DNA of 39,334 bases from an uncultured Candidatus Saccharibacteria bacterium. Its GTDB lineage: Bacteria; Patescibacteriota; Minisyncoccia; CAYRSW01. The DNA lies in NCBI GenBank assembly GCA_964427335.1, contig CAYRSW010000001.1:18101-57434 (forward strand). Reading direction: 5' to 3'. How positions within the stretch are numbered: position 1 is the stretch's first letter; the number at the start of each line of letters is the position of its first letter. The position numbers were made by a program, and so were the translations under genes. The notes beneath the pieces were generated by a model. That model did not search any database, was not told the DNA's origin, and saw only the letters and a list, made by a program, of their open reading frames with translations. Shown here piece after piece: positions 1 through 39,334 of the stretch.

Positions 1-325
1 CCCATTCAATAACTACCACTGCGTTCTTCTCTTCTAAAATTTCTCCAAATCCTAAGTCCAAAAGTTCTTGGGGATTTTTAATTCGATAGCAATCTATATG
101 GTATAGATGTTGGATTTTAGATACTTTGAATCTCTTCAAAATCACAAAAGTTGGGCTGGTGATTCGCTCTTTTATACCTAAGCCCCGAGCTAAGCCCTGA
201 ATAAAAGTGGTCTTTCCACTCCCGAGTTCTCCTTCCAGGCAAATCAAAGCTTTTCCCTTGAGGCTTTCTGCTAAAAGTTTTCCAGCCTTTTGAGTCTGGG
301 TAGCGCTTTTGGTAATTATCGTCAT
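1..325 (-). CDS. tsaE: TsaE (YjeE) t6A-biosynthesis P-loop ATPase; 3' end runs off the window
   Basis: Own reverse translation from ATG (complement of 323-325): MTIITKSATQTQKAGKLLAESLKGKALICLEGELGSGKTTFIQGLARGLGIKERITSPTFVILKRF...HLYHIDCYRI. Walker A GELGSGKTTF and the HxDxYR motif are typical of TsaE. Absent from the ORF track because it is truncated. Confidence 0.8.
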   Translation of the reverse strand, partial: MTIITKSATQTQKAGKLLAESLKGKALICLEGELGSGKTTFIQGLARGLGIKERITSPTFVILKRFKVSKIQHLYHIDCYRIKNPQELLDLGFGEILEEKNAVVVIEW

Positions 326-407
326 CTTAACTTGAATACTAGCATATTTTAGCCAAAAGTAAACCCCCGCTTCATAAAACTTTTTTTGTTTATCCACAGG
401 TCATCGC

Positions 408-436
408 TTGACGATAAGTCCTTCTCGCGATAAACT
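408..436 (+). promoter_or_regulatory. candidate sigma70-type promoter for the DHH gene
   Basis: TTGACG (408-413), 17-nt spacer, TAAACT (431-436), 26 nt upstream of ATG 463. Confidence 0.3.
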
Positions 437-462
437 AATAAGATTAGCAACATAAGAAACAT

Positions 463-1623
463 ATGAGCCTTTCCGAACAACAACAAGCTTTGGAATTTAT
501 TAAAAGGTACCAGAAGATCCTTCTTCTTATCAGTAAAAACCCAAATGGGGACTCTTTAGGCAGCGCTTTGGGTTTATATTTAATTTTAAAAAAAATCGGA
601 AAAGTTCCGATTTTGGTTTATCCCTCCAAAGAAAAAAGGGAACTAGAACCCTTCAAATTTCTACCAGCCCAAAACGAAATTACAACAGAGATTTCTCGTT
701 CAAAGGATTTTGTTTTATCTTTAGCCAACTCTGAAGTAAAAATTGAGCGTTTGCGTTATGAAAGCACTCCTGAAAGACTTAAGATTTTTATTACTCCCAA
801 ACAAGGAGAACTTAAGAAAGAAGACCTTTCTATAGAAACCTTACCTCCCAAATACGAACTGATAATTATTCTTGACTGCCCGGATCTGGAACAATTAGGC
901 AAGCTCTATGAAGAAAATGCTAAACTTTTTTTTGAAACACCAATTTTAAATATCGACCACCATTCTTCCAACGAACATTTTGGTAGAGTCAATATCATAG
1001 ACCACACAGCTAGATCCTGTTCAGAAATTATATTCAACCTTATTTCCCCTTTGGGGGAAAATTTATTTGATGAAGATTCCTCTACCTGCCTACTAGCCGG
1101 TATTATCAGCCAAACTCAAAATTTTCAAAACCAAAATACTACCCCACAGGCCTTTAAGACCGCGGCGACTCTGATTGCTCACGGTGCCCGGCAGCAAGAA
1201 ATTATAAGATATCTTTATAAAACTAAACCTCTAAAAATTCTCAAACTCTGGGGAAAAGTATTAGCCAACCTCGAAGAGAAAAAAGACCTGAATTTAATAA
1301 TTTCAACCCTTTCCCAAGATGACTTCAAAAAGACTTGTACCTCCCCCAAAGACCTTTCTCTTATAGCCGAAGACCTAAAGAAAAGCTACTGGCAAGCAGA
1401 TTTAATTCTGCTTCTTTTTGAAGAGCTCGAAGGAAAAATAAAGGCAGTGTTGCAAGTACTTAATAATTTTAACCTAGAAGAATTAGCAGCGCTTTTTGAA
1501 AATTCACGCATTTTGGAAAAAAATATCAAGTTTGAAATAGCGTCTCAAAATATTGAAGAGGCAAAGGAAAGGATAGTTGAAAAAATCAGGACTTTAAGCT
1601 ATACTAGAAGTGATAGAAACTAA
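463..1623 (+). CDS. DHH-family phosphoesterase (NrnA-like oligoribonuclease/pAp phosphatase type); DHHA1 GGGH motif not obvious
   Basis: 386-aa ORF with N-terminal GDSLGSALG, DCPD and NIDHHSSNEHFG (DHH motif). Confidence 0.75.
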   Translation: MSLSEQQQALEFIKRYQKILLLISKNPNGDSLGSALGLYLILKKIGKVPILVYPSKEKRELEPFKFLPAQNEITTEISRSKDFVLSLANSEVKIERLRYESTPERLKIFITPKQGELKKEDLSIETLPPKYELIIILDCPDLEQLGKLYEENAKLFFETPILNIDHHSSNEHFGRVNIIDHTARSCSEIIFNLISPLGENLFDEDSSTCLLAGIISQTQNFQNQNTTPQAFKTAATLIAHGARQQEIIRYLYKTKPLKILKLWGKVLANLEEKKDLNLIISTLSQDDFKKTCTSPKDLSLIAEDLKKSYWQADLILLLFEELEGKIKAVLQVLNNFNLEELAALFENSRILEKNIKFEIASQNIEEAKERIVEKIRTLSYTRSDRN

Positions 1624-1643
1624 GTTTCAACGAACAAAAAGTT

Positions 1644-3290
1644 ATGAATAATCAACAAAAAGCTAAAAGAACTTTGATTAAATTAACACGGGAGCAGGAA
1701 GAAAAGCTTGCTCAAAGGAAAGCTGAAAATTTGGGATTGCCTTACATCAATTTAGTCAAAATCTATATTGACCCAGAAGCCCTTGAAACTATAACTCAAG
1801 CTGAGGCAAGAAAGGCCCGGATGGCTGTCGTCTATAAAAAGGGGAGGATTCTAAAAATCGCTTTATGTGACCCCAAAAATCCTGAAACAATTGAAGTTCT
1901 AGCTGGCCTTAGAAAAGAGGGTTTTGAATACTCTCTTTTTATTTCAACTCTTAGCGGGCTTAAAACCCTCTGGAAGAAATATCCTAAAAAAATATTTAAA
2001 AAGACTGCTGAAGATTTATCCGTAAGCATTGAGAAACTAACTCAATTTGAAAAGGAAATTAAAAATATAAGCTCTTTAGGTAGTCAGGTGGTAAAGGTGC
2101 CTGTTACTGAACTTTTAGAAATTGTTTTAGCCGGAGCCTTGAAGACCCGAGCTTCTGATATTCACTTTGAACCAAAAAAAGAAGAAATCGACCTCCGTTT
2201 CCGGATTGATGGAGTATTGCAAAACATAACAGGGCTTGCCGGAGTAATTTATCCACGACTGGTAACTAGAATAAAATTAATCTCTGGGCTAAAAATTAAT
2301 ATTCACAACGTTCCTCAAGATGGAAGATTTAGTGTTGTTTTCAAAAAAAAACCTATTGACGTCAGAGTATCGGTTGTTCCTTCTGGCTGGGGAGAAACCG
2401 TAGTATTGAGAATTCTCGGTCGGTTTGGCCTCTTGGAAATTGACCAATTGGGCTTGAGAATTCCAGCTTTAGAAATAATGAAGGCTGAAGCGAAAAAACC
2501 GCATGGAATGATACTAACTACTGGACCAACCGGCGCCGGCAAAACCACAACTCTCTTTTCCTTTCTCAAACACATACGAAAGCCAGAAATTAAAATTGTT
2601 ACTCTTGAAGACCCAATTGAATATCGTCTAGCCGGAATTACCCAAACCCAAATAAATATTGAAGAGGGCTACACTTTTTCTGTAGGCCTGAAAGCGATTT
2701 TAAGACAGGATCCAGATGTAATTCTAGTCGGGGAAATAAGGGAGTTAGAAACCGCAGAAATTGCTACCAACGCGGCACTAACCGGCCACCTAGTTCTTTC
2801 TACACTTTCTACTAACAGCGCTGCCCAGACCATTTCACGACTTATCAATATGGGACTAAAAACTTTTGTTCTCGCTCCATCAGTAAATGTAATTATCGCC
2901 CAAAGGTTAGTTAGAAGAATTTGTGAAAAATGTAAAGCCCGATACGAGCCTTCTAAAGGAGAAAAAGATTTGATAAAAAAGATAGTTACAGGAATCCCTC
3001 CAAATTATCCCGAACATCCAAAAATAAAAGCCGGCTTTAAGCTGGCTAGGGGTAAGGGATGTATTTATTGCAACTTTACCGGTTATAGAGGTCGGATTGG
3101 CATCTTTGAAGTCCTAAAAATAGAGAAAGATTTAGAAGGTTTAATCCAGTCTTTGCCTCGAGTTTCAGATATAGAATCTCTGGCAAGGAAAAAAAGTATG
3201 TTGAGTTTAAAAGAAGATGGAATATTAAAAGTATTAGAAGAAATTACTACTCCCCAAGAAGTTGAAAGGGTAACCGGTGCCCTCCACTAG
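1644..3290 (+). CDS. pilB: Type IV pilus / type II secretion assembly ATPase (PilB/GspE family)
   Basis: Walker A GPTGAGKTTT, Walker B DPDVILVGEIR, His box GHLVLSTL, tetracysteine CEKCK...CIYCNFTGYRGR, N-terminal GSPII-like domain. Confidence 0.9.
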   Translation: MNNQQKAKRTLIKLTREQEEKLAQRKAENLGLPYINLVKIYIDPEALETITQAEARKARMAVVYKKGRILKIALCDPKNPETIEVLAGLRKEGFEYSLFISTLSGLKTLWKKYPKKIFKKTAEDLSVSIEKLTQFEKEIKNISSLGSQVVKVPVTELLEIVLAGALKTRASDIHFEPKKEEIDLRFRIDGVLQNITGLAGVIYPRLVTRIKLISGLKINIHNVPQDGRFSVVFKKKPIDVRVSVVPSGWGETVVLRILGRFGLLEIDQLGLRIPALEIMKAEAKKPHGMILTTGPTGAGKTTTLFSFLKHIRKPEIKIVTLEDPIEYRLAGITQTQINIEEGYTFSVGLKAILRQDPDVILVGEIRELETAEIATNAALTGHLVLSTLSTNSAAQTISRLINMGLKTFVLAPSVNVIIAQRLVRRICEKCKARYEPSKGEKDLIKKIVTGIPPNYPEHPKIKAGFKLARGKGCIYCNFTGYRGRIGIFEVLKIEKDLEGLIQSLPRVSDIESLARKKSMLSLKEDGILKVLEEITTPQEVERVTGALH

Positions 3291-3446
3291 CCTGTAGGCA
3301 ATTCTCCGATTATTGAAAATCGGAGGAAGAAATTCTACCGGCGTAGGCGAGCCGAAGCTATCCTACCCATTTAGAAAATTCCCTAAAGGTTTTAAGAGCC
3401 AGACGACTTCTTAAAACAACCTTCCTTGCCTACAGGCTAGTGGAGG
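3281..3446. repeat. 166-nt element closed by a perfect 21-bp inverted repeat; overlaps the pilB stop codon
   Basis: CCTCCACTAGCCTGTAGGCAA (3281-3301) is the exact reverse complement of TTGCCTACAGGCTAGTGGAGG (3426-3446). Internal hairpin CTCCGAT(3304-3310)/ATCGGAG(3319-3325) plus further imperfect stems. Confidence 0.85.
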
Positions 3447-3492
3447 ATAGCAATATTTTATCTTAGCAGACTAATATAATTTTGTCAAGGGC

Positions 3493-4506
3493 ATGGGCAT
3501 TATTTCTCCGAAATTCCAACTTGAAGACCAAAGGATTGACCGGACGCTTCGTCCTAAAGATCTTTCGGAATTCGTTGGCCAAGAAAAAATAAAACGAAAC
3601 CTTAAAGTATTTATTGAGGCAGCCAAAATTAGAAATGAGTCGTTGGAACATCTCTTGCTCTATGGGCCAAGCGGATTAGGAAAAACCACTTTAAGCCATA
3701 TTGTCGCTAGGGAAATAAAAGCCAATATTAAGGTTACTTCAGGACCAGCAATAGAAAAAGTTGGAGATTTAGCTTCTATTTTAACTAATCTTAACCCAGG
3801 AGATGTGCTTTTTATTGATGAGTGCCATCGGCTTCCTCGAGTGATAGAGGAAGTTTTCTATTCCGCTATGGAAGACTATGCTCTGGACATTATTATTGGT
3901 AAAGGCCCTTCAGCCAAAACCCTAAGATTAGATTTGCCTCGATTTACTCTTATCGGCGCCACTACTAAGATTGGACTCCTGTCTTCGCCTTTTAGGGGAA
4001 GGTTTGGCGCAATCTTTCGTTTAAACTTTTATACTACGCGGGATATCGAAGCAATAATTGAACGCTCTTCTAAAATATTGGACACAGAACTAACAAAAGA
4101 TGCAAGAGAAATAATCGCCCGCACGTCACGAAGAACTCCCCGAATAGCCAATCGAATACTTAAAAGGGTAAGGGATTTTGCCCAAGTGAAGGGAGACGGA
4201 ATAATTACTAAGGATATTGCCGAGGGATGTCTTAAAACGTTAGAGATAGACCAGCTTGGCTTAGAACCAACTGACAGAAAACTTCTTAAAATTATTATTG
4301 AAAATTTTAAAGGAGGACCGGTCGGACTGAATGCTCTAGCCGCCACTTTATCAGAAGAAAAAGAAACTATTGAAGATATCTACGAACCATATCTTTTACA
4401 GCTGGGTTTTATTGCTCGTACATCTAAAGGTCGAGTAGCTACAAAAGCGGCATATAAACATCTCGGAATAAAATTTACCAAAGAAGATCAACAGTTAAGT
4501 TTCTAA
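3493..4506 (+). CDS. ruvB: Holliday junction branch-migration helicase RuvB
   Basis: [13 protein letters not shown], Walker [11 protein letters not shown], Walker [11 protein letters not shown], sensor/arginine regions [11 protein letters not shown]. Confidence 0.95.
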
Positions 4507-4509
4507 ATT

Positions 4510-4701
4510 ATGTTTAGAATACTCCTTTTCATCTTTCTTATCGCCATCGGAATATTCTTTAGTTTTTCCTGGGCTATTGTTTATCATTTAGCCAGATTTG
4601 GAGTAAACCGCAGGGCGACTAAATTAATAACTCTCTTCTTTATCAGTGGCTCTCTTGTTATAATAGGCGTAACCCTATGGGCCCTTATGAATGTAGAATA
4701 A
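4510..4701 (+). CDS. small two-helix membrane protein, function unknown
   Basis: 63-aa ORF with two hydrophobic helices. Starts 3 nt after the ruvB stop and ends in a TAATG overlap with the next gene. Confidence 0.5.
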   Translation: MFRILLFIFLIAIGIFFSFSWAIVYHLARFGVNRRATKLITLFFISGSLVIIGVTLWALMNVE

Positions 4702-5216
4702 TGAAACGATACCACTTCCGGGGTCAAGACCCGGGCGAAAAAATAATAAAACTTTTGCATCGACACTTGCTAATAATTATAACTGGTGTTATGATGCCCC
4801 TGATAGCTTTTTTGTTGCCGGTCGTTTGCTACTTTCTCCTGCGAGAATTTTTTTCCTTTATTATCTCTGAAGTTCCCTACTTTTATCTTTTCATCTTTTT
4901 AAGCGGCATCTATATACTCTTTGTCTGGCTTCAATTAAATCTTTCCATTGCGGACTACTATCTTGACGCATGGATTATCACTGATAAGCGAATTGTTGAT
5001 ATCGTGCAGAGCGGACTTTTCAAAAGGGAGGTCTCTGAATGCCGGCTTGATCGTATCCAGGATGTAACCGCCAGAGTAAAGGGACTTACGCCAACTATAT
5101 TTGACTTTGGAGATGTTCATATACAAACAGCTGGACGTGAAAAAGAATTCGTTTTCAGACAAGTCCCAGACCCCTATGGGGTAAAGGATTTAATTTTAGA
5201 TTTAACTCATAAATAA
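4701..5216 (+). CDS. membrane protein with bacterial PH (bPH_2/YdbT-like) domain
   Basis: Two N-terminal TM helices, then WIITDKRIVDIVQSGLFKREVSECRLDRIQDVT...FDFGDVHIQTAG. I prefer ATG 4701 (MKRYHF, TAATG coupling) over the track start at 4677. Confidence 0.6.
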   Translation: MKRYHFRGQDPGEKIIKLLHRHLLIIITGVMMPLIAFLLPVVCYFLLREFFSFIISEVPYFYLFIFLSGIYILFVWLQLNLSIADYYLDAWIITDKRIVDIVQSGLFKREVSECRLDRIQDVTARVKGLTPTIFDFGDVHIQTAGREKEFVFRQVPDPYGVKDLILDLTHK

Positions 5217-5261
5217 TATTATAATTATGACCTCCGCTTCGCTGCGGTCGGAGAATAATAT

Positions 5262-5292
5262 AAAAACAAGCGACTTGAGTTGCTTGTTTTTT
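5262..5292. terminator. bidirectional intrinsic terminator between convergent genes
   Basis: AAAAACAAGC (5262-5271), 10-nt loop, GCTTGTTTTT (5282-5291). A-run and T-run flank it, so it has a U-tract on either strand. Confidence 0.65.
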
Positions 5293-5316
5293 AATAAACC
5301 AATAAATTAATAAATT
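5293..5316. repeat. tandem 8-mer AATAAAYY x3 directly 3' of the PBP1A stop
   Basis: AATAAACC AATAAATT AATAAATT. Same unit as the array at 9599-9630. Confidence 0.7.
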
Positions 5317-5320
5317 AAAT

Positions 5321-8284
5321 TTATTCAACAACAACTGTTACCTCTTCACTTACCCCCATATTGCCAGCATTGTCGTAAGCTTTGGCTGAAATTTTGTACT
5401 GGCCAACCGAAGGTAAATCACTCCAAAAGGTTTGATATTCTCTAGAGCTATCCAAAGGCAAGGGAGAAGAACCAATAAGTTTTAAGATGCCGTCCTTGCC
5501 TTTAAAATAAAACTGCACATTGTCTATACCCAAACCAATGTCGGAGGCTTCAGCTGTAATTAAAAGCGGAAAAGATTCAATTATTAAGACCTGATAAGGT
5601 TTCGGAGAAATTATTTCAAGTTGTGGTGGAATTTTATCCGGGACCCTCAAAAAAATATTAAGCTTGCTTTCTGTGTGATTCTTTACCTCGTCGTAAGCTA
5701 TTACTCTAATTGTATAGGCTCCGTTAGAAAGACTTTGAGGTAAAGTTAATCTTGCCTGGTAGGGTTCAGTTTCATCAGTACTAATTAGTTGGTCTTGGAA
5801 GAAAAAATCAAGTTGTTTTATGCCTAAAGGCGCTTGAGCTTGAGCTTCAATAGTTAGACCCTTGAGTTCCTTTAAATCGGTAATAATGAGATTTTCTTTT
5901 GGGCTTATAATTTTCACTTCTGGCCTGTTTTCCGGGATATGAACATCATCATACTCTTGAGGCAAGGGCTGGTTATAAAAACCGATATATTCCTGCCAGA
6001 TTTTATCTTCCTCTGTCAACTCTTCAAGTTTTGCCAATTCTGTCATCTTCGCGGCCCATCTTAAAACCGGTGCTTCCCAATTTGTAAATTGAGGATCTTC
6101 ATTTGGATGTTGAGGAGAAATGCCTTGGGGGTTATCTTTATCAATATAATATAAAATATTATGAACAACTCTAAAAATTTCTTCTTCTATCAATCCCGGT
6201 GGGGTAAATTCAGTAGCCAGTTTGCCTGAAATCTTATCCAGCTTCATGATATTTTCCGAGGCAAATTGTCCAGAAAGCACCGGCTTTTCCACCTCCCGAG
6301 GTTTAGGATCACTAAAACGCTCAACAGGGCTCGCTTTTAAAGATTCTCTCATAAAAGCATTCCAAATAGGCGCTGCAGCATAAATTCCAGCAGCTCCTTT
6401 TTTCATCTCGGTATTGTCATTGTTGCCCACCCAAACTCCTGCTACCATATCCGGTGTATAACCAATAGTCCAGGCATCGCGATATTCTTGAGTAGTACCG
6501 GTTTTAGCCGCTGCCGGACGGTCCCCTAAAAAAAGTTTACTTTGTAATCCAAACATAGGAGCGCGAGCAAAGTTGTCAGAAAGGATGTCACTAATTAGCC
6601 TGGCAATCTGGGGCTCTAACACTCTCTCGGATTTTGATTCAAATTCCTCCAAAACTTTACCCTCGTTAGTTTCCACTTTTAATAGGACTTGGGAAGGATA
6701 ACTCTCGCCTTCAGCGGCAAAAACACCGTAGGCAGAAACTATATCTAAAAGTTTTACTTCTCCACCGCCTAAAACCAAAGAAAGGCCATAATAACGGTTC
6801 GGATCTCTTGTTAAAGTAGTGATGCCTAATTTTTGGGCAAGTTTAACAGTATCCTTTACTCCAGCTAAATAAAGGGTCTTTACCGAAGCCAGATTAATTG
6901 ATTGGGCTAAAGCCTGACGCATAGTTATAGGACCTCGAAACTTAAGGTCATAATTTTGCGGCATATAGCTTTCAGCTCCGGCTACGGAAAATTCTGTTTC
7001 TAGGTCAAATAAAACAGTCTCCGGCGTATAACCCTTTTCAAAAGCTCGAGCATAAGCAAAAGGTTTAAAAGCAGAACCGGGCTGACGTTCCCGTGTTACT
7101 ACATTAACATTAGGATCAAATAAACAGGTTTTTCCAAAGATGCATCCTTCGGGGTAGGACTCCTCGGCAAAATAATCCTTTGAACCAACCATAGCCAGAA
7201 CCTGGCCAGTTTTTGGGTCAATGGCGGCCAGCGCTGCGTTAAAAGCCTTGTATTTTTCTTCGTTAATCTCCGCTTGGGCAGCAATCTTCTCCTCGGCAAT
7301 CTGCTGCAGGTCCCAATCCAGAGTTGTATAGACCTTAAGCCCAGCTTCCTTTATGTAGTCCACTCCATATTTCTCTTCTAAAATTTCTTGAACATACATA
7401 ACAAAATGAGGAGCCTTAATGCCGTGCTTATGAGTAACAAACTCTAGTTTTTCTTCAAGGGCCTGCTTTGCTTCCTCCTCGGTAATAAAACCTAGTTTCA
7501 ACATTCTGGCGATAATGTATTCCTGGCGGGCTTTGAGTTCCTCGGGATGAGTCCCATAAGGAGAGTAATAAGTCGGTGCCTTTGGTAGAGCTGCCAATAA
7601 GGCACTTTCCGCTAAGTCCAATTCTCGAGCATACTTACCGAAAAAAAACTGGGCAGCTGCTTCAACGCCGTAAGTGTTGGAACCATAAGGAACTTCATTG
7701 AGATAAAAAGTCAAAATTTCATCTTTGGAATACTTCCTTTCTAATTCCAAAGATAAAATTATCTCCTTTATCTTTCTTGTTAATGTTCTTTCGGGCGTTA
7801 GCATTGAATTTTTAATAAACTGTTGAGTAATGGTTGAAGCTCCTTGAATGTGCTTGCCTCGAATATTAGCCCAGAGAGCTCTTAATATTGATTTAAGAGC
7901 TATACCTGGATGCTCGTAGAATGAATCATCTTCAGTAGCAACGGTAGCATATTTCATAAAATCGGAAATCTCATTAGTAGGAATAACTGTTCTTTTTTTC
8001 TCGCCGAATATTTCGTAAAGAAGAATTTGACCGGTCCTATCATAAATCTTTGTCGACTGAACTTCCTGACGCTCACTTACCTCTTCCGGATTGGGCAAAT
8101 CTTTAGCAAACCAAGCAAAAGTACCAATAACCAAAAGAGCTGAAAGGAAAATTGTCAAAATAAAAAAGAGAAAGATTTTTTTTAAAATCCTCTTTGGCTT
8201 CCGAGCCCTCCTAAGCTCTCTTTTGAGTTTTTTGGAGGCCCGAGATTTCCTAGTGGTTATTCGATATTTCTTTCTTACTGGCAT
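5321..8284 (-). CDS. class A penicillin-binding protein (PBP1A-type transglycosylase/transpeptidase) with C-terminal Ig-like extension
   Basis: GT51 motifs EDDSFYEHPG, GASTITQQ, RKIKE. Transpeptidase motifs SAFKP, SIN, KTGT. Basic N-tail plus one TM. About 200 extra C-terminal residues that look beta-rich and repeat-like. Confidence 0.9.
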   Translation of the reverse strand: MPVRKKYRITTRKSRASKKLKRELRRARKPKRILKKIFLFFILTIFLSALLVIGTFAWFAKDLPNPEEVSERQEVQSTKIYDRTGQILLYEIFGEKKRTVIPTNEISDFMKYATVATEDDSFYEHPGIALKSILRALWANIRGKHIQGASTITQQFIKNSMLTPERTLTRKIKEIILSLELERKYSKDEILTFYLNEVPYGSNTYGVEAAAQFFFGKYARELDLAESALLAALPKAPTYYSPYGTHPEELKARQEYIIARMLKLGFITEEEAKQALEEKLEFVTHKHGIKAPHFVMYVQEILEEKYGVDYIKEAGLKVYTTLDWDLQQIAEEKIAAQAEINEEKYKAFNAALAAIDPKTGQVLAMVGSKDYFAEESYPEGCIFGKTCLFDPNVNVVTRERQPGSAFKPFAYARAFEKGYTPETVLFDLETEFSVAGAESYMPQNYDLKFRGPITMRQALAQSINLASVKTLYLAGVKDTVKLAQKLGITTLTRDPNRYYGLSLVLGGGEVKLLDIVSAYGVFAAEGESYPSQVLLKVETNEGKVLEEFESKSERVLEPQIARLISDILSDNFARAPMFGLQSKLFLGDRPAAAKTGTTQEYRDAWTIGYTPDMVAGVWVGNNDNTEMKKGAAGIYAAAPIWNAFMRESLKASPVERFSDPKPREVEKPVLSGQFASENIMKLDKISGKLATEFTPPGLIEEEIFRVVHNILYYIDKDNPQGISPQHPNEDPQFTNWEAPVLRWAAKMTELAKLEELTEEDKIWQEYIGFYNQPLPQEYDDVHIPENRPEVKIISPKENLIITDLKELKGLTIEAQAQAPLGIKQLDFFFQDQLISTDETEPYQARLTLPQSLSNGAYTIRVIAYDEVKNHTESKLNIFLRVPDKIPPQLEIISPKPYQVLIIESFPLLITAEASDIGLGIDNVQFYFKGKDGILKLIGSSPLPLDSSREYQTFWSDLPSVGQYKISAKAYDNAGNMGVSEEVTVVVE

Positions 8285-8351
8285 ACGCTTAAGGAGATAT
8301 CCTCTCTACTGCCGTCTATATATAGTAGAGTATCATAGGTTAAACGAGGAT

Positions 8352-9545
8352 TCAAGAGTGGCGGGACAATATAACCATCAGACCTACCATTACCCAAAAG
8401 ATTATGGCTAAGTCATTCTTCCAGTATGTCGTATCAATTAATCCATGAACTAAAATGTAAATCATCACAGCTAGTAAGGGCATTGCATACGATGCCCCTG
8501 CCGTATTAATTCGAGCCAATCCCTTCTTAAAAAACCAAACAACAATCCAAACAAACCCCAATAAACCCAATACTCCCGTCTGCAACCAGAACGCCAGGAA
8601 CAGATTATGCGGCTGAGGCACGGCCCATTGAAGATAAGGTTCTTTAAAATAAGAACTGTAATCTAAATAGTATTTTTGAAAAGTACCCAGGCCAATACCC
8701 CAGAGAGGATGGTCTTTTAAAATAAGCAACCCTGCTCGCCAAATTATAAGCCGTGACTGCAAAGAAGAGCGCGTTGAAAAAAGAAAATTTTGGAATTTCT
8801 CTGTTCGTAACTGAAACGCACCTAGAATAATAATTAAAAATATAAAAATATAAAAATATAAAAATACTTTCTTTCTTTTTTGAGGGTCAAGGCTTCTAAA
8901 ATTAAACCAAAGTAAAAATAAAAGTCCTACTAATACTCCCAACCAAGCGCCATAAGAAAAGGTGAAATAAAAGGCAATGCCCGCCAGTCCAACAACAATG
9001 AGCCAGAAATATTTCAACTCCTTAGAAGCCAGTAGAAAGTAGAGAGCAATAAGCAGTGCCGGAGCAAGATACATAGCTAAATGATTGGGCGAGAGGAAAA
9101 AAGTCCTAAGACGACCATCAAAAGTAAGGTTTCTTGCGAGGAAATAGCCAATACTAATTACTGCCACTCCCGCTCCTGACAAACCAAAGACAACCAAGAT
9201 GTTTTTGATTTGCTTTTTGGTTTTGACCACACTTACGAGCACCATAAAAAATAAAAGAGGACCGATAAACCAACCCTTAAAGATGCCTAAGCTAGCCAAC
9301 TTGTAAGGAGAAACGATGGTTGAAATTGTGCAGCCGACTAAGAGTAACATTATCGGGATAAAAAACTTAGTCTTGAGAAACTTAGTTTCAACAAGTCCCT
9401 TGTTGAAACTAAGTTTCAACAACCAAACGGTAAACACAAGACAAATCATCAATTCTAAAATCGTCGTCGGAACCCAGAAAATTTTAAGACGGATTAAATA
9501 GAGAGGTAAAGAAAATACTATTAGATAAATTAGATAAATAGACAT
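8352..9545 (-). CDS. polytopic membrane protein, O-antigen ligase/Wzy_C family
   Basis: 397 aa, at least 10 hydrophobic helices, conserved loop PQPHNLFLAFWLQTGVLGLLGF. Confidence 0.65.
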   Translation of the reverse strand: MSIYLIYLIVFSLPLYLIRLKIFWVPTTILELMICLVFTVWLLKLSFNKGLVETKFLKTKFFIPIMLLLVGCTISTIVSPYKLASLGIFKGWFIGPLLFFMVLVSVVKTKKQIKNILVVFGLSGAGVAVISIGYFLARNLTFDGRLRTFFLSPNHLAMYLAPALLIALYFLLASKELKYFWLIVVGLAGIAFYFTFSYGAWLGVLVGLLFLLWFNFRSLDPQKRKKVFLYFYIFIFLIIILGAFQLRTEKFQNFLFSTRSSLQSRLIIWRAGLLILKDHPLWGIGLGTFQKYYLDYSSYFKEPYLQWAVPQPHNLFLAFWLQTGVLGLLGFVWIVVWFFKKGLARINTAGASYAMPLLAVMIYILVHGLIDTTYWKNDLAIIFWVMVGLMVILSRHS

Positions 9546-9565
9546 AGTCTGGAGTCAAAAATTGG

Positions 9566-9630
9566 TTATTTATTATTTTATTTATTTACTTATTTATTAA
9601 TAAATTAATAAACTAATAAATCAATAAATT
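9566..9630. repeat. almost pure A/T quasi-palindromic tract containing AATAAAYY x4
   Basis: AATAAATT AATAAACT AATAAATC AATAAATT at 9599-9630. The left arm is the approximate reverse complement, with central palindrome ATTTATTAATAAAT. Confidence 0.7.
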
Positions 9631-9640
9631 GAAATCTATC

Positions 9641-10951
9641 CTACTCTCTAATGGGTTCTGATTTCCGGGAGCTGTTTTTAATTATTACTACCCCCAACCC
9701 TAACACCACCATTAATATCGGTAAAATTCTTGGGGAGAAAATTGGAGTTTCAACTAAAGCGTGAACTGAAAACCAAACTAAACTTCCCATAAGCCCAATT
9801 GATAAAAATTTTAATTCTTTTCCCTCCAAAGAAACTTTCCATAAGCCCCTTAAAGCCACAAGAAAAATACCCAGCCAAGCTATTAAAGCAAAAACTCCCA
9901 TTTCCACAGCAATATCTAAATAAGTATTGTGGGCATAAATTGGAACGCGATAAGAAGCAGCCGGATTTATTAACTCTGAATAGCTGCCAATCCCTACCCC
10001 TAAAAAGGGATGGTCGTAAAAGAAATCTAAAGCTTCTTCCCAAATTAAAAGCCGCCCCAGATTTGACGGCTCTTTGAAATCAAAAAGGGAAGTGAGACGA
10101 TAGAGGATAGGAGAACCAAAAATAAAAATAGCAATAATACTTAATAAAATAAAAGCAGCGACAAAGATTTTTAATTTTGGCTCAAAAATCCTCCATAAAA
10201 GCAAAATCATAAGCGGTAAAGCTACCAATAGACCCAAATAGCCTCCCCGAGAAAAAGTAAGAAGTTGAGCAGTAAGCAATAAACAGAAAACAAAAAACAG
10301 TAAGCCTTTATATCTCTTGCAGTAAAAAAGAAGTCCAAGGGTCAGAGGAATAACCAGACCCAGATAAAAAGAAAACATGTGAGGATCTGGAAATAGAGAA
10401 GTAGCTCTCAAGAAAGTTTTACCGCCAACATTTACTAACCAACTAGGATTAGCTAAAATCGCTGCGGTGAAAGTTTTGCCTAGAAATATCGGAGCTATAT
10501 AATGAGCCCAAAATTGATAAACCGGCTTGATACCAAAAATAAATTGTGAAAAAAACTGAACGAGGCCGATAGCAGCCAAAGCCAGACTACTGAAAACCAT
10601 CGCTTTGACTACCGTCTTAGCTGCCTTGGCAGAAAATACCCCCGTGACTAAAAAGTAGAGGGGAAAACAAGAAGCAAAAACTAAAACCTTTCTCAATCCT
10701 CTTTCCGGTGAAACACCTTGGGTTAAAGAAAGGCATGATAAAAATAAGAAAAACAAAATTAGATAAGTTATTGGAGAGACAAGAAAATCTAGTCTCTTTT
10801 GAGCTAAAGCTCTTAAAACCCATAAACCAAATATCAATAAAATCAAAACTCTCCCCGAAGCAAGATCTACATCAGGCGCTAAATTTAGAGCCAACTGAAA
10901 AGGAATATAGGCTACGAGAATTAGTAACAATTTTTTAGTTATGGAATTCAT
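9641..10951 (-). CDS. polytopic membrane protein, O-antigen ligase/Wzy_C family (paralogue of 8352-9545)
   Basis: 436 aa, many TM helices, loop motif YAHNTYLDIAVEMGVFALIAW. Confidence 0.65.
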   Translation of the reverse strand: MNSITKKLLLILVAYIPFQLALNLAPDVDLASGRVLILLIFGLWVLRALAQKRLDFLVSPITYLILFFLFLSCLSLTQGVSPERGLRKVLVFASCFPLYFLVTGVFSAKAAKTVVKAMVFSSLALAAIGLVQFFSQFIFGIKPVYQFWAHYIAPIFLGKTFTAAILANPSWLVNVGGKTFLRATSLFPDPHMFSFYLGLVIPLTLGLLFYCKRYKGLLFFVFCLLLTAQLLTFSRGGYLGLLVALPLMILLLWRIFEPKLKIFVAAFILLSIIAIFIFGSPILYRLTSLFDFKEPSNLGRLLIWEEALDFFYDHPFLGVGIGSYSELINPAASYRVPIYAHNTYLDIAVEMGVFALIAWLGIFLVALRGLWKVSLEGKELKFLSIGLMGSLVWFSVHALVETPIFSPRILPILMVVLGLGVVIIKNSSRKSEPIRE

Positions 10952-12402
10952 GCTTCCTTTTTTACCCCGTTAGAAAAATTTTTTCTAACGGGGCGAGTGA
11001 GTTTCACCAGGTCCTCCTTTGAAATTCCTTTTATTAAGTAAAGTACACCAAAATAAACAACAACGCCTGCTAATCCTAAAATGAAGGGATGCCAAGTAGA
11101 ATTAAACCAAAGAAACCCTCCCATCGCAAGGGTTGCAAGAATAATTTTAACAAGCAACTTGAAAGAGAAAAAATGTCCAAGAATCTTATAGATAACAGCA
11201 ACCATAAGGATTGTAACCAAGACCTCGGTAAAGATAGTTGTCCCGGCTGCTCCCCAATAAGAATATCGGGGGATAAAAATAAAGTTTGCCCCCACGTTGA
11301 CCACAGCGCCAACCCCATAAATCCAAGCAAGAGCTTTCTGTTTTTTTAAAGCGATAATCACATTGGAAAAAAGCGCCCCTAAAAAGATTATCCCAGTGGC
11401 AATAATCAACAAATTAAGTACCCCGGCTGAAGCAGTAAAATGCCCGCCGCCAATGAGTTTTATTATCGCCGGGGAAAGAAATATGGTCCCGATTATTAAA
11501 GGGAAAATAAAGATAAGAAGAACTTCTAGAGTTCTTTGAGCAACTCTATTAAATCTTGACCAGCTTGTAAAAGCAAATCGAGCCAGAAGCGGCATAACCA
11601 GCCCGACGATCATAGCCGGGAAAAAGATAAGCGACTCTAAAATCTTATAAGCCAATCCGTAAATACCAACAGCTATAGGGCCTTTCATTAAAGAAAGCAT
11701 TACTGTATCCAGTTTAAAATAAACCATTACCAGCACAGCGGCTATTCCTAAAGGAATGGAGTCCCTAAGAAGCTCTCTCCAATAATCGAAATCAAATCGG
11801 AGTTTTATTTTAATAAATTTTTGGCAAAACCGATAGACCAAGAAAAAATTCACTAAGGCGCCGACCACCAGGGCAGAAATCACACTCAAAAATCCCCAAT
11901 CACGCCAAATAAAAAAAGCAACTAAACTAAGTTGAGCTGCTCTACCCACGAGTTCAGCAAGGGCCGGACGTGTCATTTTTAAATACTTCTGAAAAACACC
12001 CATCAAAACCTGACAGTTACTTAAAAACCAAAAACCCAAAGCACCCAAGGCAATCCCGACCTTCAGAATGGAGGGATAAGGTAAAAACAGAGCGAGTACC
12101 GCGCCTGCCCCGAAGACCAGAAGTCCCGAGACCAGTCGGAGAGTAAAAGCATTGCTGGCAATCTTTTGTTCGTCAGCGCCCTCCCGGGAAATCTCCCGGA
12201 TAGTAATGGAGTAGAGTCCTAAATCAGCTGCCACGGAAAAAATATACACAAAAGCCAAGATTGTTATATAATGCCCAAAGCCAGCTTGGCCAAGATAGCG
12301 GGTAAGTAAAGCAACTATTATTAAAGCAAGGGCAGTTCCAATAACTCTTGCCCCTGCTGAAATAATAGCGTTAAAAGCTATTCTTCTGGGAGTAGAATCC
12401 AT
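10948..12402 (-). CDS. MOP-superfamily oligosaccharide/polysaccharide flippase (Wzx-like)
   Basis: 484 aa, about 14 predicted helices, typical N-terminus NAIISAGARVIGTALALIIVALLTRYLG. 4-nt overlap with the downstream gene. Confidence 0.65.
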   Translation of the reverse strand: MDSTPRRIAFNAIISAGARVIGTALALIIVALLTRYLGQAGFGHYITILAFVYIFSVAADLGLYSITIREISREGADEQKIASNAFTLRLVSGLLVFGAGAVLALFLPYPSILKVGIALGALGFWFLSNCQVLMGVFQKYLKMTRPALAELVGRAAQLSLVAFFIWRDWGFLSVISALVVGALVNFFLVYRFCQKFIKIKLRFDFDYWRELLRDSIPLGIAAVLVMVYFKLDTVMLSLMKGPIAVGIYGLAYKILESLIFFPAMIVGLVMPLLARFAFTSWSRFNRVAQRTLEVLLIFIFPLIIGTIFLSPAIIKLIGGGHFTASAGVLNLLIIATGIIFLGALFSNVIIALKKQKALAWIYGVGAVVNVGANFIFIPRYSYWGAAGTTIFTEVLVTILMVAVIYKILGHFFSFKLLVKIILATLAMGGFLWFNSTWHPFILGLAGVVVYFGVLYLIKGISKEDLVKLTRPVRKNFSNGVKKEA

Positions 12403-12404
12403 AA

Positions 12405-12893
12405 CTAGGTTGGTTTAATTGTTACTCTTCTTTCTGGTTCCTCTCCGACGCTTGTAGTAGTTATATCATCCCTTGCGGCAAGGGATAAATGAATGATTCT
12501 CCTATCATAAGCTCTCATTGGTTGAAAAATAAAGGCACGTCTATTGCGGCTGACAGCCTTAGCAACATTTTCAGCTAATATCCTTAGGCGTTCTATTTTT
12601 TGAGCTTTATAACTGTTAATATCTAGAATAAAATAAATAGGGCCGCCTAATTTAGCCCTAACTATTCGGCTTGCCAGGTGTTGAAGGGCAGAAAGATTAG
12701 TCCCTCTCTGACCAATTAAGATCCCAGGTTCTTCGGATTTAATATTAACGCTAATTGCCTCTTCGGGTAAATTTTCCTGACCAATTTTATAATAAGAGGA
12801 ATCGTTAACCTCTATCTCTTCCAGTGGAATACCTATTAAATCCACGAGGGTCGAAATGGTCTCTTTAATAATTTTAATTTCTTCATTGTTCAT
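12405..12893 (-). CDS. khpB: Jag/KhpB-type RNA-binding protein (KH + R3H)
   Basis: GILIGQRGTNLSALQHL (KH-like) and RRIIHLSL (R3H). Conserved position downstream of yidC. Confidence 0.8.
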   Translation of the reverse strand: MNNEEIKIIKETISTLVDLIGIPLEEIEVNDSSYYKIGQENLPEEAISVNIKSEEPGILIGQRGTNLSALQHLASRIVRAKLGGPIYFILDINSYKAQKIERLRILAENVAKAVSRNRRAFIFQPMRAYDRRIIHLSLAARDDITTTSVGEEPERRVTIKPT

Positions 12894-13596
12894 GTTTTTT
12901 CATTATGAGCCGCTGTTGGAAAATGGCAAATAAAGTAATAACCACCCAATAAAGAGGTAGAGCCGCCGGTAAAACAAAAGCAAAATAAACCATCAATATC
13001 GGCATAAAATAGGTCATCTGCTTGCCCATCATCGCACTCATATCCCCTTTGGACTTACCTTTAGGTGATTCTTTCAGCATCATTTTGCTCTGGATAAACT
13101 GAAGAGCACCCGCTAAAATACTCAAAGGAATATTATGGGTTGCCGAAAGGTCAATAACTCCCAAAAAGGTAGTGTTGATGCTACCAGGGTTTTGGACAAA
13201 AGAGTAAAGCCCTCCTAGGTTTTCTGGTGTCAGCCCGCTTATAAACACCCGGTAAAGAGCAATGAGAATCGGCAGCTGGATGAGTAAAGGCAAACATCCT
13301 CCAAGAGGGTTAATTTTATGTTCCCGGTAAAATTCCATCACTGCCTTGGTCTGGGCTTGTTTGTCATTTTTAAATTTTCCCTGAATCTCCTTTATTTTTG
13401 GCTGAAGATTAGCTACTGCTCTTTGAGACTCAATCGCTTTTTTAGAAAGAGGGTAAAGAAGAAACCTCGTAATTAGCGTCAAAGCTATAATAGCTATACC
13501 CAAATCATGACCGGGAATAACATTATATAAAAAGACTAAGGCATTTAGTAATGGTCTATATAAAATTTCGTGAAAGAGTAATGATAGTATCTCCAT
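12883..13596 (-). CDS. yidC: membrane protein insertase YidC (short form)
   Basis: KINPLGGCLPLLIQLPILIALYRV and C-terminal PAALPLYWVV. ATG at 13594-13596 gives a TAATG overlap with the yidD stop; the track start 13614 is also possible. Confidence 0.9.
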   Translation of the reverse strand: MEILSLLFHEILYRPLLNALVFLYNVIPGHDLGIAIIALTLITRFLLYPLSKKAIESQRAVANLQPKIKEIQGKFKNDKQAQTKAVMEFYREHKINPLGGCLPLLIQLPILIALYRVFISGLTPENLGGLYSFVQNPGSINTTFLGVIDLSATHNIPLSILAGALQFIQSKMMLKESPKGKSKGDMSAMMGKQMTYFMPILMVYFAFVLPAALPLYWVVITLFAIFQQRLIMKKHEQ

Positions 13597-13832
13597 TATT
13601 CTAAAGGATTCCACCCTCCCCTAGAGAAAGGGTGACACTTAATAATCCTCTTTACGCCAAGCCACGTTCCCTTGAGCGCTCCATAAATCCTCACAGCCTC
13701 TAGAGTGTATTCAGAACAGGTGGGTCTGAACCGACATCCGTGATAAGGATATACTTCCCTTAAAGGGCCGTGGTCTAGAGAGAGAGTTTTTTGGTATAAC
13801 TTAATGAGATTAATAACAATAAATTTCGGCAT
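13596..13832 (-). CDS. yidD: membrane protein insertion efficiency factor YidD
   Basis: CRFRPTCSEYTLEAVRIYG signature. Confidence 0.9.
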   Translation of the reverse strand: MPKFIVINLIKLYQKTLSLDHGPLREVYPYHGCRFRPTCSEYTLEAVRIYGALKGTWLGVKRIIKCHPFSRGGWNPLE

Positions 13833-14170
13833 TATTCCATTTTTTTAAAAACCAAACCAATCGTTGATAAAATATCAGTAAAGGATTTTTTCTCTATTCC
13901 TTTTTTGGCTATAATAACCACATCAAGCCCTGGTTTTAATTCAAGAAACTTTCTTTTAACTGCCTCCCGTGAAATTCTTTTTATCCTATTGCGAATACTC
14001 GCTCTATTAGAAATTTTATTACTAACCACAAACCCGAATCGAGAAACAGGAAGGTTATTCTCAATAAATTTCACATATAGAAAATTTTCCGAATTAGAGA
14101 TAGACTTTCCCTTTTTAAAAACTCTCTGGAAGTCTTTATCCCTAATTAAACGATGTTGTTTAGGAAGCAT
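13832..14170 (-). CDS. rnpA: RNase P protein component
   Basis: MLPKQHRL..., RNRIKRISREA motif, position between rpmH and yidD. Confidence 0.9.
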   Translation of the reverse strand: MLPKQHRLIRDKDFQRVFKKGKSISNSENFLYVKFIENNLPVSRFGFVVSNKISNRASIRNRIKRISREAVKRKFLELKPGLDVVIIAKKGIEKKSFTDILSTIGLVFKKME

Positions 14171-14172
14171 AG

Positions 14173-14307
14173 TTAATGAGCTAGAACTTTACGTCCTTTT
14201 CTCCGCCTTCTTGACAAGATTTTCCGACCTGATTTTGTTTTCATTCTTGACCTGAAGCCGTGACTTTTTTTTCTTTTTTTCTTTTTGGGTTGATATGTGC
14301 GCTTCAT
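14173..14307 (-). CDS. rpmH: 50S ribosomal protein L34
   Basis: Own translation of the minus strand gives [44 protein letters not shown] (44 aa). Too short for the ORF track. Classic rpmH-rnpA arrangement. Confidence 0.95.
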
Positions 14308-14535
14308 GGTTATAAAACTATCTAACCCAAATTATATAGCACAGGAAGAGAAAAGTCAAATGAAACACCGCCATTGCGAATCAGGTAATCTGGGTGTAAA
14401 ATTGGTTTGAAGAGGTGAAAAATTTTCTACACACCCAATCCACAGCTTATGAACAATTTGAGTGGTTTTGAGGTGTTGGCAATATTTTCCATTATGTTAT
14501 ATACTAGGTGATAGGATATTTGTTAATTTATTAGT
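14308..14535. promoter_or_regulatory. rpmH/dnaA divergent intergenic region: dnaA promoter and candidate oriC segment
   Basis: Strand switch of all flanking genes occurs here. TTGGCA (14476-14481), 16-nt spacer, TATATA (14498-14503). Degenerate DnaA-box-like 9-mers TTCTACACA (14425-14433) and CAATCCACA (14436-14444), each 7/9 to TTATCCACA. Confidence 0.45.
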
Positions 14536-15918
14536 ATGACTAATAAACAACTCTGGCGAAGAGTGTTAAGCGAACTTGAATTAAATCTTTCCCAAGCAAG
14601 TTTTAATACTTGGTTTAAAAATACCTCTGTGGCTTCAAAACAGAAGGAAACTATAGTGATAAGTGTCCCCAGCGGATTTGTGAAAGAGTGGTTAGAAAAT
14701 AAGTATAATAAATATATTCTGAAAGCTTTACAAAAATATTACCCCAAAACGAAGAAAGTAGATTTTATTATCAAATCTCTCTCTCCGATTGGGGAAACTT
14801 TAAAAAGGTTAAAAAAAAGTAAAAATAGAGAAAGAGAAGAATCAGTTATTAGTACTATCCCTAATAAAGCAGAACTAGGTAATCTCGAAGGCCTAAATCT
14901 AAATTCTCGGTACACCTTTAACCTTTTTATTGTCGGCTCTTGTAACGAACTGGCTCATGCAGCGTCACTAGCCGTATCTAAAAATCCCGGTAAAACTTAT
15001 AACCCCTTATTCATTTACGGTGGCGTAGGTTTAGGAAAAACTCATCTTCTTCAAGCTATAGGGAACGAAATAATTAAAAATCACCCTACTAAAAAAATTA
15101 AATATATTACCTGTGAACAATTTACTAACGAACTTATCAATTCTATCAGACAACAAAAAATGAACGACTTTAAAAATAAATACCGGAAAATTGATACCTT
15201 AATAATAGATGATGTTCAATTTTTAGCAAAAAAGGAAAAAACTCAAGAAGAATTTTTTCATACCTTTAACACTCTTTACGAAAATAACAAACAAATAGTT
15301 CTATCCTCTGATAGAATCCCTAAAGCTATCCTAACTTTAGAGGAGAGACTTCGATCCCGTTTTGAGGGAGGTATGATTACTGATATTGGTCTCCCTGATT
15401 TTGAAACAAGGTTAGCTATTTTAAAAATGAAATTAGAAAAAAAACAAGAAACCCTCCCACAAGAAATTTTAGAGTACATAGCTTCTCACATCCAGAGAAA
15501 TATAAGAGAATTAGAAGGAGCCCTAAATAAAATAATTGCCTATAATGAGCTTAATAATAATTTATTAACTTTAAAAGATAGTAAGGCAATTCTCTCTTCA
15601 ATTATAAAAATACCAAGAAATAAGAGTATTTCCCCTCAGCAGATTATAAAAGTGGTTACAGAATTTTATAGTATAAAACCTCAACAGTTATTTGAAAAAA
15701 ATAGAAAAAAAGAGGTTGTTTATCCTAGACAAATAGCTATGTATTTAATGAGAGAAGAGGGTAAGTTTTCTTATCCTACTATAGGAGAAAAATTTTCTAA
15801 TCGAGATCATACCACAGTACTCCACGCTTATAAAAAAATAAATAGAGAAATCCAGGAAAATGAAGGTTTAGAAGAGGAGATAAATATAATTAAAGAAAAA
15901 CTCTATAATGACGTTTAG
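14536..15918 (+). CDS. dnaA: chromosomal replication initiator DnaA
   Basis: Walker A GGVGLGKTHLL, Walker B IIDDVQFL, sensor motifs, C-terminal DNA-binding DHTTVLHA. Confidence 0.97.
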   Translation: MTNKQLWRRVLSELELNLSQASFNTWFKNTSVASKQKETIVISVPSGFVKEWLENKYNKYILKALQKYYPKTKKVDFIIKSLSPIGETLKRLKKSKNREREESVISTIPNKAELGNLEGLNLNSRYTFNLFIVGSCNELAHAASLAVSKNPGKTYNPLFIYGGVGLGKTHLLQAIGNEIIKNHPTKKIKYITCEQFTNELINSIRQQKMNDFKNKYRKIDTLIIDDVQFLAKKEKTQEEFFHTFNTLYENNKQIVLSSDRIPKAILTLEERLRSRFEGGMITDIGLPDFETRLAILKMKLEKKQETLPQEILEYIASHIQRNIRELEGALNKIIAYNELNNNLLTLKDSKAILSSIIKIPRNKSISPQQIIKVVTEFYSIKPQQLFEKNRKKEVVYPRQIAMYLMREEGKFSYPTIGEKFSNRDHTTVLHAYKKINREIQENEGLEEEINIIKEKLYNDV

Positions 15919-16098
15919 TTTTTATATTAATATAGTAAATAGTAGTAGTAGTAGTTATAAATTCAGTGGATATATACTTTAATATAGAAAGGAAAGCGAA
16001 TTAGTAAATAATATAATGTTAATAAAAAACCCGAAAATATGTTAATAATTTTACTTATAAAAAATTTATATAATTTAGACACATTTTAGACAAAAATT
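15919..16098. promoter_or_regulatory. very AT-rich dnaA-dnaN spacer: candidate DNA-unwinding element / second oriC segment
   Basis: Visibly the most A/T-rich stretch of the window. (AGT)5 at 15941-15955. AGTGGATAT (15965-15973, 7/9 to TGTGGATAA). Direct repeat TTAGACACA (16075-16083) / TTAGACAAA (16086-16094). Confidence 0.4.
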
Positions 16099-17226
16099 AT
16101 GCACATTATTTGCACTCAAGAAAATTTAAATCAGGGAATAAATATCGTAGAAAAAATAGTCGGCAGGAACACAACCCTACCAATACTTAATAATATCCTT
16201 CTTAAAACAGAGAAAGGGGGGATTAAACTTTCCTCAACTAACTTGGAAATCGGAATAAACTGTTGGATAAGGGCCCAGGTTAAGGAGGAGGGTGGAATAA
16301 CTGTTCCCGCCAAAGCTATCTCTAGTTTTGTGAGTAGTCTTCCAAAAGAGAATTTAACTCTTAAAGTTACTAAGGATAAACTGGATATATCTTGTAGGGA
16401 ATTCCGAGCCGAAATAAAAGGAATGGGAGAAAAAGATTTTCCTTTAATTCCTAAAATAAAAGAACGACCGACCTTAACTCTTAAAACTCAAGATATTAAA
16501 CAGGCCTGCGGTCAGGTTGTTCAGGCAGCGGCCCTAACTGAGTCCAGGCCAGAAATCGCCGGTGTTTTATTTGATATCCTTCCTTCCGGGTTTACCCTTG
16601 TTGCTACCGACACTTACCGGTTAGCGAGAAAAATAGTAAAAAAAGAAAATCCTATAAAACAAGGAATTTCAGTAATAGTACCAAGCGCGACCGTTCAAGA
16701 ATTTATCAGAATATTTTCTGAACTAAAACAAGATTTAGATATTATTTTTGATAAGAATCAGATTCTATTTAGCTATGAGTCTTCAACTCAACCTATTATT
16801 GCTATTCACCTTTTCTCTAGATTAATTGAAGGTAAATATCCTGATTATAAGGAAATAATCCCCGAGAGTTTTGAGACGGAACTCGAATTTTCAAGGGTTG
16901 AATTGATAAATAAAATTAAAGTGGTTAGTCCCTTTAGTAGTAAAGTTAATGATATAAAGATAGAGCTCGAAAATGAGGAACTGGTAAAAATATCTACTAT
17001 TTCACCCGAACTAGGAGCGAGTACCGCTGATATAAAAACGAAAACGTCTAAAAAAACCGCAAGCCTAAATCAAATCACTTTTAATTACAGATACCTTCTT
17101 GACGGTTTAGAAAATATCCCAACCAAAAAAGTCATTCTTCGTCTAAATACCGAAAACTCGCCGGCCGCTCTAAAACCAGAAGGAGATAGAAGTTTCCTCT
17201 ATTTAATAATGCCGATTAAAACATAA
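16099..17226 (+). CDS. dnaN: DNA polymerase III beta sliding clamp
   Basis: 375 aa. N-terminus RNTTLPILNNILLKTEKGGIKLSSTNLEIGI and three-domain length. Directly follows dnaA. Confidence 0.95.
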   Translation: MHIICTQENLNQGINIVEKIVGRNTTLPILNNILLKTEKGGIKLSSTNLEIGINCWIRAQVKEEGGITVPAKAISSFVSSLPKENLTLKVTKDKLDISCREFRAEIKGMGEKDFPLIPKIKERPTLTLKTQDIKQACGQVVQAAALTESRPEIAGVLFDILPSGFTLVATDTYRLARKIVKKENPIKQGISVIVPSATVQEFIRIFSELKQDLDIIFDKNQILFSYESSTQPIIAIHLFSRLIEGKYPDYKEIIPESFETELEFSRVELINKIKVVSPFSSKVNDIKIELENEELVKISTISPELGASTADIKTKTSKKTASLNQITFNYRYLLDGLENIPTKKVILRLNTENSPAALKPEGDRSFLYLIMPIKT

Positions 17227-17243
17227 ATTATGTTGGTATCTGT

Positions 17244-17271
17244 AAAAAAACAGGGTCATCCCTGTTTTTTT
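17244..17271 (+). terminator. intrinsic terminator after dnaN
   Basis: AAAAAAACAGGG (17244-17255), loop TCAT, CCCTGTTTTTTT (17260-17271). Confidence 0.8.
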
Positions 17272-17272
17272 A

Positions 17273-17302
17273 TTGACAGAATTAGTAAAAGGTAGGTATT
17301 AT
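17273..17302 (+). promoter_or_regulatory. near-consensus promoter for yebC-ruvC and the downstream operon; predicts a leaderless or near-leaderless mRNA
   Basis: TTGACA (17273-17278), 18-nt spacer, TATTAT (17297-17302). The yebC ATG begins at 17309, 7 nt after the -10 element. Confidence 0.6.
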
Positions 17303-17308
17303 TAAAGC

Positions 17309-17851
17309 ATGAGTGGACATTCTAAGTGGTCACAAATTAAACACAAAAAAGCTGTTACCGATATTCGTCGGGGAAAACTTTTTTCTAAAACAGCCAAAAT
17401 GATTAGTGTGGCTGCGAGAGTTGGTGGAGGTGACGCAGATTCAAATCCAAAGTTGAGACTTGCCGTTGATAAGGCCCGGGCGGTCAACATGCCCAAGGAT
17501 AACATTGAGCGAGCTATCGAACGAGGCAGAGGTGTGGGGGTGGCCAGACTTGAGGAGGTGAAATACGAAGCCTATGGGCCAGCCGGTGTTGCTTTGATTA
17601 TAGAAGGTATCACAGATAATAAGAATAGAACCCTTTCTGAAATTAAACATATACTTGCAGCTCATGGGGGAAAATTAGCCGAAACAGGAAGTGCTGTATG
17701 GGCGTTTACACGAATTGGAATGGACTGGGTGCCGAAGAGTCCTATTGAAGTAAAGGATACTAAGCAAAGATTACAACTCGAGGATTTATTTGAAGCGTTA
17801 GATGAAAACGATGACGTGCAGGAGATTTATTCAAATTTGGAACAAATATGA
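17309..17851 (+). CDS. yebC: YebC/PmpR-family protein, unusually short (180 aa)
   Basis: MSGHSKWSQIKHKKA, NPKLRLAVDKARAVNMPKDNIERAI, YEAYGPAGVALIIEGITDNKNRT, C-terminal DDVQEIYSN. Confidence 0.85.
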   Translation: MSGHSKWSQIKHKKAVTDIRRGKLFSKTAKMISVAARVGGGDADSNPKLRLAVDKARAVNMPKDNIERAIERGRGVGVARLEEVKYEAYGPAGVALIIEGITDNKNRTLSEIKHILAAHGGKLAETGSAVWAFTRIGMDWVPKSPIEVKDTKQRLQLEDLFEALDENDDVQEIYSNLEQI

Positions 17852-18321
17852 CGATATTAGGCATTGATCCTGGCACAGCCACTACAGGTTACGGCGTAAT
17901 AAAGAGGACAAAGCAGTGCCTCCAAGTTTTAGATTATGGTTGTATAGTAACTAAATCTGGGCTTTCGACTGCTGAGCGGCTAAAAGAAATTAATGAAGGG
18001 TTGATAGAACTCATCAAAAGGCATAAACCCGCTACTATGGCTATTGAAGATATTTTCTTTTTTAAAAATTTAAAGACAGCAGTGAAGGTCAGCCAAGCAA
18101 GGGGAGTGATGATGCTGACTGCTTGTAAAGAGGGGGTTTCCGTAGCTGAATACACTCCTTTACAAGTGAAGCTCGCTATAACTAGTTATGGTCGAGCAGA
18201 TAAAAATCAAGTACAAAAAATGGTGCAAGCATTACTCGGGTTGAAAGATATCCCTAGACCTGACGATGCAGCAGATGCGCTGGCAGTGGCTATATGCCAT
18301 GCAAATACAGTTAAAAGTTAA
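17848..18321 (+). CDS. ruvC: crossover junction endodeoxyribonuclease RuvC
   Basis: ILGIDPGTATTGYGVI, AIEDIFF, DDAADALAVAICHA. ATGA overlap with yebC. Confidence 0.92.
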   Translation: MTILGIDPGTATTGYGVIKRTKQCLQVLDYGCIVTKSGLSTAERLKEINEGLIELIKRHKPATMAIEDIFFFKNLKTAVKVSQARGVMMLTACKEGVSVAEYTPLQVKLAITSYGRADKNQVQKMVQALLGLKDIPRPDDAADALAVAICHANTVKS

Positions 18322-18339
18322 AAGTGCAAAGTTAAAAGT

Positions 18340-18981
18340 ATGTCTCAAATCATCACCTACATGGTTACCCAAGGGGTGCCAAAGGAAACAGTCATTCTCA
18401 TTTTAATGCTTCCAATAGTAGCCACTATTATTGCTTTTACTAGACAGGTAATTGGTATTAAGGGTTTTGGTATTTATACCTCCCTTATTATCACTTTTGC
18501 CTTTCTTTCTACGGGGCTTAAGTATGGATTAGCTATTTTTTTTATTGTTCTCATTACTGGGACCTTGATGCGCTTTATTCTTAGACGCTTAAGGCTTCTA
18601 TATCTACCCCGAATGGCTATAGTTTTAACCACAGTAGCCCTGGTAATAATGCTTATGTTTTTAGAAGCAGGTAATTCTCAAAGGGTAGATTTTTTAAAGG
18701 TTTCTATTTTCCCTATCCTTATTATTATCACTTTAGTGGAGAAATTTGTTGCTGCCCAAATTGAGAAGGGTAATCGAGCTGCGGTAATTCTCTCTCTGGA
18801 AACGGTAGCTTTAAGTGTACTTTGTTATTTTGTAGCTGGCTGGCCTTGGCTTAAAGACCTTATTTATTTTTATCCCGAATGGATATTTTTGACCATTGTT
18901 ATAAATATATTTCTGGGTAAATGGGCTGGTCTTCGGTTAAGTGAGTATTTTAGATTTAGGCAGGTTTTGAAACACCGCTAA
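18340..18981 (+). CDS. 7-TM membrane protein resembling the 7TM module usually fused to an inactive transglutaminase
   Basis: 213 aa, about 7 hydrophobic helices. FTRQVIGIKGFGIYTSLIITFAF, FPILIIITLVEKF, YPEWIFL...GKWAGLRLSEYFRFR. Sits next to an alpha-L-glutamate-ligase-like ATP-grasp, as in the known triad. Confidence 0.6.
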   Translation: MSQIITYMVTQGVPKETVILILMLPIVATIIAFTRQVIGIKGFGIYTSLIITFAFLSTGLKYGLAIFFIVLITGTLMRFILRRLRLLYLPRMAIVLTTVALVIMLMFLEAGNSQRVDFLKVSIFPILIIITLVEKFVAAQIEKGNRAAVILSLETVALSVLCYFVAGWPWLKDLIYFYPEWIFLTIVINIFLGKWAGLRLSEYFRFRQVLKHR

Positions 18982-18994
18982 TTTTTTAACTCAT

Positions 18995-19019
18995 CACGAA
19001 TAACGAACTCCTATTCGTG
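18995..19019 (+). terminator. intra-operon hairpin (possible attenuator) before the first ATP-grasp gene
   Basis: CACGAATA (18995-19002), 9-nt loop, TATTCGTG (19012-19019), followed by TATTTTATT. Confidence 0.3.
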
Positions 19020-19031
19020 TATTTTATTAGG

Positions 19032-20357
19032 ATGAGGAAATTTACGAAGAAAACCCAAAGTATTCTAGGTATGAACGCTCGTAACCTTCTTTATCTCTAC
19101 CCTTATAACTCAAAAAGGGCTATTCAGCTTGCTGATAATAAGTTAAGAACCAAAAAAGTGTTAAATAAAGCGAAAATTCCTATACCAGAAGTTTATAATA
19201 TTGTTACCGATAGATACCAATTGGACGAGTTTAATTGGGAGAGCTTACCCAATAGTTTTGTTTTAAAACCCAATCGAGGGTTAGGGGGAGAAGGAATTCT
19301 TATCGTTTATGGAAGAAAAAAGGGTAACGGCAATTGGGTGAAAGCGGATCGAACCCAGGTGGCTATAAGCGATCTCCGCAGTCATGTTCTAAACATTTTT
19401 GAAGGTAATTTTTCTCTCTACGGCATGGGTGACATTGCTTTTTTTGAGCAGCGCGTAAAGATGCATAAGGTTTTTAAACCCTATTCTTTCCGTGGTATTC
19501 CTGATATTAGGGTGATTGTTTTTAATAGAGTACCGGTGATGGCAGAGTTGAGATTGCCGACCGAAGAATCAAAAGGAAAATCTAATCTTCATCTCGGAGG
19601 TATTGGAGTGGGTATTGATATAGGCAGCGGTATTACAACCTTCGCTGTTCGTTATAACGAGCTTATTGAATATGTGCCTGAAAAAAGACTTGCTTTTAGA
19701 GGGATAAAAATTCCTCACTGGCAAAAAGTGTTAGAGCTCGCAGTTGAGGCTCAAGTTTTTTCAAGGGTTGGTTTTTTGGGGGTGGACATTGCTATTGATC
19801 GTGAGTTGGGTCCGATGGTGGTAGAACTCAATGCTCGGGCTGGGCTTTCAATTCAGGTTGCCAACCTCTGCGGTTTAAGAGAGCGGCTAAAAAGAGTTGA
19901 GGGGCTGGAGGTGAAAACAGCTCTTAAGGGAGTAAAGATCGCTCAAGAGCTTTTTGGGGGAGAGGTAGAAGAAGAGCTGGAAGAAATTTCTGGTCGCCGG
20001 GTTATTGGCATAAATGAGCCCATTGATATCCTAGACTCCAAAGGTGAGAAATATAAGACCATTGCCAAAGTAGACACCGGGGCATACCGAACTACACTAG
20101 CCGAGAGTCTAGCAAAGGAATTTGGTTTAGATGAAGAAATCAGACGGAAGATTGTTCGAGGGGCTTTAGGAAGGCAGGAGAGACCGATTATTAATTTCTC
20201 TTTTATTCTTGATAAGAGATTAGTCCAGACAGAAGCCTTTATCGCCGATAGAAGTCAAATGAAGTATGATATTATTGTGGGAAGGAGAGACCTAAAAAGG
20301 TTTTTAGTTGATCCAGCTAAGAATGTTTTAGTAAGGAGAAAGCCGGTTAAAAAATGA
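19032..20357 (+). CDS. ATP-grasp ligase (alpha-L-glutamate-ligase-like / sugar-transfer-associated type) fused to a C-terminal retropepsin-like (RimK-associated) peptidase domain
   Basis: SILGMNARNLLYLYPYN N-terminus, FVLKPNRGLGGEGI, LGVDIAIDRELGPMVVELNARAG. C-terminal KVDTGAYRTTL and DIIVGRRDL. ATG 19032 preferred over the GTG at 19017 used by the track. Confidence 0.7.
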   Translation: MRKFTKKTQSILGMNARNLLYLYPYNSKRAIQLADNKLRTKKVLNKAKIPIPEVYNIVTDRYQLDEFNWESLPNSFVLKPNRGLGGEGILIVYGRKKGNGNWVKADRTQVAISDLRSHVLNIFEGNFSLYGMGDIAFFEQRVKMHKVFKPYSFRGIPDIRVIVFNRVPVMAELRLPTEESKGKSNLHLGGIGVGIDIGSGITTFAVRYNELIEYVPEKRLAFRGIKIPHWQKVLELAVEAQVFSRVGFLGVDIAIDRELGPMVVELNARAGLSIQVANLCGLRERLKRVEGLEVKTALKGVKIAQELFGGEVEEELEEISGRRVIGINEPIDILDSKGEKYKTIAKVDTGAYRTTLAESLAKEFGLDEEIRRKIVRGALGRQERPIINFSFILDKRLVQTEAFIADRSQMKYDIIVGRRDLKRFLVDPAKNVLVRRKPVKK

Positions 20358-21310
20358 TAAAAGATAAAAACACCAATATTATTATCAGAGAGGCTAAAAA
20401 ACTTGGTCTTAGAGTAAAAGTTCTTCAGGAGAAAAGAAAATTTTTAGAATTAAGCATTGGCAGGAAGAAGTTCTTGCTCCAACGAGATTTCCGAATTAAT
20501 ATTGACCGGTTTGGCACTAGGAATATTCCTCTCTTTAAAGATTTAACCTACCTTCTCTGGAAAAGAGAAAAAATTCCTATTCCCAGAACCACCACAGCAT
20601 TTTCTCTCCAAGAAGCAAAAAGGAAACTAAAAGAGATTCCTCGCCCGTGGGTTATCAAAGACGCTGTAGGTTCTCTAAGTAGGTATGTCTGGATTAATGT
20701 CTCCGATTCTCGAAGAGCAATTTCGATTTTTGAAAAACTATTTTCTTCGCTTCGGATTAAAGCAGTGGTTATCCAGAAATTCGTCAAGGGAAGGGAGTTT
20801 CGGGTTTTGGTCCTCAAAGATAAAATTTTAGGCATTGTTGAGCTTACCTGGCCCCTTATTATTGGTGACGGCCGACTACCTGTTAGAAAACTATTAAGGA
20901 ATTTAGGAAAGATTGCGAAATGCGAAATTACGATTGACGAAGATTTAAAAAATTTAATAAAACTTCAGGGATATTCTTTAGATTCAGTGCTGTCCAAAAA
21001 CAAAAAAATATATATTAGGGAACGCTCTTCTCTTAGTGAAGGAGGGAAGATTAGGTCGGTTCCTATTCGAGTTCACCCACACGTCAAACAGATGTGTCTT
21101 CGGGCAACAAAGGCAGTCGGATTAGAATTAGGCGGCCTGGATATCATTGCTGAAAATTTGTCAATGTCGCCCCAGAGCCAAAGATTAAAATTTATCGAAA
21201 TTAATGGACGGCCCGACCTTTGGCTTCATCACCTGCCGGATGAGGGCAAGCCCGTTAACGTAACTCGGGAAATTCTAAAATACATCTTTTTTAATTCCCA
21301 CCATAAATAG
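20354..21310 (+). CDS. ATP-grasp ligase (resembles the cyanophycin-synthetase N-terminal / RimK-type module)
   Basis: WVIKDAVGS, VVIQKFVKGREFRVLVLKDKILG, IIGDGRLPVRKLL, GGLDIIAENL...LKFIEINGRPD. ATGA overlap with the previous gene. Confidence 0.6.
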   Translation: MIKDKNTNIIIREAKKLGLRVKVLQEKRKFLELSIGRKKFLLQRDFRINIDRFGTRNIPLFKDLTYLLWKREKIPIPRTTTAFSLQEAKRKLKEIPRPWVIKDAVGSLSRYVWINVSDSRRAISIFEKLFSSLRIKAVVIQKFVKGREFRVLVLKDKILGIVELTWPLIIGDGRLPVRKLLRNLGKIAKCEITIDEDLKNLIKLQGYSLDSVLSKNKKIYIRERSSLSEGGKIRSVPIRVHPHVKQMCLRATKAVGLELGGLDIIAENLSMSPQSQRLKFIEINGRPDLWLHHLPDEGKPVNVTREILKYIFFNSHHK

Positions 21311-21325
21311 TTATCAAACTGATAA

Positions 21326-22234
21326 ATGCGATTAAAAACTAAAAATTACATCCTTGCTGGTTTAGATTTTATATTTGATGAAAATGATAATCCTTGGTTT
21401 TTGGAAGCAAATGGGCTCCCCAGAAGCTACGAAACTATTATGAAAGAGTTATACGGAAAATCTGAACCCGTGAAAAAGCTTTCCCAGATTATAGATTATT
21501 ATGGGAAAAATTTTTGTATTCTACCTCCCAGGAAAAGAATATTGTTTAAAAAAGATATACCCACTCTCCTCTCCGAATTTAGAAGGTATTTAAAGGCAGA
21601 TATTCATCTCTGCTTTCTTAAAGACAACAAAAATAAAAGAAAAAAACTTTTAGATGAGAATGGTGTTAATATTTATCCCGACAGCATTTTAAAATGTCTT
21701 ACTTCTTTCATGCCAAAAAGCCTCGAGAAATCTCCTGCTTTATTGATTAACCCATTATCTGTATTGAAAATAACAAGGAATAAGTTGTACACGATAGATA
21801 TAGTTAGAAAGAATACTAAAGCAAGAGTGCCTAAAACGTTTCTGATTAAAAACGCATCTGAGGTAGAAAAAATTGTCGAAAAAGAAAACTTTGAATCGTT
21901 TGTTATCAAACCCATACGTGGAACAGGCGGTCATAATGTGTTTGTGCTGTCTAGGAATGAACAAATTCCTAAAATAAAGACACCATTTTTACTGGGACAA
22001 TGTATAAACCCGAAATTAAGAGACAAAAGGCACTGGGATGTAAGAGTTTATCTGGTGAATGGTGAAATGGCCGGCGGCTTTATCAGAGAAACCATGAGCA
22101 AAGTTACAAATATTGCCCGCGGCGCCAATGCCAGCAAAATTACTAAAAAACTTTTGAACAAGCTTATAAGACCTTCAATGGAAATCGTAAGAGCTATAGA
22201 TAAAGAAGCTGAGAAAATTAAATTTAAGAGATAA
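21326..22234 (+). CDS. ATP-grasp ligase, apparently circularly permuted (C-terminal Mg-ATP strand at the N-terminus)
   Basis: N-terminus ILAGLDFIFDENDNPWFLEANGLP. Later FVIKPIRGTGGHNVFVL, HWDVRVYLVNGEMAGGFIRE, NIARGANAS. The protein ends where the E-x-N strand would normally follow. Confidence 0.55.
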   Translation: MRLKTKNYILAGLDFIFDENDNPWFLEANGLPRSYETIMKELYGKSEPVKKLSQIIDYYGKNFCILPPRKRILFKKDIPTLLSEFRRYLKADIHLCFLKDNKNKRKKLLDENGVNIYPDSILKCLTSFMPKSLEKSPALLINPLSVLKITRNKLYTIDIVRKNTKARVPKTFLIKNASEVEKIVEKENFESFVIKPIRGTGGHNVFVLSRNEQIPKIKTPFLLGQCINPKLRDKRHWDVRVYLVNGEMAGGFIRETMSKVTNIARGANASKITKKLLNKLIRPSMEIVRAIDKEAEKIKFKR

Positions 22235-22238
22235 ATAT

Positions 22239-23111
22239 ATGGACCACTTTGCTATAATAGGAGGTGGAAAAAACTACTCTAATACGATTGCAAAAGAGTT
22301 GAGGAACTTAGGTGGAAGAGTTGATGTTCTTCATTGGGCTGCCTTCTTCCCCCTTTCTTATAAACTGGACATTTCCAACTATAATCTTATCTATTTAAGA
22401 ATAGGGGGGACTTTTAGTGTGAGATTTGTTTTAGTTACTCAACTGGAATTAATGGGATATAAACTAATTAATAACCCAAGATCAATTTTTATTACCAACA
22501 ACAAATTTCTTGGCTGCAGTGTAGTGAGGGAAGTGATAAAAGTTCCTCCAACTTTTCTCGTAGGTCGGAAGGAAAATTTAAAGGAGGTCCCTTCAAAGAT
22601 AAATTTTCCTTTTGTTCTAAAGCCTATTGTTAGCATAGGGGGAAGAGGGGTCATTAAAATAGGAAATCAGGAACAATTAGAGGAATATTATAAGAAAGTA
22701 GACCCTCGGCGAATAAAGAAAAGGCCTGTATATGCTCAAGAATTTGTGGATTTTGACAGATTGGTTCGGGTGGTTATGGTGGGGAATGAGGTTATAGATG
22801 CTGCTTATGATGAACTAAAAGAAGGAGATTGGAAATGTTCAGTCTGTGTTAACCCAGATGTGAAACCCTACCCAATAGACAAAAAGCTAAAGAACCTTGT
22901 TTTAAAAGTGAAATCTGTAACAAAACAGGAAATATGTATGTTGGATGTTTTTGAAAAAGATGGGGAATACATATTCAACGAGATAAATAATCAGTGCGAC
23001 CTAAGCTATATGCAGCAAGCAACCGGCGTAAATCACGCCAGGAGAATAGCTGAATATTTAATAAAGGAAGTGGCTAAAAAACATAATGATAAAAGATATA
23101 GAAACTCTTAA
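22239..23111 (+). CDS. RimK-like ATP-grasp ligase
   Basis: FPFVLKPIVSIGGRGVIKI, VYAQEFVDFDRLVRVVMVGNEVI, ICMLDVFEKDGEYIFNEINNQCD. Confidence 0.7.
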   Translation: MDHFAIIGGGKNYSNTIAKELRNLGGRVDVLHWAAFFPLSYKLDISNYNLIYLRIGGTFSVRFVLVTQLELMGYKLINNPRSIFITNNKFLGCSVVREVIKVPPTFLVGRKENLKEVPSKINFPFVLKPIVSIGGRGVIKIGNQEQLEEYYKKVDPRRIKKRPVYAQEFVDFDRLVRVVMVGNEVIDAAYDELKEGDWKCSVCVNPDVKPYPIDKKLKNLVLKVKSVTKQEICMLDVFEKDGEYIFNEINNQCDLSYMQQATGVNHARRIAEYLIKEVAKKHNDKRYRNS

Positions 23112-24570
23112 AACTTTTTTCCGTGAGAAAATAAAGACTCCTGTTTTTGGTGTGGGGGTCTATGCTTTTAATCGGCTGGGGTTGGCTGATGTTATTCCTG
23201 ATTTTAGAGTTTTAGCTTTGCGTTACAGTCTAGATACCGAGCTTATAGAAAAGGACATTGAAGTTTTTCCGCTTGAGAAAGGAATGGGGACTAAGCATAT
23301 CAAGGAGCCAAGGAATGCTACTACTGTCATAAGGCATCCACGGACCGAAAAATATTTAAGAAAATTTAAAAACCCAGCATTAATTGTTTATAAGTCTTCT
23401 TCCCGGATGGAAAAGGTCTGTCAGCAGCGCGGCTGGAATTTAGTTGCCGTGCCGGTAAAGTTTGGCAAAACCTTATTTGAAAATAAAGTAAAATTCCGGA
23501 GAATTCTAGAAGAAATTGGTGTTCCTGTTCCACCGGGCAGAATTAAAAAACCTCAAGCTCTTCACTATGGTCATTTGATGAATAGTTATGGGCTACCTTT
23601 TGTAATCCAACATCCGACCCGAGGAGGAGGAAAGGGAACATTTTTTATCAGAAACAAAGATGATTTTGACCAGGCTTTAAAAAAATTAAGAATAAGAATA
23701 AAAGAAGGCCAGGAATTACCCGCTAAGGAGCCAGAGGAAGTGATTGTTACTCGCTTTATCAAGGGGCCTTCGCCAAGTATTACTGGTTGTGTCACCCGTC
23801 ACGGGATTTTGTCTACTTGTCCTCAAATACAGATTTTGGATATCCCCGAACTTTTTAACCCGGAAAGAGGTTCGGGTCTTTTTTGCGGTCATGACTGGGA
23901 TTATCATTTAAGCGAGGACATTAAGAGACAAGCATATAGTATTGTGGAGAAGATAGGAAAATATTTTCAATCACAAGGATATAAAGGGATTTTCGGCCTG
24001 GATTTCGTTATGGACGAAAAAGAAGAAAAAATTTATGTCATCGAAACTAATCCCCGATTGCTGGCAACATTTCCTACTATCACTATGGTTCAAATTAGAA
24101 ATAATGAACCTCCCATTATGGCTTTTCATCTTTTAGAATATTTAAATATTGATTATGATATAGACATAGCCGAGATTAACCGATTGATAAGGCAATCAAA
24201 GCAAGGAGCCCAGGTGTTTTTGCATAATCTTACGGGAAGATGGACGAGGAATTGTGGGGAGATTAGGGCCGGTGCATACCGGCTAAATCCAAAATTAGAA
24301 TTTGTTCGTCCTGGCTACGCGTTAAAGCATTTGAAGAATGAAGACGAGTTTTTAGTTACTGAAGGAGTGTCTTTCGGAAAATCTCATTTTAGCCCCAACC
24401 GGCGGCTCTGTCGGATTCTCACCTTAAAGGGGGTCCTAGAGGATTATACTAAACTAAATGATTGGGGCCGAGAAGTGGTTACCCAAGTCTATCAAGCCCT
24501 AGATATAAGGCCAGTAAAATTTATTAAATTAAGAAAATTCTTTTCCCCACATTTTTTAGCGAAAGGGTAA
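23086..24570 (+). CDS. large ATP-grasp ligase with N-terminal pre-ATP-grasp domain
   Basis: LPFVIQHPTRGGGKGTFFI, VIVTRFIKGPS, GIFGLDFVMDEKEEKIYVIETNPRL. 26-nt overlap with the previous gene. Confidence 0.7.
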   Translation: MIKDIETLKTFFREKIKTPVFGVGVYAFNRLGLADVIPDFRVLALRYSLDTELIEKDIEVFPLEKGMGTKHIKEPRNATTVIRHPRTEKYLRKFKNPALIVYKSSSRMEKVCQQRGWNLVAVPVKFGKTLFENKVKFRRILEEIGVPVPPGRIKKPQALHYGHLMNSYGLPFVIQHPTRGGGKGTFFIRNKDDFDQALKKLRIRIKEGQELPAKEPEEVIVTRFIKGPSPSITGCVTRHGILSTCPQIQILDIPELFNPERGSGLFCGHDWDYHLSEDIKRQAYSIVEKIGKYFQSQGYKGIFGLDFVMDEKEEKIYVIETNPRLLATFPTITMVQIRNNEPPIMAFHLLEYLNIDYDIDIAEINRLIRQSKQGAQVFLHNLTGRWTRNCGEIRAGAYRLNPKLEFVRPGYALKHLKNEDEFLVTEGVSFGKSHFSPNRRLCRILTLKGVLEDYTKLNDWGREVVTQVYQALDIRPVKFIKLRKFFSPHFLAKG

Positions 24571-24579
24571 AGAGGAATT

Positions 24580-25032
24580 ATGGAGATTAAAAGAGTTATT
24601 ACTAAAAAAAAAGCAAAAGAGGTAGCTGCTTTAATTAACAAATATGCCGGATTTCCTCTTAGGAGAAGATATAATGACATTATCTCTAAAAAAGATAGAG
24701 TTTTCTTTGCTGGATTTTATAAAAGCAGGCTTGTTGGTTGTATTGGAGTAAAAAAAGATTACTTTTATTCTTCTGAGCTGATTAATCTTTGTGTAAAACC
24801 TGAATTTGGGCGTCGGGGTTTTGGTACGAAACTGATTTCAGAAATGACAAAAAGGTTCGGCGAGAAAAGGCCAATATTCTTCAGCACGATAAGAGAAAAA
24901 AACATTGCTTCTCAAGTATTATTTAGAAAACTTGGCTTTAAGAAAATAACCGAGTTCACAAATCCTGAAACCGGCCATAAACTCGGTTTATATTTTTTAA
25001 ACTATCAAAAACAACATGTACATAGGCATTGA
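24580..25032 (+). CDS. GNAT-family N-acetyltransferase
   Basis: 150 aa. Motif A LCVKPEFGRRGFGTKLISEM, then a FRKLGFK-type C-terminal region. Confidence 0.8.
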   Translation: MEIKRVITKKKAKEVAALINKYAGFPLRRRYNDIISKKDRVFFAGFYKSRLVGCIGVKKDYFYSSELINLCVKPEFGRRGFGTKLISEMTKRFGEKRPIFFSTIREKNIASQVLFRKLGFKKITEFTNPETGHKLGLYFLNYQKQHVHRH

Positions 25033-25978
25033 CATCGGCGCTACCAAAATTGCCTTCGGCAGAGTCAAAATACAAAATATTCACCCCGCCCCTCGCGGAG
25101 GGCGGGGCAAGAAATACAAGATACAAGATACTATCAAGATAGAAACCCCTGAGCAGAAGCAGAAGGCTATTGAAGTCATTAAAGAGAACATTAAGAGACT
25201 TATAACTCCGAAGGTTAAAGGCATTGGCATTGGAGCGCCTGGTTCTTTAGACCGAGGGAAAGGTATTATTCACTTCGCCCCCAATCTTTCAGGTTGGAAA
25301 AATTTGGATTTAAAAAAGCCCCTGGAAAAGGAGTTTAAGGTTCCTGTATTTTTTGACAATGATGCTAATTGTTTTGCGCTGGCTGAAAGCCGGTTTGGCG
25401 CTGCCAAAAATCTCGCTTATGTTGTTGGGTTAACTATTGGCAGCGGTTTAGGCGGAGGGATTATTATTGATGGTAGTATTTATCACGGAGCTGATTTTGC
25501 CGGAGAAATTGGGCATATGACCATAGATCCAAATGGGCCGAAGTGTGGTTGTGGCAACCGTGGGTGCTTTGAGGTTTATGTTTCTGGAGGAGCGATTGTG
25601 AGGAGATATAAAGAGTTAACCGGAGTCAAGAAAAATCCGAAGGAAATCGAAGAAGAATCATATAATCGCAGACTGAAGTCTGCTACTCCTGGAGTAGCGA
25701 CCTTAAGGTCGCGATATCCTGCTCTCCAAGTCATCAACGAAACTGGCAAGTACCTAGGCATTGGCTTGGCCAATATCTGTAATATTCTTAATCCAGAAAT
25801 GATTGTTTTAGGGGGAGGGGTGGCAAAAACAAAAACTCTCTACAAACCAGCTATCCGTGAGATGAAAAAAAGAGCCCTTCCTTTTGCTAAGGGGACTCCT
25901 GTAGTTCAATCAAAGTTGGGCGATAAGGCAGGGTTTATCGGTGCAGCACTTCTACTATCGCTTCGGCAAATTTCTTAG
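25016..25978 (+). CDS. ROK-family sugar kinase (glucokinase-like)
   Basis: YIGIDIGATK, FFDNDANCFALAE, GLGGGIII, GEIGHM, zinc motif CGCGNRGCFE. Contains two GC-rich palindromic segments (see findings). Confidence 0.85.
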   Translation: MYIGIDIGATKIAFGRVKIQNIHPAPRGGRGKKYKIQDTIKIETPEQKQKAIEVIKENIKRLITPKVKGIGIGAPGSLDRGKGIIHFAPNLSGWKNLDLKKPLEKEFKVPVFFDNDANCFALAESRFGAAKNLAYVVGLTIGSGLGGGIIIDGSIYHGADFAGEIGHMTIDPNGPKCGCGNRGCFEVYVSGGAIVRRYKELTGVKKNPKEIEEESYNRRLKSATPGVATLRSRYPALQVINETGKYLGIGLANICNILNPEMIVLGGGVAKTKTLYKPAIREMKKRALPFAKGTPVVQSKLGDKAGFIGAALLLSLRQIS

Positions 25979-26510
25979 CTGCTTTTGGTCCATTGCCAGT
26001 GACAATTTTTCCATCAACTACCACATCTTTTGCTTCATAGATTACCCCACTAGCTTCTAAAACCTTTACCATGCTTTTATCTAAAGGAGAAGACCAGACA
26101 GTAGCACGTTTTTCCTTTAAGATTCCCGTTTTTGCCACAATGGCTGGAGCAATACAAATTGCTCCAATTATTTTATTAAGATCGGCTGCTCTCTGGGTAA
26201 TCCTAGTGATTTCTTTATCACCCATATAATTTTGGGCTCCTGGTCCACCAATAAAGACAATAGCATCATATTCCTCTGGTTTAAGGTCTTCTAAAATAAA
26301 ATCAACCAAAACCTCTCCACCGTCAGCCCCTTGAGCAGTTCCTGCTTCAGAGCTTACTGTTTCCACAGTTGCTCCAGCGTTTTCAAAAATTTCTTTAGGG
26401 GTGAAGTATTCTTCGTCTCTAAAATCTTTATAAGCCACAATCATGGCTATTTTCTTGCCCCGCACCTTCTCTTGTAAAATGGTGCGGGGTTTATCGCTTA
26501 TATCAGGCAT
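25935..26510 (-). CDS. DJ-1/PfpI-family protein
   Basis: KKIAMIVAYKDFRDEE, AIVFIGGPG, nucleophile-elbow-like IGAICIAPAIVA. Converges on and overlaps the ROK gene by 44 nt. Confidence 0.8.
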   Translation of the reverse strand: MPDISDKPRTILQEKVRGKKIAMIVAYKDFRDEEYFTPKEIFENAGATVETVSSEAGTAQGADGGEVLVDFILEDLKPEEYDAIVFIGGPGAQNYMGDKEITRITQRAADLNKIIGAICIAPAIVAKTGILKEKRATVWSSPLDKSMVKVLEASGVIYEAKDVVVDGKIVTGNGPKAAKKFAEAIVEVLHR

Positions 26511-27738
26511 AGGTTTTGATTAATTTTATTTTTATAAATCGTCGTTTTCCCACTTGCACTACTATCCCATCTTTTATCTTAATCACTTTCTTCCAATCCT
26601 CAACTATTTTATCATCAATTTTTACTCCTTTTTGCTGGATTAATCTTCTGGCTTCGGCTTTAGAGGGAACCATTCTTAGCTTCACCAATAAATCTAAAAT
26701 ATTACAACTCGTAATTCTTAATTCATGATTCCTAATTTTAGACGGCTTCTTGCCGGTTTTAAATATCCTCTCAAACTCTTTTTCTGCTTCCTGTGCCTTT
26801 TTGGCCCCACAATATATGGTGACGATTTCTCGGGCTAATCGTGCTTTAGCGTCTCGAGGATTAAGTTTTTTAGATTTCAGCCCTTTTTTAATTGAGTCAA
26901 TTTCTCTAAGAGAAATTTCAGTGCATAGCTCGAAACAAGTAATAATAACTTCGTCTGGTAAGGCCATTATTTTACCATACATTTCTTTAGGAGAATCGTC
27001 TAGGGCAATAAAACTACCTTCACTTTTACTCATTAGTTTCTTGCCCGTCTTAGGGTTGACCAGAAGTTTGGTTGTAATAACAAACTTTTCTTTATTTTTG
27101 TAGACCTTCATCAAATCCCTACCAACCAACATATTAAAAGTTTGGTCATTTCCTCCTACTTCAATATCAGCATTTAATGCTACGGAATCATAGCCTTGCA
27201 GTAGAGGGTAAAGGAATTCGTGCAAATAAATTTCTTCTTTTCTTTTTAACCGCTGCTTAAACATATTTCTTTTAATTATCTGCTGGTAGGTGAAATTAGA
27301 GGCTAGTTTATTGATTTCTTTGAGGGTTAATCGTTCAAGCCACTGACTGTTAAACCTGAGTTCCGCTGGGTTTTTAGATGAGTTAAAATTTAGAAATTTT
27401 CCTACTTGTTTCTGGTAGGTTTTAGAGTTGTCCCGGACTTCTTCTTCTGTTAAAGCTTTCCTGGCTGTTAATCTTCCCGTGGGGTCACCGATACGAGCAG
27501 TGAAATCACCAATGAGAAGAACGACCCGATGTCCTAACTTTTGAAAATCCCTTAAAAGAAAATAATTAGTTGAGTGCCCCAAATGCAAATGCGGAGCAGT
27601 AGGATCTACTCCATGGTAAATAGCCAGTCTCTTTTTTGACTCTAGCAATTCTTTTAGGGTTTCTTTAGAGGGATAAATTTTTTCTATTCCTCTATATCTA
27701 AGAATTTCTTTAATTTTAGCCGGAGTTATGTCGGTCAT
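26503..27738 (-). CDS. tyrS: tyrosine--tRNA ligase
   Basis: YHGVDPTAPHLHLGH (HIGH), KLMSKS (KMSKS), C-terminal S4-like domain SKAEARRLIQQKGVKID. Confidence 0.93.
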   Translation of the reverse strand: MTDITPAKIKEILRYRGIEKIYPSKETLKELLESKKRLAIYHGVDPTAPHLHLGHSTNYFLLRDFQKLGHRVVLLIGDFTARIGDPTGRLTARKALTEEEVRDNSKTYQKQVGKFLNFNSSKNPAELRFNSQWLERLTLKEINKLASNFTYQQIIKRNMFKQRLKRKEEIYLHEFLYPLLQGYDSVALNADIEVGGNDQTFNMLVGRDLMKVYKNKEKFVITTKLLVNPKTGKKLMSKSEGSFIALDDSPKEMYGKIMALPDEVIITCFELCTEISLREIDSIKKGLKSKKLNPRDAKARLAREIVTIYCGAKKAQEAEKEFERIFKTGKKPSKIRNHELRITSCNILDLLVKLRMVPSKAEARRLIQQKGVKIDDKIVEDWKKVIKIKDGIVVQVGKRRFIKIKLIKTYA

Positions 27739-27871
27739 GTTTCCACTATATCAAATTCTACTTAAAAACACAATTTTTACATAGTTCTCTTTTCTCTTTC
27801 CTCTTTCTTCTTTCCTATCTCCTATCTCGTTTAAACCTCATTTAAGAGCTAGATCTCTCTTAGCTTCTTTT

Positions 27872-27908
27872 CTTTATATTCTAGACGACCGCACTCATTA
27901 TAAGAGAA
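27872..27908 (-). repeat. 37-nt repeat copy M1; contains the -10 TATAAT of the tyrS promoter
   Basis: Minus-strand reading TTCTCTTATAATGAGTGCGGTCGTCTAGAATATAAAG, 28/37 identical to copy M3. Confidence 0.8.
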
Positions 27909-27940
27909 AATTTTGTAAGGAAAGCGGGGGTAGATATTAT

Positions 27941-28798
27941 TTATTTTTTTGTATTCTTTTGGTTGTTCTCTTTCTGTTCTGCTTTTTTACTTCGTTGAAG
28001 AATTTTTTGGTAAAGTTTATAGGCTTTCTTGCCATACCAATCATCGGGTAAAAGATCTCCTGGTAACTGTGGATCATCTTTTAAGATATTCAGATATTCC
28101 ATTTGTATTTTAAGTTTATCAACTTTAAGCTCCTCTACTTTTTGAGAAAGTTTTTTATATTTAGAGAAGAATTCTTTATATTTTTTGTTAATTTCTTCAA
28201 GGTGCCAAACTCGACCGGCTAATTCCTGGGAGTCTTCCCGGCCTAGTTTATTGGTAACTGAAGGGATAACCCAACTTTCCATATTATGAAACTCAACTAA
28301 ACTCTCAATATTGGCTAGAAAATTGTAAGGAGAAATCCAAACACTGTCTTGGAGCCGACCAAAGCCTAATTTCTTTAATTTTTCTCTGAAGGCATTTCTT
28401 TTTATTCTCCGATCTTCCGGGATGTCAAAGGCTACTATATACCATTTATCATCCCAGGTGGATGGTTTTTTGTACTCAGGCAAAATACTCTTTAGTCTTT
28501 TCCATCCCTCTTTAGTTAATTTCCAATCTGGATCAAGCCAACCTTTTTCTCTTAGTTTATAAAAGTTACGATATAGCGTATTTGGATCGTAACCTCCAAG
28601 CCGTAAATCCAACCTTTTCATCATAGACATTGATCCCGCGGAACCTAGAGGACTGATTTCTTCTGCAAATCCTACCCAAAGAAGAATAAAATCTTCTAAA
28701 CTGCGGACTAGCCCAGAACTTAATTTAATAACTTTTTTCCTAATCGGTCTCCTTTTGGATTTTACTTTCTTGTTTTTATTTTTTATTCCTTTTTGCAT
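27941..28798 (-). CDS. PaaX-like transcriptional regulator (winged-helix + Cas2-like core + helical C-domain)
   Basis: LYRNFYKLREKGWL (wHTH-like) and WDDKWYIVAFDIPEDRRIKRNAFREKLKKLGFGRLQDSVWISPYN (PaaX/Cas2-like ferredoxin core). The start is moved to the internal ATG 28798 (MQKGIKNK) because the consensus promoter lies inside the longer track ORF. Confidence 0.6.
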   Translation of the reverse strand: MQKGIKNKNKKVKSKRRPIRKKVIKLSSGLVRSLEDFILLWVGFAEEISPLGSAGSMSMMKRLDLRLGGYDPNTLYRNFYKLREKGWLDPDWKLTKEGWKRLKSILPEYKKPSTWDDKWYIVAFDIPEDRRIKRNAFREKLKKLGFGRLQDSVWISPYNFLANIESLVEFHNMESWVIPSVTNKLGREDSQELAGRVWHLEEINKKYKEFFSKYKKLSQKVEELKVDKLKIQMEYLNILKDDPQLPGDLLPDDWYGKKAYKLYQKILQRSKKAEQKENNQKNTKK

Positions 28799-28810
28799 TG
28801 TTTTATTTCT

Positions 28811-28847
28811 TTTTCTTATACGATATGCGGTCGTCGGTATTGTAAGG
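28811..28847 (+). repeat. 37-nt repeat copy M2 (inverted relative to M1 and M3), inside the 5' UTR of the PaaX-like gene
   Basis: Plus-strand reading TTTTCTTATACGATATGCGGTCGTCGGTATTGTAAGG, 27/37 identical to M3. Confidence 0.8.
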
Positions 28848-28855
28848 TTATCTGT

Positions 28856-28885
28856 ATTATAAGAGAAGTTATAGAAATGTGTCAA
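28856..28885 (-). promoter_or_regulatory. consensus sigma70 promoter of the PaaX-like gene
   Basis: Minus strand TTGACA (28885-28880), 18-nt spacer, TATAAT (28861-28856). Predicted 5' UTR of about 50 nt. Confidence 0.7.
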
Positions 28886-28983
28886 GGATTTTAGATTTTG
28901 TTTTTCGTTTTTTGTGTCAGTTTTTTAGATGTATTTTAAAATAGTTTGACAGGGATCGATGAGCCTCGTTTTCTCTCCTTTTT

Positions 28984-29020
28984 CCTTATATCCAAGACGA
29001 TCGCATAGTGTATAAGAGAA
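28984..29020 (-). repeat. 37-nt repeat copy M3
   Basis: Minus-strand reading TTCTCTTATACACTATGCGATCGTCTTGGATATAAGG. Confidence 0.8.
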
Positions 29021-29264
29021 TAAAGAATAAAAAATAAAAAACTGACTCTGCGTAAGATGAGATACATAGATAACACCTTGAAAATTAAAAATGAGAGGCC
29101 CTATTACCAGAGAAAAATCGTTGTGGGTTATCAACAATAAGAGTATAGCTGTTTGGTGGAAGGATAATTTCGCCCTGATGTAAGCTTAAACCGTGATTAA
29201 CGTCATCTTCATAAAATCTCCAACCAGTTTAATCATGTTTGAGGTATCATCTCCATATTATACA

Positions 29265-29295
29265 CAAAAAATACCAAAGCTCAAACCTCTGGTAT
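29265..29295 (-). terminator. intrinsic terminator ending the long minus-strand T4SS-like operon
   Basis: Minus-strand RNA AUACCAGAG, 7-nt loop, CUUUGGUAU (9 bp, one G-U), followed by UUUUUU. Confidence 0.65.
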
Positions 29296-29332
29296 TATTT
29301 TTACGCCTCCACGGGTTACGCACTACTCTACT

Positions 29333-30535
29333 CTATTCCATATATATCGACTCTGCCTGAATAGAATACAATTTTCCGTCTCTTTGGTTGGTGAAGAAGA
29401 GGGTATCTTCTTCTTTGGACAAAAAGAGATTAGTAGCGTCGTAGGACACTGCGAAATCTTCAAGAGTAATAAGTAGAGTTTTTTCGCCGGTGGTAGTGTT
29501 TATTTTGAAAAAACTGTCTTGAGTGGAGACTCTTCTGGCGTACCAATCATCAGGTATAACAATATCGTCCCTAAGCGGTGCGGGTACAGCGCAAAAGAGA
29601 GTAATGTTATCTTCGGACCAGACACATTTTTCAACAATAGTTGGAGTTTCTAATCGTTTTATTCCATATACCCCCTCTCCAATTAAAGCCAGTTCGGTTA
29701 GAGTGCCGGCTCGGTAAACAGTGTAGGAAATAATTGCAACATTTCCTTCGGGCGACCAGAGGATGTTAAGACCGTAATAACCGCCGATAACATGAATTGG
29801 CTTCCCGCCGTCAAGAATTATACTATTAATAGATGATTCTTGATAGCCGCTGGGAATGGGATAAAAAGAAACTTTATTCTTTTTTGGGATAGGGGTAAGT
29901 TCTGCTTTTATAGCGTAGGAAAGAATTTCTTTATAATTTGTTCCATCGGGGTCGGAAACATAGATGCCGCCCGACCTTTTTTCCAGGTCGGTATATTTAT
30001 AAATAATTTTATCCTGCTCCGGATGCCAGATGGCAGCAGTGATGTGTTTATCTAAAGCCCAAGTTTTGCCAGTAGCTTGGTCGTAAGAATAAAATCGTTC
30101 TCCCCCGGTTTTGGAATCGTAAGAGGCGATTAGAGCTTTATCTTTATCTTTAGACCAGAGGACTTTAGTTAAATCCCCTACTGCTCCAAGAGAAAGTTGT
30201 GCTGTCCCGCTTCCGTCTGGTTGGGCTTGCCAAATATTGCCTTCTTTTGGGTCAAAATATTTTATTTTATCTGTTTTATCCAAAATAGCGCCAATAGTTT
30301 GTTTTTCAGCTAAGGATTCAAGGCCCTTAATTTCTCCTTCGGCTTCTTCGGCAACTTCTCCTTCTTTGGGCACAAATTCTCTTTCTTCGGCTTCCGGGAG
30401 CTTAGCTTCCCCCCCTTTTTCTGTAGTTGGTGTTGCCTCCGGCTTTTCTTGGACCAACCAATTATAAACCAGCATACCGATGATGAGTACAAATAGGGCG
30501 ATAATACTAATAATGAGGATTTTTTTAGTATTCAT
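29333..30535 (-). CDS. membrane-anchored secreted beta-propeller protein (TolB/PD40-like repeats)
   Basis: N-terminal TM ILIISIIALFVLIIGMLVY, Glu-rich linker, repeated ...PDGS/DPDGT... blades (QAQPDGSGTAQLS, YVSDPDGTNYKEI, WSPEGNVAI). Confidence 0.55.
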   Translation of the reverse strand: MNTKKILIISIIALFVLIIGMLVYNWLVQEKPEATPTTEKGGEAKLPEAEEREFVPKEGEVAEEAEGEIKGLESLAEKQTIGAILDKTDKIKYFDPKEGNIWQAQPDGSGTAQLSLGAVGDLTKVLWSKDKDKALIASYDSKTGGERFYSYDQATGKTWALDKHITAAIWHPEQDKIIYKYTDLEKRSGGIYVSDPDGTNYKEILSYAIKAELTPIPKKNKVSFYPIPSGYQESSINSIILDGGKPIHVIGGYYGLNILWSPEGNVAIISYTVYRAGTLTELALIGEGVYGIKRLETPTIVEKCVWSEDNITLFCAVPAPLRDDIVIPDDWYARRVSTQDSFFKINTTTGEKTLLITLEDFAVSYDATNLFLSKEEDTLFFTNQRDGKLYSIQAESIYME

Positions 30536-30540
30536 TTTAT

Positions 30541-31389
30541 TTATTCGACATACCCTTTACATTCATGTGCTGATCTATCTCTGCACTCCCAATGTTTTCC
30601 TTCTTCTCCTCCAAAATCTGCACCAGGATCAAAGCAGGATTTACGGCAGGCCTCTAAAGTTTTACAACCTCCCGAATACTCCCCTCCGTATCTTTTTGTC
30701 CAGCACAGATAGACTCCCCGGCAAGATTCGTTCTCTTTACTACATTTATCAGATTCAGCACCTGCTACTCTTTTGCATATACCATCGGTTGGGTCGCAAT
30801 ATAGGTACGTACTGCAAGGTCTCCCTGCCTCTGCACAGTCACTCGCGCCTGCCTTTCCCATTATTTTTTCACATATTCCTGTTGTCTGATTACATTTATA
30901 ATAAATACAACTTTCTCCTACACTCGTACAATTATCTTCATCTCCTTGGTTTTCTTGTTCATTAGGGAATCTTTTACATGCATAGCCCTCGCCACAGGCT
31001 AAATGAGTATTTGATTCAGGTAGTTCTATTTCTGTAACAGTTAATTTTTTTAAACTAACCAATTCGGGATTGATAGTGTGTAGGATTAGCCAAGAGGTAA
31101 GGACTAGAACTAGACCGAGGATAGCGCTGGTAATCTGACCTTTGGCCTCAGAGATTTCCGCTTCATTCCCAGCCGCAGTCATATACCTGATGCCGCCAAT
31201 AATGATAAATAGCATGGCAATAACGCCGACAATAGCCAGACCAAAGAGATAAAGAGCTTTAATATAATCGCTGATGTCGGTGATTTCTCCAGCGCCAGGA
31301 ATAGGAACCATTGGTTCGTAACCCAGAGCGGGTGTTGCCAATAGAAAAGTCGTGAGGACCATTAGGATAATAAAGATAAGTTTTTTCAT
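30541..31389 (-). CDS. VirB2/TrbC-like T4SS pilin core fused to a C-terminal 18-cysteine domain
   Basis: Signal peptide MKKLIFIILMVLTTFLLATPALG and two hydrophobic helices separated by IRYMTAAGNEAEISEAKGQ (pilin-like hairpin). The last ~150 aa hold 18 Cys in repeated C-x6-C-x4/5-C-x6-C units. ATG 31389 gives an ATGA overlap with the upstream stop. Confidence 0.55.
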   Translation of the reverse strand: MKKLIFIILMVLTTFLLATPALGYEPMVPIPGAGEITDISDYIKALYLFGLAIVGVIAMLFIIIGGIRYMTAAGNEAEISEAKGQITSAILGLVLVLTSWLILHTINPELVSLKKLTVTEIELPESNTHLACGEGYACKRFPNEQENQGDEDNCTSVGESCIYYKCNQTTGICEKIMGKAGASDCAEAGRPCSTYLYCDPTDGICKRVAGAESDKCSKENESCRGVYLCWTKRYGGEYSGGCKTLEACRKSCFDPGADFGGEEGKHWECRDRSAHECKGYVE

Positions 31390-34300
31390 TGTTTTTTTCT
31401 TCTTCCCGGATAACTCCAAGGTCTTGTTAACGAGAATACAACGGCCATTAGGGCAAGTATTCCTAACCCAGCCAATCCTATTTTAAGAGCTAACTTAAAA
31501 GATTCAGGAATGAAGAAGCCGACAGCGGCAAACATTGAACCGAAGAAACCGAGAGTCATTTCTTTACACACTCCGTCTTCGCAGTTTCCTGAACAGCAAT
31601 CTTCGTTAGTGCTGCAGTTTTCTCCTACTACCTTACAGGGAGTCTCTACTACCTCTAAAATTATTTCATCAGTCGCTTTTCGGCCGGCTGGGTTTTTATC
31701 ATCTCCTATTGCTGCGGCGGCAAGACCAACTGTATATCGCGAGCCCCTTTCTTTTGCTACCAGCAAGGTAAGAAATTTTCTATCTGCGCTCAATCCGGCT
31801 GAAATTCCCAGTGTTGCTAAATCTTCACTTGGTACTTTCGCTCCATCAATAGCCCAGCTATAGGAAAGAGAACCATTAGCAAAAGTTGAATTTATTGGCC
31901 CCGGGGAAGCCTGGAGAGTTATCATGTCTTCGGTTCTTACATCAGCAATAACCAGCGGCGTAGTCGGTCTTCTGGTATCAGGGATAGGGATAATTTTTAC
32001 ATCCGGCGCATAGACAAAGAGCTCTACTTCTTTAGTGGCAGTCTCTGTTCCATCAATATTAGTCCCCGTCACCTTTAGTTTATACTTACTTCCGGCCGGT
32101 TTATCCACCACTAGTCGGAATTCCTGCGGACTGCCCGGGACGTTCTTTTGTCTTTGGCCGTCCAAATACCAGACATAAGCGCAGTAGCTAGCCGGATTAT
32201 CAACATTTTCTTTAGTGCACTCAAAAGTAGGTTGAGCTGTTACGGTGAAAATATCTCCGGATAAAAGATTAGGCGGCTGTGTACCGTGGTTGAATTGAAG
32301 TTCAATTTTACTGCCTGCTTCAATAATTAACTTTCCAGAGGCCTTTCTCTTTTTATAATCCTCCACTCTTTCTGCAGCAAATACCTCTACTCTGAATGTT
32401 CCCGAAACCGCCGGTGTAAATTTGAAAGTCCTCCTTCCCTCTAAGGGCCCACTGCCGCCTGGCGGCTCAAGGCCAGTAGCTTGGTCAGCGATGCCTATAA
32501 AGTCACCTGTTGTAGTGTCTTTATAGGTCAAGACCCAGTTGTAGAAAAGATGATTATAATCTAATTGAGAAAAATAAGGAGTAGCGAATATCTCTACCGG
32601 TTCGCCAACAGAAGGATAGAGACCTTCAGTAGAAAGCTTTACTTCCAGCTCTTTTACTTCTTCTGACTCAATATATAATTTGAAATATTGATAGATGGTT
32701 TTACATATTTCAACATGAACAGATTTTTCTTTTGCTCGGCAAACATCAGCATCTGTGTCAGTAGCATTTTCTCTTTCCTCGTAGGTTCCACTGCCTATCC
32801 AGCAGGCTGGCCATTCATCCATTTGGTCTCCATCAGCAAGATTTTCTAGAGGTCCCCATTCAGCCGGGCAGTCAGCAGATTTTACGTCAGTTAATTCTTC
32901 GCCGCTTAAAGCAATGTAGGTTTTGTCAGGACAATTAACTATTTGTTTTTTCTGAGAAATACCTAAGGCAAGGGTGTCTAATCTGTAATATTTAACATCT
33001 TGAGGTAAATCCTCGGGGACAGTGAAGGTTATTTTACTCTGTCCCAAGCCAATTATGTCCTGTTCGTCTCTATACCCATCTTCATCCGTATCTCCTTTAA
33101 TCGGGCTAGAGCCAAAAACATATTCTTCGTAATTAGTCATGATTCCGTCTCCGCTTTTGTAATAAGTATCAGTTACTGGATTATAAGCATCCGGGGCAAT
33201 GTTTCGAGGAGAAGAAGGGAGTTGGGAAGGTTGTTCCGTGTATGTGCTAGGAGCCGACTCTGGCGGTGCATGAGGCCAGTCGTAGCTACGATTAACCTCG
33301 GTTATATGAGCCAATAGACCTGCGTCTTCAGGTGCACACCCATAGCCATTCCAAGCATACATACCATAACCATCTTTTTGCGTTCCAATGCCATATTCTT
33401 GCCAGACTTGCAGCATATCGTCCACGATACCCGTGGGATTTAACTGACCTCCATTATAAAATGCCTGCACAATTGCTGTTCCTCCAATCCCGCCACTGCG
33501 ATCCCCGCAGACATTACAGGAGTTACGCAAGCGGGGCTCCCAATTGGGAGTATCTCTGTGGTAAGGATAGGCATCAAAACCAGCGTGGTCAAAGGCGTTA
33601 GGATTCCAATTTGCCTCATCTTCGATATGAGCTGAAAAAACTGTAAACAAATCATGGTTGGGGTCCGCGGCTTTAATGGCATTATACCACTCCTGTTGCT
33701 TTGCCCCAGAAAAAGCGCTGCCTTTTATGTCGGGCTCATCCAAGAAATACCAGGCTGCCACTGCTGGATGATTCTTCCAGCGATTTACAAAATTAATAGC
33801 ACCACTTAAATCGATATGGTCTTTATCGTAAAAATAGGCGTGAAGGTCAGGTATTACCCATAAACCTTTAGCTAAACATTCATCAAGGAGGGCTTCTGTT
33901 GGGGTTACATAACAGCCAACAGTATTAAAACCTGCGGCAAGGATATCATCTACGTTGAATCCCCAAGCATAAGCGAGCTTAACACCATCCCAAGTGAATG
34001 CTCCTCCTGATGAGGAAGCAGAGCCTTGGTAGGAAAATTTTGACACCTCACCATAGATGGCAATATCTTTATGGGCGTACACCCTTACTTTAAGAGAGTA
34101 AGTTCCGTCATATTCGGCTGTGTAAGCGCCGGGACCATTGATGACTCTGGGTCCGGAGTCCACATCAGTCGGGTCTGGATTATAAAGAACATAAATTGCT
34201 CCGTCGGAGGTTCCCTTTTCTGGAAAATCCATTATTTCTGCAGGAAACGTTACTTCGGCTTGTCCGCCCCTTCCACCTTCACCGCCTTCACCGCCGGTAC

Positions 34301-35195
34301 CGCCTTCACCGCCGGTACCGCTGCCAGAACCAGTATCTCCTTCTCCCCATCCGCTTCCACCACTTCCACCCTCTCCTCCTTCTCCACCTTCTCCGGCTCC
34401 ACCACCCTCTACTTCAGTTGATGGATAATAAGTGATAGTGCCGCTTAATTCAATCTCATCTCCCTTTTTAAGAGTAAAAGTTACTCCGGCGTGCCAACTC
34501 TCTCCAACGCACCCTTCTTCTATAATATTTCCAAGTTCATCATAAATCTTATATGGCGTACAATGAGCTGTGACAGAGGCGATTACCCCTTTTGTCATAA
34601 TAGAGCCGCTTGTATTACTAGTACTCTTAGCTATATATCCATCTTCATCAAAATCTTCATCGGGGCCGTGAGAAAGGTCGCCGAAATAGAACATTTCCCA
34701 ATCGTCATCCATTCCGTCTCTATCAGAGTCACGAGTGGTAGTTCTTGTTACCACCATACTATCAGCATGGTATTTCCATTCAGGTGAGCCGAAATTGGCA
34801 TCAGCATAATCCATAATATAGAAAATTCCATAATCGTTTTTAAGTCCCGGTACTGCTGGGAGGGCTGGGTCTAGCTTAGAGACATCGGGAACAAAGAAAA
34901 GTTCATCACCGGCCATAAGCGGCTGGATGCTGGTGTTATTTATAAACCACATATAATAGAGGTCATCTGTTTTGCCGGTATAGTATAAAGCAGTAGCAAA
35001 CACGCTTACCTCATCGCCTCTTTTTGGTTCGGTAGGGACAGTTTTGAAATCCACTCGCGGCCAAGGATTCTGCCTAAGGTTTTCTATTTTTCCTTCTCTT
35101 ATCCCCTTTTTGTAATAATGGCTAAAATCACAGCCGCTGAAGAGGGTGATAGCCAGGATGATAAGGATTAGGAATGTGAGTTTTCTGGTTGACAT
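31386..35195 (-). CDS. 1269-aa multidomain surface lipoprotein (Ca-binding TSP3-like motifs, Gly-rich linker, TIM-barrel glycosidase-like region, Ig/PKD-like repeats, knottin-spaced Cys motif, C-terminal TM anchor)
   Basis: Lipobox-like LFSGC. DSDRDGMDDDWE and GDTDEDGYRDEQD. GGX tract at aa 261-312. WGFNV...FNTV...WYFLDEPD (clan GH-A-like). Recurrent Y-x-W-x-hydrophobic Ig-like signatures. PCKVVGENCSTNEDCCSGNCEDGVCKE. Two terminal hydrophobic helices. Confidence 0.6.
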   Translation of the reverse strand: MSTRKLTFLILIILAITLFSGCDFSHYYKKGIREGKIENLRQNPWPRVDFKTVPTEPKRGDEVSVFATALYYTGKTDDLYYMWFINNTSIQPLMAGDELFFVPDVSKLDPALPAVPGLKNDYGIFYIMDYADANFGSPEWKYHADSMVVTRTTTRDSDRDGMDDDWEMFYFGDLSHGPDEDFDEDGYIAKSTSNTSGSIMTKGVIASVTAHCTPYKIYDELGNIIEEGCVGESWHAGVTFTLKKGDEIELSGTITYYPSTEVEGGGAGEGGEGGEGGSGGSGWGEGDTGSGSGTGGEGGTGGEGGEGGRGGQAEVTFPAEIMDFPEKGTSDGAIYVLYNPDPTDVDSGPRVINGPGAYTAEYDGTYSLKVRVYAHKDIAIYGEVSKFSYQGSASSSGGAFTWDGVKLAYAWGFNVDDILAAGFNTVGCYVTPTEALLDECLAKGLWVIPDLHAYFYDKDHIDLSGAINFVNRWKNHPAVAAWYFLDEPDIKGSAFSGAKQQEWYNAIKAADPNHDLFTVFSAHIEDEANWNPNAFDHAGFDAYPYHRDTPNWEPRLRNSCNVCGDRSGGIGGTAIVQAFYNGGQLNPTGIVDDMLQVWQEYGIGTQKDGYGMYAWNGYGCAPEDAGLLAHITEVNRSYDWPHAPPESAPSTYTEQPSQLPSSPRNIAPDAYNPVTDTYYKSGDGIMTNYEEYVFGSSPIKGDTDEDGYRDEQDIIGLGQSKITFTVPEDLPQDVKYYRLDTLALGISQKKQIVNCPDKTYIALSGEELTDVKSADCPAEWGPLENLADGDQMDEWPACWIGSGTYEERENATDTDADVCRAKEKSVHVEICKTIYQYFKLYIESEEVKELEVKLSTEGLYPSVGEPVEIFATPYFSQLDYNHLFYNWVLTYKDTTTGDFIGIADQATGLEPPGGSGPLEGRRTFKFTPAVSGTFRVEVFAAERVEDYKKRKASGKLIIEAGSKIELQFNHGTQPPNLLSGDIFTVTAQPTFECTKENVDNPASYCAYVWYLDGQRQKNVPGSPQEFRLVVDKPAGSKYKLKVTGTNIDGTETATKEVELFVYAPDVKIIPIPDTRRPTTPLVIADVRTEDMITLQASPGPINSTFANGSLSYSWAIDGAKVPSEDLATLGISAGLSADRKFLTLLVAKERGSRYTVGLAAAAIGDDKNPAGRKATDEIILEVVETPCKVVGENCSTNEDCCSGNCEDGVCKEMTLGFFGSMFAAVGFFIPESFKLALKIGLAGLGILALMAVVFSLTRPWSYPGRRKKQ

Positions 35196-35234
35196 ACGAA
35201 TTTTAATGCGAATTTAATGCGGATTATGCGAATT
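35196..35234. repeat. four direct RCGRAT repeats at 9-13 nt spacing between the 124-aa gene stop and the lipoprotein start codon
   Basis: ACGAAT (35196), GCGAAT (35209), GCGGAT (35220), GCGAAT (35229), embedded in TTAATGCGAAT / TTAATGCGGAT / TATGCGAAT. Confidence 0.7.
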
Positions 35235-35236
35235 GT

Positions 35237-35611
35237 TTACTTGAAGAGTAATTGTAGGCCCTTCCAAATTGCCCAAGGACCCTGGGCGAGAGCAGCAAAT
35301 ATTGACTCTTTTGCTTCTGGGACAAGACTAGCTACTCCGATTAACACAACTATAACTATTATAACAAGACATCCCCAAAAACCAATAAAGCCAACTACTG
35401 CCCCACCAATAGTTACAACTATCCATTTAGTGGTAGCCATAAGAGCTTTAAGGAAAACTTTTTTAAAAGCTTTTAAGGCAAGTTCTTTTGCTTTTTCAGC
35501 TGCCTTTTCAGCTATTCTTGCTCTTGCCTCTTCTGCTAATGTGGCGAGCCGAGACTGCCTTCTTTCTTCTTCTAATTTTTCATACTCTTCATACTTTTCT
35601 TCCTCATCCAT
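35237..35611 (-). CDS. small membrane protein: acidic/coiled-coil N-terminus plus two TM helices, function unknown
   Basis: 124-aa ORF in the operon frame, 4 nt after the virB4-like stop. WIVVTIGGAVVGFIGFWGCLVIIVIVVLIGV. The overlapping plus-strand ORF 35217-35633 is judged spurious. Confidence 0.5.
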   Translation of the reverse strand: MDEEEKYEEYEKLEEERRQSRLATLAEEARARIAEKAAEKAKELALKAFKKVFLKALMATTKWIVVTIGGAVVGFIGFWGCLVIIVIVVLIGVASLVPEAKESIFAALAQGPWAIWKGLQLLFK

Positions 35612-35615
35612 GTTT

Positions 35616-37418
35616 TTATCCTTCCCTCGCTAATTCCTCCTTTGCTCTTTCTATCTCCAGAAGTTGGGCTGGGTCAGTGGTAATTACCTGGTCTTCAGAA
35701 TAGGAAGCGACCACTTTAATAGCCGCTCGTTTGAGTCCGGCGAAAAATATTCCCTCGCCAATATTTGACTCAAGCAGCAAATATTTTTCTTCATCAGAAA
35801 GATAAAACGTTTGAGCCACCAAATCTACAGAGGCCGGAGACTGTTTCATTAAAACTTGCAAAGAAGAATTGGTAATAATTGGTTTTCCATAACGACTTTC
35901 AAGAAAATCGGAAACATCTTGAGTAATAGTTGTTACCCCCAGGTAATATTTTCTTGCTCTTTTGGCAATGCCAAAGAGAAAAGAAGCCGACTCTTCATTT
36001 CTCATCATCCACCAAGCTTCGTCAATAACAAGGATTCGTTTTTTAAGCTCCCTCCTGACAACATTCCAGATGTAATGAAGAATTACATACATAGCCATAG
36101 GTCTTAGCACTTCTTCCATATCTCTAATACTGAAGACCACTAACTTTTCTTTAATGCTGACATTGGTTGGCATATTAGCAAATCCTGCAAAAGTACCGGT
36201 AGTATATTTTTTGAGTCGTTCTATTAGAGATTCCGCGCCTTTCATTCCTTTTAATACTTTTTCAAGGTCGGACATAGTCGGAGGAGTTGCTTTAGAGAAG
36301 TCACTCTCCCCAGTTATATCTTTTAGGGCATAAGTTTGATACAATGCCTCGTCGATTAAGGACTCTTCTTTGGGTGAAAGCCCGCCAAGCATTAATTTTA
36401 AAAGCCCGGTCAATTCTATGATATTAGCCCTCAAAATATCAGCAGGGGATTCTTCTTCAGAAGCTTGGGGAAGGTCAAATGGATTAAGATGTGCCCGAGA
36501 TGTAAGCGATATGGGGATAAAACTTCCTCCGGCAACTTCAGCCACGTACTTATATTCATTTTCCGGGTCAATAACAATAATTTCAGTATCAAGCATTAAG
36601 CTTCTCAAAATTTCTAACTTAATGGCGTATGATTTTCCGCTTCCGGCTTTCCCGAACAAAGCCATGTTCGCATTTTCCATGGAAAATCGGTCAAAGAGGA
36701 TAAGGGAGTTATTGTGACGGTTTATTCCATAAAGAACTCCTTGGTCGGAAGTGAGGTCTGAAGAAACAAAAGGAAAAGTAGTAGAAAGAGAACCGGTGCT
36801 CATATTATTAGAAATTGCCAGCTTATCTAAGCCAAGCGGCAAGGTGGAGACAAACCCAGGTTTTGTTTGAAAGATTGCCTCCTTTGTGTAAATGAGTCCT
36901 CCGGAAAGTATGGATATTACTTGAGAGCTGGTTTTATTAAGCTCTTTTAAAGAATCAGCGTAAACGGTTATATAAAGAGAGTACCTGAAGAATCTTTCAG
37001 TGCCCTGCTGGAGCATATCTCTTAAAGATTCGGCATCTTCGTAGGCAGTTTCAAGCATTGGGTCTCGAACCATTCCTTTTTCTCGATTCATAATAATCTG
37101 TGATTCAATCTGCGCTACCTTCTTTTTGAGATTTTTTAAAATTATGTGAGTTTCCGCCGGATGGATGAACATAGCAATGTCCATACCGGCGTCCAAATTA
37201 ATAACCGGAGAAAACCAGGTAGTTTGGAGATAGCGAGGGTAAGTATAGATAAAGAGAGTTCTTAAAAATTTTGAGCCAATCCTTATGTAATTAGCATTAA
37301 CCTTTAAGGCAGAAGGAGCGAGGATATCCTTAAGAGTTGCTACTCCTTTATAGTAGATTTTCTCTGCCTCTAAAAGTTTAGCTTCCTCTTTGGTTCTTTT
37401 GATTTTGAGTTTAATCAT
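35616..37418 (-). CDS. virB4: VirB4/TraE-type type IV secretion ATPase
   Basis: Walker A LFGKAGSGKSY, Walker B ILVIDEAWWMM, RKYYLGVTTITQ. N-terminal DILAPSAL...YIRIG...RTLFIYTYPRYL typical of Gram-positive VirB4 homologues. Confidence 0.85.
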   Translation of the reverse strand: MIKLKIKRTKEEAKLLEAEKIYYKGVATLKDILAPSALKVNANYIRIGSKFLRTLFIYTYPRYLQTTWFSPVINLDAGMDIAMFIHPAETHIILKNLKKKVAQIESQIIMNREKGMVRDPMLETAYEDAESLRDMLQQGTERFFRYSLYITVYADSLKELNKTSSQVISILSGGLIYTKEAIFQTKPGFVSTLPLGLDKLAISNNMSTGSLSTTFPFVSSDLTSDQGVLYGINRHNNSLILFDRFSMENANMALFGKAGSGKSYAIKLEILRSLMLDTEIIVIDPENEYKYVAEVAGGSFIPISLTSRAHLNPFDLPQASEEESPADILRANIIELTGLLKLMLGGLSPKEESLIDEALYQTYALKDITGESDFSKATPPTMSDLEKVLKGMKGAESLIERLKKYTTGTFAGFANMPTNVSIKEKLVVFSIRDMEEVLRPMAMYVILHYIWNVVRRELKKRILVIDEAWWMMRNEESASFLFGIAKRARKYYLGVTTITQDVSDFLESRYGKPIITNSSLQVLMKQSPASVDLVAQTFYLSDEEKYLLLESNIGEGIFFAGLKRAAIKVVASYSEDQVITTDPAQLLEIERAKEELAREG

Positions 37419-37422
37419 AGGC

Positions 37423-38076
37423 CTATTCCTCTATTTCCAATTGGCTTATTTCTGCCATTCCTTTTTCGTGCGGTAGCCCTGGATTATAAAGAGTGTAAAA
37501 AAGTTCGATTAGCTCTTGGGTATTAAGTGGTGCCATCCTAACACCCACTCCTTCTAAGTTCGTTACTACGTGCTCTACTCTCTGGAGAAGTTGGTCCTTG
37601 TATTTGGCAAATCTTTCCTTTTTGAGTTTTGCTACCTTTATTGAGCCTAAAAAAACCTTTAATTTTTCTGGGAGCCCTTCTCTTTTTGCCTCTATAGGCG
37701 CAAAAGGTACCACTACATAAAAAGTCTTTTTCATAATATTCGCCATCTCAACTAGTCCCCGGATAAACTCTCTATATTCGGCTGTTTGAATTTTAAGGAG
37801 TTCATTAGTTTGGCTTTTTTCTCTTTCTTCTAAAGTTTCCAGATACGGGGTGATGTTGAGCCGACGGGAATTAATTACTATTTGGACGGGAAAATCTAGC
37901 GAATTTAGGAAGGACTGGTAATGATAAATAATTGCTTCTTGCTCTTTAGTAGATTTCAGAGCAAAGTTTATTGCCGAAGTCATAAGGATTATTCTAAGCG
38001 TACCGTCTTTGAGAACAACGGTTCCTTCCTTTATTTCTTCAATGTCCAAAAATTGTTGAGTAGAACCAGGTTTCAT
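37423..38076 (-). CDS. soluble T4SS-associated protein; N-terminus resembles the N-terminal region of some VirB4-family ATPases (tentative)
   Basis: FLDIEEIKEGTVVLKDGTLRIILMTSAINFALKSTKEQEAIIYHYQSFLNSLDFPVQIVINS. ATG 38076 (MKPGSTQQ) gives an ATGA overlap with the PrgI-like stop. Confidence 0.4.
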   Translation of the reverse strand: MKPGSTQQFLDIEEIKEGTVVLKDGTLRIILMTSAINFALKSTKEQEAIIYHYQSFLNSLDFPVQIVINSRRLNITPYLETLEEREKSQTNELLKIQTAEYREFIRGLVEMANIMKKTFYVVVPFAPIEAKREGLPEKLKVFLGSIKVAKLKKERFAKYKDQLLQRVEHVVTNLEGVGVRMAPLNTQELIELFYTLYNPGLPHEKGMAEISQLEIEE

Positions 38077-38477
38077 AGTTGTTTCTTTCCCCCCGTATCC
38101 AATGTCCATGCTAAATCCTTTAATCTACTTTGACTTACAATCTTCAAGGGCTCTTTAGAGGGAGAAGGTTTTGCCCCCTTTTTAATTTTTGGCGCTTGGG
38201 AAGTCCTTTTAAAAAGATAGAACTTTGGTTGAACAAAAAACTGTGATATGGAGGAAAAATATGCAGAAAAAGACCTACCATAGGGTTTGTAAAAGGCAAA
38301 AGCAGCGCAGATTATAAGTATCGGCAGGCCCAAAAGAAAGGCAAGGGCGACGGAAACGAGATAGGCAAGAAAGATAAATATACCTATTCCAGCAGCCAAA
38401 AAGGCAAACTGCTTTAAGGTTAAAGGTCCGATAATCTTATCTTCTACCTCAATGAATTTTGGAACAGTATATTGCAT
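38073..38477 (-). CDS. PrgI-family (VirB3-like) T4SS membrane protein
   Basis: MQYTVPKFIEVEDKIIGPLTLKQFAFLAAGIGIFIFLAYL followed by a second TM. Start placed at the internal ATG 38477 because the upstream part of the track ORF is a structured GC-rich repeat region. Confidence 0.65.
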   Translation of the reverse strand: MQYTVPKFIEVEDKIIGPLTLKQFAFLAAGIGIFIFLAYLVSVALAFLLGLPILIICAAFAFYKPYGRSFSAYFSSISQFFVQPKFYLFKRTSQAPKIKKGAKPSPSKEPLKIVSQSRLKDLAWTLDTGGKKQL

Positions 38478-38487
38478 GTTTATAGAA

Positions 38488-38566
38488 GCGGAAAGACGCG
38501 GATAGTTCACCCGCCTAAATTTTTGTGAAGCAAAAACTTTGGCGGGCAAGCGCGGAAAGACGCGGA
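38488..38566. repeat. GC-rich intergenic element: 15-nt direct repeats flanking a 16-bp hairpin
   Basis: GCGGAAAGACGCGGA at 38488-38502 and 38552-38566. Hairpin CCCGCCTAAATTTTTG (38510-38525) / CAAAAACTTTGGCGGG (38531-38546), 14 of 16 paired. Confidence 0.8.
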
Positions 38567-38568
38567 AA

Positions 38569-39102
38569 CTATTCGCCTTTCAGATCCACTACATTTCCCT
38601 TTATTCTCGGTTTTACCTCCTCTGGCTTTGACGGTATTTCTGGCTTACTCGGGACTTCTGGGGGACGAATTGGAGATGGTTCGGCTTCGCCTGTCCTGAG
38701 CGGAGCCGAAGGGCTCACCATAGATGGTTCAGCTTTTTCTTTATGGATCTCTTTAAGTTCTTCGGAAATTTCGGCAAAGATTTGCTCATTAATATCTCGG
38801 GCAATAGCTTGAGCAATATCGGGAGCTACTCCTAATTTTTCTTCCAAGATTTCAGAAAATCCTTTTAGAGGGGTAATGCCTAAAAGCACTGTTCCGGTGA
38901 TATAAGAGCCAATCCAGAGTTGTTCGTGAGAGAGCTTATGATGCTTAAGTATAATTTCTCGGATTCTCTCTGCTGTTTTTGTGGCAAATAAAATATCTTG
39001 CACTTTCTGGGGCAATTGATAATAAAGAGTATATTTCCGTTTTATTTCGGGGTCGGAAATTCTTTTAAGAATTCTTATTTGGTCAGGCGTAAGTTTAGGC
39101 AT
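38569..39102 (-). CDS. hypothetical protein: helical N-domain plus Pro/Glu-rich C-terminal tail
   Basis: 177-aa ORF in the operon, 2 nt after the upstream gene. Tail PSAPLRTGEAEPSPIRPPEVPSKPEIPSKPEEVKP. Confidence 0.55.
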   Translation of the reverse strand: MPKLTPDQIRILKRISDPEIKRKYTLYYQLPQKVQDILFATKTAERIREIILKHHKLSHEQLWIGSYITGTVLLGITPLKGFSEILEEKLGVAPDIAQAIARDINEQIFAEISEELKEIHKEKAEPSMVSPSAPLRTGEAEPSPIRPPEVPSKPEIPSKPEEVKPRIKGNVVDLKGE

Positions 39103-39104
39103 AA

Positions 39105-39334
39105 TTAAGTTTCCTTTTCTTCTGTTGCTTTTTTAAATTCGGTTTCGGTGCCGGGGACGATTTTCTTTTCAGTCGGTCTTTCTTCAGTTCTAGTTCTTTT
39201 TGCTCTCTTTTTTCTCAATATTTCCTCTAATTCTTCCTTAGTGCCATAAACAGATTTAGCTGCATCGGACTCAAGCCACATTTGGACTTGGGGAGAGAAT
39301 TCTTTTTTATGAGGGACAACCACTTCATTTTTAA
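39105..39334 (-). CDS. hypothetical charged protein, possibly 5'-truncated by the window edge
   Basis: The track start at 39323 is a GTG, and the frame stays open to the window end. Confidence 0.35.
   Translation of the reverse strand, partial: KNEVVVPHKKEFSPQVQMWLESDAAKSVYGTKEELEEILRKKRAKRTRTEERPTEKKIVPGTETEFKKATEEKET

What the first reader, a model, noticed from the sequence alone, without database searches (positions are those of the whole stretch)
18340..25032. Five tandem ATP-grasp ligases with a 7TM protein, a fused retropepsin-like peptidase and a GNAT: candidate uncharacterised amide/peptide-ligation system
Seen: the genes at 18340-25032 are co-directional and packed (ATGA overlap at 20354-20357, 26-nt overlap at 23086-23111, other gaps of 4-50 nt), so they form one operon. 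Five consecutive ORFs each show ATP-grasp hallmarks. These are a Lys plus Gly-rich loop (FVLKPNRGLGGEG, WVIKDAVGS, FVIKPIRGTGGHN, FVLKPIVSIGGRG, FVIQHPTRGGGKG) and the Mg-ATP E-x-N strand (VVELNARAG, FIEINGRPD, FLEANGLP, FNEINNQCD, VIETNPRL). The first ligase is fused to a retropepsin-like module (KVDTGAYRTT, DIIVGRRDL) and preceded by a 7TM protein. Established: the triad of 7TM module, alpha-L-glutamate-ligase-like ATP-grasp and RimK-associated aspartic peptidase recurs in comparative-genomic surveys of amidoligases, and to my knowledge it lacks experimental characterisation. RimK-type enzymes extend protein C-termini, and cyanophycin-synthetase-type enzymes build polymers. Inference: expansion to five different ligases plus an acetyltransferase suggests stepwise, one-bond-per-enzyme assembly of a short non-ribosomal peptide, a poly-amino-acid tail or an envelope cross-bridge. 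The product would be processed by the peptidase and handled at the membrane. I see no precursor-peptide ORF inside the cluster.
Basis: partly seen in the sequence, partly recalled or inferred. Interest (0 to 1): 0.8.

Follow-up and report, generated by a model that had tools for sequence, protein, structure and literature searches.

The report
Rlo-like peptide ligase cluster, expanded
A tiny-genome (CPR/Patescibacteria) bacterium carries, next to its replication origin, a membrane protein plus a ligase-protease fusion related to the recently described Pseudomonas Rlo stress system, followed by four extra peptide-bond-forming enzymes and an acetyltransferase, which together probably build and trim a short acidic peptide whose identity is still unknown.

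Summary
Genes at 18340-25032 encode a 7TM protein, five ATP-grasp enzymes (the first fused to a retropepsin) and a GNAT. None is a housekeeping orthologue.

The interpretation needs three corrections:
- The triad is no longer uncharacterised. It is the Rlo system (RloB/RloC/RloA, P. aeruginosa, mBio 2025). Its relatives RimB and RloA cleave poly-glutamate.
- Only 7TM plus the ligase-peptidase fusion is conserved, in all 77 related CPR loci that have upstream sequence. The other ligases form a variable island, and 49 of 79 loci carry at least one. ORF8-type ligases occur in about 38 loci, ORF5-type in about 17, and close ORF7 homologues in 2. ORF6 and the GNAT occur in none. Near relatives lack ORF6, ORF7 or the GNAT, or carry broken copies.
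- The transcription unit probably runs from yebC to ROK.

New findings:
- ORF6 is a circularly permuted ATP-grasp of a small family. It usually sits beside canonical RimK-like ligases.
- A conserved acidic linker (EVEEELEE) joins ligase and peptidase.
- Other loci carry MATCAP peptidases or a RimK-GNAT fusion.

Most likely function: ribosome-independent assembly and trimming of an acidic peptide or tail at the membrane. The product is unknown. This is a new variant of a known kind, of moderate to high interest.

The parts
18340..18981 (+). ORF3: 7TM membrane protein. It is homologous to the C-terminal 7TM half of RloB and has no transglutaminase domain.
   Evidence: PF14402 1.6e-32, profile positions 57-247 of 248. 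NF052267 RloB 1e-22, positions 312-507 of 508 only. About seven hydrophobic segments. It lies directly upstream of the ORF4 homologue in all 77 related loci that have upstream sequence.
19017..19958 (+). ORF4, N-terminal part: RloC-like ('alpha-L-glutamate ligase-like') ATP-grasp domain, about residues 1-314. The start may instead be the ATG at 19032.
   Evidence: PF14397 2.7e-66. TIGR02291 274.5 bits, residues 12-314. K84, E270 and N272 are invariant in 22 homologues. More than 3866 homologues, almost all from Patescibacteria.
19950..19997 (+). Conserved acidic linker LFGGEVEEELEEISGR (ORF4 residues 312-327) between the ligase and peptidase domains.
   Evidence: Six positions are 69-91% acidic (five of them 83-91%) across 81 CPR homologues down to 44% identity. 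F313, G314, G315, E318, E322 and G326 are invariant in A2.
19998..20357 (+). ORF4, C-terminal part: retropepsin-like aspartic peptidase domain of the RimB/RloA family, fused and therefore cytoplasmic.
   Evidence: PF05618 28.9 bits (cut-off 27). RloA3, RloA1 and RimB NCBIfam hits. PDB 9g59/9g58 at 2e-4, with AKxDTGA, ERP and DRS aligned. K351, D353, G355, R389 and R412 are invariant.
20354..21310 (+). ORF5: stand-alone ATP-grasp related to the G domain of cyanophycin synthetase and to the GshF and Ngg ligase domains.
   Evidence: TIGR02068 1e-50, positions 161-474 of 862. PDB CphA1 7txv/7lg5 at 1e-27. Homologues of 50-59% identity occupy the same position in 7 loci, and 30% paralogues lie after ORF8 in about 8 more.
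21326..22234 (+). ORF6: circularly permuted ATP-grasp ligase. The D..ExN hairpin is at residues 11-29 and the Lys/Gly loop at 195-202.
   Evidence: Split Pfam matches: TTL positions 231-260 at residues 4-33, and RimK positions 1-126 at residues 150-273. Conserved in homologues. In-silico re-circularisation restores a colinear match. AF2 and Foldseek agree. 65 representative clusters at E<=1e-30.
22239..23111 (+). ORF7: RimK/LysX/ArgX-like ATP-grasp ligase.
   Evidence: PF08443 5e-20 over the full profile. TIGR00768 115 bits and LysX 104 bits, both below cut-off. PDB ArgX 3vpb at 1e-16. Homologues of 58-59% identity only in L012 and L014. Frameshifted in the 99% relative L090.
23086..24570 (+). 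ORF8: CPR-specific ATP-grasp of the biotin-carboxylase/PurK/PurT structural class.
   Evidence: PF02655 1e-12. PRK06524 156 bits against a cut-off of 684. 344 homologues, all CPR. AF2 pLDDT 86.6 and Foldseek TM 0.5-0.6 to biotin-carboxylase domains at 12-17% identity. Adjacent to the ORF4 homologue in about 38 of 79 loci.
24580..25032 (+). ORF9: GNAT acetyltransferase, RimI/FR47-like. An accessory gene.
   Evidence: PF08445 3e-13, PF00583 1e-11, TIGR01575 rimI 43.6 bits below cut-off. Present in L089, absent in L087, L088 and L090. An analogous RimK-GNAT fusion lies after the ORF4 homologue in L038.
17309..18321 (+). yebC (short form, 180 aa) and ruvC. They are conserved upstream neighbours and probably share the transcript. 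They are not thought to be functionally part of the ligase system.
   Evidence: The gap to ORF3 is 18 nt. Best promoter-like site at 17273-17302. Synteny holds in about 73 of 80 loci.
25016..25978 (+). ROK-family kinase. It overlaps the GNAT by 17 nt and is probably co-transcribed. It is a conserved neighbour only in close relatives and is not counted as part of the system.
   Evidence: PF00480 4.5e-71. It follows ORF8 or the GNAT in L087-L090 whatever the ligase content. Absent from the 80 species-level loci.

Best explanation
This is a Patescibacteria (CPR) version of the Rlo/Rim type of ATP-grasp plus retropepsin system, enlarged by a variable set of accessory ligases.

Core machine:
- The core is ORF3 (RloB-like 7TM protein) plus ORF4.
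- The RloC-like ATP-grasp domain of ORF4 activates a carboxylate as an acyl-phosphate. It then extends an alpha-linked acidic chain, probably glutamate-rich, on a peptide or protein C-terminus in the cytoplasm.
- The fused retropepsin domain, acting as a dimer like RimB and RloA, cuts such acidic chains. This sets their length or releases them.
- The 7TM partner docks the enzyme at the membrane, or passes the product across it.

Accessory enzymes:
- ORF5 (CphA-G-like), the ORF6+ORF7 pair (permuted plus RimK/LysX-like), ORF8 (BC-like) and ORF9 (GNAT) diversify the product.
- Each ligase would add or elongate a different residue at a free carboxylate, and the GNAT would cap an amino group.
- These enzymes come and go between lineages. 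The product is therefore probably a lineage-specific variant of one basic acidic peptide, not the output of a fixed five-step line.

Shown: the homologies, intact catalytic residues, translational coupling, and the conservation pattern.
Inferred: the substrate, the product, the order of steps, and the role of the membrane protein.
For: Domain assignments and intact motifs:
- ORF4 falls in TIGR02291 (1e-81), and ORF3 matches the 7TM half of RloB.

What is known of the related systems:
- In P. aeruginosa, deleting rloB or rloC rescues the triple rloA protease mutant, so the three act in one process.
- RloA and RimB cleave runs of 8 or more Glu.
- K46, R114 and R137 bind the poly-Glu substrate (PMC12239564).
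- The equivalent ORF4 residues K351, R389 and R412, with D353-T-G, are invariant. They align with the AKxDTGA, ERP and DRS motifs of 9g59/9g58.

Conservation:
- 7TM plus the fusion occurs in all 77 loci with upstream sequence.
- 49 of 79 loci carry at least one further ATP-grasp directly after the fusion, drawn from at least three families.
- The same slot also holds MATCAP carboxypeptidase-like genes (6 loci, 6.5e-45), an M17 aminopeptidase, a Mur ligase and a RimK-GNAT fusion. All of these make or break peptide bonds.

Links to acidic residues:
- The characterised relatives of ORF5 add Asp, Gly or Gln to peptide carboxylates. Those of ORF7 add Glu or aminoadipate (family names; PDB hits).
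- One ORF6-family member is fused to a poly-gamma-glutamate hydrolase.
- ORF6-like genes are repeatedly paired with canonical RimK-like ligases elsewhere.

Coupling: start/stop overlaps or gaps of 4-35 nt throughout.
Against: - No substrate, primer or product has been identified. No protein with an acidic C-terminal tail is encoded nearby.
- The Rlo product itself is unknown even in Pseudomonas.
- The peptidase here is cytoplasmic and the transglutaminase domain is missing, so the topology differs from Rlo.
- Accessory genes are lost or broken in very close relatives. ORF7 is frameshifted in L090, ORF5 carries a 72-aa in-frame deletion in L001, and the GNAT and ORF6/7 are absent from L087-L089. 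They are therefore not required for the core function and might act on something else.
- ORF8 lacks the canonical ATP-binding Lys before the Gly loop.
- Amino-acid specificity cannot be read from sequence.
- Part of the synteny (yebC-ruvC ... TyrRS, PBP1A) is conserved CPR gene order, so adjacency alone is weaker evidence here than in large genomes.
Confidence: 0.5

Rival explanations
1. Small-molecule route. The ligases and the GNAT make a free, soluble N-acetylated acidic di-, tri- or oligopeptide. This would be a compatible solute or storage compound comparable to NAGGN or N-acetyl-aspartyl-glutamate. The 7TM protein would act as its exporter or sensor, and the peptidase would recycle it.
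For: - ORF5 matches the ATP-grasp part of N-acetylglutaminylglutamine synthetase (TIGR03103, 6.7e-24), and the GNAT matches its GNAT part weakly (0.0076).
- A RimK-GNAT fusion occurs at the same position in L038.
- Rlo mutants have osmotic phenotypes.
- From my own knowledge: mammalian NAAG is made by a GNAT (NAT8L) plus RimK-like ligases (RIMKLA/B), and RimK itself makes free poly-alpha-Glu.
Against: - There is no AsnO-type amidotransferase or M42 peptidase of the NAGGN trio.
- Scores are far below cut-off (84 against 569).
- The GNAT is absent from most relatives.
- RloA-type peptidases need at least 8 Glu, which does not fit a di- or tripeptide.
- MATCAP-type neighbours point to protein or peptide tails.
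Confidence: 0.2
2. Envelope modification. The system adds amino acids to a cell-wall or membrane-bound acceptor, such as the peptidoglycan stem or bridge, a lipid-linked precursor or a surface polysaccharide. The 7TM protein would present or flip that acceptor.
For: - PF14397 is named 'sugar-transfer associated'.
- A class A PBP lies co-directionally within 9 kb downstream in 59 of 79 loci.
- A Mur ligase (L018) and a GT2 glycosyltransferase (L055) occur in the island.
- Rlo mutants show cell-shape and beta-lactam phenotypes.
- ORF4 and ORF8 hit an archaeal 'pseudomurein ATP-grasp' model weakly.
Against: - In the window the PBP is 10 kb upstream on the other strand, so the linkage is not maintained.
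- PBP and TyrRS synteny looks like conserved CPR gene order.
- There are no Fem-type, Mur-type or lipid-carrier genes in the window cluster.
- The peptidase and all the ligases are cytoplasmic.
Confidence: 0.15
3. No common pathway. The five ligases are functionally unrelated genes that merely accumulated at a permissive insertion site between ORF4 and TyrRS.
For: - Island content is highly variable.
- ORF6, ORF7 and the GNAT have the lowest G+C in the block: 0.336, 0.359 and 0.325, against 0.385-0.406 for ORF4, ORF5 and ORF8.
- They are missing or broken in close relatives.
- ORF6-like genes occur in quite different contexts, for example between QueE and QueC/QueF.
Against: - What accumulates is almost exclusively ATP-grasp ligases, peptidases and GNATs, in 49 of 79 loci.
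- Genes overlap or abut within 4-35 nt.
- A small CPR genome would not hold five ATP-grasp genes in a row by chance.
Confidence: 0.1
4. Graspetide or other RiPP maturation. The ATP-grasp enzymes would macrocyclise a ribosomal precursor peptide that is then cut by the protease.
For: - ORF7 hits graspetide maturase models weakly (TIGR04187 3e-7, MvdC 5e-5).
- Graspetide clusters do exist in CPR (PMC8939145).
Against: - Scores are about 30 bits against cut-offs of 350-475.
- No precursor ORF fits in gaps of 4-35 nt.
- The best matches of all five enzymes are C-terminal-extension ligases, not macrocyclases.
Confidence: 0.03

Closest known systems
Rlo operon of Pseudomonas aeruginosa (RloA retropepsin, RloB inactive-transglutaminase 7TM protein, RloC ATP-grasp; PMC12239564)
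   Same: - It has the same three modules: a 7TM of PF14402, an ATP-grasp of PF14397/TIGR02291, and a PF05618 retropepsin with DTG and the basic residues that bind poly-Glu.
- They are adjacent and co-directional.
- The biochemical product is likewise unknown.
   Different: - Here the peptidase is fused to the C-terminus of the ligase. It is therefore cytoplasmic and has no signal peptide.
- The membrane protein lacks the periplasmic transglutaminase-like domain.
- Four further ATP-grasp genes and a GNAT follow.
- The host is a monoderm-like CPR bacterium, whereas 96% of RloB hits in that paper are Proteobacteria.
RimK/RimB (with RimA) ribosomal protein S6 poly-glutamylation system
   Same: - A cytoplasmic ATP-grasp alpha-L-glutamate ligase is paired with a cytoplasmic retropepsin that trims poly-Glu.
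- ORF7 belongs to the RimK/LysX family.
   Different: - No enzyme reaches the RimK equivalog score.
- RimK systems have no 7TM partner.
- S6 has not been examined.
- RimB is a separate protein.
Cyanophycin synthetase CphA1 (G domain), GshF and Ngg ATP-grasp domains
   Same: ORF5 aligns over the whole G domain (CphA positions 161-474). This is the domain that adds an amino acid to the C-terminal carboxylate of a growing peptide.
   Different: ORF5 has no N domain and no Mur-ligase-like M domain. At 172 bits against a cut-off of 850 it is not a cyanophycin synthetase.
Tubulin tyrosine ligase (TTL/TTLL) with MATCAP carboxypeptidase cycle
   Same: ATP-grasp ligases that extend acidic C-terminal tails are paired with a MATCAP-family (PF08014) peptidase. 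In six related CPR loci a MATCAP homologue sits between the ORF4 and ORF8 homologues.
   Different: The window itself has no MATCAP gene. This is an analogy of logic only, and no tubulin-like substrate is known.
Known circularly permuted ATP-grasp enzymes (Pfam CP_ATPgrasp_1/2; eukaryotic glutathione synthetase)
   Same: - ORF6 has a rearranged order of ATP-grasp elements.
- Its model is ranked closest by Foldseek to 3k1t, YjfC/YgiC, glutathionylspermidine synthetase and eukaryotic glutathione synthetases.
   Different: - ORF6 has no Pfam hit to CP_ATPgrasp_1/2.
- By sequence it is nearest to the non-permuted RimK/YheCD/ST families.
- The break point lies just before the Mg-binding D..ExN hairpin.
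- It looks like a separate, small family.

Membership tests
Rlo system (RloABC) | RloC-type ATP-grasp (PF14397 / TIGR02291) | tested here: met
   PF14397 scores 224 bits (cut-off 31.4). TIGR02291 scores 274.5 bits over residues 12-314, just under its equivalog cut-off of 314.2. This shows family membership, not proven equivalence.
Rlo system (RloABC) | RloB: inactive transglutaminase domain fused to the 7TM module | tested here: not met
   ORF3 is 213 aa and matches only positions 312-507 of 508 of NF052267 (80.6 bits against a cut-off of 900). It matches PF14402 alone. The homologues are also 206-213 aa.
Rlo system (RloABC) | RloA: stand-alone secreted retropepsin with an N-terminal signal peptide | tested here: not met
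   The peptidase domain is the C-terminal third of the cytoplasmic ligase ORF4. The fusion is conserved in more than 100 listed homologues.
Rlo system (RloABC) | Catalytic D-T/S-G and basic residues that bind poly-Glu (RloA K46, R114, R137) | tested here: met
   K351, D353, G355, R389 and R412 are invariant. They align with AKxDTGA, ERP and DRS of 9g59/9g58. The residue roles are taken from PMC12239564.
Rlo system (RloABC) | Hypo-osmotic, biofilm and antibiotic phenotypes; epistasis of ligase and 7TM over protease | not testable with these tools
   This needs genetics in a cultivable host.
RimK/RimB S6 modification | RimK equivalog (S6--L-glutamate ligase) | tested here: not met
   ORF7 scores 31.9 bits on NF007764 (cut-off 331) and 115.3 bits on TIGR00768 (cut-off 143.4).
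RimK/RimB S6 modification | Ribosomal protein S6 with a C-terminal Glu as substrate | not testable with these tools
   rpsF is not in the window, and the rest of the genome is not available.
Cyanophycin synthetase | N domain + ATP-grasp G domain + Mur-ligase-like M domain in one protein | tested here: not met
   ORF5 covers only positions 161-474 of TIGR02068, at 172.6 bits against a cut-off of 850. The window cluster has no Mur-ligase gene.
LysX/ArgX amino-group-carrier pathway | LysX equivalog with a LysW carrier and LysY/Z/J/K neighbours | tested here: not met
   TIGR02144 scores 103.7 bits (cut-off 275.6). No small CxxC protein with an acidic tail and no pathway genes are in the window.
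Housekeeping ATP-grasp enzymes (Ddl, PurK, PurT, CarB, AccC, GshB) | Score at or above the curated equivalog cut-off | tested here: not met
   The best scores are 16-35 bits against cut-offs of 243-1027 for every ORF. ORF8 scores 29 on AccC (cut-off 626) and 156 on PRK06524 (cut-off 684). ORF8 is 12-17% identical to biotin-carboxylase structures.
Graspetide (RiPP) clusters | Maturase-type ATP-grasp plus a leader/core precursor peptide gene | tested here: not met
   Maturase models score 20-30 bits against cut-offs of 350-475. Intergenic gaps of 4-35 nt leave no room for a precursor.
NAGGN synthesis trio | GNAT-ATP-grasp fusion (Ngg) + AsnO amidotransferase + M42 peptidase | tested here: not met
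   TIGR03103 scores 84.3 bits (cut-off 569) for ORF5 and 14.8 bits for the GNAT. The window has no amidotransferase or M42 gene.
Pfam circularly permuted ATP-grasp families (CP_ATPgrasp_1/2) | Match to PF04174 or PF14403 | tested here: not met
   ORF6 and ten relatives give no such hit at E<=0.01 or 0.001. The permutation itself is demonstrated.
Anti-phage defence systems (PADLOC) | Any PADLOC model hit | tested here: not met
   No hits for any of the seven proteins.

The most novel reading that the evidence does not exclude
The system may be self-primed and combinatorial.

- The conserved acidic linker of ORF4 (GGEVEEELEE) would be the built-in primer or pseudo-substrate.
- The retropepsin would auto-process the fusion there, as retroviral proteases do.
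- That cut would leave a Glu-rich C-terminus on the ligase, or release a peptide from it.
- The neighbouring ATP-grasp enzymes would extend this end residue by residue, and the GNAT would cap it.
- The 7TM protein would display or export the product.
- The variable ligase island would then give each CPR lineage its own non-ribosomal acidic surface or secreted peptide. Such a peptide could matter for attachment to, or signalling with, the host cell of these episymbionts.
- This would also explain why no precursor gene exists.
Probability: 0.12. Interest if true: 0.85.

Novelty: new variant of a known kind. Interest (0 to 1): 0.6.

Why it matters
Rlo-type systems affect osmotic tolerance, antibiotic sensitivity, biofilm formation and cell shape in Pseudomonas. 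What they make is not known.

The CPR version may help to find out:
- It is widespread, with thousands of homologues.
- It is stripped down, with no transglutaminase domain and with ligase and peptidase in one chain.
- It is retained next to oriC in genomes of about 1 Mb that have lost most biosynthesis, which argues for an important role.
- The variable set of extra ligases, MATCAP-like peptidases and GNATs offers natural 'experiments' that could reveal the chemistry. It points to a lineage-specific peptide product.

The permuted ATP-grasp family (ORF6) and its habitual pairing with canonical ligases is a separate small addition to the ATP-grasp repertoire.

Tried and rejected
- Exact-sequence look-up of ORF4 found nothing, because the GTG-start form is not on record. 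Look-ups through homologues worked.
- The Iyer et al. 2009 amidoligase survey could not be retrieved. Statements about it rest on memory and are not used as evidence.
- The metagenome scan with the 41-sequence ORF6 alignment failed because it had no conserved stretch. It was repeated with the 7-sequence alignment.
- Housekeeping-orthologue hypotheses (Ddl, PurK, PurT, CarB, AccC, GshB, LysX, RimK, CphA) were rejected on curated cut-offs.
- A defence-system reading was rejected.
- A graspetide reading was rejected.
- A search for nearby proteins with acidic C-terminal tails or LysW-like carriers gave nothing convincing.
- No tRNA or Rfam RNA element lies in the window.
- The terminator-like hairpins on the + strand inside the cluster all lie within coding sequence and were not taken as operon boundaries.
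- I first suspected that yebC (180 aa) was a frameshift artefact. The short form is conserved in relatives, so that idea was dropped.

Full report
**1. What is there**

The window is the replication-origin region of a low-G+C genome.
- rnpA/yidC/jag lie on the minus strand, and dnaA (14536-15918) and dnaN (16099-17226) on the plus strand. The GC skew changes sign here.
- The rest of the window is typical of Patescibacteria (CPR): two Wzy_C proteins, a PaaX/Cas2-like protein, T4SS-pilin/VirB4/TraG genes and a class A PBP.

Downstream of dnaN runs an unbroken co-directional series:
- yebC (180 aa)
- ruvC
- ORF3 (7TM protein)
- ORF4 (ATP-grasp plus retropepsin)
- ORF5, ORF6, ORF7 and ORF8 (all ATP-grasp)
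- ORF9 (GNAT)
- a ROK kinase

The junctions are overlaps (ATGA at 20354-20357, 26 nt at 23086-23111, 17 nt between GNAT and ROK) or gaps of 4-35 nt. The best sigma-70-like site in the region lies just upstream of yebC, at 17273-17302 with 11 of 12 matches.

No tRNA, Rfam element or defence-system model is found.

**2. Each protein**

*ORF3* (213 aa) matches only the 7TM part of PF14402 and of RloB (positions 312-507 of 508). It has about seven hydrophobic segments and no transglutaminase-like domain.

*ORF4*
- Residues 12-314 match TIGR02291 'alpha-L-glutamate ligase-like' (1e-81) and PF14397 (2.7e-66).
- Residues of about 330-446 are a PF05618/RloA/RimB-type retropepsin.
- The peptidase domain aligns with PDB 9g59/9g58 through the AKxDTGA, ERP and DRS motifs.
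- K351, D353, G355, R389 and R412 are invariant in 22 homologues.
- By position and spacing, these correspond to RloA K46, D48, R114 and R137, the catalytic Asp and the residues shown to bind poly-glutamate (PMC12239564).

*The ORF4 linker.* Between the two domains lies LFGGEVEEELEEISGR.
- Six of its positions are 69-91% acidic (five of them 83-91%) over 81 CPR homologues, down to 44% identity.
- For a linker that is unusual conservation.
- It sits next to a peptidase family that cuts acidic runs, so it may be a pseudo-substrate or an auto-processing site. This is an inference.

*ORF5* aligns over the whole G domain of cyanophycin synthetase (1e-50; PDB 7txv/7lg5 at 1e-27). It lacks the N and M domains.

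*ORF7* is a full-length RimK/LysX/ArgX-type enzyme (PDB ArgX 3vpb at 1e-16) that scores below every equivalog cut-off.

*ORF8*
- It belongs to a CPR-only family of about 500-aa proteins: 344 hits, annotated only as 'ATP-grasp domain-containing'.
- A confident model (pLDDT 86.6) resembles biotin-carboxylase, PurK and PurT domains at TM 0.5-0.6 and 12-17% identity.
- D306, E320, N322 and R324 are invariant. The usual Lys before the Gly-rich loop is replaced by an invariant Gln-His.

*ORF9* is a small RimI/FR47-like GNAT.

None of the five ligases reaches the curated score of Ddl, PurK, PurT, CarB, AccC, GshB, LysX, RimK or CphA.

**3. ORF6 is circularly permuted**

- Its Mg/ATP strand pair (AGLDF...FLEAN) lies at residues 11-29. 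The Lys/Gly-loop follows at 195-202, and the chain ends where that hairpin would normally begin.
- Pfam sees the two pieces out of order: TTL positions 231-260 at residues 4-33, and RimK positions 1-126 at residues 150-273.
- The arrangement and the catalytic residues (D14, E27, N29, K153, K195, R240) are conserved in the family.
- An exhaustive profile search finds 65 representative clusters at E<=1e-30 that are colinear over the full length. Longer relatives of 390-430 aa begin with the same hairpin.
- Moving residues 2-60 to the C-terminus in silico extends the RimK match to positions 1-168 of 188. It also gives a single TTL match across the artificial join.
- The AF2 model (pLDDT 76) is ranked by order-dependent Foldseek closest to 3k1t, YjfC/YgiC, glutathionylspermidine synthetase and eukaryotic glutathione synthetases. 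These come ahead of LysX and RimK.
- There is no hit to the Pfam CP_ATPgrasp families.

Contexts of ORF6-like genes elsewhere:
- They sit beside one or two canonical RimK-like ATP-grasp genes in L006, L100, L101, L104, L105, L106 and L108/L111.
- One member is fused to a poly-gamma-glutamate hydrolase.
- One sits between QueE and QueC/QueF.

ORF6+ORF7 thus looks like an instance of a recurrent 'permuted plus canonical ligase' module.

**4. Conservation**

The ORF4 fusion has more than 3866 homologues, almost all from Patescibacteria.

In 80 species-representative loci:
- The 7TM gene lies directly upstream in all 77 that have upstream sequence, usually preceded by yebC-ruvC.
- What follows ORF4 is variable:
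  - nothing before TyrRS or PBP1A in about 30 loci;
  - an ORF8 homologue (53-63% identity) in about 38 loci;
  - an ORF5 homologue (50-59%) followed by a RimK-like gene in 7 loci;
  - an ORF5 paralogue (about 30%) after ORF8 in about 8 loci;
  - an ORF7 homologue (58-59%) in 2 loci;
  - a MATCAP-family peptidase between ORF4 and ORF8 in 6 loci;
  - single cases of a RimK-GNAT fusion, a Mur ligase plus RimK-like gene, an M17 aminopeptidase and a GT2 glycosyltransferase.
- In all, 49 of 79 loci carry at least one more ATP-grasp gene in this slot.
- ORF6 and ORF9 homologues are absent from all 80 loci.

Among close relatives:

| Locus | ORF4 identity | Gene order after the 7TM gene |
|---|---|---|
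| L087/L088 | 87% | ORF4-ORF5-ORF8-ROK |
| L089 | 95% | ORF4-ORF5-ORF8-GNAT-ROK |
| L090 | 99% | ORF4-ORF5-ORF6-ORF7 (frameshifted)-ORF8-ROK, no GNAT |
| L001 | >99% | as the window, but ORF5 has an in-frame 72-aa deletion that removes the lid |

ORF6, ORF7 and the GNAT also have the lowest G+C of the block.

The conserved unit is therefore 7TM plus fusion. In this lineage ORF5 and ORF8 are stable additions, and ORF6/ORF7 and the GNAT are recent and dispensable.

**5. Mechanism**

The triad is the Rlo system described in 2025.
- RloA proteases are secreted retropepsins that cut runs of 8 or more Glu.
- Loss of RloB (7TM plus inactive transglutaminase) or RloC (ATP-grasp) suppresses the protease-null phenotypes.
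- The ligase and the membrane protein therefore generate something the protease must remove. The product is unknown.

The related RimK/RimB pair builds and trims poly-alpha-Glu tails on ribosomal protein S6.

The CPR locus combines features of both: an RloB-like membrane partner and RloC-like ligase, but a cytoplasmic, RimB-like peptidase that is covalently attached.

ATP-grasp enzymes of the RimK, LysX, GshB and CphA-G classes all activate a carboxylate on the growing acceptor and add an amino acid to it. This is established enzymology, and I rely on it as general knowledge.

The most economical reading is a ribosome-independent system that extends and trims an acidic peptide or tail at the membrane. 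Accessory ligases would alter its composition and a GNAT would cap an amine.

Only peptide-bond enzymes occupy the variable slot: three or more ATP-grasp families, MATCAP, an M17 aminopeptidase, a Mur ligase and a GNAT. This is the main argument that these genes work on a common substrate class.

The acceptor, the residues added and the order of steps are all inferred.

**6. Rivals**

- A free N-acetylated acidic oligopeptide, NAGGN- or NAAG-like. ORF5 and the GNAT weakly match the two halves of Ngg, and L038 has a RimK-GNAT fusion.
- An envelope-precursor modification. The support is PBP1A synteny in 59 of 79 loci, a Mur ligase and GT2 in some islands, and the shape and beta-lactam phenotypes of Rlo mutants.
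- Mere co-location at an insertion hot spot.
- Graspetide maturation, which has very weak support.

Details and refutation tests are in the structured fields.

**7. Verdict**

This is not a categorically new system. It is a new, widespread CPR variant of the Rlo/Rim kind, seen here in its most expanded known form. It comes with two new details: a permuted ATP-grasp family and a conserved acidic inter-domain linker.

Interest is moderate to high. The product of this whole class of systems remains an open question, and the minimal CPR version with its natural variation could make the question tractable.

Noticed in passing
window 17309-17851: YebC is only 180 aa, against about 240 normally. It keeps the N-terminal domain and the first 58 positions of the second Pfam domain. 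The short form (179-192 aa) is conserved in close relatives, so it is not a sequencing frameshift.
   Followed up: partly
L004:9372-11892 (also L005): An ORF6-like permuted ATP-grasp gene sits between a QueE-like radical SAM gene and QueC/QueF in another CPR-like contig. This suggests an amino-acid or amide modification step in a 7-deazaguanine pathway.
   Followed up: no
P0187 (499 aa): A member of the ORF6 family is fused C-terminally to a poly-gamma-glutamate hydrolase domain (PF05908, 9e-12). This links the permuted ligase family to glutamyl-peptide chemistry.
   Followed up: partly
L001:3128-3868 and L090:13223-14094: Population-level decay of accessory ligases. A near-identical strain (>99% ORF4 identity) has an in-frame 72-aa deletion in ORF5 that removes the Gly loop and lid. 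A 99% relative has ORF7 split by a frameshift into 140 and 121 aa. Assembly error cannot be excluded.
   Followed up: partly
window 23599-23604 (ORF8 residues 172-177, FVIQHP): The canonical ATP-binding Lys that precedes the Gly-rich loop is replaced by Gln-His, invariant in 30 homologues. The Mg-binding residues D306, E320 and N322 are kept. The meaning for nucleotide binding is unknown.
   Followed up: no
L045, L047, L048, L053, L054, L056 (e.g. L047:3050-4165): MATCAP/DUF1704-family metallopeptidase genes (HExxH; PF08014, 6.5e-45) are inserted between the ORF4 and ORF8 homologues in six CPR species.
   Followed up: partly
L106:7001-9930, L101, L100, L104, L105: Tandem arrays of two or three ATP-grasp genes (one permuted plus canonical ones) lie next to SecD/SecF, EamA and amino-acid-kinase genes in unrelated, probably DPANN-archaeal, contigs.
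   Followed up: partly
window 29333-39102 (minus strand): A cluster encodes a T4SS-pilin-domain protein, a 1269-aa protein with no Pfam hit, and a VirB4/TraG-like ATPase. It resembles the Patescibacteria type IV secretion locus described in PMC12102498.
   Followed up: no
window 27941-28885 (minus strand): A PaaX-like protein with a central Cas2-like domain (PF20803, 7.7e-24). It also lies downstream of the ligase cluster in relatives L087/L088.
   Followed up: no
window 5321-8284 (minus strand) versus related loci: A class A PBP lies co-directionally within 9 kb downstream of the ORF4 homologue in 59 of 79 related loci. In this window it sits upstream, across the origin, on the opposite strand. 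This implies a rearrangement around oriC.
   Followed up: partly

Follow-up and report, generated by a model that had tools for sequence, protein, structure and literature searches.

The minus-strand genes running from 39334 to 29333 of the 39,334-nt stretch analyzed here (the window) probably make up the 3' two-thirds of a chromosomal type IV secretion system (T4SS) operon of the Patescibacteria type, descended from conjugation machinery of monoderm bacteria, mating-pair-formation class FATA (MPF_FATA). Wang 2023 and Quiñonero-Coronel 2025 had already described clusters of this kind, and the source genome is of the Paceibacteria/Parcubacteria kind. The cytoplasmic-membrane core of the system is complete, made up of PrgI/VirB3, a VirB4 divided between TrsD and an ATPase body, and a VirB6/TrbL-like channel protein that the window truncates. 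The analysis characterized p177, the C-terminal tails of the pilins, the beta-propeller and the conserved Ig-like-repeat protein. The modestly new element is the set of fast-evolving surface proteins, that is, an expanded lipoprotein with a GH-A-like barrel and a hypervariable Cys-rich pilin tail. In the order of transcription, the features are:

39105..39334, minus strand: final ~75 codons (3' end) of a gene for a polytopic VirB6/TrbL-like membrane protein; the frame continues past the window edge
38569..39102, minus strand: p177, a T4SS-linked conserved protein with a helical N-domain, a Pro-rich linker and, at the C-terminus, an acidic motif that is conserved
38073..38477, minus strand: PrgI/VirB3-like small membrane protein, 134 aa, with ATG at 38477 and a possible upstream TTG at 38549
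37423..38076, minus strand: TrsD-like protein, 217 aa (228 aa if the start is at 38109), in ATGA overlap with PrgI
35616..37418, minus strand: VirB4 ATPase body, 600 aa, MPF_FATA/CD1110-like (NF045971)
35237..35611, minus strand: tm124, a small protein, charged at the N-terminus, with two TM helices (TM segments at 58-104)
31386..35195, minus strand: surface lipoprotein, 1269 aa, with a lipobox-like motif (LFSGC22) and, at the C-terminus, a TM helix (1232-1259)
33216..34043, minus strand: (beta/alpha)8 barrel inserted in the lipoprotein (residues 385-660), like glycoside-hydrolase clan GH-A by AF2, Foldseek and profile
30541..31389, minus strand: VirB2-like T4SS pilin, 282 aa, with a signal peptide, two TM helices and a C-terminal tail of about 172 aa
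29333..30535, minus strand: b400, a membrane-anchored extracytoplasmic beta-propeller (TM helix 3-27, acidic linker ~33-69, propeller ~80-395)
29270..29296, minus strand: terminator-like hairpin at the operon end, with a 10-bp stem and a 7-nt loop, then a T-run

ORF calling found nine minus-strand reading frames, all in the same direction, and an earlier sequence-only reading that had described at least nine co-directional genes between the window edge and a terminator is borne out, the hairpin lying at 29296-29270. Directly after the hairpin comes TTTTTGTGTAT; across the terminator scan as a whole such sites were no commoner than in shuffled sequence, and the support for this one is positional only. 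The same reading had all junctions as gaps of 2-5 nt or ATGA overlaps. That stands for the overlaps at 38073-38076 (PrgI/TrsD) and 31386-31389 (lipoprotein/pilin) and for gaps of 2, 4, 4 and 5 nt, including the 4 nt between TrsD and VirB4, but two junctions are longer, at 41 nt (tm124 to lipoprotein) and 91 nt (p177 to PrgI, given a PrgI start at the ATG at 38477).

The VirB4 and PrgI assignments, on which the sequence-only reading had staked its case, both score above their cut-offs in HMM searches, and its naming of PrgI, VirB4, the VirB2-like pilin, the beta-propeller and the lipoprotein was correct. VirB4 matches NF045971 (conju_CD1110) at 5.5e-113 over model positions 176-729, with 378.7 bits against a cut-off of 325, which places it as MPF_FATA-related; it also matches PF19044 (5.5e-22) and the Pfam families AAA_10 and CagE_TrbE_VirB. 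Its Walker A (GKAGSGKS) and Walker B (VIDEAW) motifs are intact. The closest homologues are all proteins of Patescibacteria MAGs, and those at 60-70% identity number in the thousands within Patescibacteria. PrgI matches PF12666 (E=5.1e-10; 40.2 bits, cut-off 27), carries a hydrophobic segment at residues 18-66, and lies directly upstream of TrsD in 76 of 81 related loci.

The ORF between them, which had been left as a soluble protein of no assigned kind, is identified by its profile matches as TrsD, an N-terminal VirB4 domain on a gene of its own. The ORF hits the NCBIfam TrsD model NF041427 at 3.2e-6 (under the curated cut-off) and covers positions 2-119 of the conju_CD1110 model and 102-261 of VirB4_plasma, and its orthologue in the sister contig L081 has a precomputed match to PF26593 (TraC-like). 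A VirB4 divided over two ORFs, together with the absence of relaxase, coupling protein (T4CP) and VirB1, could point to a decaying, non-functional remnant of a conjugation system. That explanation is extremely improbable: TrsD is found in 78 of the 81 loci, adjoining virB4 as it does here, and the same split is also reported for pGO1-type systems (PMC12102498). Moreover, all the operon ORFs are intact, as are the Walker motifs, and the homologous system of Southlakia epibionticum is essential (PMC10633639). Comparison of coding sequences with the sister strain likewise indicates purifying selection on every operon gene (dN/dS 0.04-0.09 for the core, 0.23-0.43 for tm124, p177 and the surface proteins), and the operon is therefore functional.

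At the window edge, the peptide encoded by 39105..39334, which includes HKKEFSPQVQMWLESDAAKSVYGTKEE, can be aligned to the C-terminal end of a VirB6/TrbL-like protein of 614 aa encoded at L081:4178-6022. The L081 protein has about six hydrophobic segments and a precomputed match to PF19590 (TrbL_3), with no match in a live Pfam scan; Pfam TrbL (PF04610) is matched by 7 of 26 VirB6-like orthologues (best E 1.3e-7). The "charged ORF" once listed here as a separate gene is thus rejected, and the claim that VirB6 is missing proves to be a window-edge artefact, because that ORF is the VirB6/TrbL-like C-terminus: the gene lies directly upstream, and its C-terminal tail alone falls within the window. 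Next in line is p177, which has no TM helix and no Pfam, NCBIfam or PDB match. Clustering nonetheless places a homologue between VirB6 and PrgI in 55 of the 81 loci (38 by phmmer), and P31, L57, G75, D173 and E177 are invariant. After VirB4, tm124 holds the position taken in relatives by small polytopic membrane proteins, most loci having a multi-TM ORF of 120-250 aa there. Its Pfam and NCBIfam matches are all sub-threshold, its only homologue among the 81 loci is in L081, and hhalign against the common small-TM family of relatives was negative, leaving a part for tm124 in the T4SS machine unsupported by homology.

The order VirB6-p177-PrgI-TrsD-VirB4-small TM-Ig-like-pilin-propeller is kept across related genomes (55-81 of the 81 Patescibacteria loci) and is vertically conserved throughout the class; the locus usually sits between ksgA/uvrD and jag-yidC-rnpA|dnaA-dnaN. 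In the window, dnaA is at 14536-15918, and rnpA, yidC, dnaA and dnaN lie about 15-20 kb from the operon, a chromosomal housekeeping context with no relaxase. The missing upstream third can be read from L081, whose VirB4 is 99% identical and which stops 7.6 kb upstream of that gene. The operon would start about 3.6 kb beyond the window, and the 7.6 kb hold only two small envelope proteins, followed by divergent Band_7 and PMT_2 genes; Pfam found no relaxase, coupling protein or integrase there.

This arrangement bears directly on whether the locus is an ordinary Gram-positive-type ICE or integrated plasmid, with its relaxase, coupling protein and integrase just beyond the window. VirB4 does exceed the cut-off of a model for CTn2-type conjugal transfer (CD1110), the PrgI, TrsD and pilin-like models all come from conjugative elements, and the window edge falls within the operon. 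However, the stretch upstream in L081 is occupied as described, housekeeping synteny is kept in 81 species-level genomes, the GC content of the operon resembles the remainder of the window, and no tRNA genes were found in the window. No relaxase or oriT turned up in either the window or L081, nor in any conserved neighbor family of the 81 loci. These families contain no integrase match either, and the window's annotated ORFs (at least 90 aa outside the operon) have no Pfam match to relaxase, T4CP or integrase. HMM searches of the window and of L081's 7.6 kb upstream also uphold the earlier statement that VirD4 (TcpA), relaxase and VirB1 are absent. A T4CP-like gene lies within 10 kb in just one of the 81 loci (L068:428-3196, a TraG-D_C/T4SS-DNA_transf protein), and the phylum-wide survey counts 15 cases out of about 2,474 in which virB4 has a relaxase nearby (PMC12102498). 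An ICE is accordingly very unlikely, and the synteny fits an operon that is vertically inherited and not a mobile island. That said, a T4CP could lie outside the 39-kb window; 5,713 T4CP homologues are counted elsewhere in 2,918 Patescibacteria genomes in that survey (PMC12102498).

The surface components are the fastest to diverge between the sister strains. The pilin, the only pilin-like ORF in the window, matches PF18895 (T4SS_pilin; 1.9e-11; 44.3 bits, cut-off 26.6) and NF045849 (pilin-like; 1.3e-7). Its tail contains 18 Cys in Cx6Cx4-5Cx6C repeats and is hypervariable: the 65 pilin ORFs examined in relatives have tails of anywhere between 0 and 279 aa, and positions 30533-31035 of the window have no nucleotide match in the sister contig. 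A 172-aa tail might be incompatible with helical packing; alternatively, the 282-aa protein could serve as a minor pilin or a tip pilin, or not polymerize at all. The adjoining gene product, b400, was modeled (AF2) as a beta-propeller (pLDDT 88, pTM 0.79) on a disordered, acidic linker; Foldseek against the PDB returned tricorn, Drp35 and TolB at about 1e-10, and its homologues have faint PD40/TolB-type Pfam matches.

The 1269-aa lipoprotein bears three DxDxDG motifs (156, 181, 702), a Gly/Glu-rich linker (~262-312), the GH-A-like barrel (~405-640), Ig-like modules (~860-1180) and a 6-Cys knot (1187-1210). It is 84% identical to its L081 orthologue, and a homologue of the full type is detectable in only 2 of the 81 loci. 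That said, 44 of 51 proteins at the same operon position belong to an Ig-like family of about 340 aa (BiPBP_C matches in 9 of 30 members; Hoc 3shs_A at 5e-5), and the HMM of this family matches the lipoprotein (E=2e-8) across residues 71-93, 863-892 and 983-1124. Judged by this match, it is an expanded member of the operon's conserved Ig-like-repeat protein, and the lineage-specific aspect is only the growth to 1269 aa. The sequence-only reading had taken the two large adhesin-like proteins as unusual; with an Ig-like-repeat protein in 67 of the 81 loci and a propeller gene next to the pilin gene in 59, they turn out to be standard equipment.

The inserted barrel was predicted with 8 strands and 8 helices (AF2 pLDDT 90.2, pTM 0.87). 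Foldseek matched GH2 beta-glucuronidases (1e-8) and GH158 (9p26, TM 0.60), and the family profile reached GH158 9oro_A at 1.6e-16, as well as GH5 and GH2; the window lipoprotein itself has no Pfam GH family match. With clan GH-A (GH158 endo-beta-1,3-glucanase, GH2 beta-glucuronidase, GH5) it shares the (beta/alpha)8 fold, a Glu after beta4 in an xEP motif, an aromatic residue after beta6 and a Trp/Tyr after beta8. The presumed acid/base is E487, following model strand 97-102 within D486-E487-P488 (D in 31 of 31 family members, E and P in 30), so that the barrel has DEP and not NEP. Where a nucleophile Glu should end beta7 there is Gln577, a position assigned by strand order (strand 188-193) without 3-D superposition; of the 31 family members, 28 have Q in this column and one has E. 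Because Gln replaces the expected nucleophile, enzymatic activity of the modeled barrel is uncertain.

The best reading of the whole is an apparatus for epibiont-host contact and macromolecule transfer, not for plasmid conjugation, with substrate and direction undecidable from sequence. VirB4 would dock on VirB3 and VirB6 and pull pilin out of the membrane, and the extracted pilin would polymerize into a conjugative-type pilus or tube through the cell's own wall. The pilin C-terminus would face outward, and the Cys-rich tail would thereby coat the filament as a contact surface. The Ig-like/GH-A-like lipoprotein and the propeller may bind or remodel polysaccharide, whether in the envelope of the host or in the wall of the cell itself, and could take over from the absent VirB1 hydrolase and PrgB-type adhesin. 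A 2026 preprint suggests that tubes at a parasite-host interface are T4SS pili. The suggestion that the operon builds a surface filament or contact structure instead of a classical conjugation machine therefore survives as to substance, relaxase and T4CP being absent, but not as to novelty, since a non-conjugative host-contact role was already proposed (Wang 2023, PMC10633639; Quiñonero-Coronel 2025, PMC12102498; FEMS review).

Two narrower accounts of the same machinery deserve consideration. One is an organelle for adhesion alone, in which pilus and surface proteins hold the cell to a host or substrate and nothing is translocated. No coupling protein is in view, binding-type folds abound (Ig-like repeats, beta-propeller, Cys-rich knobs, Ca-binding DxDxDG), and it is the surface parts that diverge fastest; yet VirB4 and a VirB6-like channel protein are conserved strictly together, and type IV pili already serve adhesion in Patescibacteria (FEMS review), a PilB-like ATPase being encoded within the window. 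Adhesion alone thus seems rather unlikely. Somewhat less doubtful, though still unlikely, is an import machine, a VirB4/VirB6 translocon with pilus like Helicobacter ComB or Crenarchaeota Ced, which would bring in DNA, RNA or other macromolecules from the host and feed an organism unable to make nucleotides. Such a machine requires neither relaxase nor coupling protein. A ComEC gene lies near the locus in four relatives, comF/recG/radA are nearby in class ABY1 (PMC12102498), and the 2026 preprint connects the monophyly of VirB4, along with putative T4SS pili, with parasites acquiring RNA from their hosts. VirB4 also matches the NCBIfam CedB model (9.9e-15), but this is weak, far under the cut-off, and amounts to generic VirB4/HerA similarity. 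In S. epibionticum, deletion of comEC ended competence and not viability, whereas the T4SS is essential (FEMS review). Transport direction is not readable from the genes, and import overlaps the preferred host-contact reading, in which direction stays open.

Within that host-contact reading, it is a tentative possibility that Paceibacteria-type CPR T4SS operons carry a fast-evolving host-recognition cassette that sets host range and replaces VirB1, VirB5 and PrgB. The Cys-rich tail would coat the pilus while the Ig-like lipoprotein and beta-propeller engage or cut the host envelope, the GH-A-like barrel, with its DE pair and no nucleophile, acting as a substrate-assisted HexNAc-ase or a lectin. 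If so, a tail indel between strains with 99%-identical VirB4 would reflect an arms race with hosts.

Chromosomal T4SS clusters near the replication origin are typical of ultra-small CPR/Patescibacteria, according to papers from 2023-2025. The survey of Quiñonero-Coronel (PMC12102498) describes systems with TrsD, PrgI, VirB2-like pilins, rare relaxases and dnaA proximity. The present operon resembles them in its MPF_FATA-related VirB4, adjoining TrsD, PrgI/VirB3, VirB6-like protein, PF18895 pilin near virB4, absence of relaxase and T4CP nearby, and closeness to dnaA/dnaN/rnpA, although it is about 15 kb from dnaA where in most relatives the operon abuts jag-yidC-rnpA. The survey, in the part available, names only homologues of known T4SS parts, reports no PrgB-type adhesin found, and does not contain the words "propeller" or "TolB". 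With the Firmicutes MPF_FATA systems (pGO1 trs, pCF10 prg/pcf, CTn2 CD1110) the operon shares a VirB4 above the CD1110 cut-off, the pGO1-like TrsD and VirB4 split and the pCF10-like PrgI. It differs in that no relaxase, PcfC/TrsK-type T4CP, VirB1-like SLT/CHAP hydrolase or PrgB was found here, and in its VirB2-like pilin, which is absent from Gram-positive systems. Experimental evidence comes from S. epibionticum ML1 (Saccharimonadia), whose cluster SEML1_0006-0019 is essential for epibiotic growth by Tn-seq, combines Gram-positive-like subunits with pilins, has no recognizable relaxase or coupling protein, and was proposed to serve a role other than DNA conjugation (PMC10633639). That organism has six divergent short pilins in an array, and peptidase and lysozyme genes lie downstream of its virB4. 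The present operon, from a different class, encodes a single pilin, whose tail is long and rich in Cys. It has no lysozyme or peptidase; what it carries instead is a lipoprotein with a GH-A-like barrel, along with an Ig-like module and a beta-propeller.

The type IV secretion (T4SS) feature of the window is real, and curated HMMs support the PrgI/VirB3, VirB4 and pilin assignments at the heart of an outline that the sequence-only reading had rightly recognised. It lies on the minus strand between 39334 and 29333, where nine ORFs all run in one direction:

39105-39334, minus strand: "charged ORF", open to the window edge
38569-39102, minus strand: p177, a 177-aa T4SS-linked ORF
minus strand: PrgI/VirB3
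37423-38076, minus strand: TrsD
minus strand: VirB4 (trsD and virB4 together, 35616-38076)
35237-35611, minus strand: tm124, a 124-aa protein with two TM helices
31386-35195, minus strand: 1269-aa lipoprotein
minus strand: VirB2-like pilin
29333-30535, minus strand: beta-propeller protein
29296-29270, minus strand: 10-bp hairpin followed by a T-run, at the end of the operon

The junctions measure, in operon order, 2, 91, -4 (ATGA), 4, 4, 41, -4 (ATGA) and 5 nt; the tight coupling first described is genuine, though two junctions (91 and 41 nt) are larger than claimed. Since sites in the overall terminator scan were no commoner than in shuffled sequence, it is solely its position that argues for the hairpin. 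Neither Rfam nor tRNA scanning gave any match in the window.

The PrgI/VirB3 protein matches PF12666 (40.2 bits against a cut-off of 27) and the pilin PF18895, T4SS_pilin (44.3 bits against 26.6). VirB4 matches NF045971, "conju_CD1110", at 5.5e-113 (378.7 bits against 325) over model positions 176-729, along with P-loop_TraG, AAA_10 and CagE_TrbE_VirB. The 217/228-aa ORF between PrgI and VirB4, initially set down as an unknown soluble protein, matches both TrsD and positions 2-119 of the CD1110 model, and because the two ORFs cover one model between them, VirB4 must be encoded as two pieces: TrsD, the N-terminal part, and the ATPase body, an arrangement likewise found in pGO1-type systems. Searches of Pfam, NCBIfam and the PDB gave p177 no match, whether the query was its own sequence or a profile of 23, and the Pfam and NCBIfam matches of tm124 are all sub-threshold (DUF6249; CD3337/EF1877 at E=0.013). 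Homology of tm124 to the common small-TM family of relatives was rejected (hhalign probability 1.4%).

The remaining core component lies across the window edge. A 99%-identical VirB4 is encoded on a JGI metagenome contig of 101,645 bp (L081, from what we call the sister strain), which is collinear with the window at 97% nucleotide identity in the core and 88-93% in the accessory genes. The charged ORF corresponds by alignment to the C-terminal end of an L081 protein of 614 aa with about six hydrophobic segments. A precomputed TrbL_3 match is on record for this protein and a live Pfam scan of it gave none, a discrepancy settled by its orthologues, 7 of 26 of which match Pfam TrbL/VirB6 (PF04610; best E 1.3e-7); the VirB6-like profile had no relevant match in the PDB. 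A VirB6-like gene is therefore present, its 3' end inside the window, and the earlier statement that VirB6 is missing was mistaken. With the VirB6-like protein, VirB3 and split VirB4, the inner-membrane core of monoderm type is complete. Before the VirB6-like gene, L081 encodes two more small envelope proteins, u292 (292 aa, N-terminal TM helix) and u302 (302 aa, lipoprotein-like), neither with a Pfam match; Band_7 and PMT_2 genes, transcribed divergently, lie further upstream, and the contig stops after them. The 7.6 kb of upstream DNA in L081 contain no relaxase, coupling protein or integrase.

The best 80 genome matches of VirB4 are all Patescibacteria MAGs (58-67% identity), labelled as Paceibacteria/Parcubacteria, Kaiser-, Doudna-, Wolfe- or Campbellbacteria, or generically as "Saccharibacteria". 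Clustering the ORFs of 81 virB4 neighbourhoods from related genomes revealed a conserved, co-directional order, most absences of a family being contig ends.

Conserved gene order in the 81 virB4 loci, with the number of loci where counted
1. uvrD, then ksgA
2. 298-aa protein, no match
3. 304-aa protein, bacterial TSP3 repeat
4. 537-aa protein, CHB_HEX_C (CHB_HEX_C_1)/Fn3_assoc
5. VirB6-like, 55/81
6. p177, 55/81
7. PrgI, 70-76/81
8. TrsD, 73-78/81
9. VirB4, 81/81
10. small multi-TM protein
11. ~340-aa protein, 67/81
12. pilin, 58-61/81
13. beta-propeller, 59/81

On the 3' side of the propeller gene, relatives carry jag-yidC-rnpA, divergent from dnaA-dnaN. A gene resembling the type IV coupling protein (T4CP) lies within 10 kb of virB4 at a single locus of the 81 (L068:428-3196, minus strand). 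This conservation of order, with a T4CP nearby in only one case, indicates from comparative sequence that the locus is vertically inherited and is not a mobile island. An integrative conjugative element was a rival reading, and it is rejected both on this vertical synteny and on the missing conjugation genes upstream in L081.

Two further observations concern these loci. The 298-, 304- and 537-aa genes precede VirB6 in most relatives (for instance L010:208-1818, L054:82-993 and L061:2244-3137; equivalents at 16-44 of the 81 loci) and are probably members of the same operon, whereas L081 has at this place the unrelated-looking 292- and 302-aa proteins. The T4CP-like protein of L068 is 923 aa long and matches DUF87, TraG-D_C and T4SS-DNA_transf.

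The remainder of the window is housekeeping DNA and also holds genes for a PilB-type ATPase, RuvB, PBP1, two Wzy_C proteins, YebC, RuvC, an ATP-grasp cluster, ROK, DJ-1, TyrRS and a PaaX-like protein. It includes a likely origin neighbourhood:

12405-12893, minus strand: jag/KhpB
12883-13614, minus strand: yidC
13832-14170, minus strand: rnpA
14536-15918, divergent from jag-yidC-rnpA: dnaA
16099-17226, divergent from jag-yidC-rnpA: dnaN

Across 12405-17226, GC content drops at 15-16 kb to 0.28, and the minimum of cumulative GC skew is at ~13-14 kb; the T4SS operon lies ~13-25 kb from this likely oriC. Further envelope or host-contact functions are found in the same 39 kb, namely a PilB/T2SSE-type ATPase with an MshEN domain (type IV pilus motor) at 1644-3290 and two tandem Wzy_C (O-antigen-ligase-like) genes adjoining a Polysacc_synt flippase at 8352-10951. 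The run at 18340-25032, with a 7TM_transglut membrane protein, five consecutive ATP-grasp proteins (ATPgrasp_ST + Zn_protease, RimK-like, YheCD-like and ATP-grasp_3 among them) and a GNAT acetyltransferase, looks like a peptide-ligase or surface-modification cluster.

The surface proteins, originally called unusual, are largely standard for the lineage (Ig-like ~340-aa protein at 67 and propeller at 59 of the 81 loci). The propeller protein was modelled with AF2 on 51 sequences (pLDDT 88, pTM 0.79); a disordered acidic linker joins its N-terminal TM helix to a beta-propeller, with Foldseek matches to tricorn, Drp35 and TolB at ~1e-10. The slot between VirB4 and pilin mostly holds, in relatives, a small multi-TM protein and a secreted or anchored protein of ~340 aa, whose family makes up 44 of 51 slot proteins and has Ig-like matches: BiPBP_C (9 of 30 members) and the phage Hoc protein (5e-5). 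The HMM of this family matches the 1269-aa lipoprotein (E=2e-8; residues 71-93, 863-892 and 983-1124); the lipoprotein is therefore a standard component of the operon in expanded form. Beyond the family pattern it carries DxDxDG Ca-type motifs, a Gly/Glu-rich linker, a 6-Cys knot, a C-terminal TM helix and a central domain at residues 385-660. PDB matches to the linker were dismissed as artificial GS-linker constructs, and conotoxin matches to the C-terminal Cys knot, being below threshold, are kept as a pattern resemblance only.

An exhaustive search of representatives with the 1269-aa protein gave 319 matches and showed that many proteins share the central domain but are otherwise unrelated. 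The profile of this domain family matches GH158 at 1.6e-16, as well as GH5 and GH2, and the AF2 model (pLDDT 90.2, pTM 0.87) is an eight-stranded barrel resembling GH2 and GH158 structures. At the acid/base position after beta4, D486-E487-P488 is nearly invariant (D in 31, E in 30 and P in 30 of 31 members). Enzymes of glycoside-hydrolase clan GH-A have their nucleophile Glu at the end of beta7, whereas the lipoprotein barrel has Gln577 there, a Gln in 28 of 31 members. Barrels that cleave HexNAc by substrate-assisted catalysis, GH20 for example, typically have an Asp-Glu pair and no protein nucleophile; the lipoprotein barrel could therefore be an enzyme of that kind, or else a non-catalytic glycan binder. 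Four retrieved homologues (P0189, P0191, P0194 and P0198) fuse the GH-A-like barrel to C2H2/Di19-type zinc-finger or zinc-ribbon segments, an odd partner for an extracytoplasmic glycosidase-like domain.

The pilin has a signal peptide, two TM helices and a tail of 172 aa that contains 18 Cys, arranged in Cx6Cx4-5Cx6C repeats; in the 65 pilin ORFs of relatives, tail length varies between 0 and 279 aa and about ten tails are Cys-rich, and the window has no second pilin-like ORF. The modestly new points are the hypervariable Cys-rich tail of the pilin and the GH-A-like insertion that lacks the usual nucleophile.

Comparison of the window with the one sister strain shows that the exposed parts evolve fastest. 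Protein identity is 99.3% for VirB4, 99.5% for TrsD and 98.5% for PrgI, and 91% for the propeller, 88% for tm124, 86% for p177, 84% for the lipoprotein and 69% for the pilin, the last over residues 1-185 only; distally the Cys-rich tail aligns only weakly, and it contains an indel. dN/dS is 0.04-0.09 in the core and 0.23-0.43 in tm124, p177 and the surface proteins. Purifying selection thus acts on every gene; the operon is functional, and a pseudogene reading is rejected. dS itself is uneven, at 0.02-0.05 in trsD and virB4 against 0.16-0.71 in prgI, p177, tm124, lipoprotein, pilin and propeller. This points to mosaic recombination and suggests that the ATPase segment was exchanged recently between lineages. 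A mosaic junction is also seen directly downstream of the operon (window ~27080-29360, L081 15737-16386): TyrRS is 52% identical to that of the sister strain, against 95% for neighbouring DJ-1 and 99% for VirB4, and the PaaX-like gene (Cas2-like domain) at 27941-28885 and ~450 bp of non-coding DNA at 28886-29332 are absent from the sister contig.

The operon thus combines a VirB2-like pilin and a conserved extracytoplasmic set with no conjugative DNA-processing genes nearby. VirB4 would drive pilin extraction and polymerisation into a tube through the wall. In F-type pili the pilin C-terminus faces outward and C-terminal epitope fusions are tolerated, and on this model the C-terminus would be directed outwards here as well. 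The Ig-like/GH-A-like lipoprotein and the propeller would act on polysaccharide, binding or remodelling that of the host envelope or the cell's own wall and replacing the absent VirB1 and PrgB functions, and transport could consist of effector export or the import of host macromolecules.

The Patescibacteria T4SS has been reported as the only T4SS essential for growth of its carrier bacterium, and is thought central to how a very large share of bacterial diversity lives on other cells. In this Paceibacteria-type lineage the operon includes the Ig-like-repeat protein, the propeller and tailed pilins. As these diverge fastest between near-identical strains, they are concrete candidates for host specificity, testable in the few cultivable CPR-host pairs; the GH-A-like insertion and Cys-rich tail are likewise testable novelties.

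The proposal of a contact or filament apparatus in place of a conjugation machine is reasonable; it is not new. Wang et al. 2023 (PMC10633639) showed that in Southlakia epibionticum the homologous cluster, with pilins and no relaxase or coupling protein, is essential when the bacterium grows as an epibiont, and proposed that it exports protein or has some other role; a 2025 review gives the same account, and a 2026 preprint describes tubular structures at the parasite-host interface that may be T4SS pili. The Ig-like-repeat protein, beta-propeller and tailed pilins are not named in the excerpted text of Quiñonero-Coronel et al. 2025 (PMC12102498). That text, which likewise anticipates the proposal, describes a monophyletic, MPF_FATA-related Patescibacteria VirB4 with TrsD as its most abundant partner, PrgI/VirB3 and VirB6 present, VirB2-like pilins near virB4, a relaxase nearby in 15 cases only, a T4CP rarely nearby, and T4SS genes close to dnaA, dnaN, rnpA and ksgA. 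The system of the window matches this description; it is no new kind of system and is an example of the described Patescibacteria T4SS.

Follow-up and report, generated by a model that had tools for sequence, protein, structure and literature searches.

The closest described counterparts of the protein considered here are the VirB2-like pilins of Patescibacterial type IV secretion systems (T4SSs), typified by the essential array of Southlakia epibionticum ML1 and the arrays reported by Quinonero-Coronel et al. 2025. Their genes are chromosomal and adjoin those for VirB4, PrgI and TrsD, and their products combine a PF18895 core with a signal peptide and a two-helix hairpin; they are short and occur in arrays of 2-11 divergent paralogues. 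Southlakia cannot grow as an epibiont without its T4SS and the pilins of that system (PMC10633639; PMC12857230); the role of the T4SS in this epibiont setting has been called 'completely unknown' (PMC11665869), and reviews grant PF18895 proteins only the 'potential' to polymerise into a pilus. The genes for the classical pilins VirB2, TrbC, TraA and TrhA likewise belong to T4SS loci, and in their products a signal peptide precedes a hairpin of hydrophobic helices joined by a polar loop; the mature forms, of about 65-80 aa, lack an ectodomain. C-terminal processing occurs in some of them (27 residues are removed from TrbC; TrhA loses five and is cyclised at an Asn), and the loop between the helices points into the lumen in conjugative pili of solved structure (PMC11722321).

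Against this background, the pilin gene in the stretch of DNA that we analysed, 39,334 nt in length and hereafter the window, resembles the Patescibacterial loci in its chromosomal setting, in its VirB4, PrgI and TrsD neighbours, and in the core, signal peptide and hairpin of its product. It departs from them in being a single gene, the product of which (P0001) continues beyond the core into a tail of 164 aa with 18 Cys (Table 1). Further, variation at this locus is allelic, whole tails being replaced between strains, as opposed to the paralogous variation of the Patescibacterial arrays. The tail likewise separates the protein from the classical mature pilins, as does its monoderm-like host. 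Cys-rich tails are mentioned in none of the papers on these pilins that we consulted, and we know of no precedent for a 164-aa domain on each subunit of a VirB2-type filament.

Table 1. Features of the pilin locus, in window coordinates and in order of transcription.
Feature	Coordinates	Strand	Remarks
PrgI (VirB3-like) protein	38073..38549	-	
TrsD / VirB4 N-terminal-domain-like protein	37423..38109	-	
VirB4-like T4SS ATPase	35616..37418	-	CD1110 family (5.5e-113)
1269-aa putative surface lipoprotein	31386..35195	-	upstream of and translationally coupled to the pilin gene; kept in relatives
Knottin-like six-Cys framework CKVVGENCSTNEDCCSGNCEDGVC in the 1269-aa protein	31566..31637	-	sub-threshold conotoxin and spider-toxin Pfam matches; conserved
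Pilin gene (P0001), 282 aa	30541..31389	-	ATG at 31389; stop codon 30541-30543
Predicted Sec signal peptide MKKLIFIILMVLTTFLLATPALG, A-x-G cleavage motif	31321..31389	-	hydropathy and AF2 helix 2-21; probable cleavage site
Two-helix hydrophobic pilin core, residues 39-106, loop TAAGNEAEISEAKGQ	31072..31275	-	PF18895 match, AF2 helices, hydropathy
Conserved junction NPELVSLKKLTV	31036..31071	-	last segment keeping nucleotide homology to related loci
Hypervariable Cys-rich tail, 164 aa, 18 Cys, pI 4.9	30544..31035	-	without detectable nucleotide homology to syntenic loci
Cys unit 1 CTSVGESCIYYKCNQTTGIC, C-x6-C-x4-C-x6-C	30871..30930	-	beta-hairpin predicted
Cys unit 2 CAEAGRPCSTYLYCDPTDGIC, C-x6-C-x5-C-x6-C	30775..30837	-	beta-hairpin predicted
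Cys unit 3 CSKENESCRGVYLCWTKRYGGEYSGGC, C-x6-C-x5-C-x12-C	30664..30744	-	pattern fits in first half only
400-aa membrane-anchored protein, unknown family	29333..30535	-	begins 5 nt past the pilin stop; 3' flank of the cassette

The genes for PrgI, the TrsD-like protein and VirB4 lie upstream of the pilin gene on the same strand, forming a T4SS operon of the monoderm type; a syntenic locus (L001) shows the same gene order and adds a gene for a VirB6-like TrbL_3 protein. Neither a relaxase nor a coupling protein is in view at the locus, and dnaA lies about 15-24 kb away. The six-Cys framework of the giant 1269-aa neighbour (C-x6-C-x5-CC-x3-C-x4-C; toxin-family matches at 21.5 bits against a threshold of 23.2) is situated just before a C-terminal hydrophobic helix and an RRKKQ tail. 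A search of PDB sequences with the giant and the downstream 400-aa proteins returned nothing informative. The downstream gene is well kept, with 88-93% nucleotide identity (75% in L007), and its product begins with the same protein sequence in each of the four loci compared.

The pilin ORF can also be read from a TTG (30541..31419, minus strand, 292 aa); however, the ATG is almost certainly the real start, given that it forms an ATGA overlap with the TGA of the upstream gene and that gene callers chose the same start. In the numbering of the longer reading, all 18 Cys that the original prediction had counted at 30544-30996 fall within residues 142-292, the span being exact, and the peptides it had singled out are found where it had placed them, CTSVGESC, CAEAGRPC and CSKENESC in the pilin ORF and CKVVGENC in the 1269-aa neighbour. 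Hydropathy delineates hydrophobic segments at residues 1-25, 39-74 and 84-108, and AF2 models the core as helices at 39-71 and 76-106 with pLDDT above 90.

The N-terminal part is recovered as pilin-like by the PF18895 (T4SS_pilin) profile well above its threshold (44.3 bits, cutoff 26.6, E=1.9e-11), as are 23/23 aligned relatives. The TrbC/VirB2 profile PF04956 does not match the protein at E<=0.1 and matches 3/23 relatives weakly, all sub-threshold (best E 0.0019). Likewise, a profile search of PDB sequences gave nothing at E<=10, so no solved pilin was matched, and Foldseek with the full model, the low-confidence tail included, returned only generic helical hairpins at E>=0.6. Thus, the proposed pilin identity holds with respect to the PF18895 profile, the signal peptide, the helical hairpin and the T4SS operon, whereas these searches returned no match to the classical TrbC/VirB2 profile or to a solved pilin. 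Judged by these profile matches, the gene product is a VirB2-like T4SS pilin of the Patescibacterial type. A weak match to a 'pilin-like conjugal transfer protein' of a Mycoplasma ICE was also noted. We also considered additional pilins in the C-terminus of the giant protein and in neighbours of 124 and 177 aa; an HMM of the core built from the 23 relatives matches one window ORF only.

A fusion of this kind might be an artefact: a short pilin gene and a separate Cys-rich gene could have been run together through a frameshift, by chimeric assembly or in ORF calling; the absence of nucleotide homology between the Cys-rich part and its relatives and the presence of an A7 run at the junction could be read that way. 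However, one unbroken ORF spans the core and the tail in each of six related loci, and this is not what a frameshift or an assembly error would leave. To elaborate, a second contig (L008) carries the same 282-aa ORF within an identical stretch of 1251 nt, and five further loci from different samples have an uninterrupted ORF encoding a core and a Cys-rich tail in conserved synteny. Further, no start codon occurs inside the ORF close to the junction, and the A-run there is not conserved. The same fusion, for which the original prediction had advised looking in homologous operons, is one ORF in every orthologous locus examined, and its concern over separate genes joined by error is dispelled by the same observation. 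We accordingly give the artefact a negligible chance and regard it as effectively refuted already. A related candidate, slippage at the A7 run, with a TAA in the +1 frame at the core/tail border, to yield both a short and a long pilin, was set aside: L007 and L018 have an A5 run there instead. The window has 44 A/T runs of >=7, and off-frame stops occur throughout this AT-rich DNA.

Cys makes up 11% of the tail as against 0.77% of the other 33 ORFs of the window. Of the three C-x6-C-x4/5-C-x6-C units originally described, the first two fit the pattern and the third ends in x12 instead. In shuffled tails, at least two full units arise in 1.3e-4 of trials and at least three half units (C-x6-C-x4/5-C) in 6e-4. 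A recent tandem duplication of these units was rejected; as there is no repeat at the nucleotide level, the units are old duplications. Beyond this protein, relatives of the tail are scarce: none was found in Pfam (E<=10), NCBIfam or PDB sequences, nor anything significant by Foldseek against PDB and BFVD. An exhaustive phmmer search of 1.84 billion proteins gave P0004 as its sole significant homologue, a second match, to an Asp/Gly-rich repeat protein, being judged spurious. Word-indexed protein searches retrieved five proteins with the core alone as query and one with the tail alone. Confidence in the tail models is low to moderate (pLDDT 40-88) and no protein of related fold was found; hence, no binding function can be read from its structure.

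The original prediction missed the main feature of the protein: flanked by conserved sequence on both sides, the tail behaves like a hypervariable cassette. The compared strains are 88-97% identical across the operon, yet their tails lack nucleotide homology. Relative to L001, L003 and L007, homology (83-93%) stops exactly after codon 118, at the end of NPELVSLKKLTV, and restarts 9 nt beyond the stop codon. Within this junction, all eight close relatives share N107-P108-E109-L110, and more distant members again show an NPxL motif. The core is under purifying selection, with omega (dN/dS) of 0.01-0.17. For the window and L003, dS is 0.26 in the core, whereas in the tail dS is 2.7 and dN 0.81; since such a dS is saturated, positive selection on the tail is not demonstrable. 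Moreover, relatedness of the cores is not mirrored by that of the tails: P0002 shares 99% of its core and 21% of its tail with P0006, and 89% of its core and 67% of its tail with P0005. P0001 and P0005 occur together in one sample (JGI 3300008517). What is kept across the tails is chiefly Cys, which occupies 11/15 invariant columns in an alignment of five of them. Scans of genome contigs and of metagenome contigs to widen the sampling yielded no more than three and two loci, respectively. Silent, pilS-like stores of tail cassettes were sought with a six-frame scan for Cys-dense stretches, which recovered only the tail itself, the knot of the giant protein and out-of-frame noise.

Across the wider PF18895 family, the premise that T4SS pilins carry no appended domain proves untrue: Cys-rich tails recur in Patescibacteria, and other cores bear SLT, Big_2 (Ig-like) or VanY-like ectodomains. 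Given these tailed members, small size is typical of the family, not defining. Other Patescibacteria do have arrays of short, tail-less paralogues, and the array pilins of L004, L005, L006 and L010 are of 108-175 aa with a Cys-free tail of at most 27 aa. By sequence comparison, the tails are heterogeneous across the family; a single Cys unit common to all was considered, and enrichment of C-x5/6-C-x4/5-C was confined to four proteins: that of the window, P0004, P0009 and a Saccharibacterial one.

Several known systems offer partial parallels. Flagellin, with its D2/D3 domains, and type IV pilins, with their disulfide-bonded C-terminal variable regions, pair a conserved helical polymerisation core with an exposed, hypervariable and recombination-prone domain, the variation being concentrated on the exposed part, as we propose here. 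The likeness is one of analogy as opposed to homology, their folds and assembly machines being unrelated to the PF18895 pilin, the polymerisation of which is putative. Polymorphic toxins and CDI systems similarly join a conserved N-terminal part, via a sharp junction motif, to unrelated and swappable C-terminal modules. However, those are followed by a variable immunity gene, the counterpart of which is absent here inasmuch as the downstream gene is conserved; furthermore, no toxin domain was detected, and a common Cys scaffold is retained by the tails in 5/8 close relatives. Knottins (ICK), including conotoxins and spider toxins, share with the tail a conserved Cys framework with hypervariable inter-Cys loops; they have a six-Cys C-C-CC-C-C arrangement, whereas the tail units have four Cys, lack a Pfam (E<=10) or fold match and are tethered to a membrane protein. 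The six-Cys framework of that type is in the giant neighbour, not in the tail. Finally, a role in attachment has been proposed for large extracellular proteins of the CPR Peribacteria that are very rich in Cys and vary between strains (Anantharaman et al. 2016, PMC4736985). These resemble the tail in Cys content and variability, and in the extracellular location and role in attachment that we propose for it; however, they average ~1,650 aa and have no link to a T4SS or pilin core.

Taken together, we advance the following mechanism, to which we give about an even chance: the tail is an exposed, disulfide-braced contact domain, swapped by recombination, on a VirB2-like T4SS subunit. The Sec signal peptide and the two hydrophobic helices would constitute a conserved membrane or polymerisation core, with the inter-helix loop facing the cytoplasm or, upon polymerisation, the lumen. 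In such an orientation, the N-terminus of the mature protein would lie outside the cell, as would the last 164 residues; P0004, which has an extra Cys-rich insert at its mature N-terminus, fits both termini being outside, and the ectodomains on other PF18895 cores and the lumen-facing loop of solved conjugative pili also support this topology. The tail might then fold as short beta-hairpin units with up to nine disulfides, giving a compact and stable ectodomain borne by the pilin subunit. Homologous recombination between the pilin core and the start of the downstream gene would swap whole tails, with the Cys framework alone being retained. The tail would then be the portion of the T4SS that is exposed at the surface for contact or recognition, and would set or diversify the host or target surface engaged, in the way that flagellin and type IV pilins bear variable outer domains on conserved helical cores; its swapping may aid escape from phages or host defences that recognise it. 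Of this picture, the layout of the protein, the operon setting, the sharp edges of the cassette, the purifying selection on a core whose tail is replaced, and the conserved Cys columns are shown directly, whereas an extracellular position, disulfide bonds, polymerisation and binding are inferred.

Three other readings of the tail have to be weighed against this contact domain. That its Cys might bind metal ions or clusters in a metal-binding or redox module is suggested by their very high density and by the PFOR and ferredoxin genes interleaved with some distant tailed pilins; anoxic groundwater is, moreover, home to many CPR bacteria. We consider this very improbable, as the tail has but one short-spaced pair (C-x3-C), no CxxC pair and few His; the number of Cys is even in 16/18 tails; the gene immediately before that of P0009, a distant tailed pilin (L015), is DsbA-like; and beta-hairpin units such as those predicted here typify disulfide-rich mini-domains. 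On the side of oxidation, no thiol oxidoreductase gene was found within the window, and MdbA-like oxidoreductases and VKOR are enriched among CPR bacteria (bioRxiv 10.1101/335083). A different possibility is that the tail is a pro-domain or cargo, with the precursor being cut at or just after the junction NPELVSLKKLTV to give a short pilin and a free disulfide-rich toxin, effector or signal. The processing of TrbC and TrhA (PMC11722321) offers a model for trimming a pilin at its C-terminal end, conservation of the junction is sharp and includes an invariant Asn, and a short member of the family, P0022, ends ~12 residues past NPEL. Moreover, secreted toxins are typically small, hypervariable, disulfide-rich peptides, a knottin-like framework is at hand in the neighbour, and the steric problem of one domain per subunit would vanish. 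Nevertheless, Pfam detected no S26 peptidase (TraF/LepB or TrhF type) or other peptidase among the ORFs of the window or of the syntenic 20-kb L001 locus, although such a gene could sit elsewhere in the genome. The next gene is conserved as opposed to a variable immunity-like one, the enzymes and Ig-like domains on other PF18895 cores resemble tethered ectodomains and not released peptides, and the N-terminal-side Cys-rich insert of P0004 is left unexplained by cutting at the C-terminus. Hence, we hold release of the tail to be distinctly unlikely.

The remaining reading, which we deem unlikely, is that the PF18895 module serves as a membrane anchor or channel-associated subunit that forms no filament, the tail being a rigid wall-spanning spacer or cap, or a tethered adhesin. 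Monoderm (MPF-FATA-like) T4SSs indeed lack pili (PMC12102498), some distant tailed members are located outside T4SS loci, beside DsbA or within PFOR operons, and the fusion of SLT or VanY-like cell-wall enzymes to the core, as well as the weak match to the Mycoplasma ICE protein, would suit an anchor. Conversely, the purifying selection on the core, which retains 80-99% identity, exceeds the need of a generic anchor, and the short, tail-less paralogue arrays of other Patescibacteria, essential in Southlakia, better fit a structural polymer. This alternative departs from the contact-domain reading on polymerisation only, the exposure and variability of the tail being the same in both.

A bolder form of the contact-domain reading holds that every subunit of a VirB2-type filament bears the disulfide-knotted, strain-exchanged domain, so that the pilus surface would be a strain-specific determinant of host range, or of evasion of phages or defences, in an obligate epibiont. 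We consider it rather doubtful; if true, it would describe a 'bristled' conjugative-type pilus of a monoderm ultra-small bacterium, without counterpart among characterised T4SSs. More generally, the PF18895 hairpin appears to be a general carrier of ectodomains (Cys-rich, SLT, Ig-like, VanY-like), and 'pilin' calls in CPR genomes would need rereading in this light; the tails themselves amount to a sizeable, unclassified set of small disulfide-rich folds that lack relatives in Pfam, PDB or Foldseek. In what is apparently an ultra-small, Patescibacteria-like bacterium, the tail is the sole rapidly changing part of the protein, would face outward and is replaced wholesale between strains that are otherwise about 96% identical, which points to the tail as the interface with the host cell. 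It is thus a plausible and testable candidate for deciding which host cell the bacterium contacts, and exchanging tails followed by attachment and host-range assays would offer a concrete experimental handle on that choice.

Read from a TTG, the minus-strand ORF at 30541..31419 encodes 292 aa; for the pilin, the most likely start is an ATG at 31389 that shares the sequence ATGA with the TGA stop of the upstream 1269-aa gene and gives 282 aa, exactly the product called in public data (P0001). Hydropathy indicates a signal peptide (residues 1-25) and hydrophobic helices at 39-74 and 84-108, and AlphaFold2 models helices at 39-71 and 76-106 with pLDDT above 90. Residues 62-114 match the Pfam T4SS_pilin family, PF18895 (44.3 bits, cutoff 26.6), which is likewise matched by 23 of the 23 collected relatives. 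Weak cross-matches reach the VirB2-like families DUF4134, DUF6112 and the Mycoplasma ICE 'pilin-like conjugal transfer protein'; the classical TrbC/VirB2 model gave no match, and no solved pilin was recovered by a sequence search of PDB or by Foldseek. Hence, membership of PF18895 is secure and the relation to classical VirB2 only indirect: the VirB2-like N-terminal part of the original prediction stands as a T4SS pilin by the PF18895 HMM, but not by the classical model.

The gene is given as the fifth in a minus-strand T4SS operon (see the table), outside of which the window carries housekeeping genes. As the origin gene set (yidC, rnpA, dnaA, dnaN) sits at 12883-17226, roughly 15-24 kb separate it from the T4SS; the GC minimum of the window (0.28, at 15-16 kb) falls within this origin region. 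The same origin-proximal placement, near dnaA, was reported for the chromosomal, relaxase-less, monoderm-type T4SS with VirB2-like pilins of Patescibacteria by Quinonero-Coronel et al. (PMC12102498). This agreement, together with the relatives, suggests that the organism is Patescibacteria-like. An HMM of the core, made from the relatives, found this as the only pilin gene in the window. Elsewhere, the plus strand at 18340-25032 carries five or six genes of ATP-grasp/RimK-like type alongside those for a 7TM_transglut membrane protein and a GNAT acetyltransferase; this cluster is 95.6% identical to the related locus L001 and may form a peptide-ligase or polyamino-acid system. At 8352-10951 on the minus strand, a pair of neighbouring Wzy_C (O-antigen ligase-like) paralogues adjoins genes for a polysaccharide flippase and for a class A PBP that has Big_7 Ig-like domains.

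Genes of the T4SS operon in the window
Feature	Position	Strand	E-value
PrgI/VirB3-like gene	38073-38549	minus	
TrsD-like gene	37423-38109	minus	
VirB4, CD1110 family	35616-37418	minus	5.5e-113
124-aa membrane protein	35237-35611	minus	
1269-aa putative surface lipoprotein	31386-35195	minus	
Pilin	30541-31389	minus	
400-aa membrane-anchored protein	29333-30535	minus	

The 18 Cys predicted at 30544-30996 are all present within the last 151 residues, amounting to 11% of the tail as against a mean of 0.77% in the window's remaining 33 ORFs. Their spacings, with the units in brackets, are 5, 15, (6, 4, 6), 11, (6, 5, 6), 10, (6, 5, 12), 5, 3, 16 and 7; thus, two of the three C-x6-C-x4/5-C-x6-C units originally described are exact and the third matches in its first half only. 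In shuffled tails, at least two full units arose in 1.3e-4 of trials and at least three half-units in 6e-4. No nucleotide-level repeat underlies the units, which are accordingly old duplications. The fusion of tail and core is no artefact of frameshift or assembly, a concern that came with the prediction: a second contig (L008) carries the same ORF at 100% identity over 1251 nt, and the order giant protein, pilin, ~400-aa protein is common to five other loci from other samples, in each of which the pilin is one unbroken ORF with core and Cys-rich tail.

In evolutionary terms, the tail behaves as a hypervariable cassette. Relative to L001, the window is 95.6-96.6% identical in the VirB4 region and ATP-grasp cluster; identity is 88-89% for the giant gene and for the pilin core, 93% for the downstream gene, and over the tail (30533-31035) no nucleotide homology is detectable. 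On finer comparison, homology to L001 (88.8%) and a further related locus, L003 (92.8%), stops at codon 118 (…NPELVSLKKLTV) and resumes 9 nt past the stop codon, where the next gene starts; only L007, a third such locus, shows a weak 70% nucleotide match to part of the tail. Among the eight closest proteins, cores are 80-99% identical and tails 14-34%, with one pair at 67%. Core dN/dS is 0.01-0.17, and tail dN is at least about 4 times, often more than 50 times, that of the core. Faster evolution of the tail in place is rejected, as it predicts equal dS in the two parts; between the window and L003, core dS is 0.26 and tail dS is saturated at 2.7. Hence, a distant allele has taken the place of the tail. 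As judged from the relatives P0002, P0005 and P0006, tail type also fails to track core relatedness: P0002 and P0006 share 99% of the core and 21% of the tail, P0002 and P0005 89% and 67%. One JGI sample holds two different tails (P0001 and P0005); no silent tail cassettes were found within the window.

Identity to L001 drops from ~96% to 82-93% over 24971-35582, a stretch spanning the giant gene, the pilin, TyrRS, DJ-1 and ROK, so that the tail lies within a broader divergent island. The gene for a PaaX-like protein whose central domain is Cas2-like (27941-28885, minus strand) is missing from the otherwise syntenic L001, and the 5' part of the adjacent TyrRS gene (27081-27738) gives no blastn alignment to it.

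The tail has no match in Pfam, even at E<=10, or in NCBIfam, and phmmer, run exhaustively over 1.84 billion representative proteins, yielded a sole significant relative, P0004 (E=4e-6), the one other match being spurious. Five tails can be aligned at 27-37% identity, with Cys occupying 11 of the 15 invariant columns, and the Cys count is even in 16 of 18 tails. AlphaFold2 renders every Cys unit as a beta-hairpin (pLDDT 76-88 in units 1 and 2, lower elsewhere), and Foldseek found no fold relative in PDB or BFVD. In the giant protein, the N-terminus is lipobox-like (LFSGC) and there is a low-complexity linker of Gly, Glu and Ser; near the C-terminus (31566-31637), a knottin-like C-x6-C-x5-CC-x3-C-x4-C motif precedes a hydrophobic helix and a tail reading RRKKQ. 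This motif, kept in L001, L003 and L007, has several sub-threshold matches among the Pfam families of conotoxins and spider toxins; it contains the predicted CKVVGENC, and in its first half it is similar to the second unit of the P0004 tail (CKVVGENCST vs CDVVGTSCST).

In the membrane form of VirB2 and TraA, the inter-helix loop is cytoplasmic. It faces the lumen in solved conjugative pili (PMC11722321), and the mature N-terminus and C-terminal tail would therefore lie outside; exposure of both ends is consistent with the extra Cys-rich insert at the mature N-terminus of P0004. Hence, we propose, giving the whole scheme an even chance, that the tail forms an ectodomain outside the cytoplasm, braced by disulfides and borne by a presumably polymerising pilin subunit, that homologous recombination swaps it, acting between the conserved core and the gene downstream, and that it most likely serves the T4SS as its surface for contact or recognition. 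The architecture, gene context, cassette limits and contrast in selection are observed, and exposure, disulfides, polymerisation and binding belong to the proposal. That the Cys bind metal rather than form disulfides is the weakest of three rivals and very improbable. The core might instead be a non-polymerising anchor or cap, as pili are absent from monoderm T4SSs (PMC12102498) and some tailed relatives sit outside T4SS loci; we regard this as unlikely. Less probable again is cutting of the tail at the conserved junction and its release: C-terminal trimming has precedents in TrbC, which loses 27 residues, and TrhA, which loses 5 (PMC11722321), but the locus encodes neither a peptidase nor an immunity-like protein.

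The VirB2-like pilins of Patescibacteria and their divergent, essential arrays are already described in PMC12102498, PMC10633639 and PMC12857230. Cys-rich or other C-terminal domains are not linked to them in PMC12102498, PMC10633639, PMC11665869 or 10.1101/335083, nor mentioned in the Patescibacteria passages of the T4SS review PMC12857230, and a search of open-access full-text literature yielded no precedent. CPR Peribacteria have some surface proteins that are large, Cys-rich and strain-variable, but these have no T4SS link (PMC4736985); the Pam pilus found in CPR belongs to an Ig-fold system and is unrelated. The novelty therefore lies in the tail, an unclassified, cassette-like and putatively disulfide-rich ectodomain, the pilin family bearing it being already known.

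Ordinary pilin-array members are tail-less (108-175 aa), and distant PF18895 proteins bear other Cys-rich tails with different frameworks. One of these, P0009 (384 aa, 24 Cys in the tail), starts 4 nt downstream of a DsbA/thioredoxin-like gene (L015, 2434-4341), which suggests co-expression of the oxidoreductase with its substrate; MdbA-like oxidoreductases and VKOR are reportedly enriched in CPR bacteria (bioRxiv 10.1101/335083). Long Cys-rich PF18895 genes, two to three of them, alternate with genes for pyruvate:ferredoxin oxidoreductase subunits in L011 (1-4722), L013 (6041-10831) and L014 (1-3636), in an order conserved across the three contigs (POR_N, pilin, TPP_enzyme_C, pilin), with a DsbA-like gene 2 kb upstream in L013. 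Other PF18895 proteins bear unlike ectodomains: the Patescibacteria core fusions at L004:4124-5308, L005:5045-6664 and L011:3385-4719 comprise SLT lytic transglycosylase, Big_2 Ig-like and VanY-like domains, the last a weak, sub-threshold match with an N-terminal DUF7107. The PF18895 hairpin looks like a general carrier of ectodomains.
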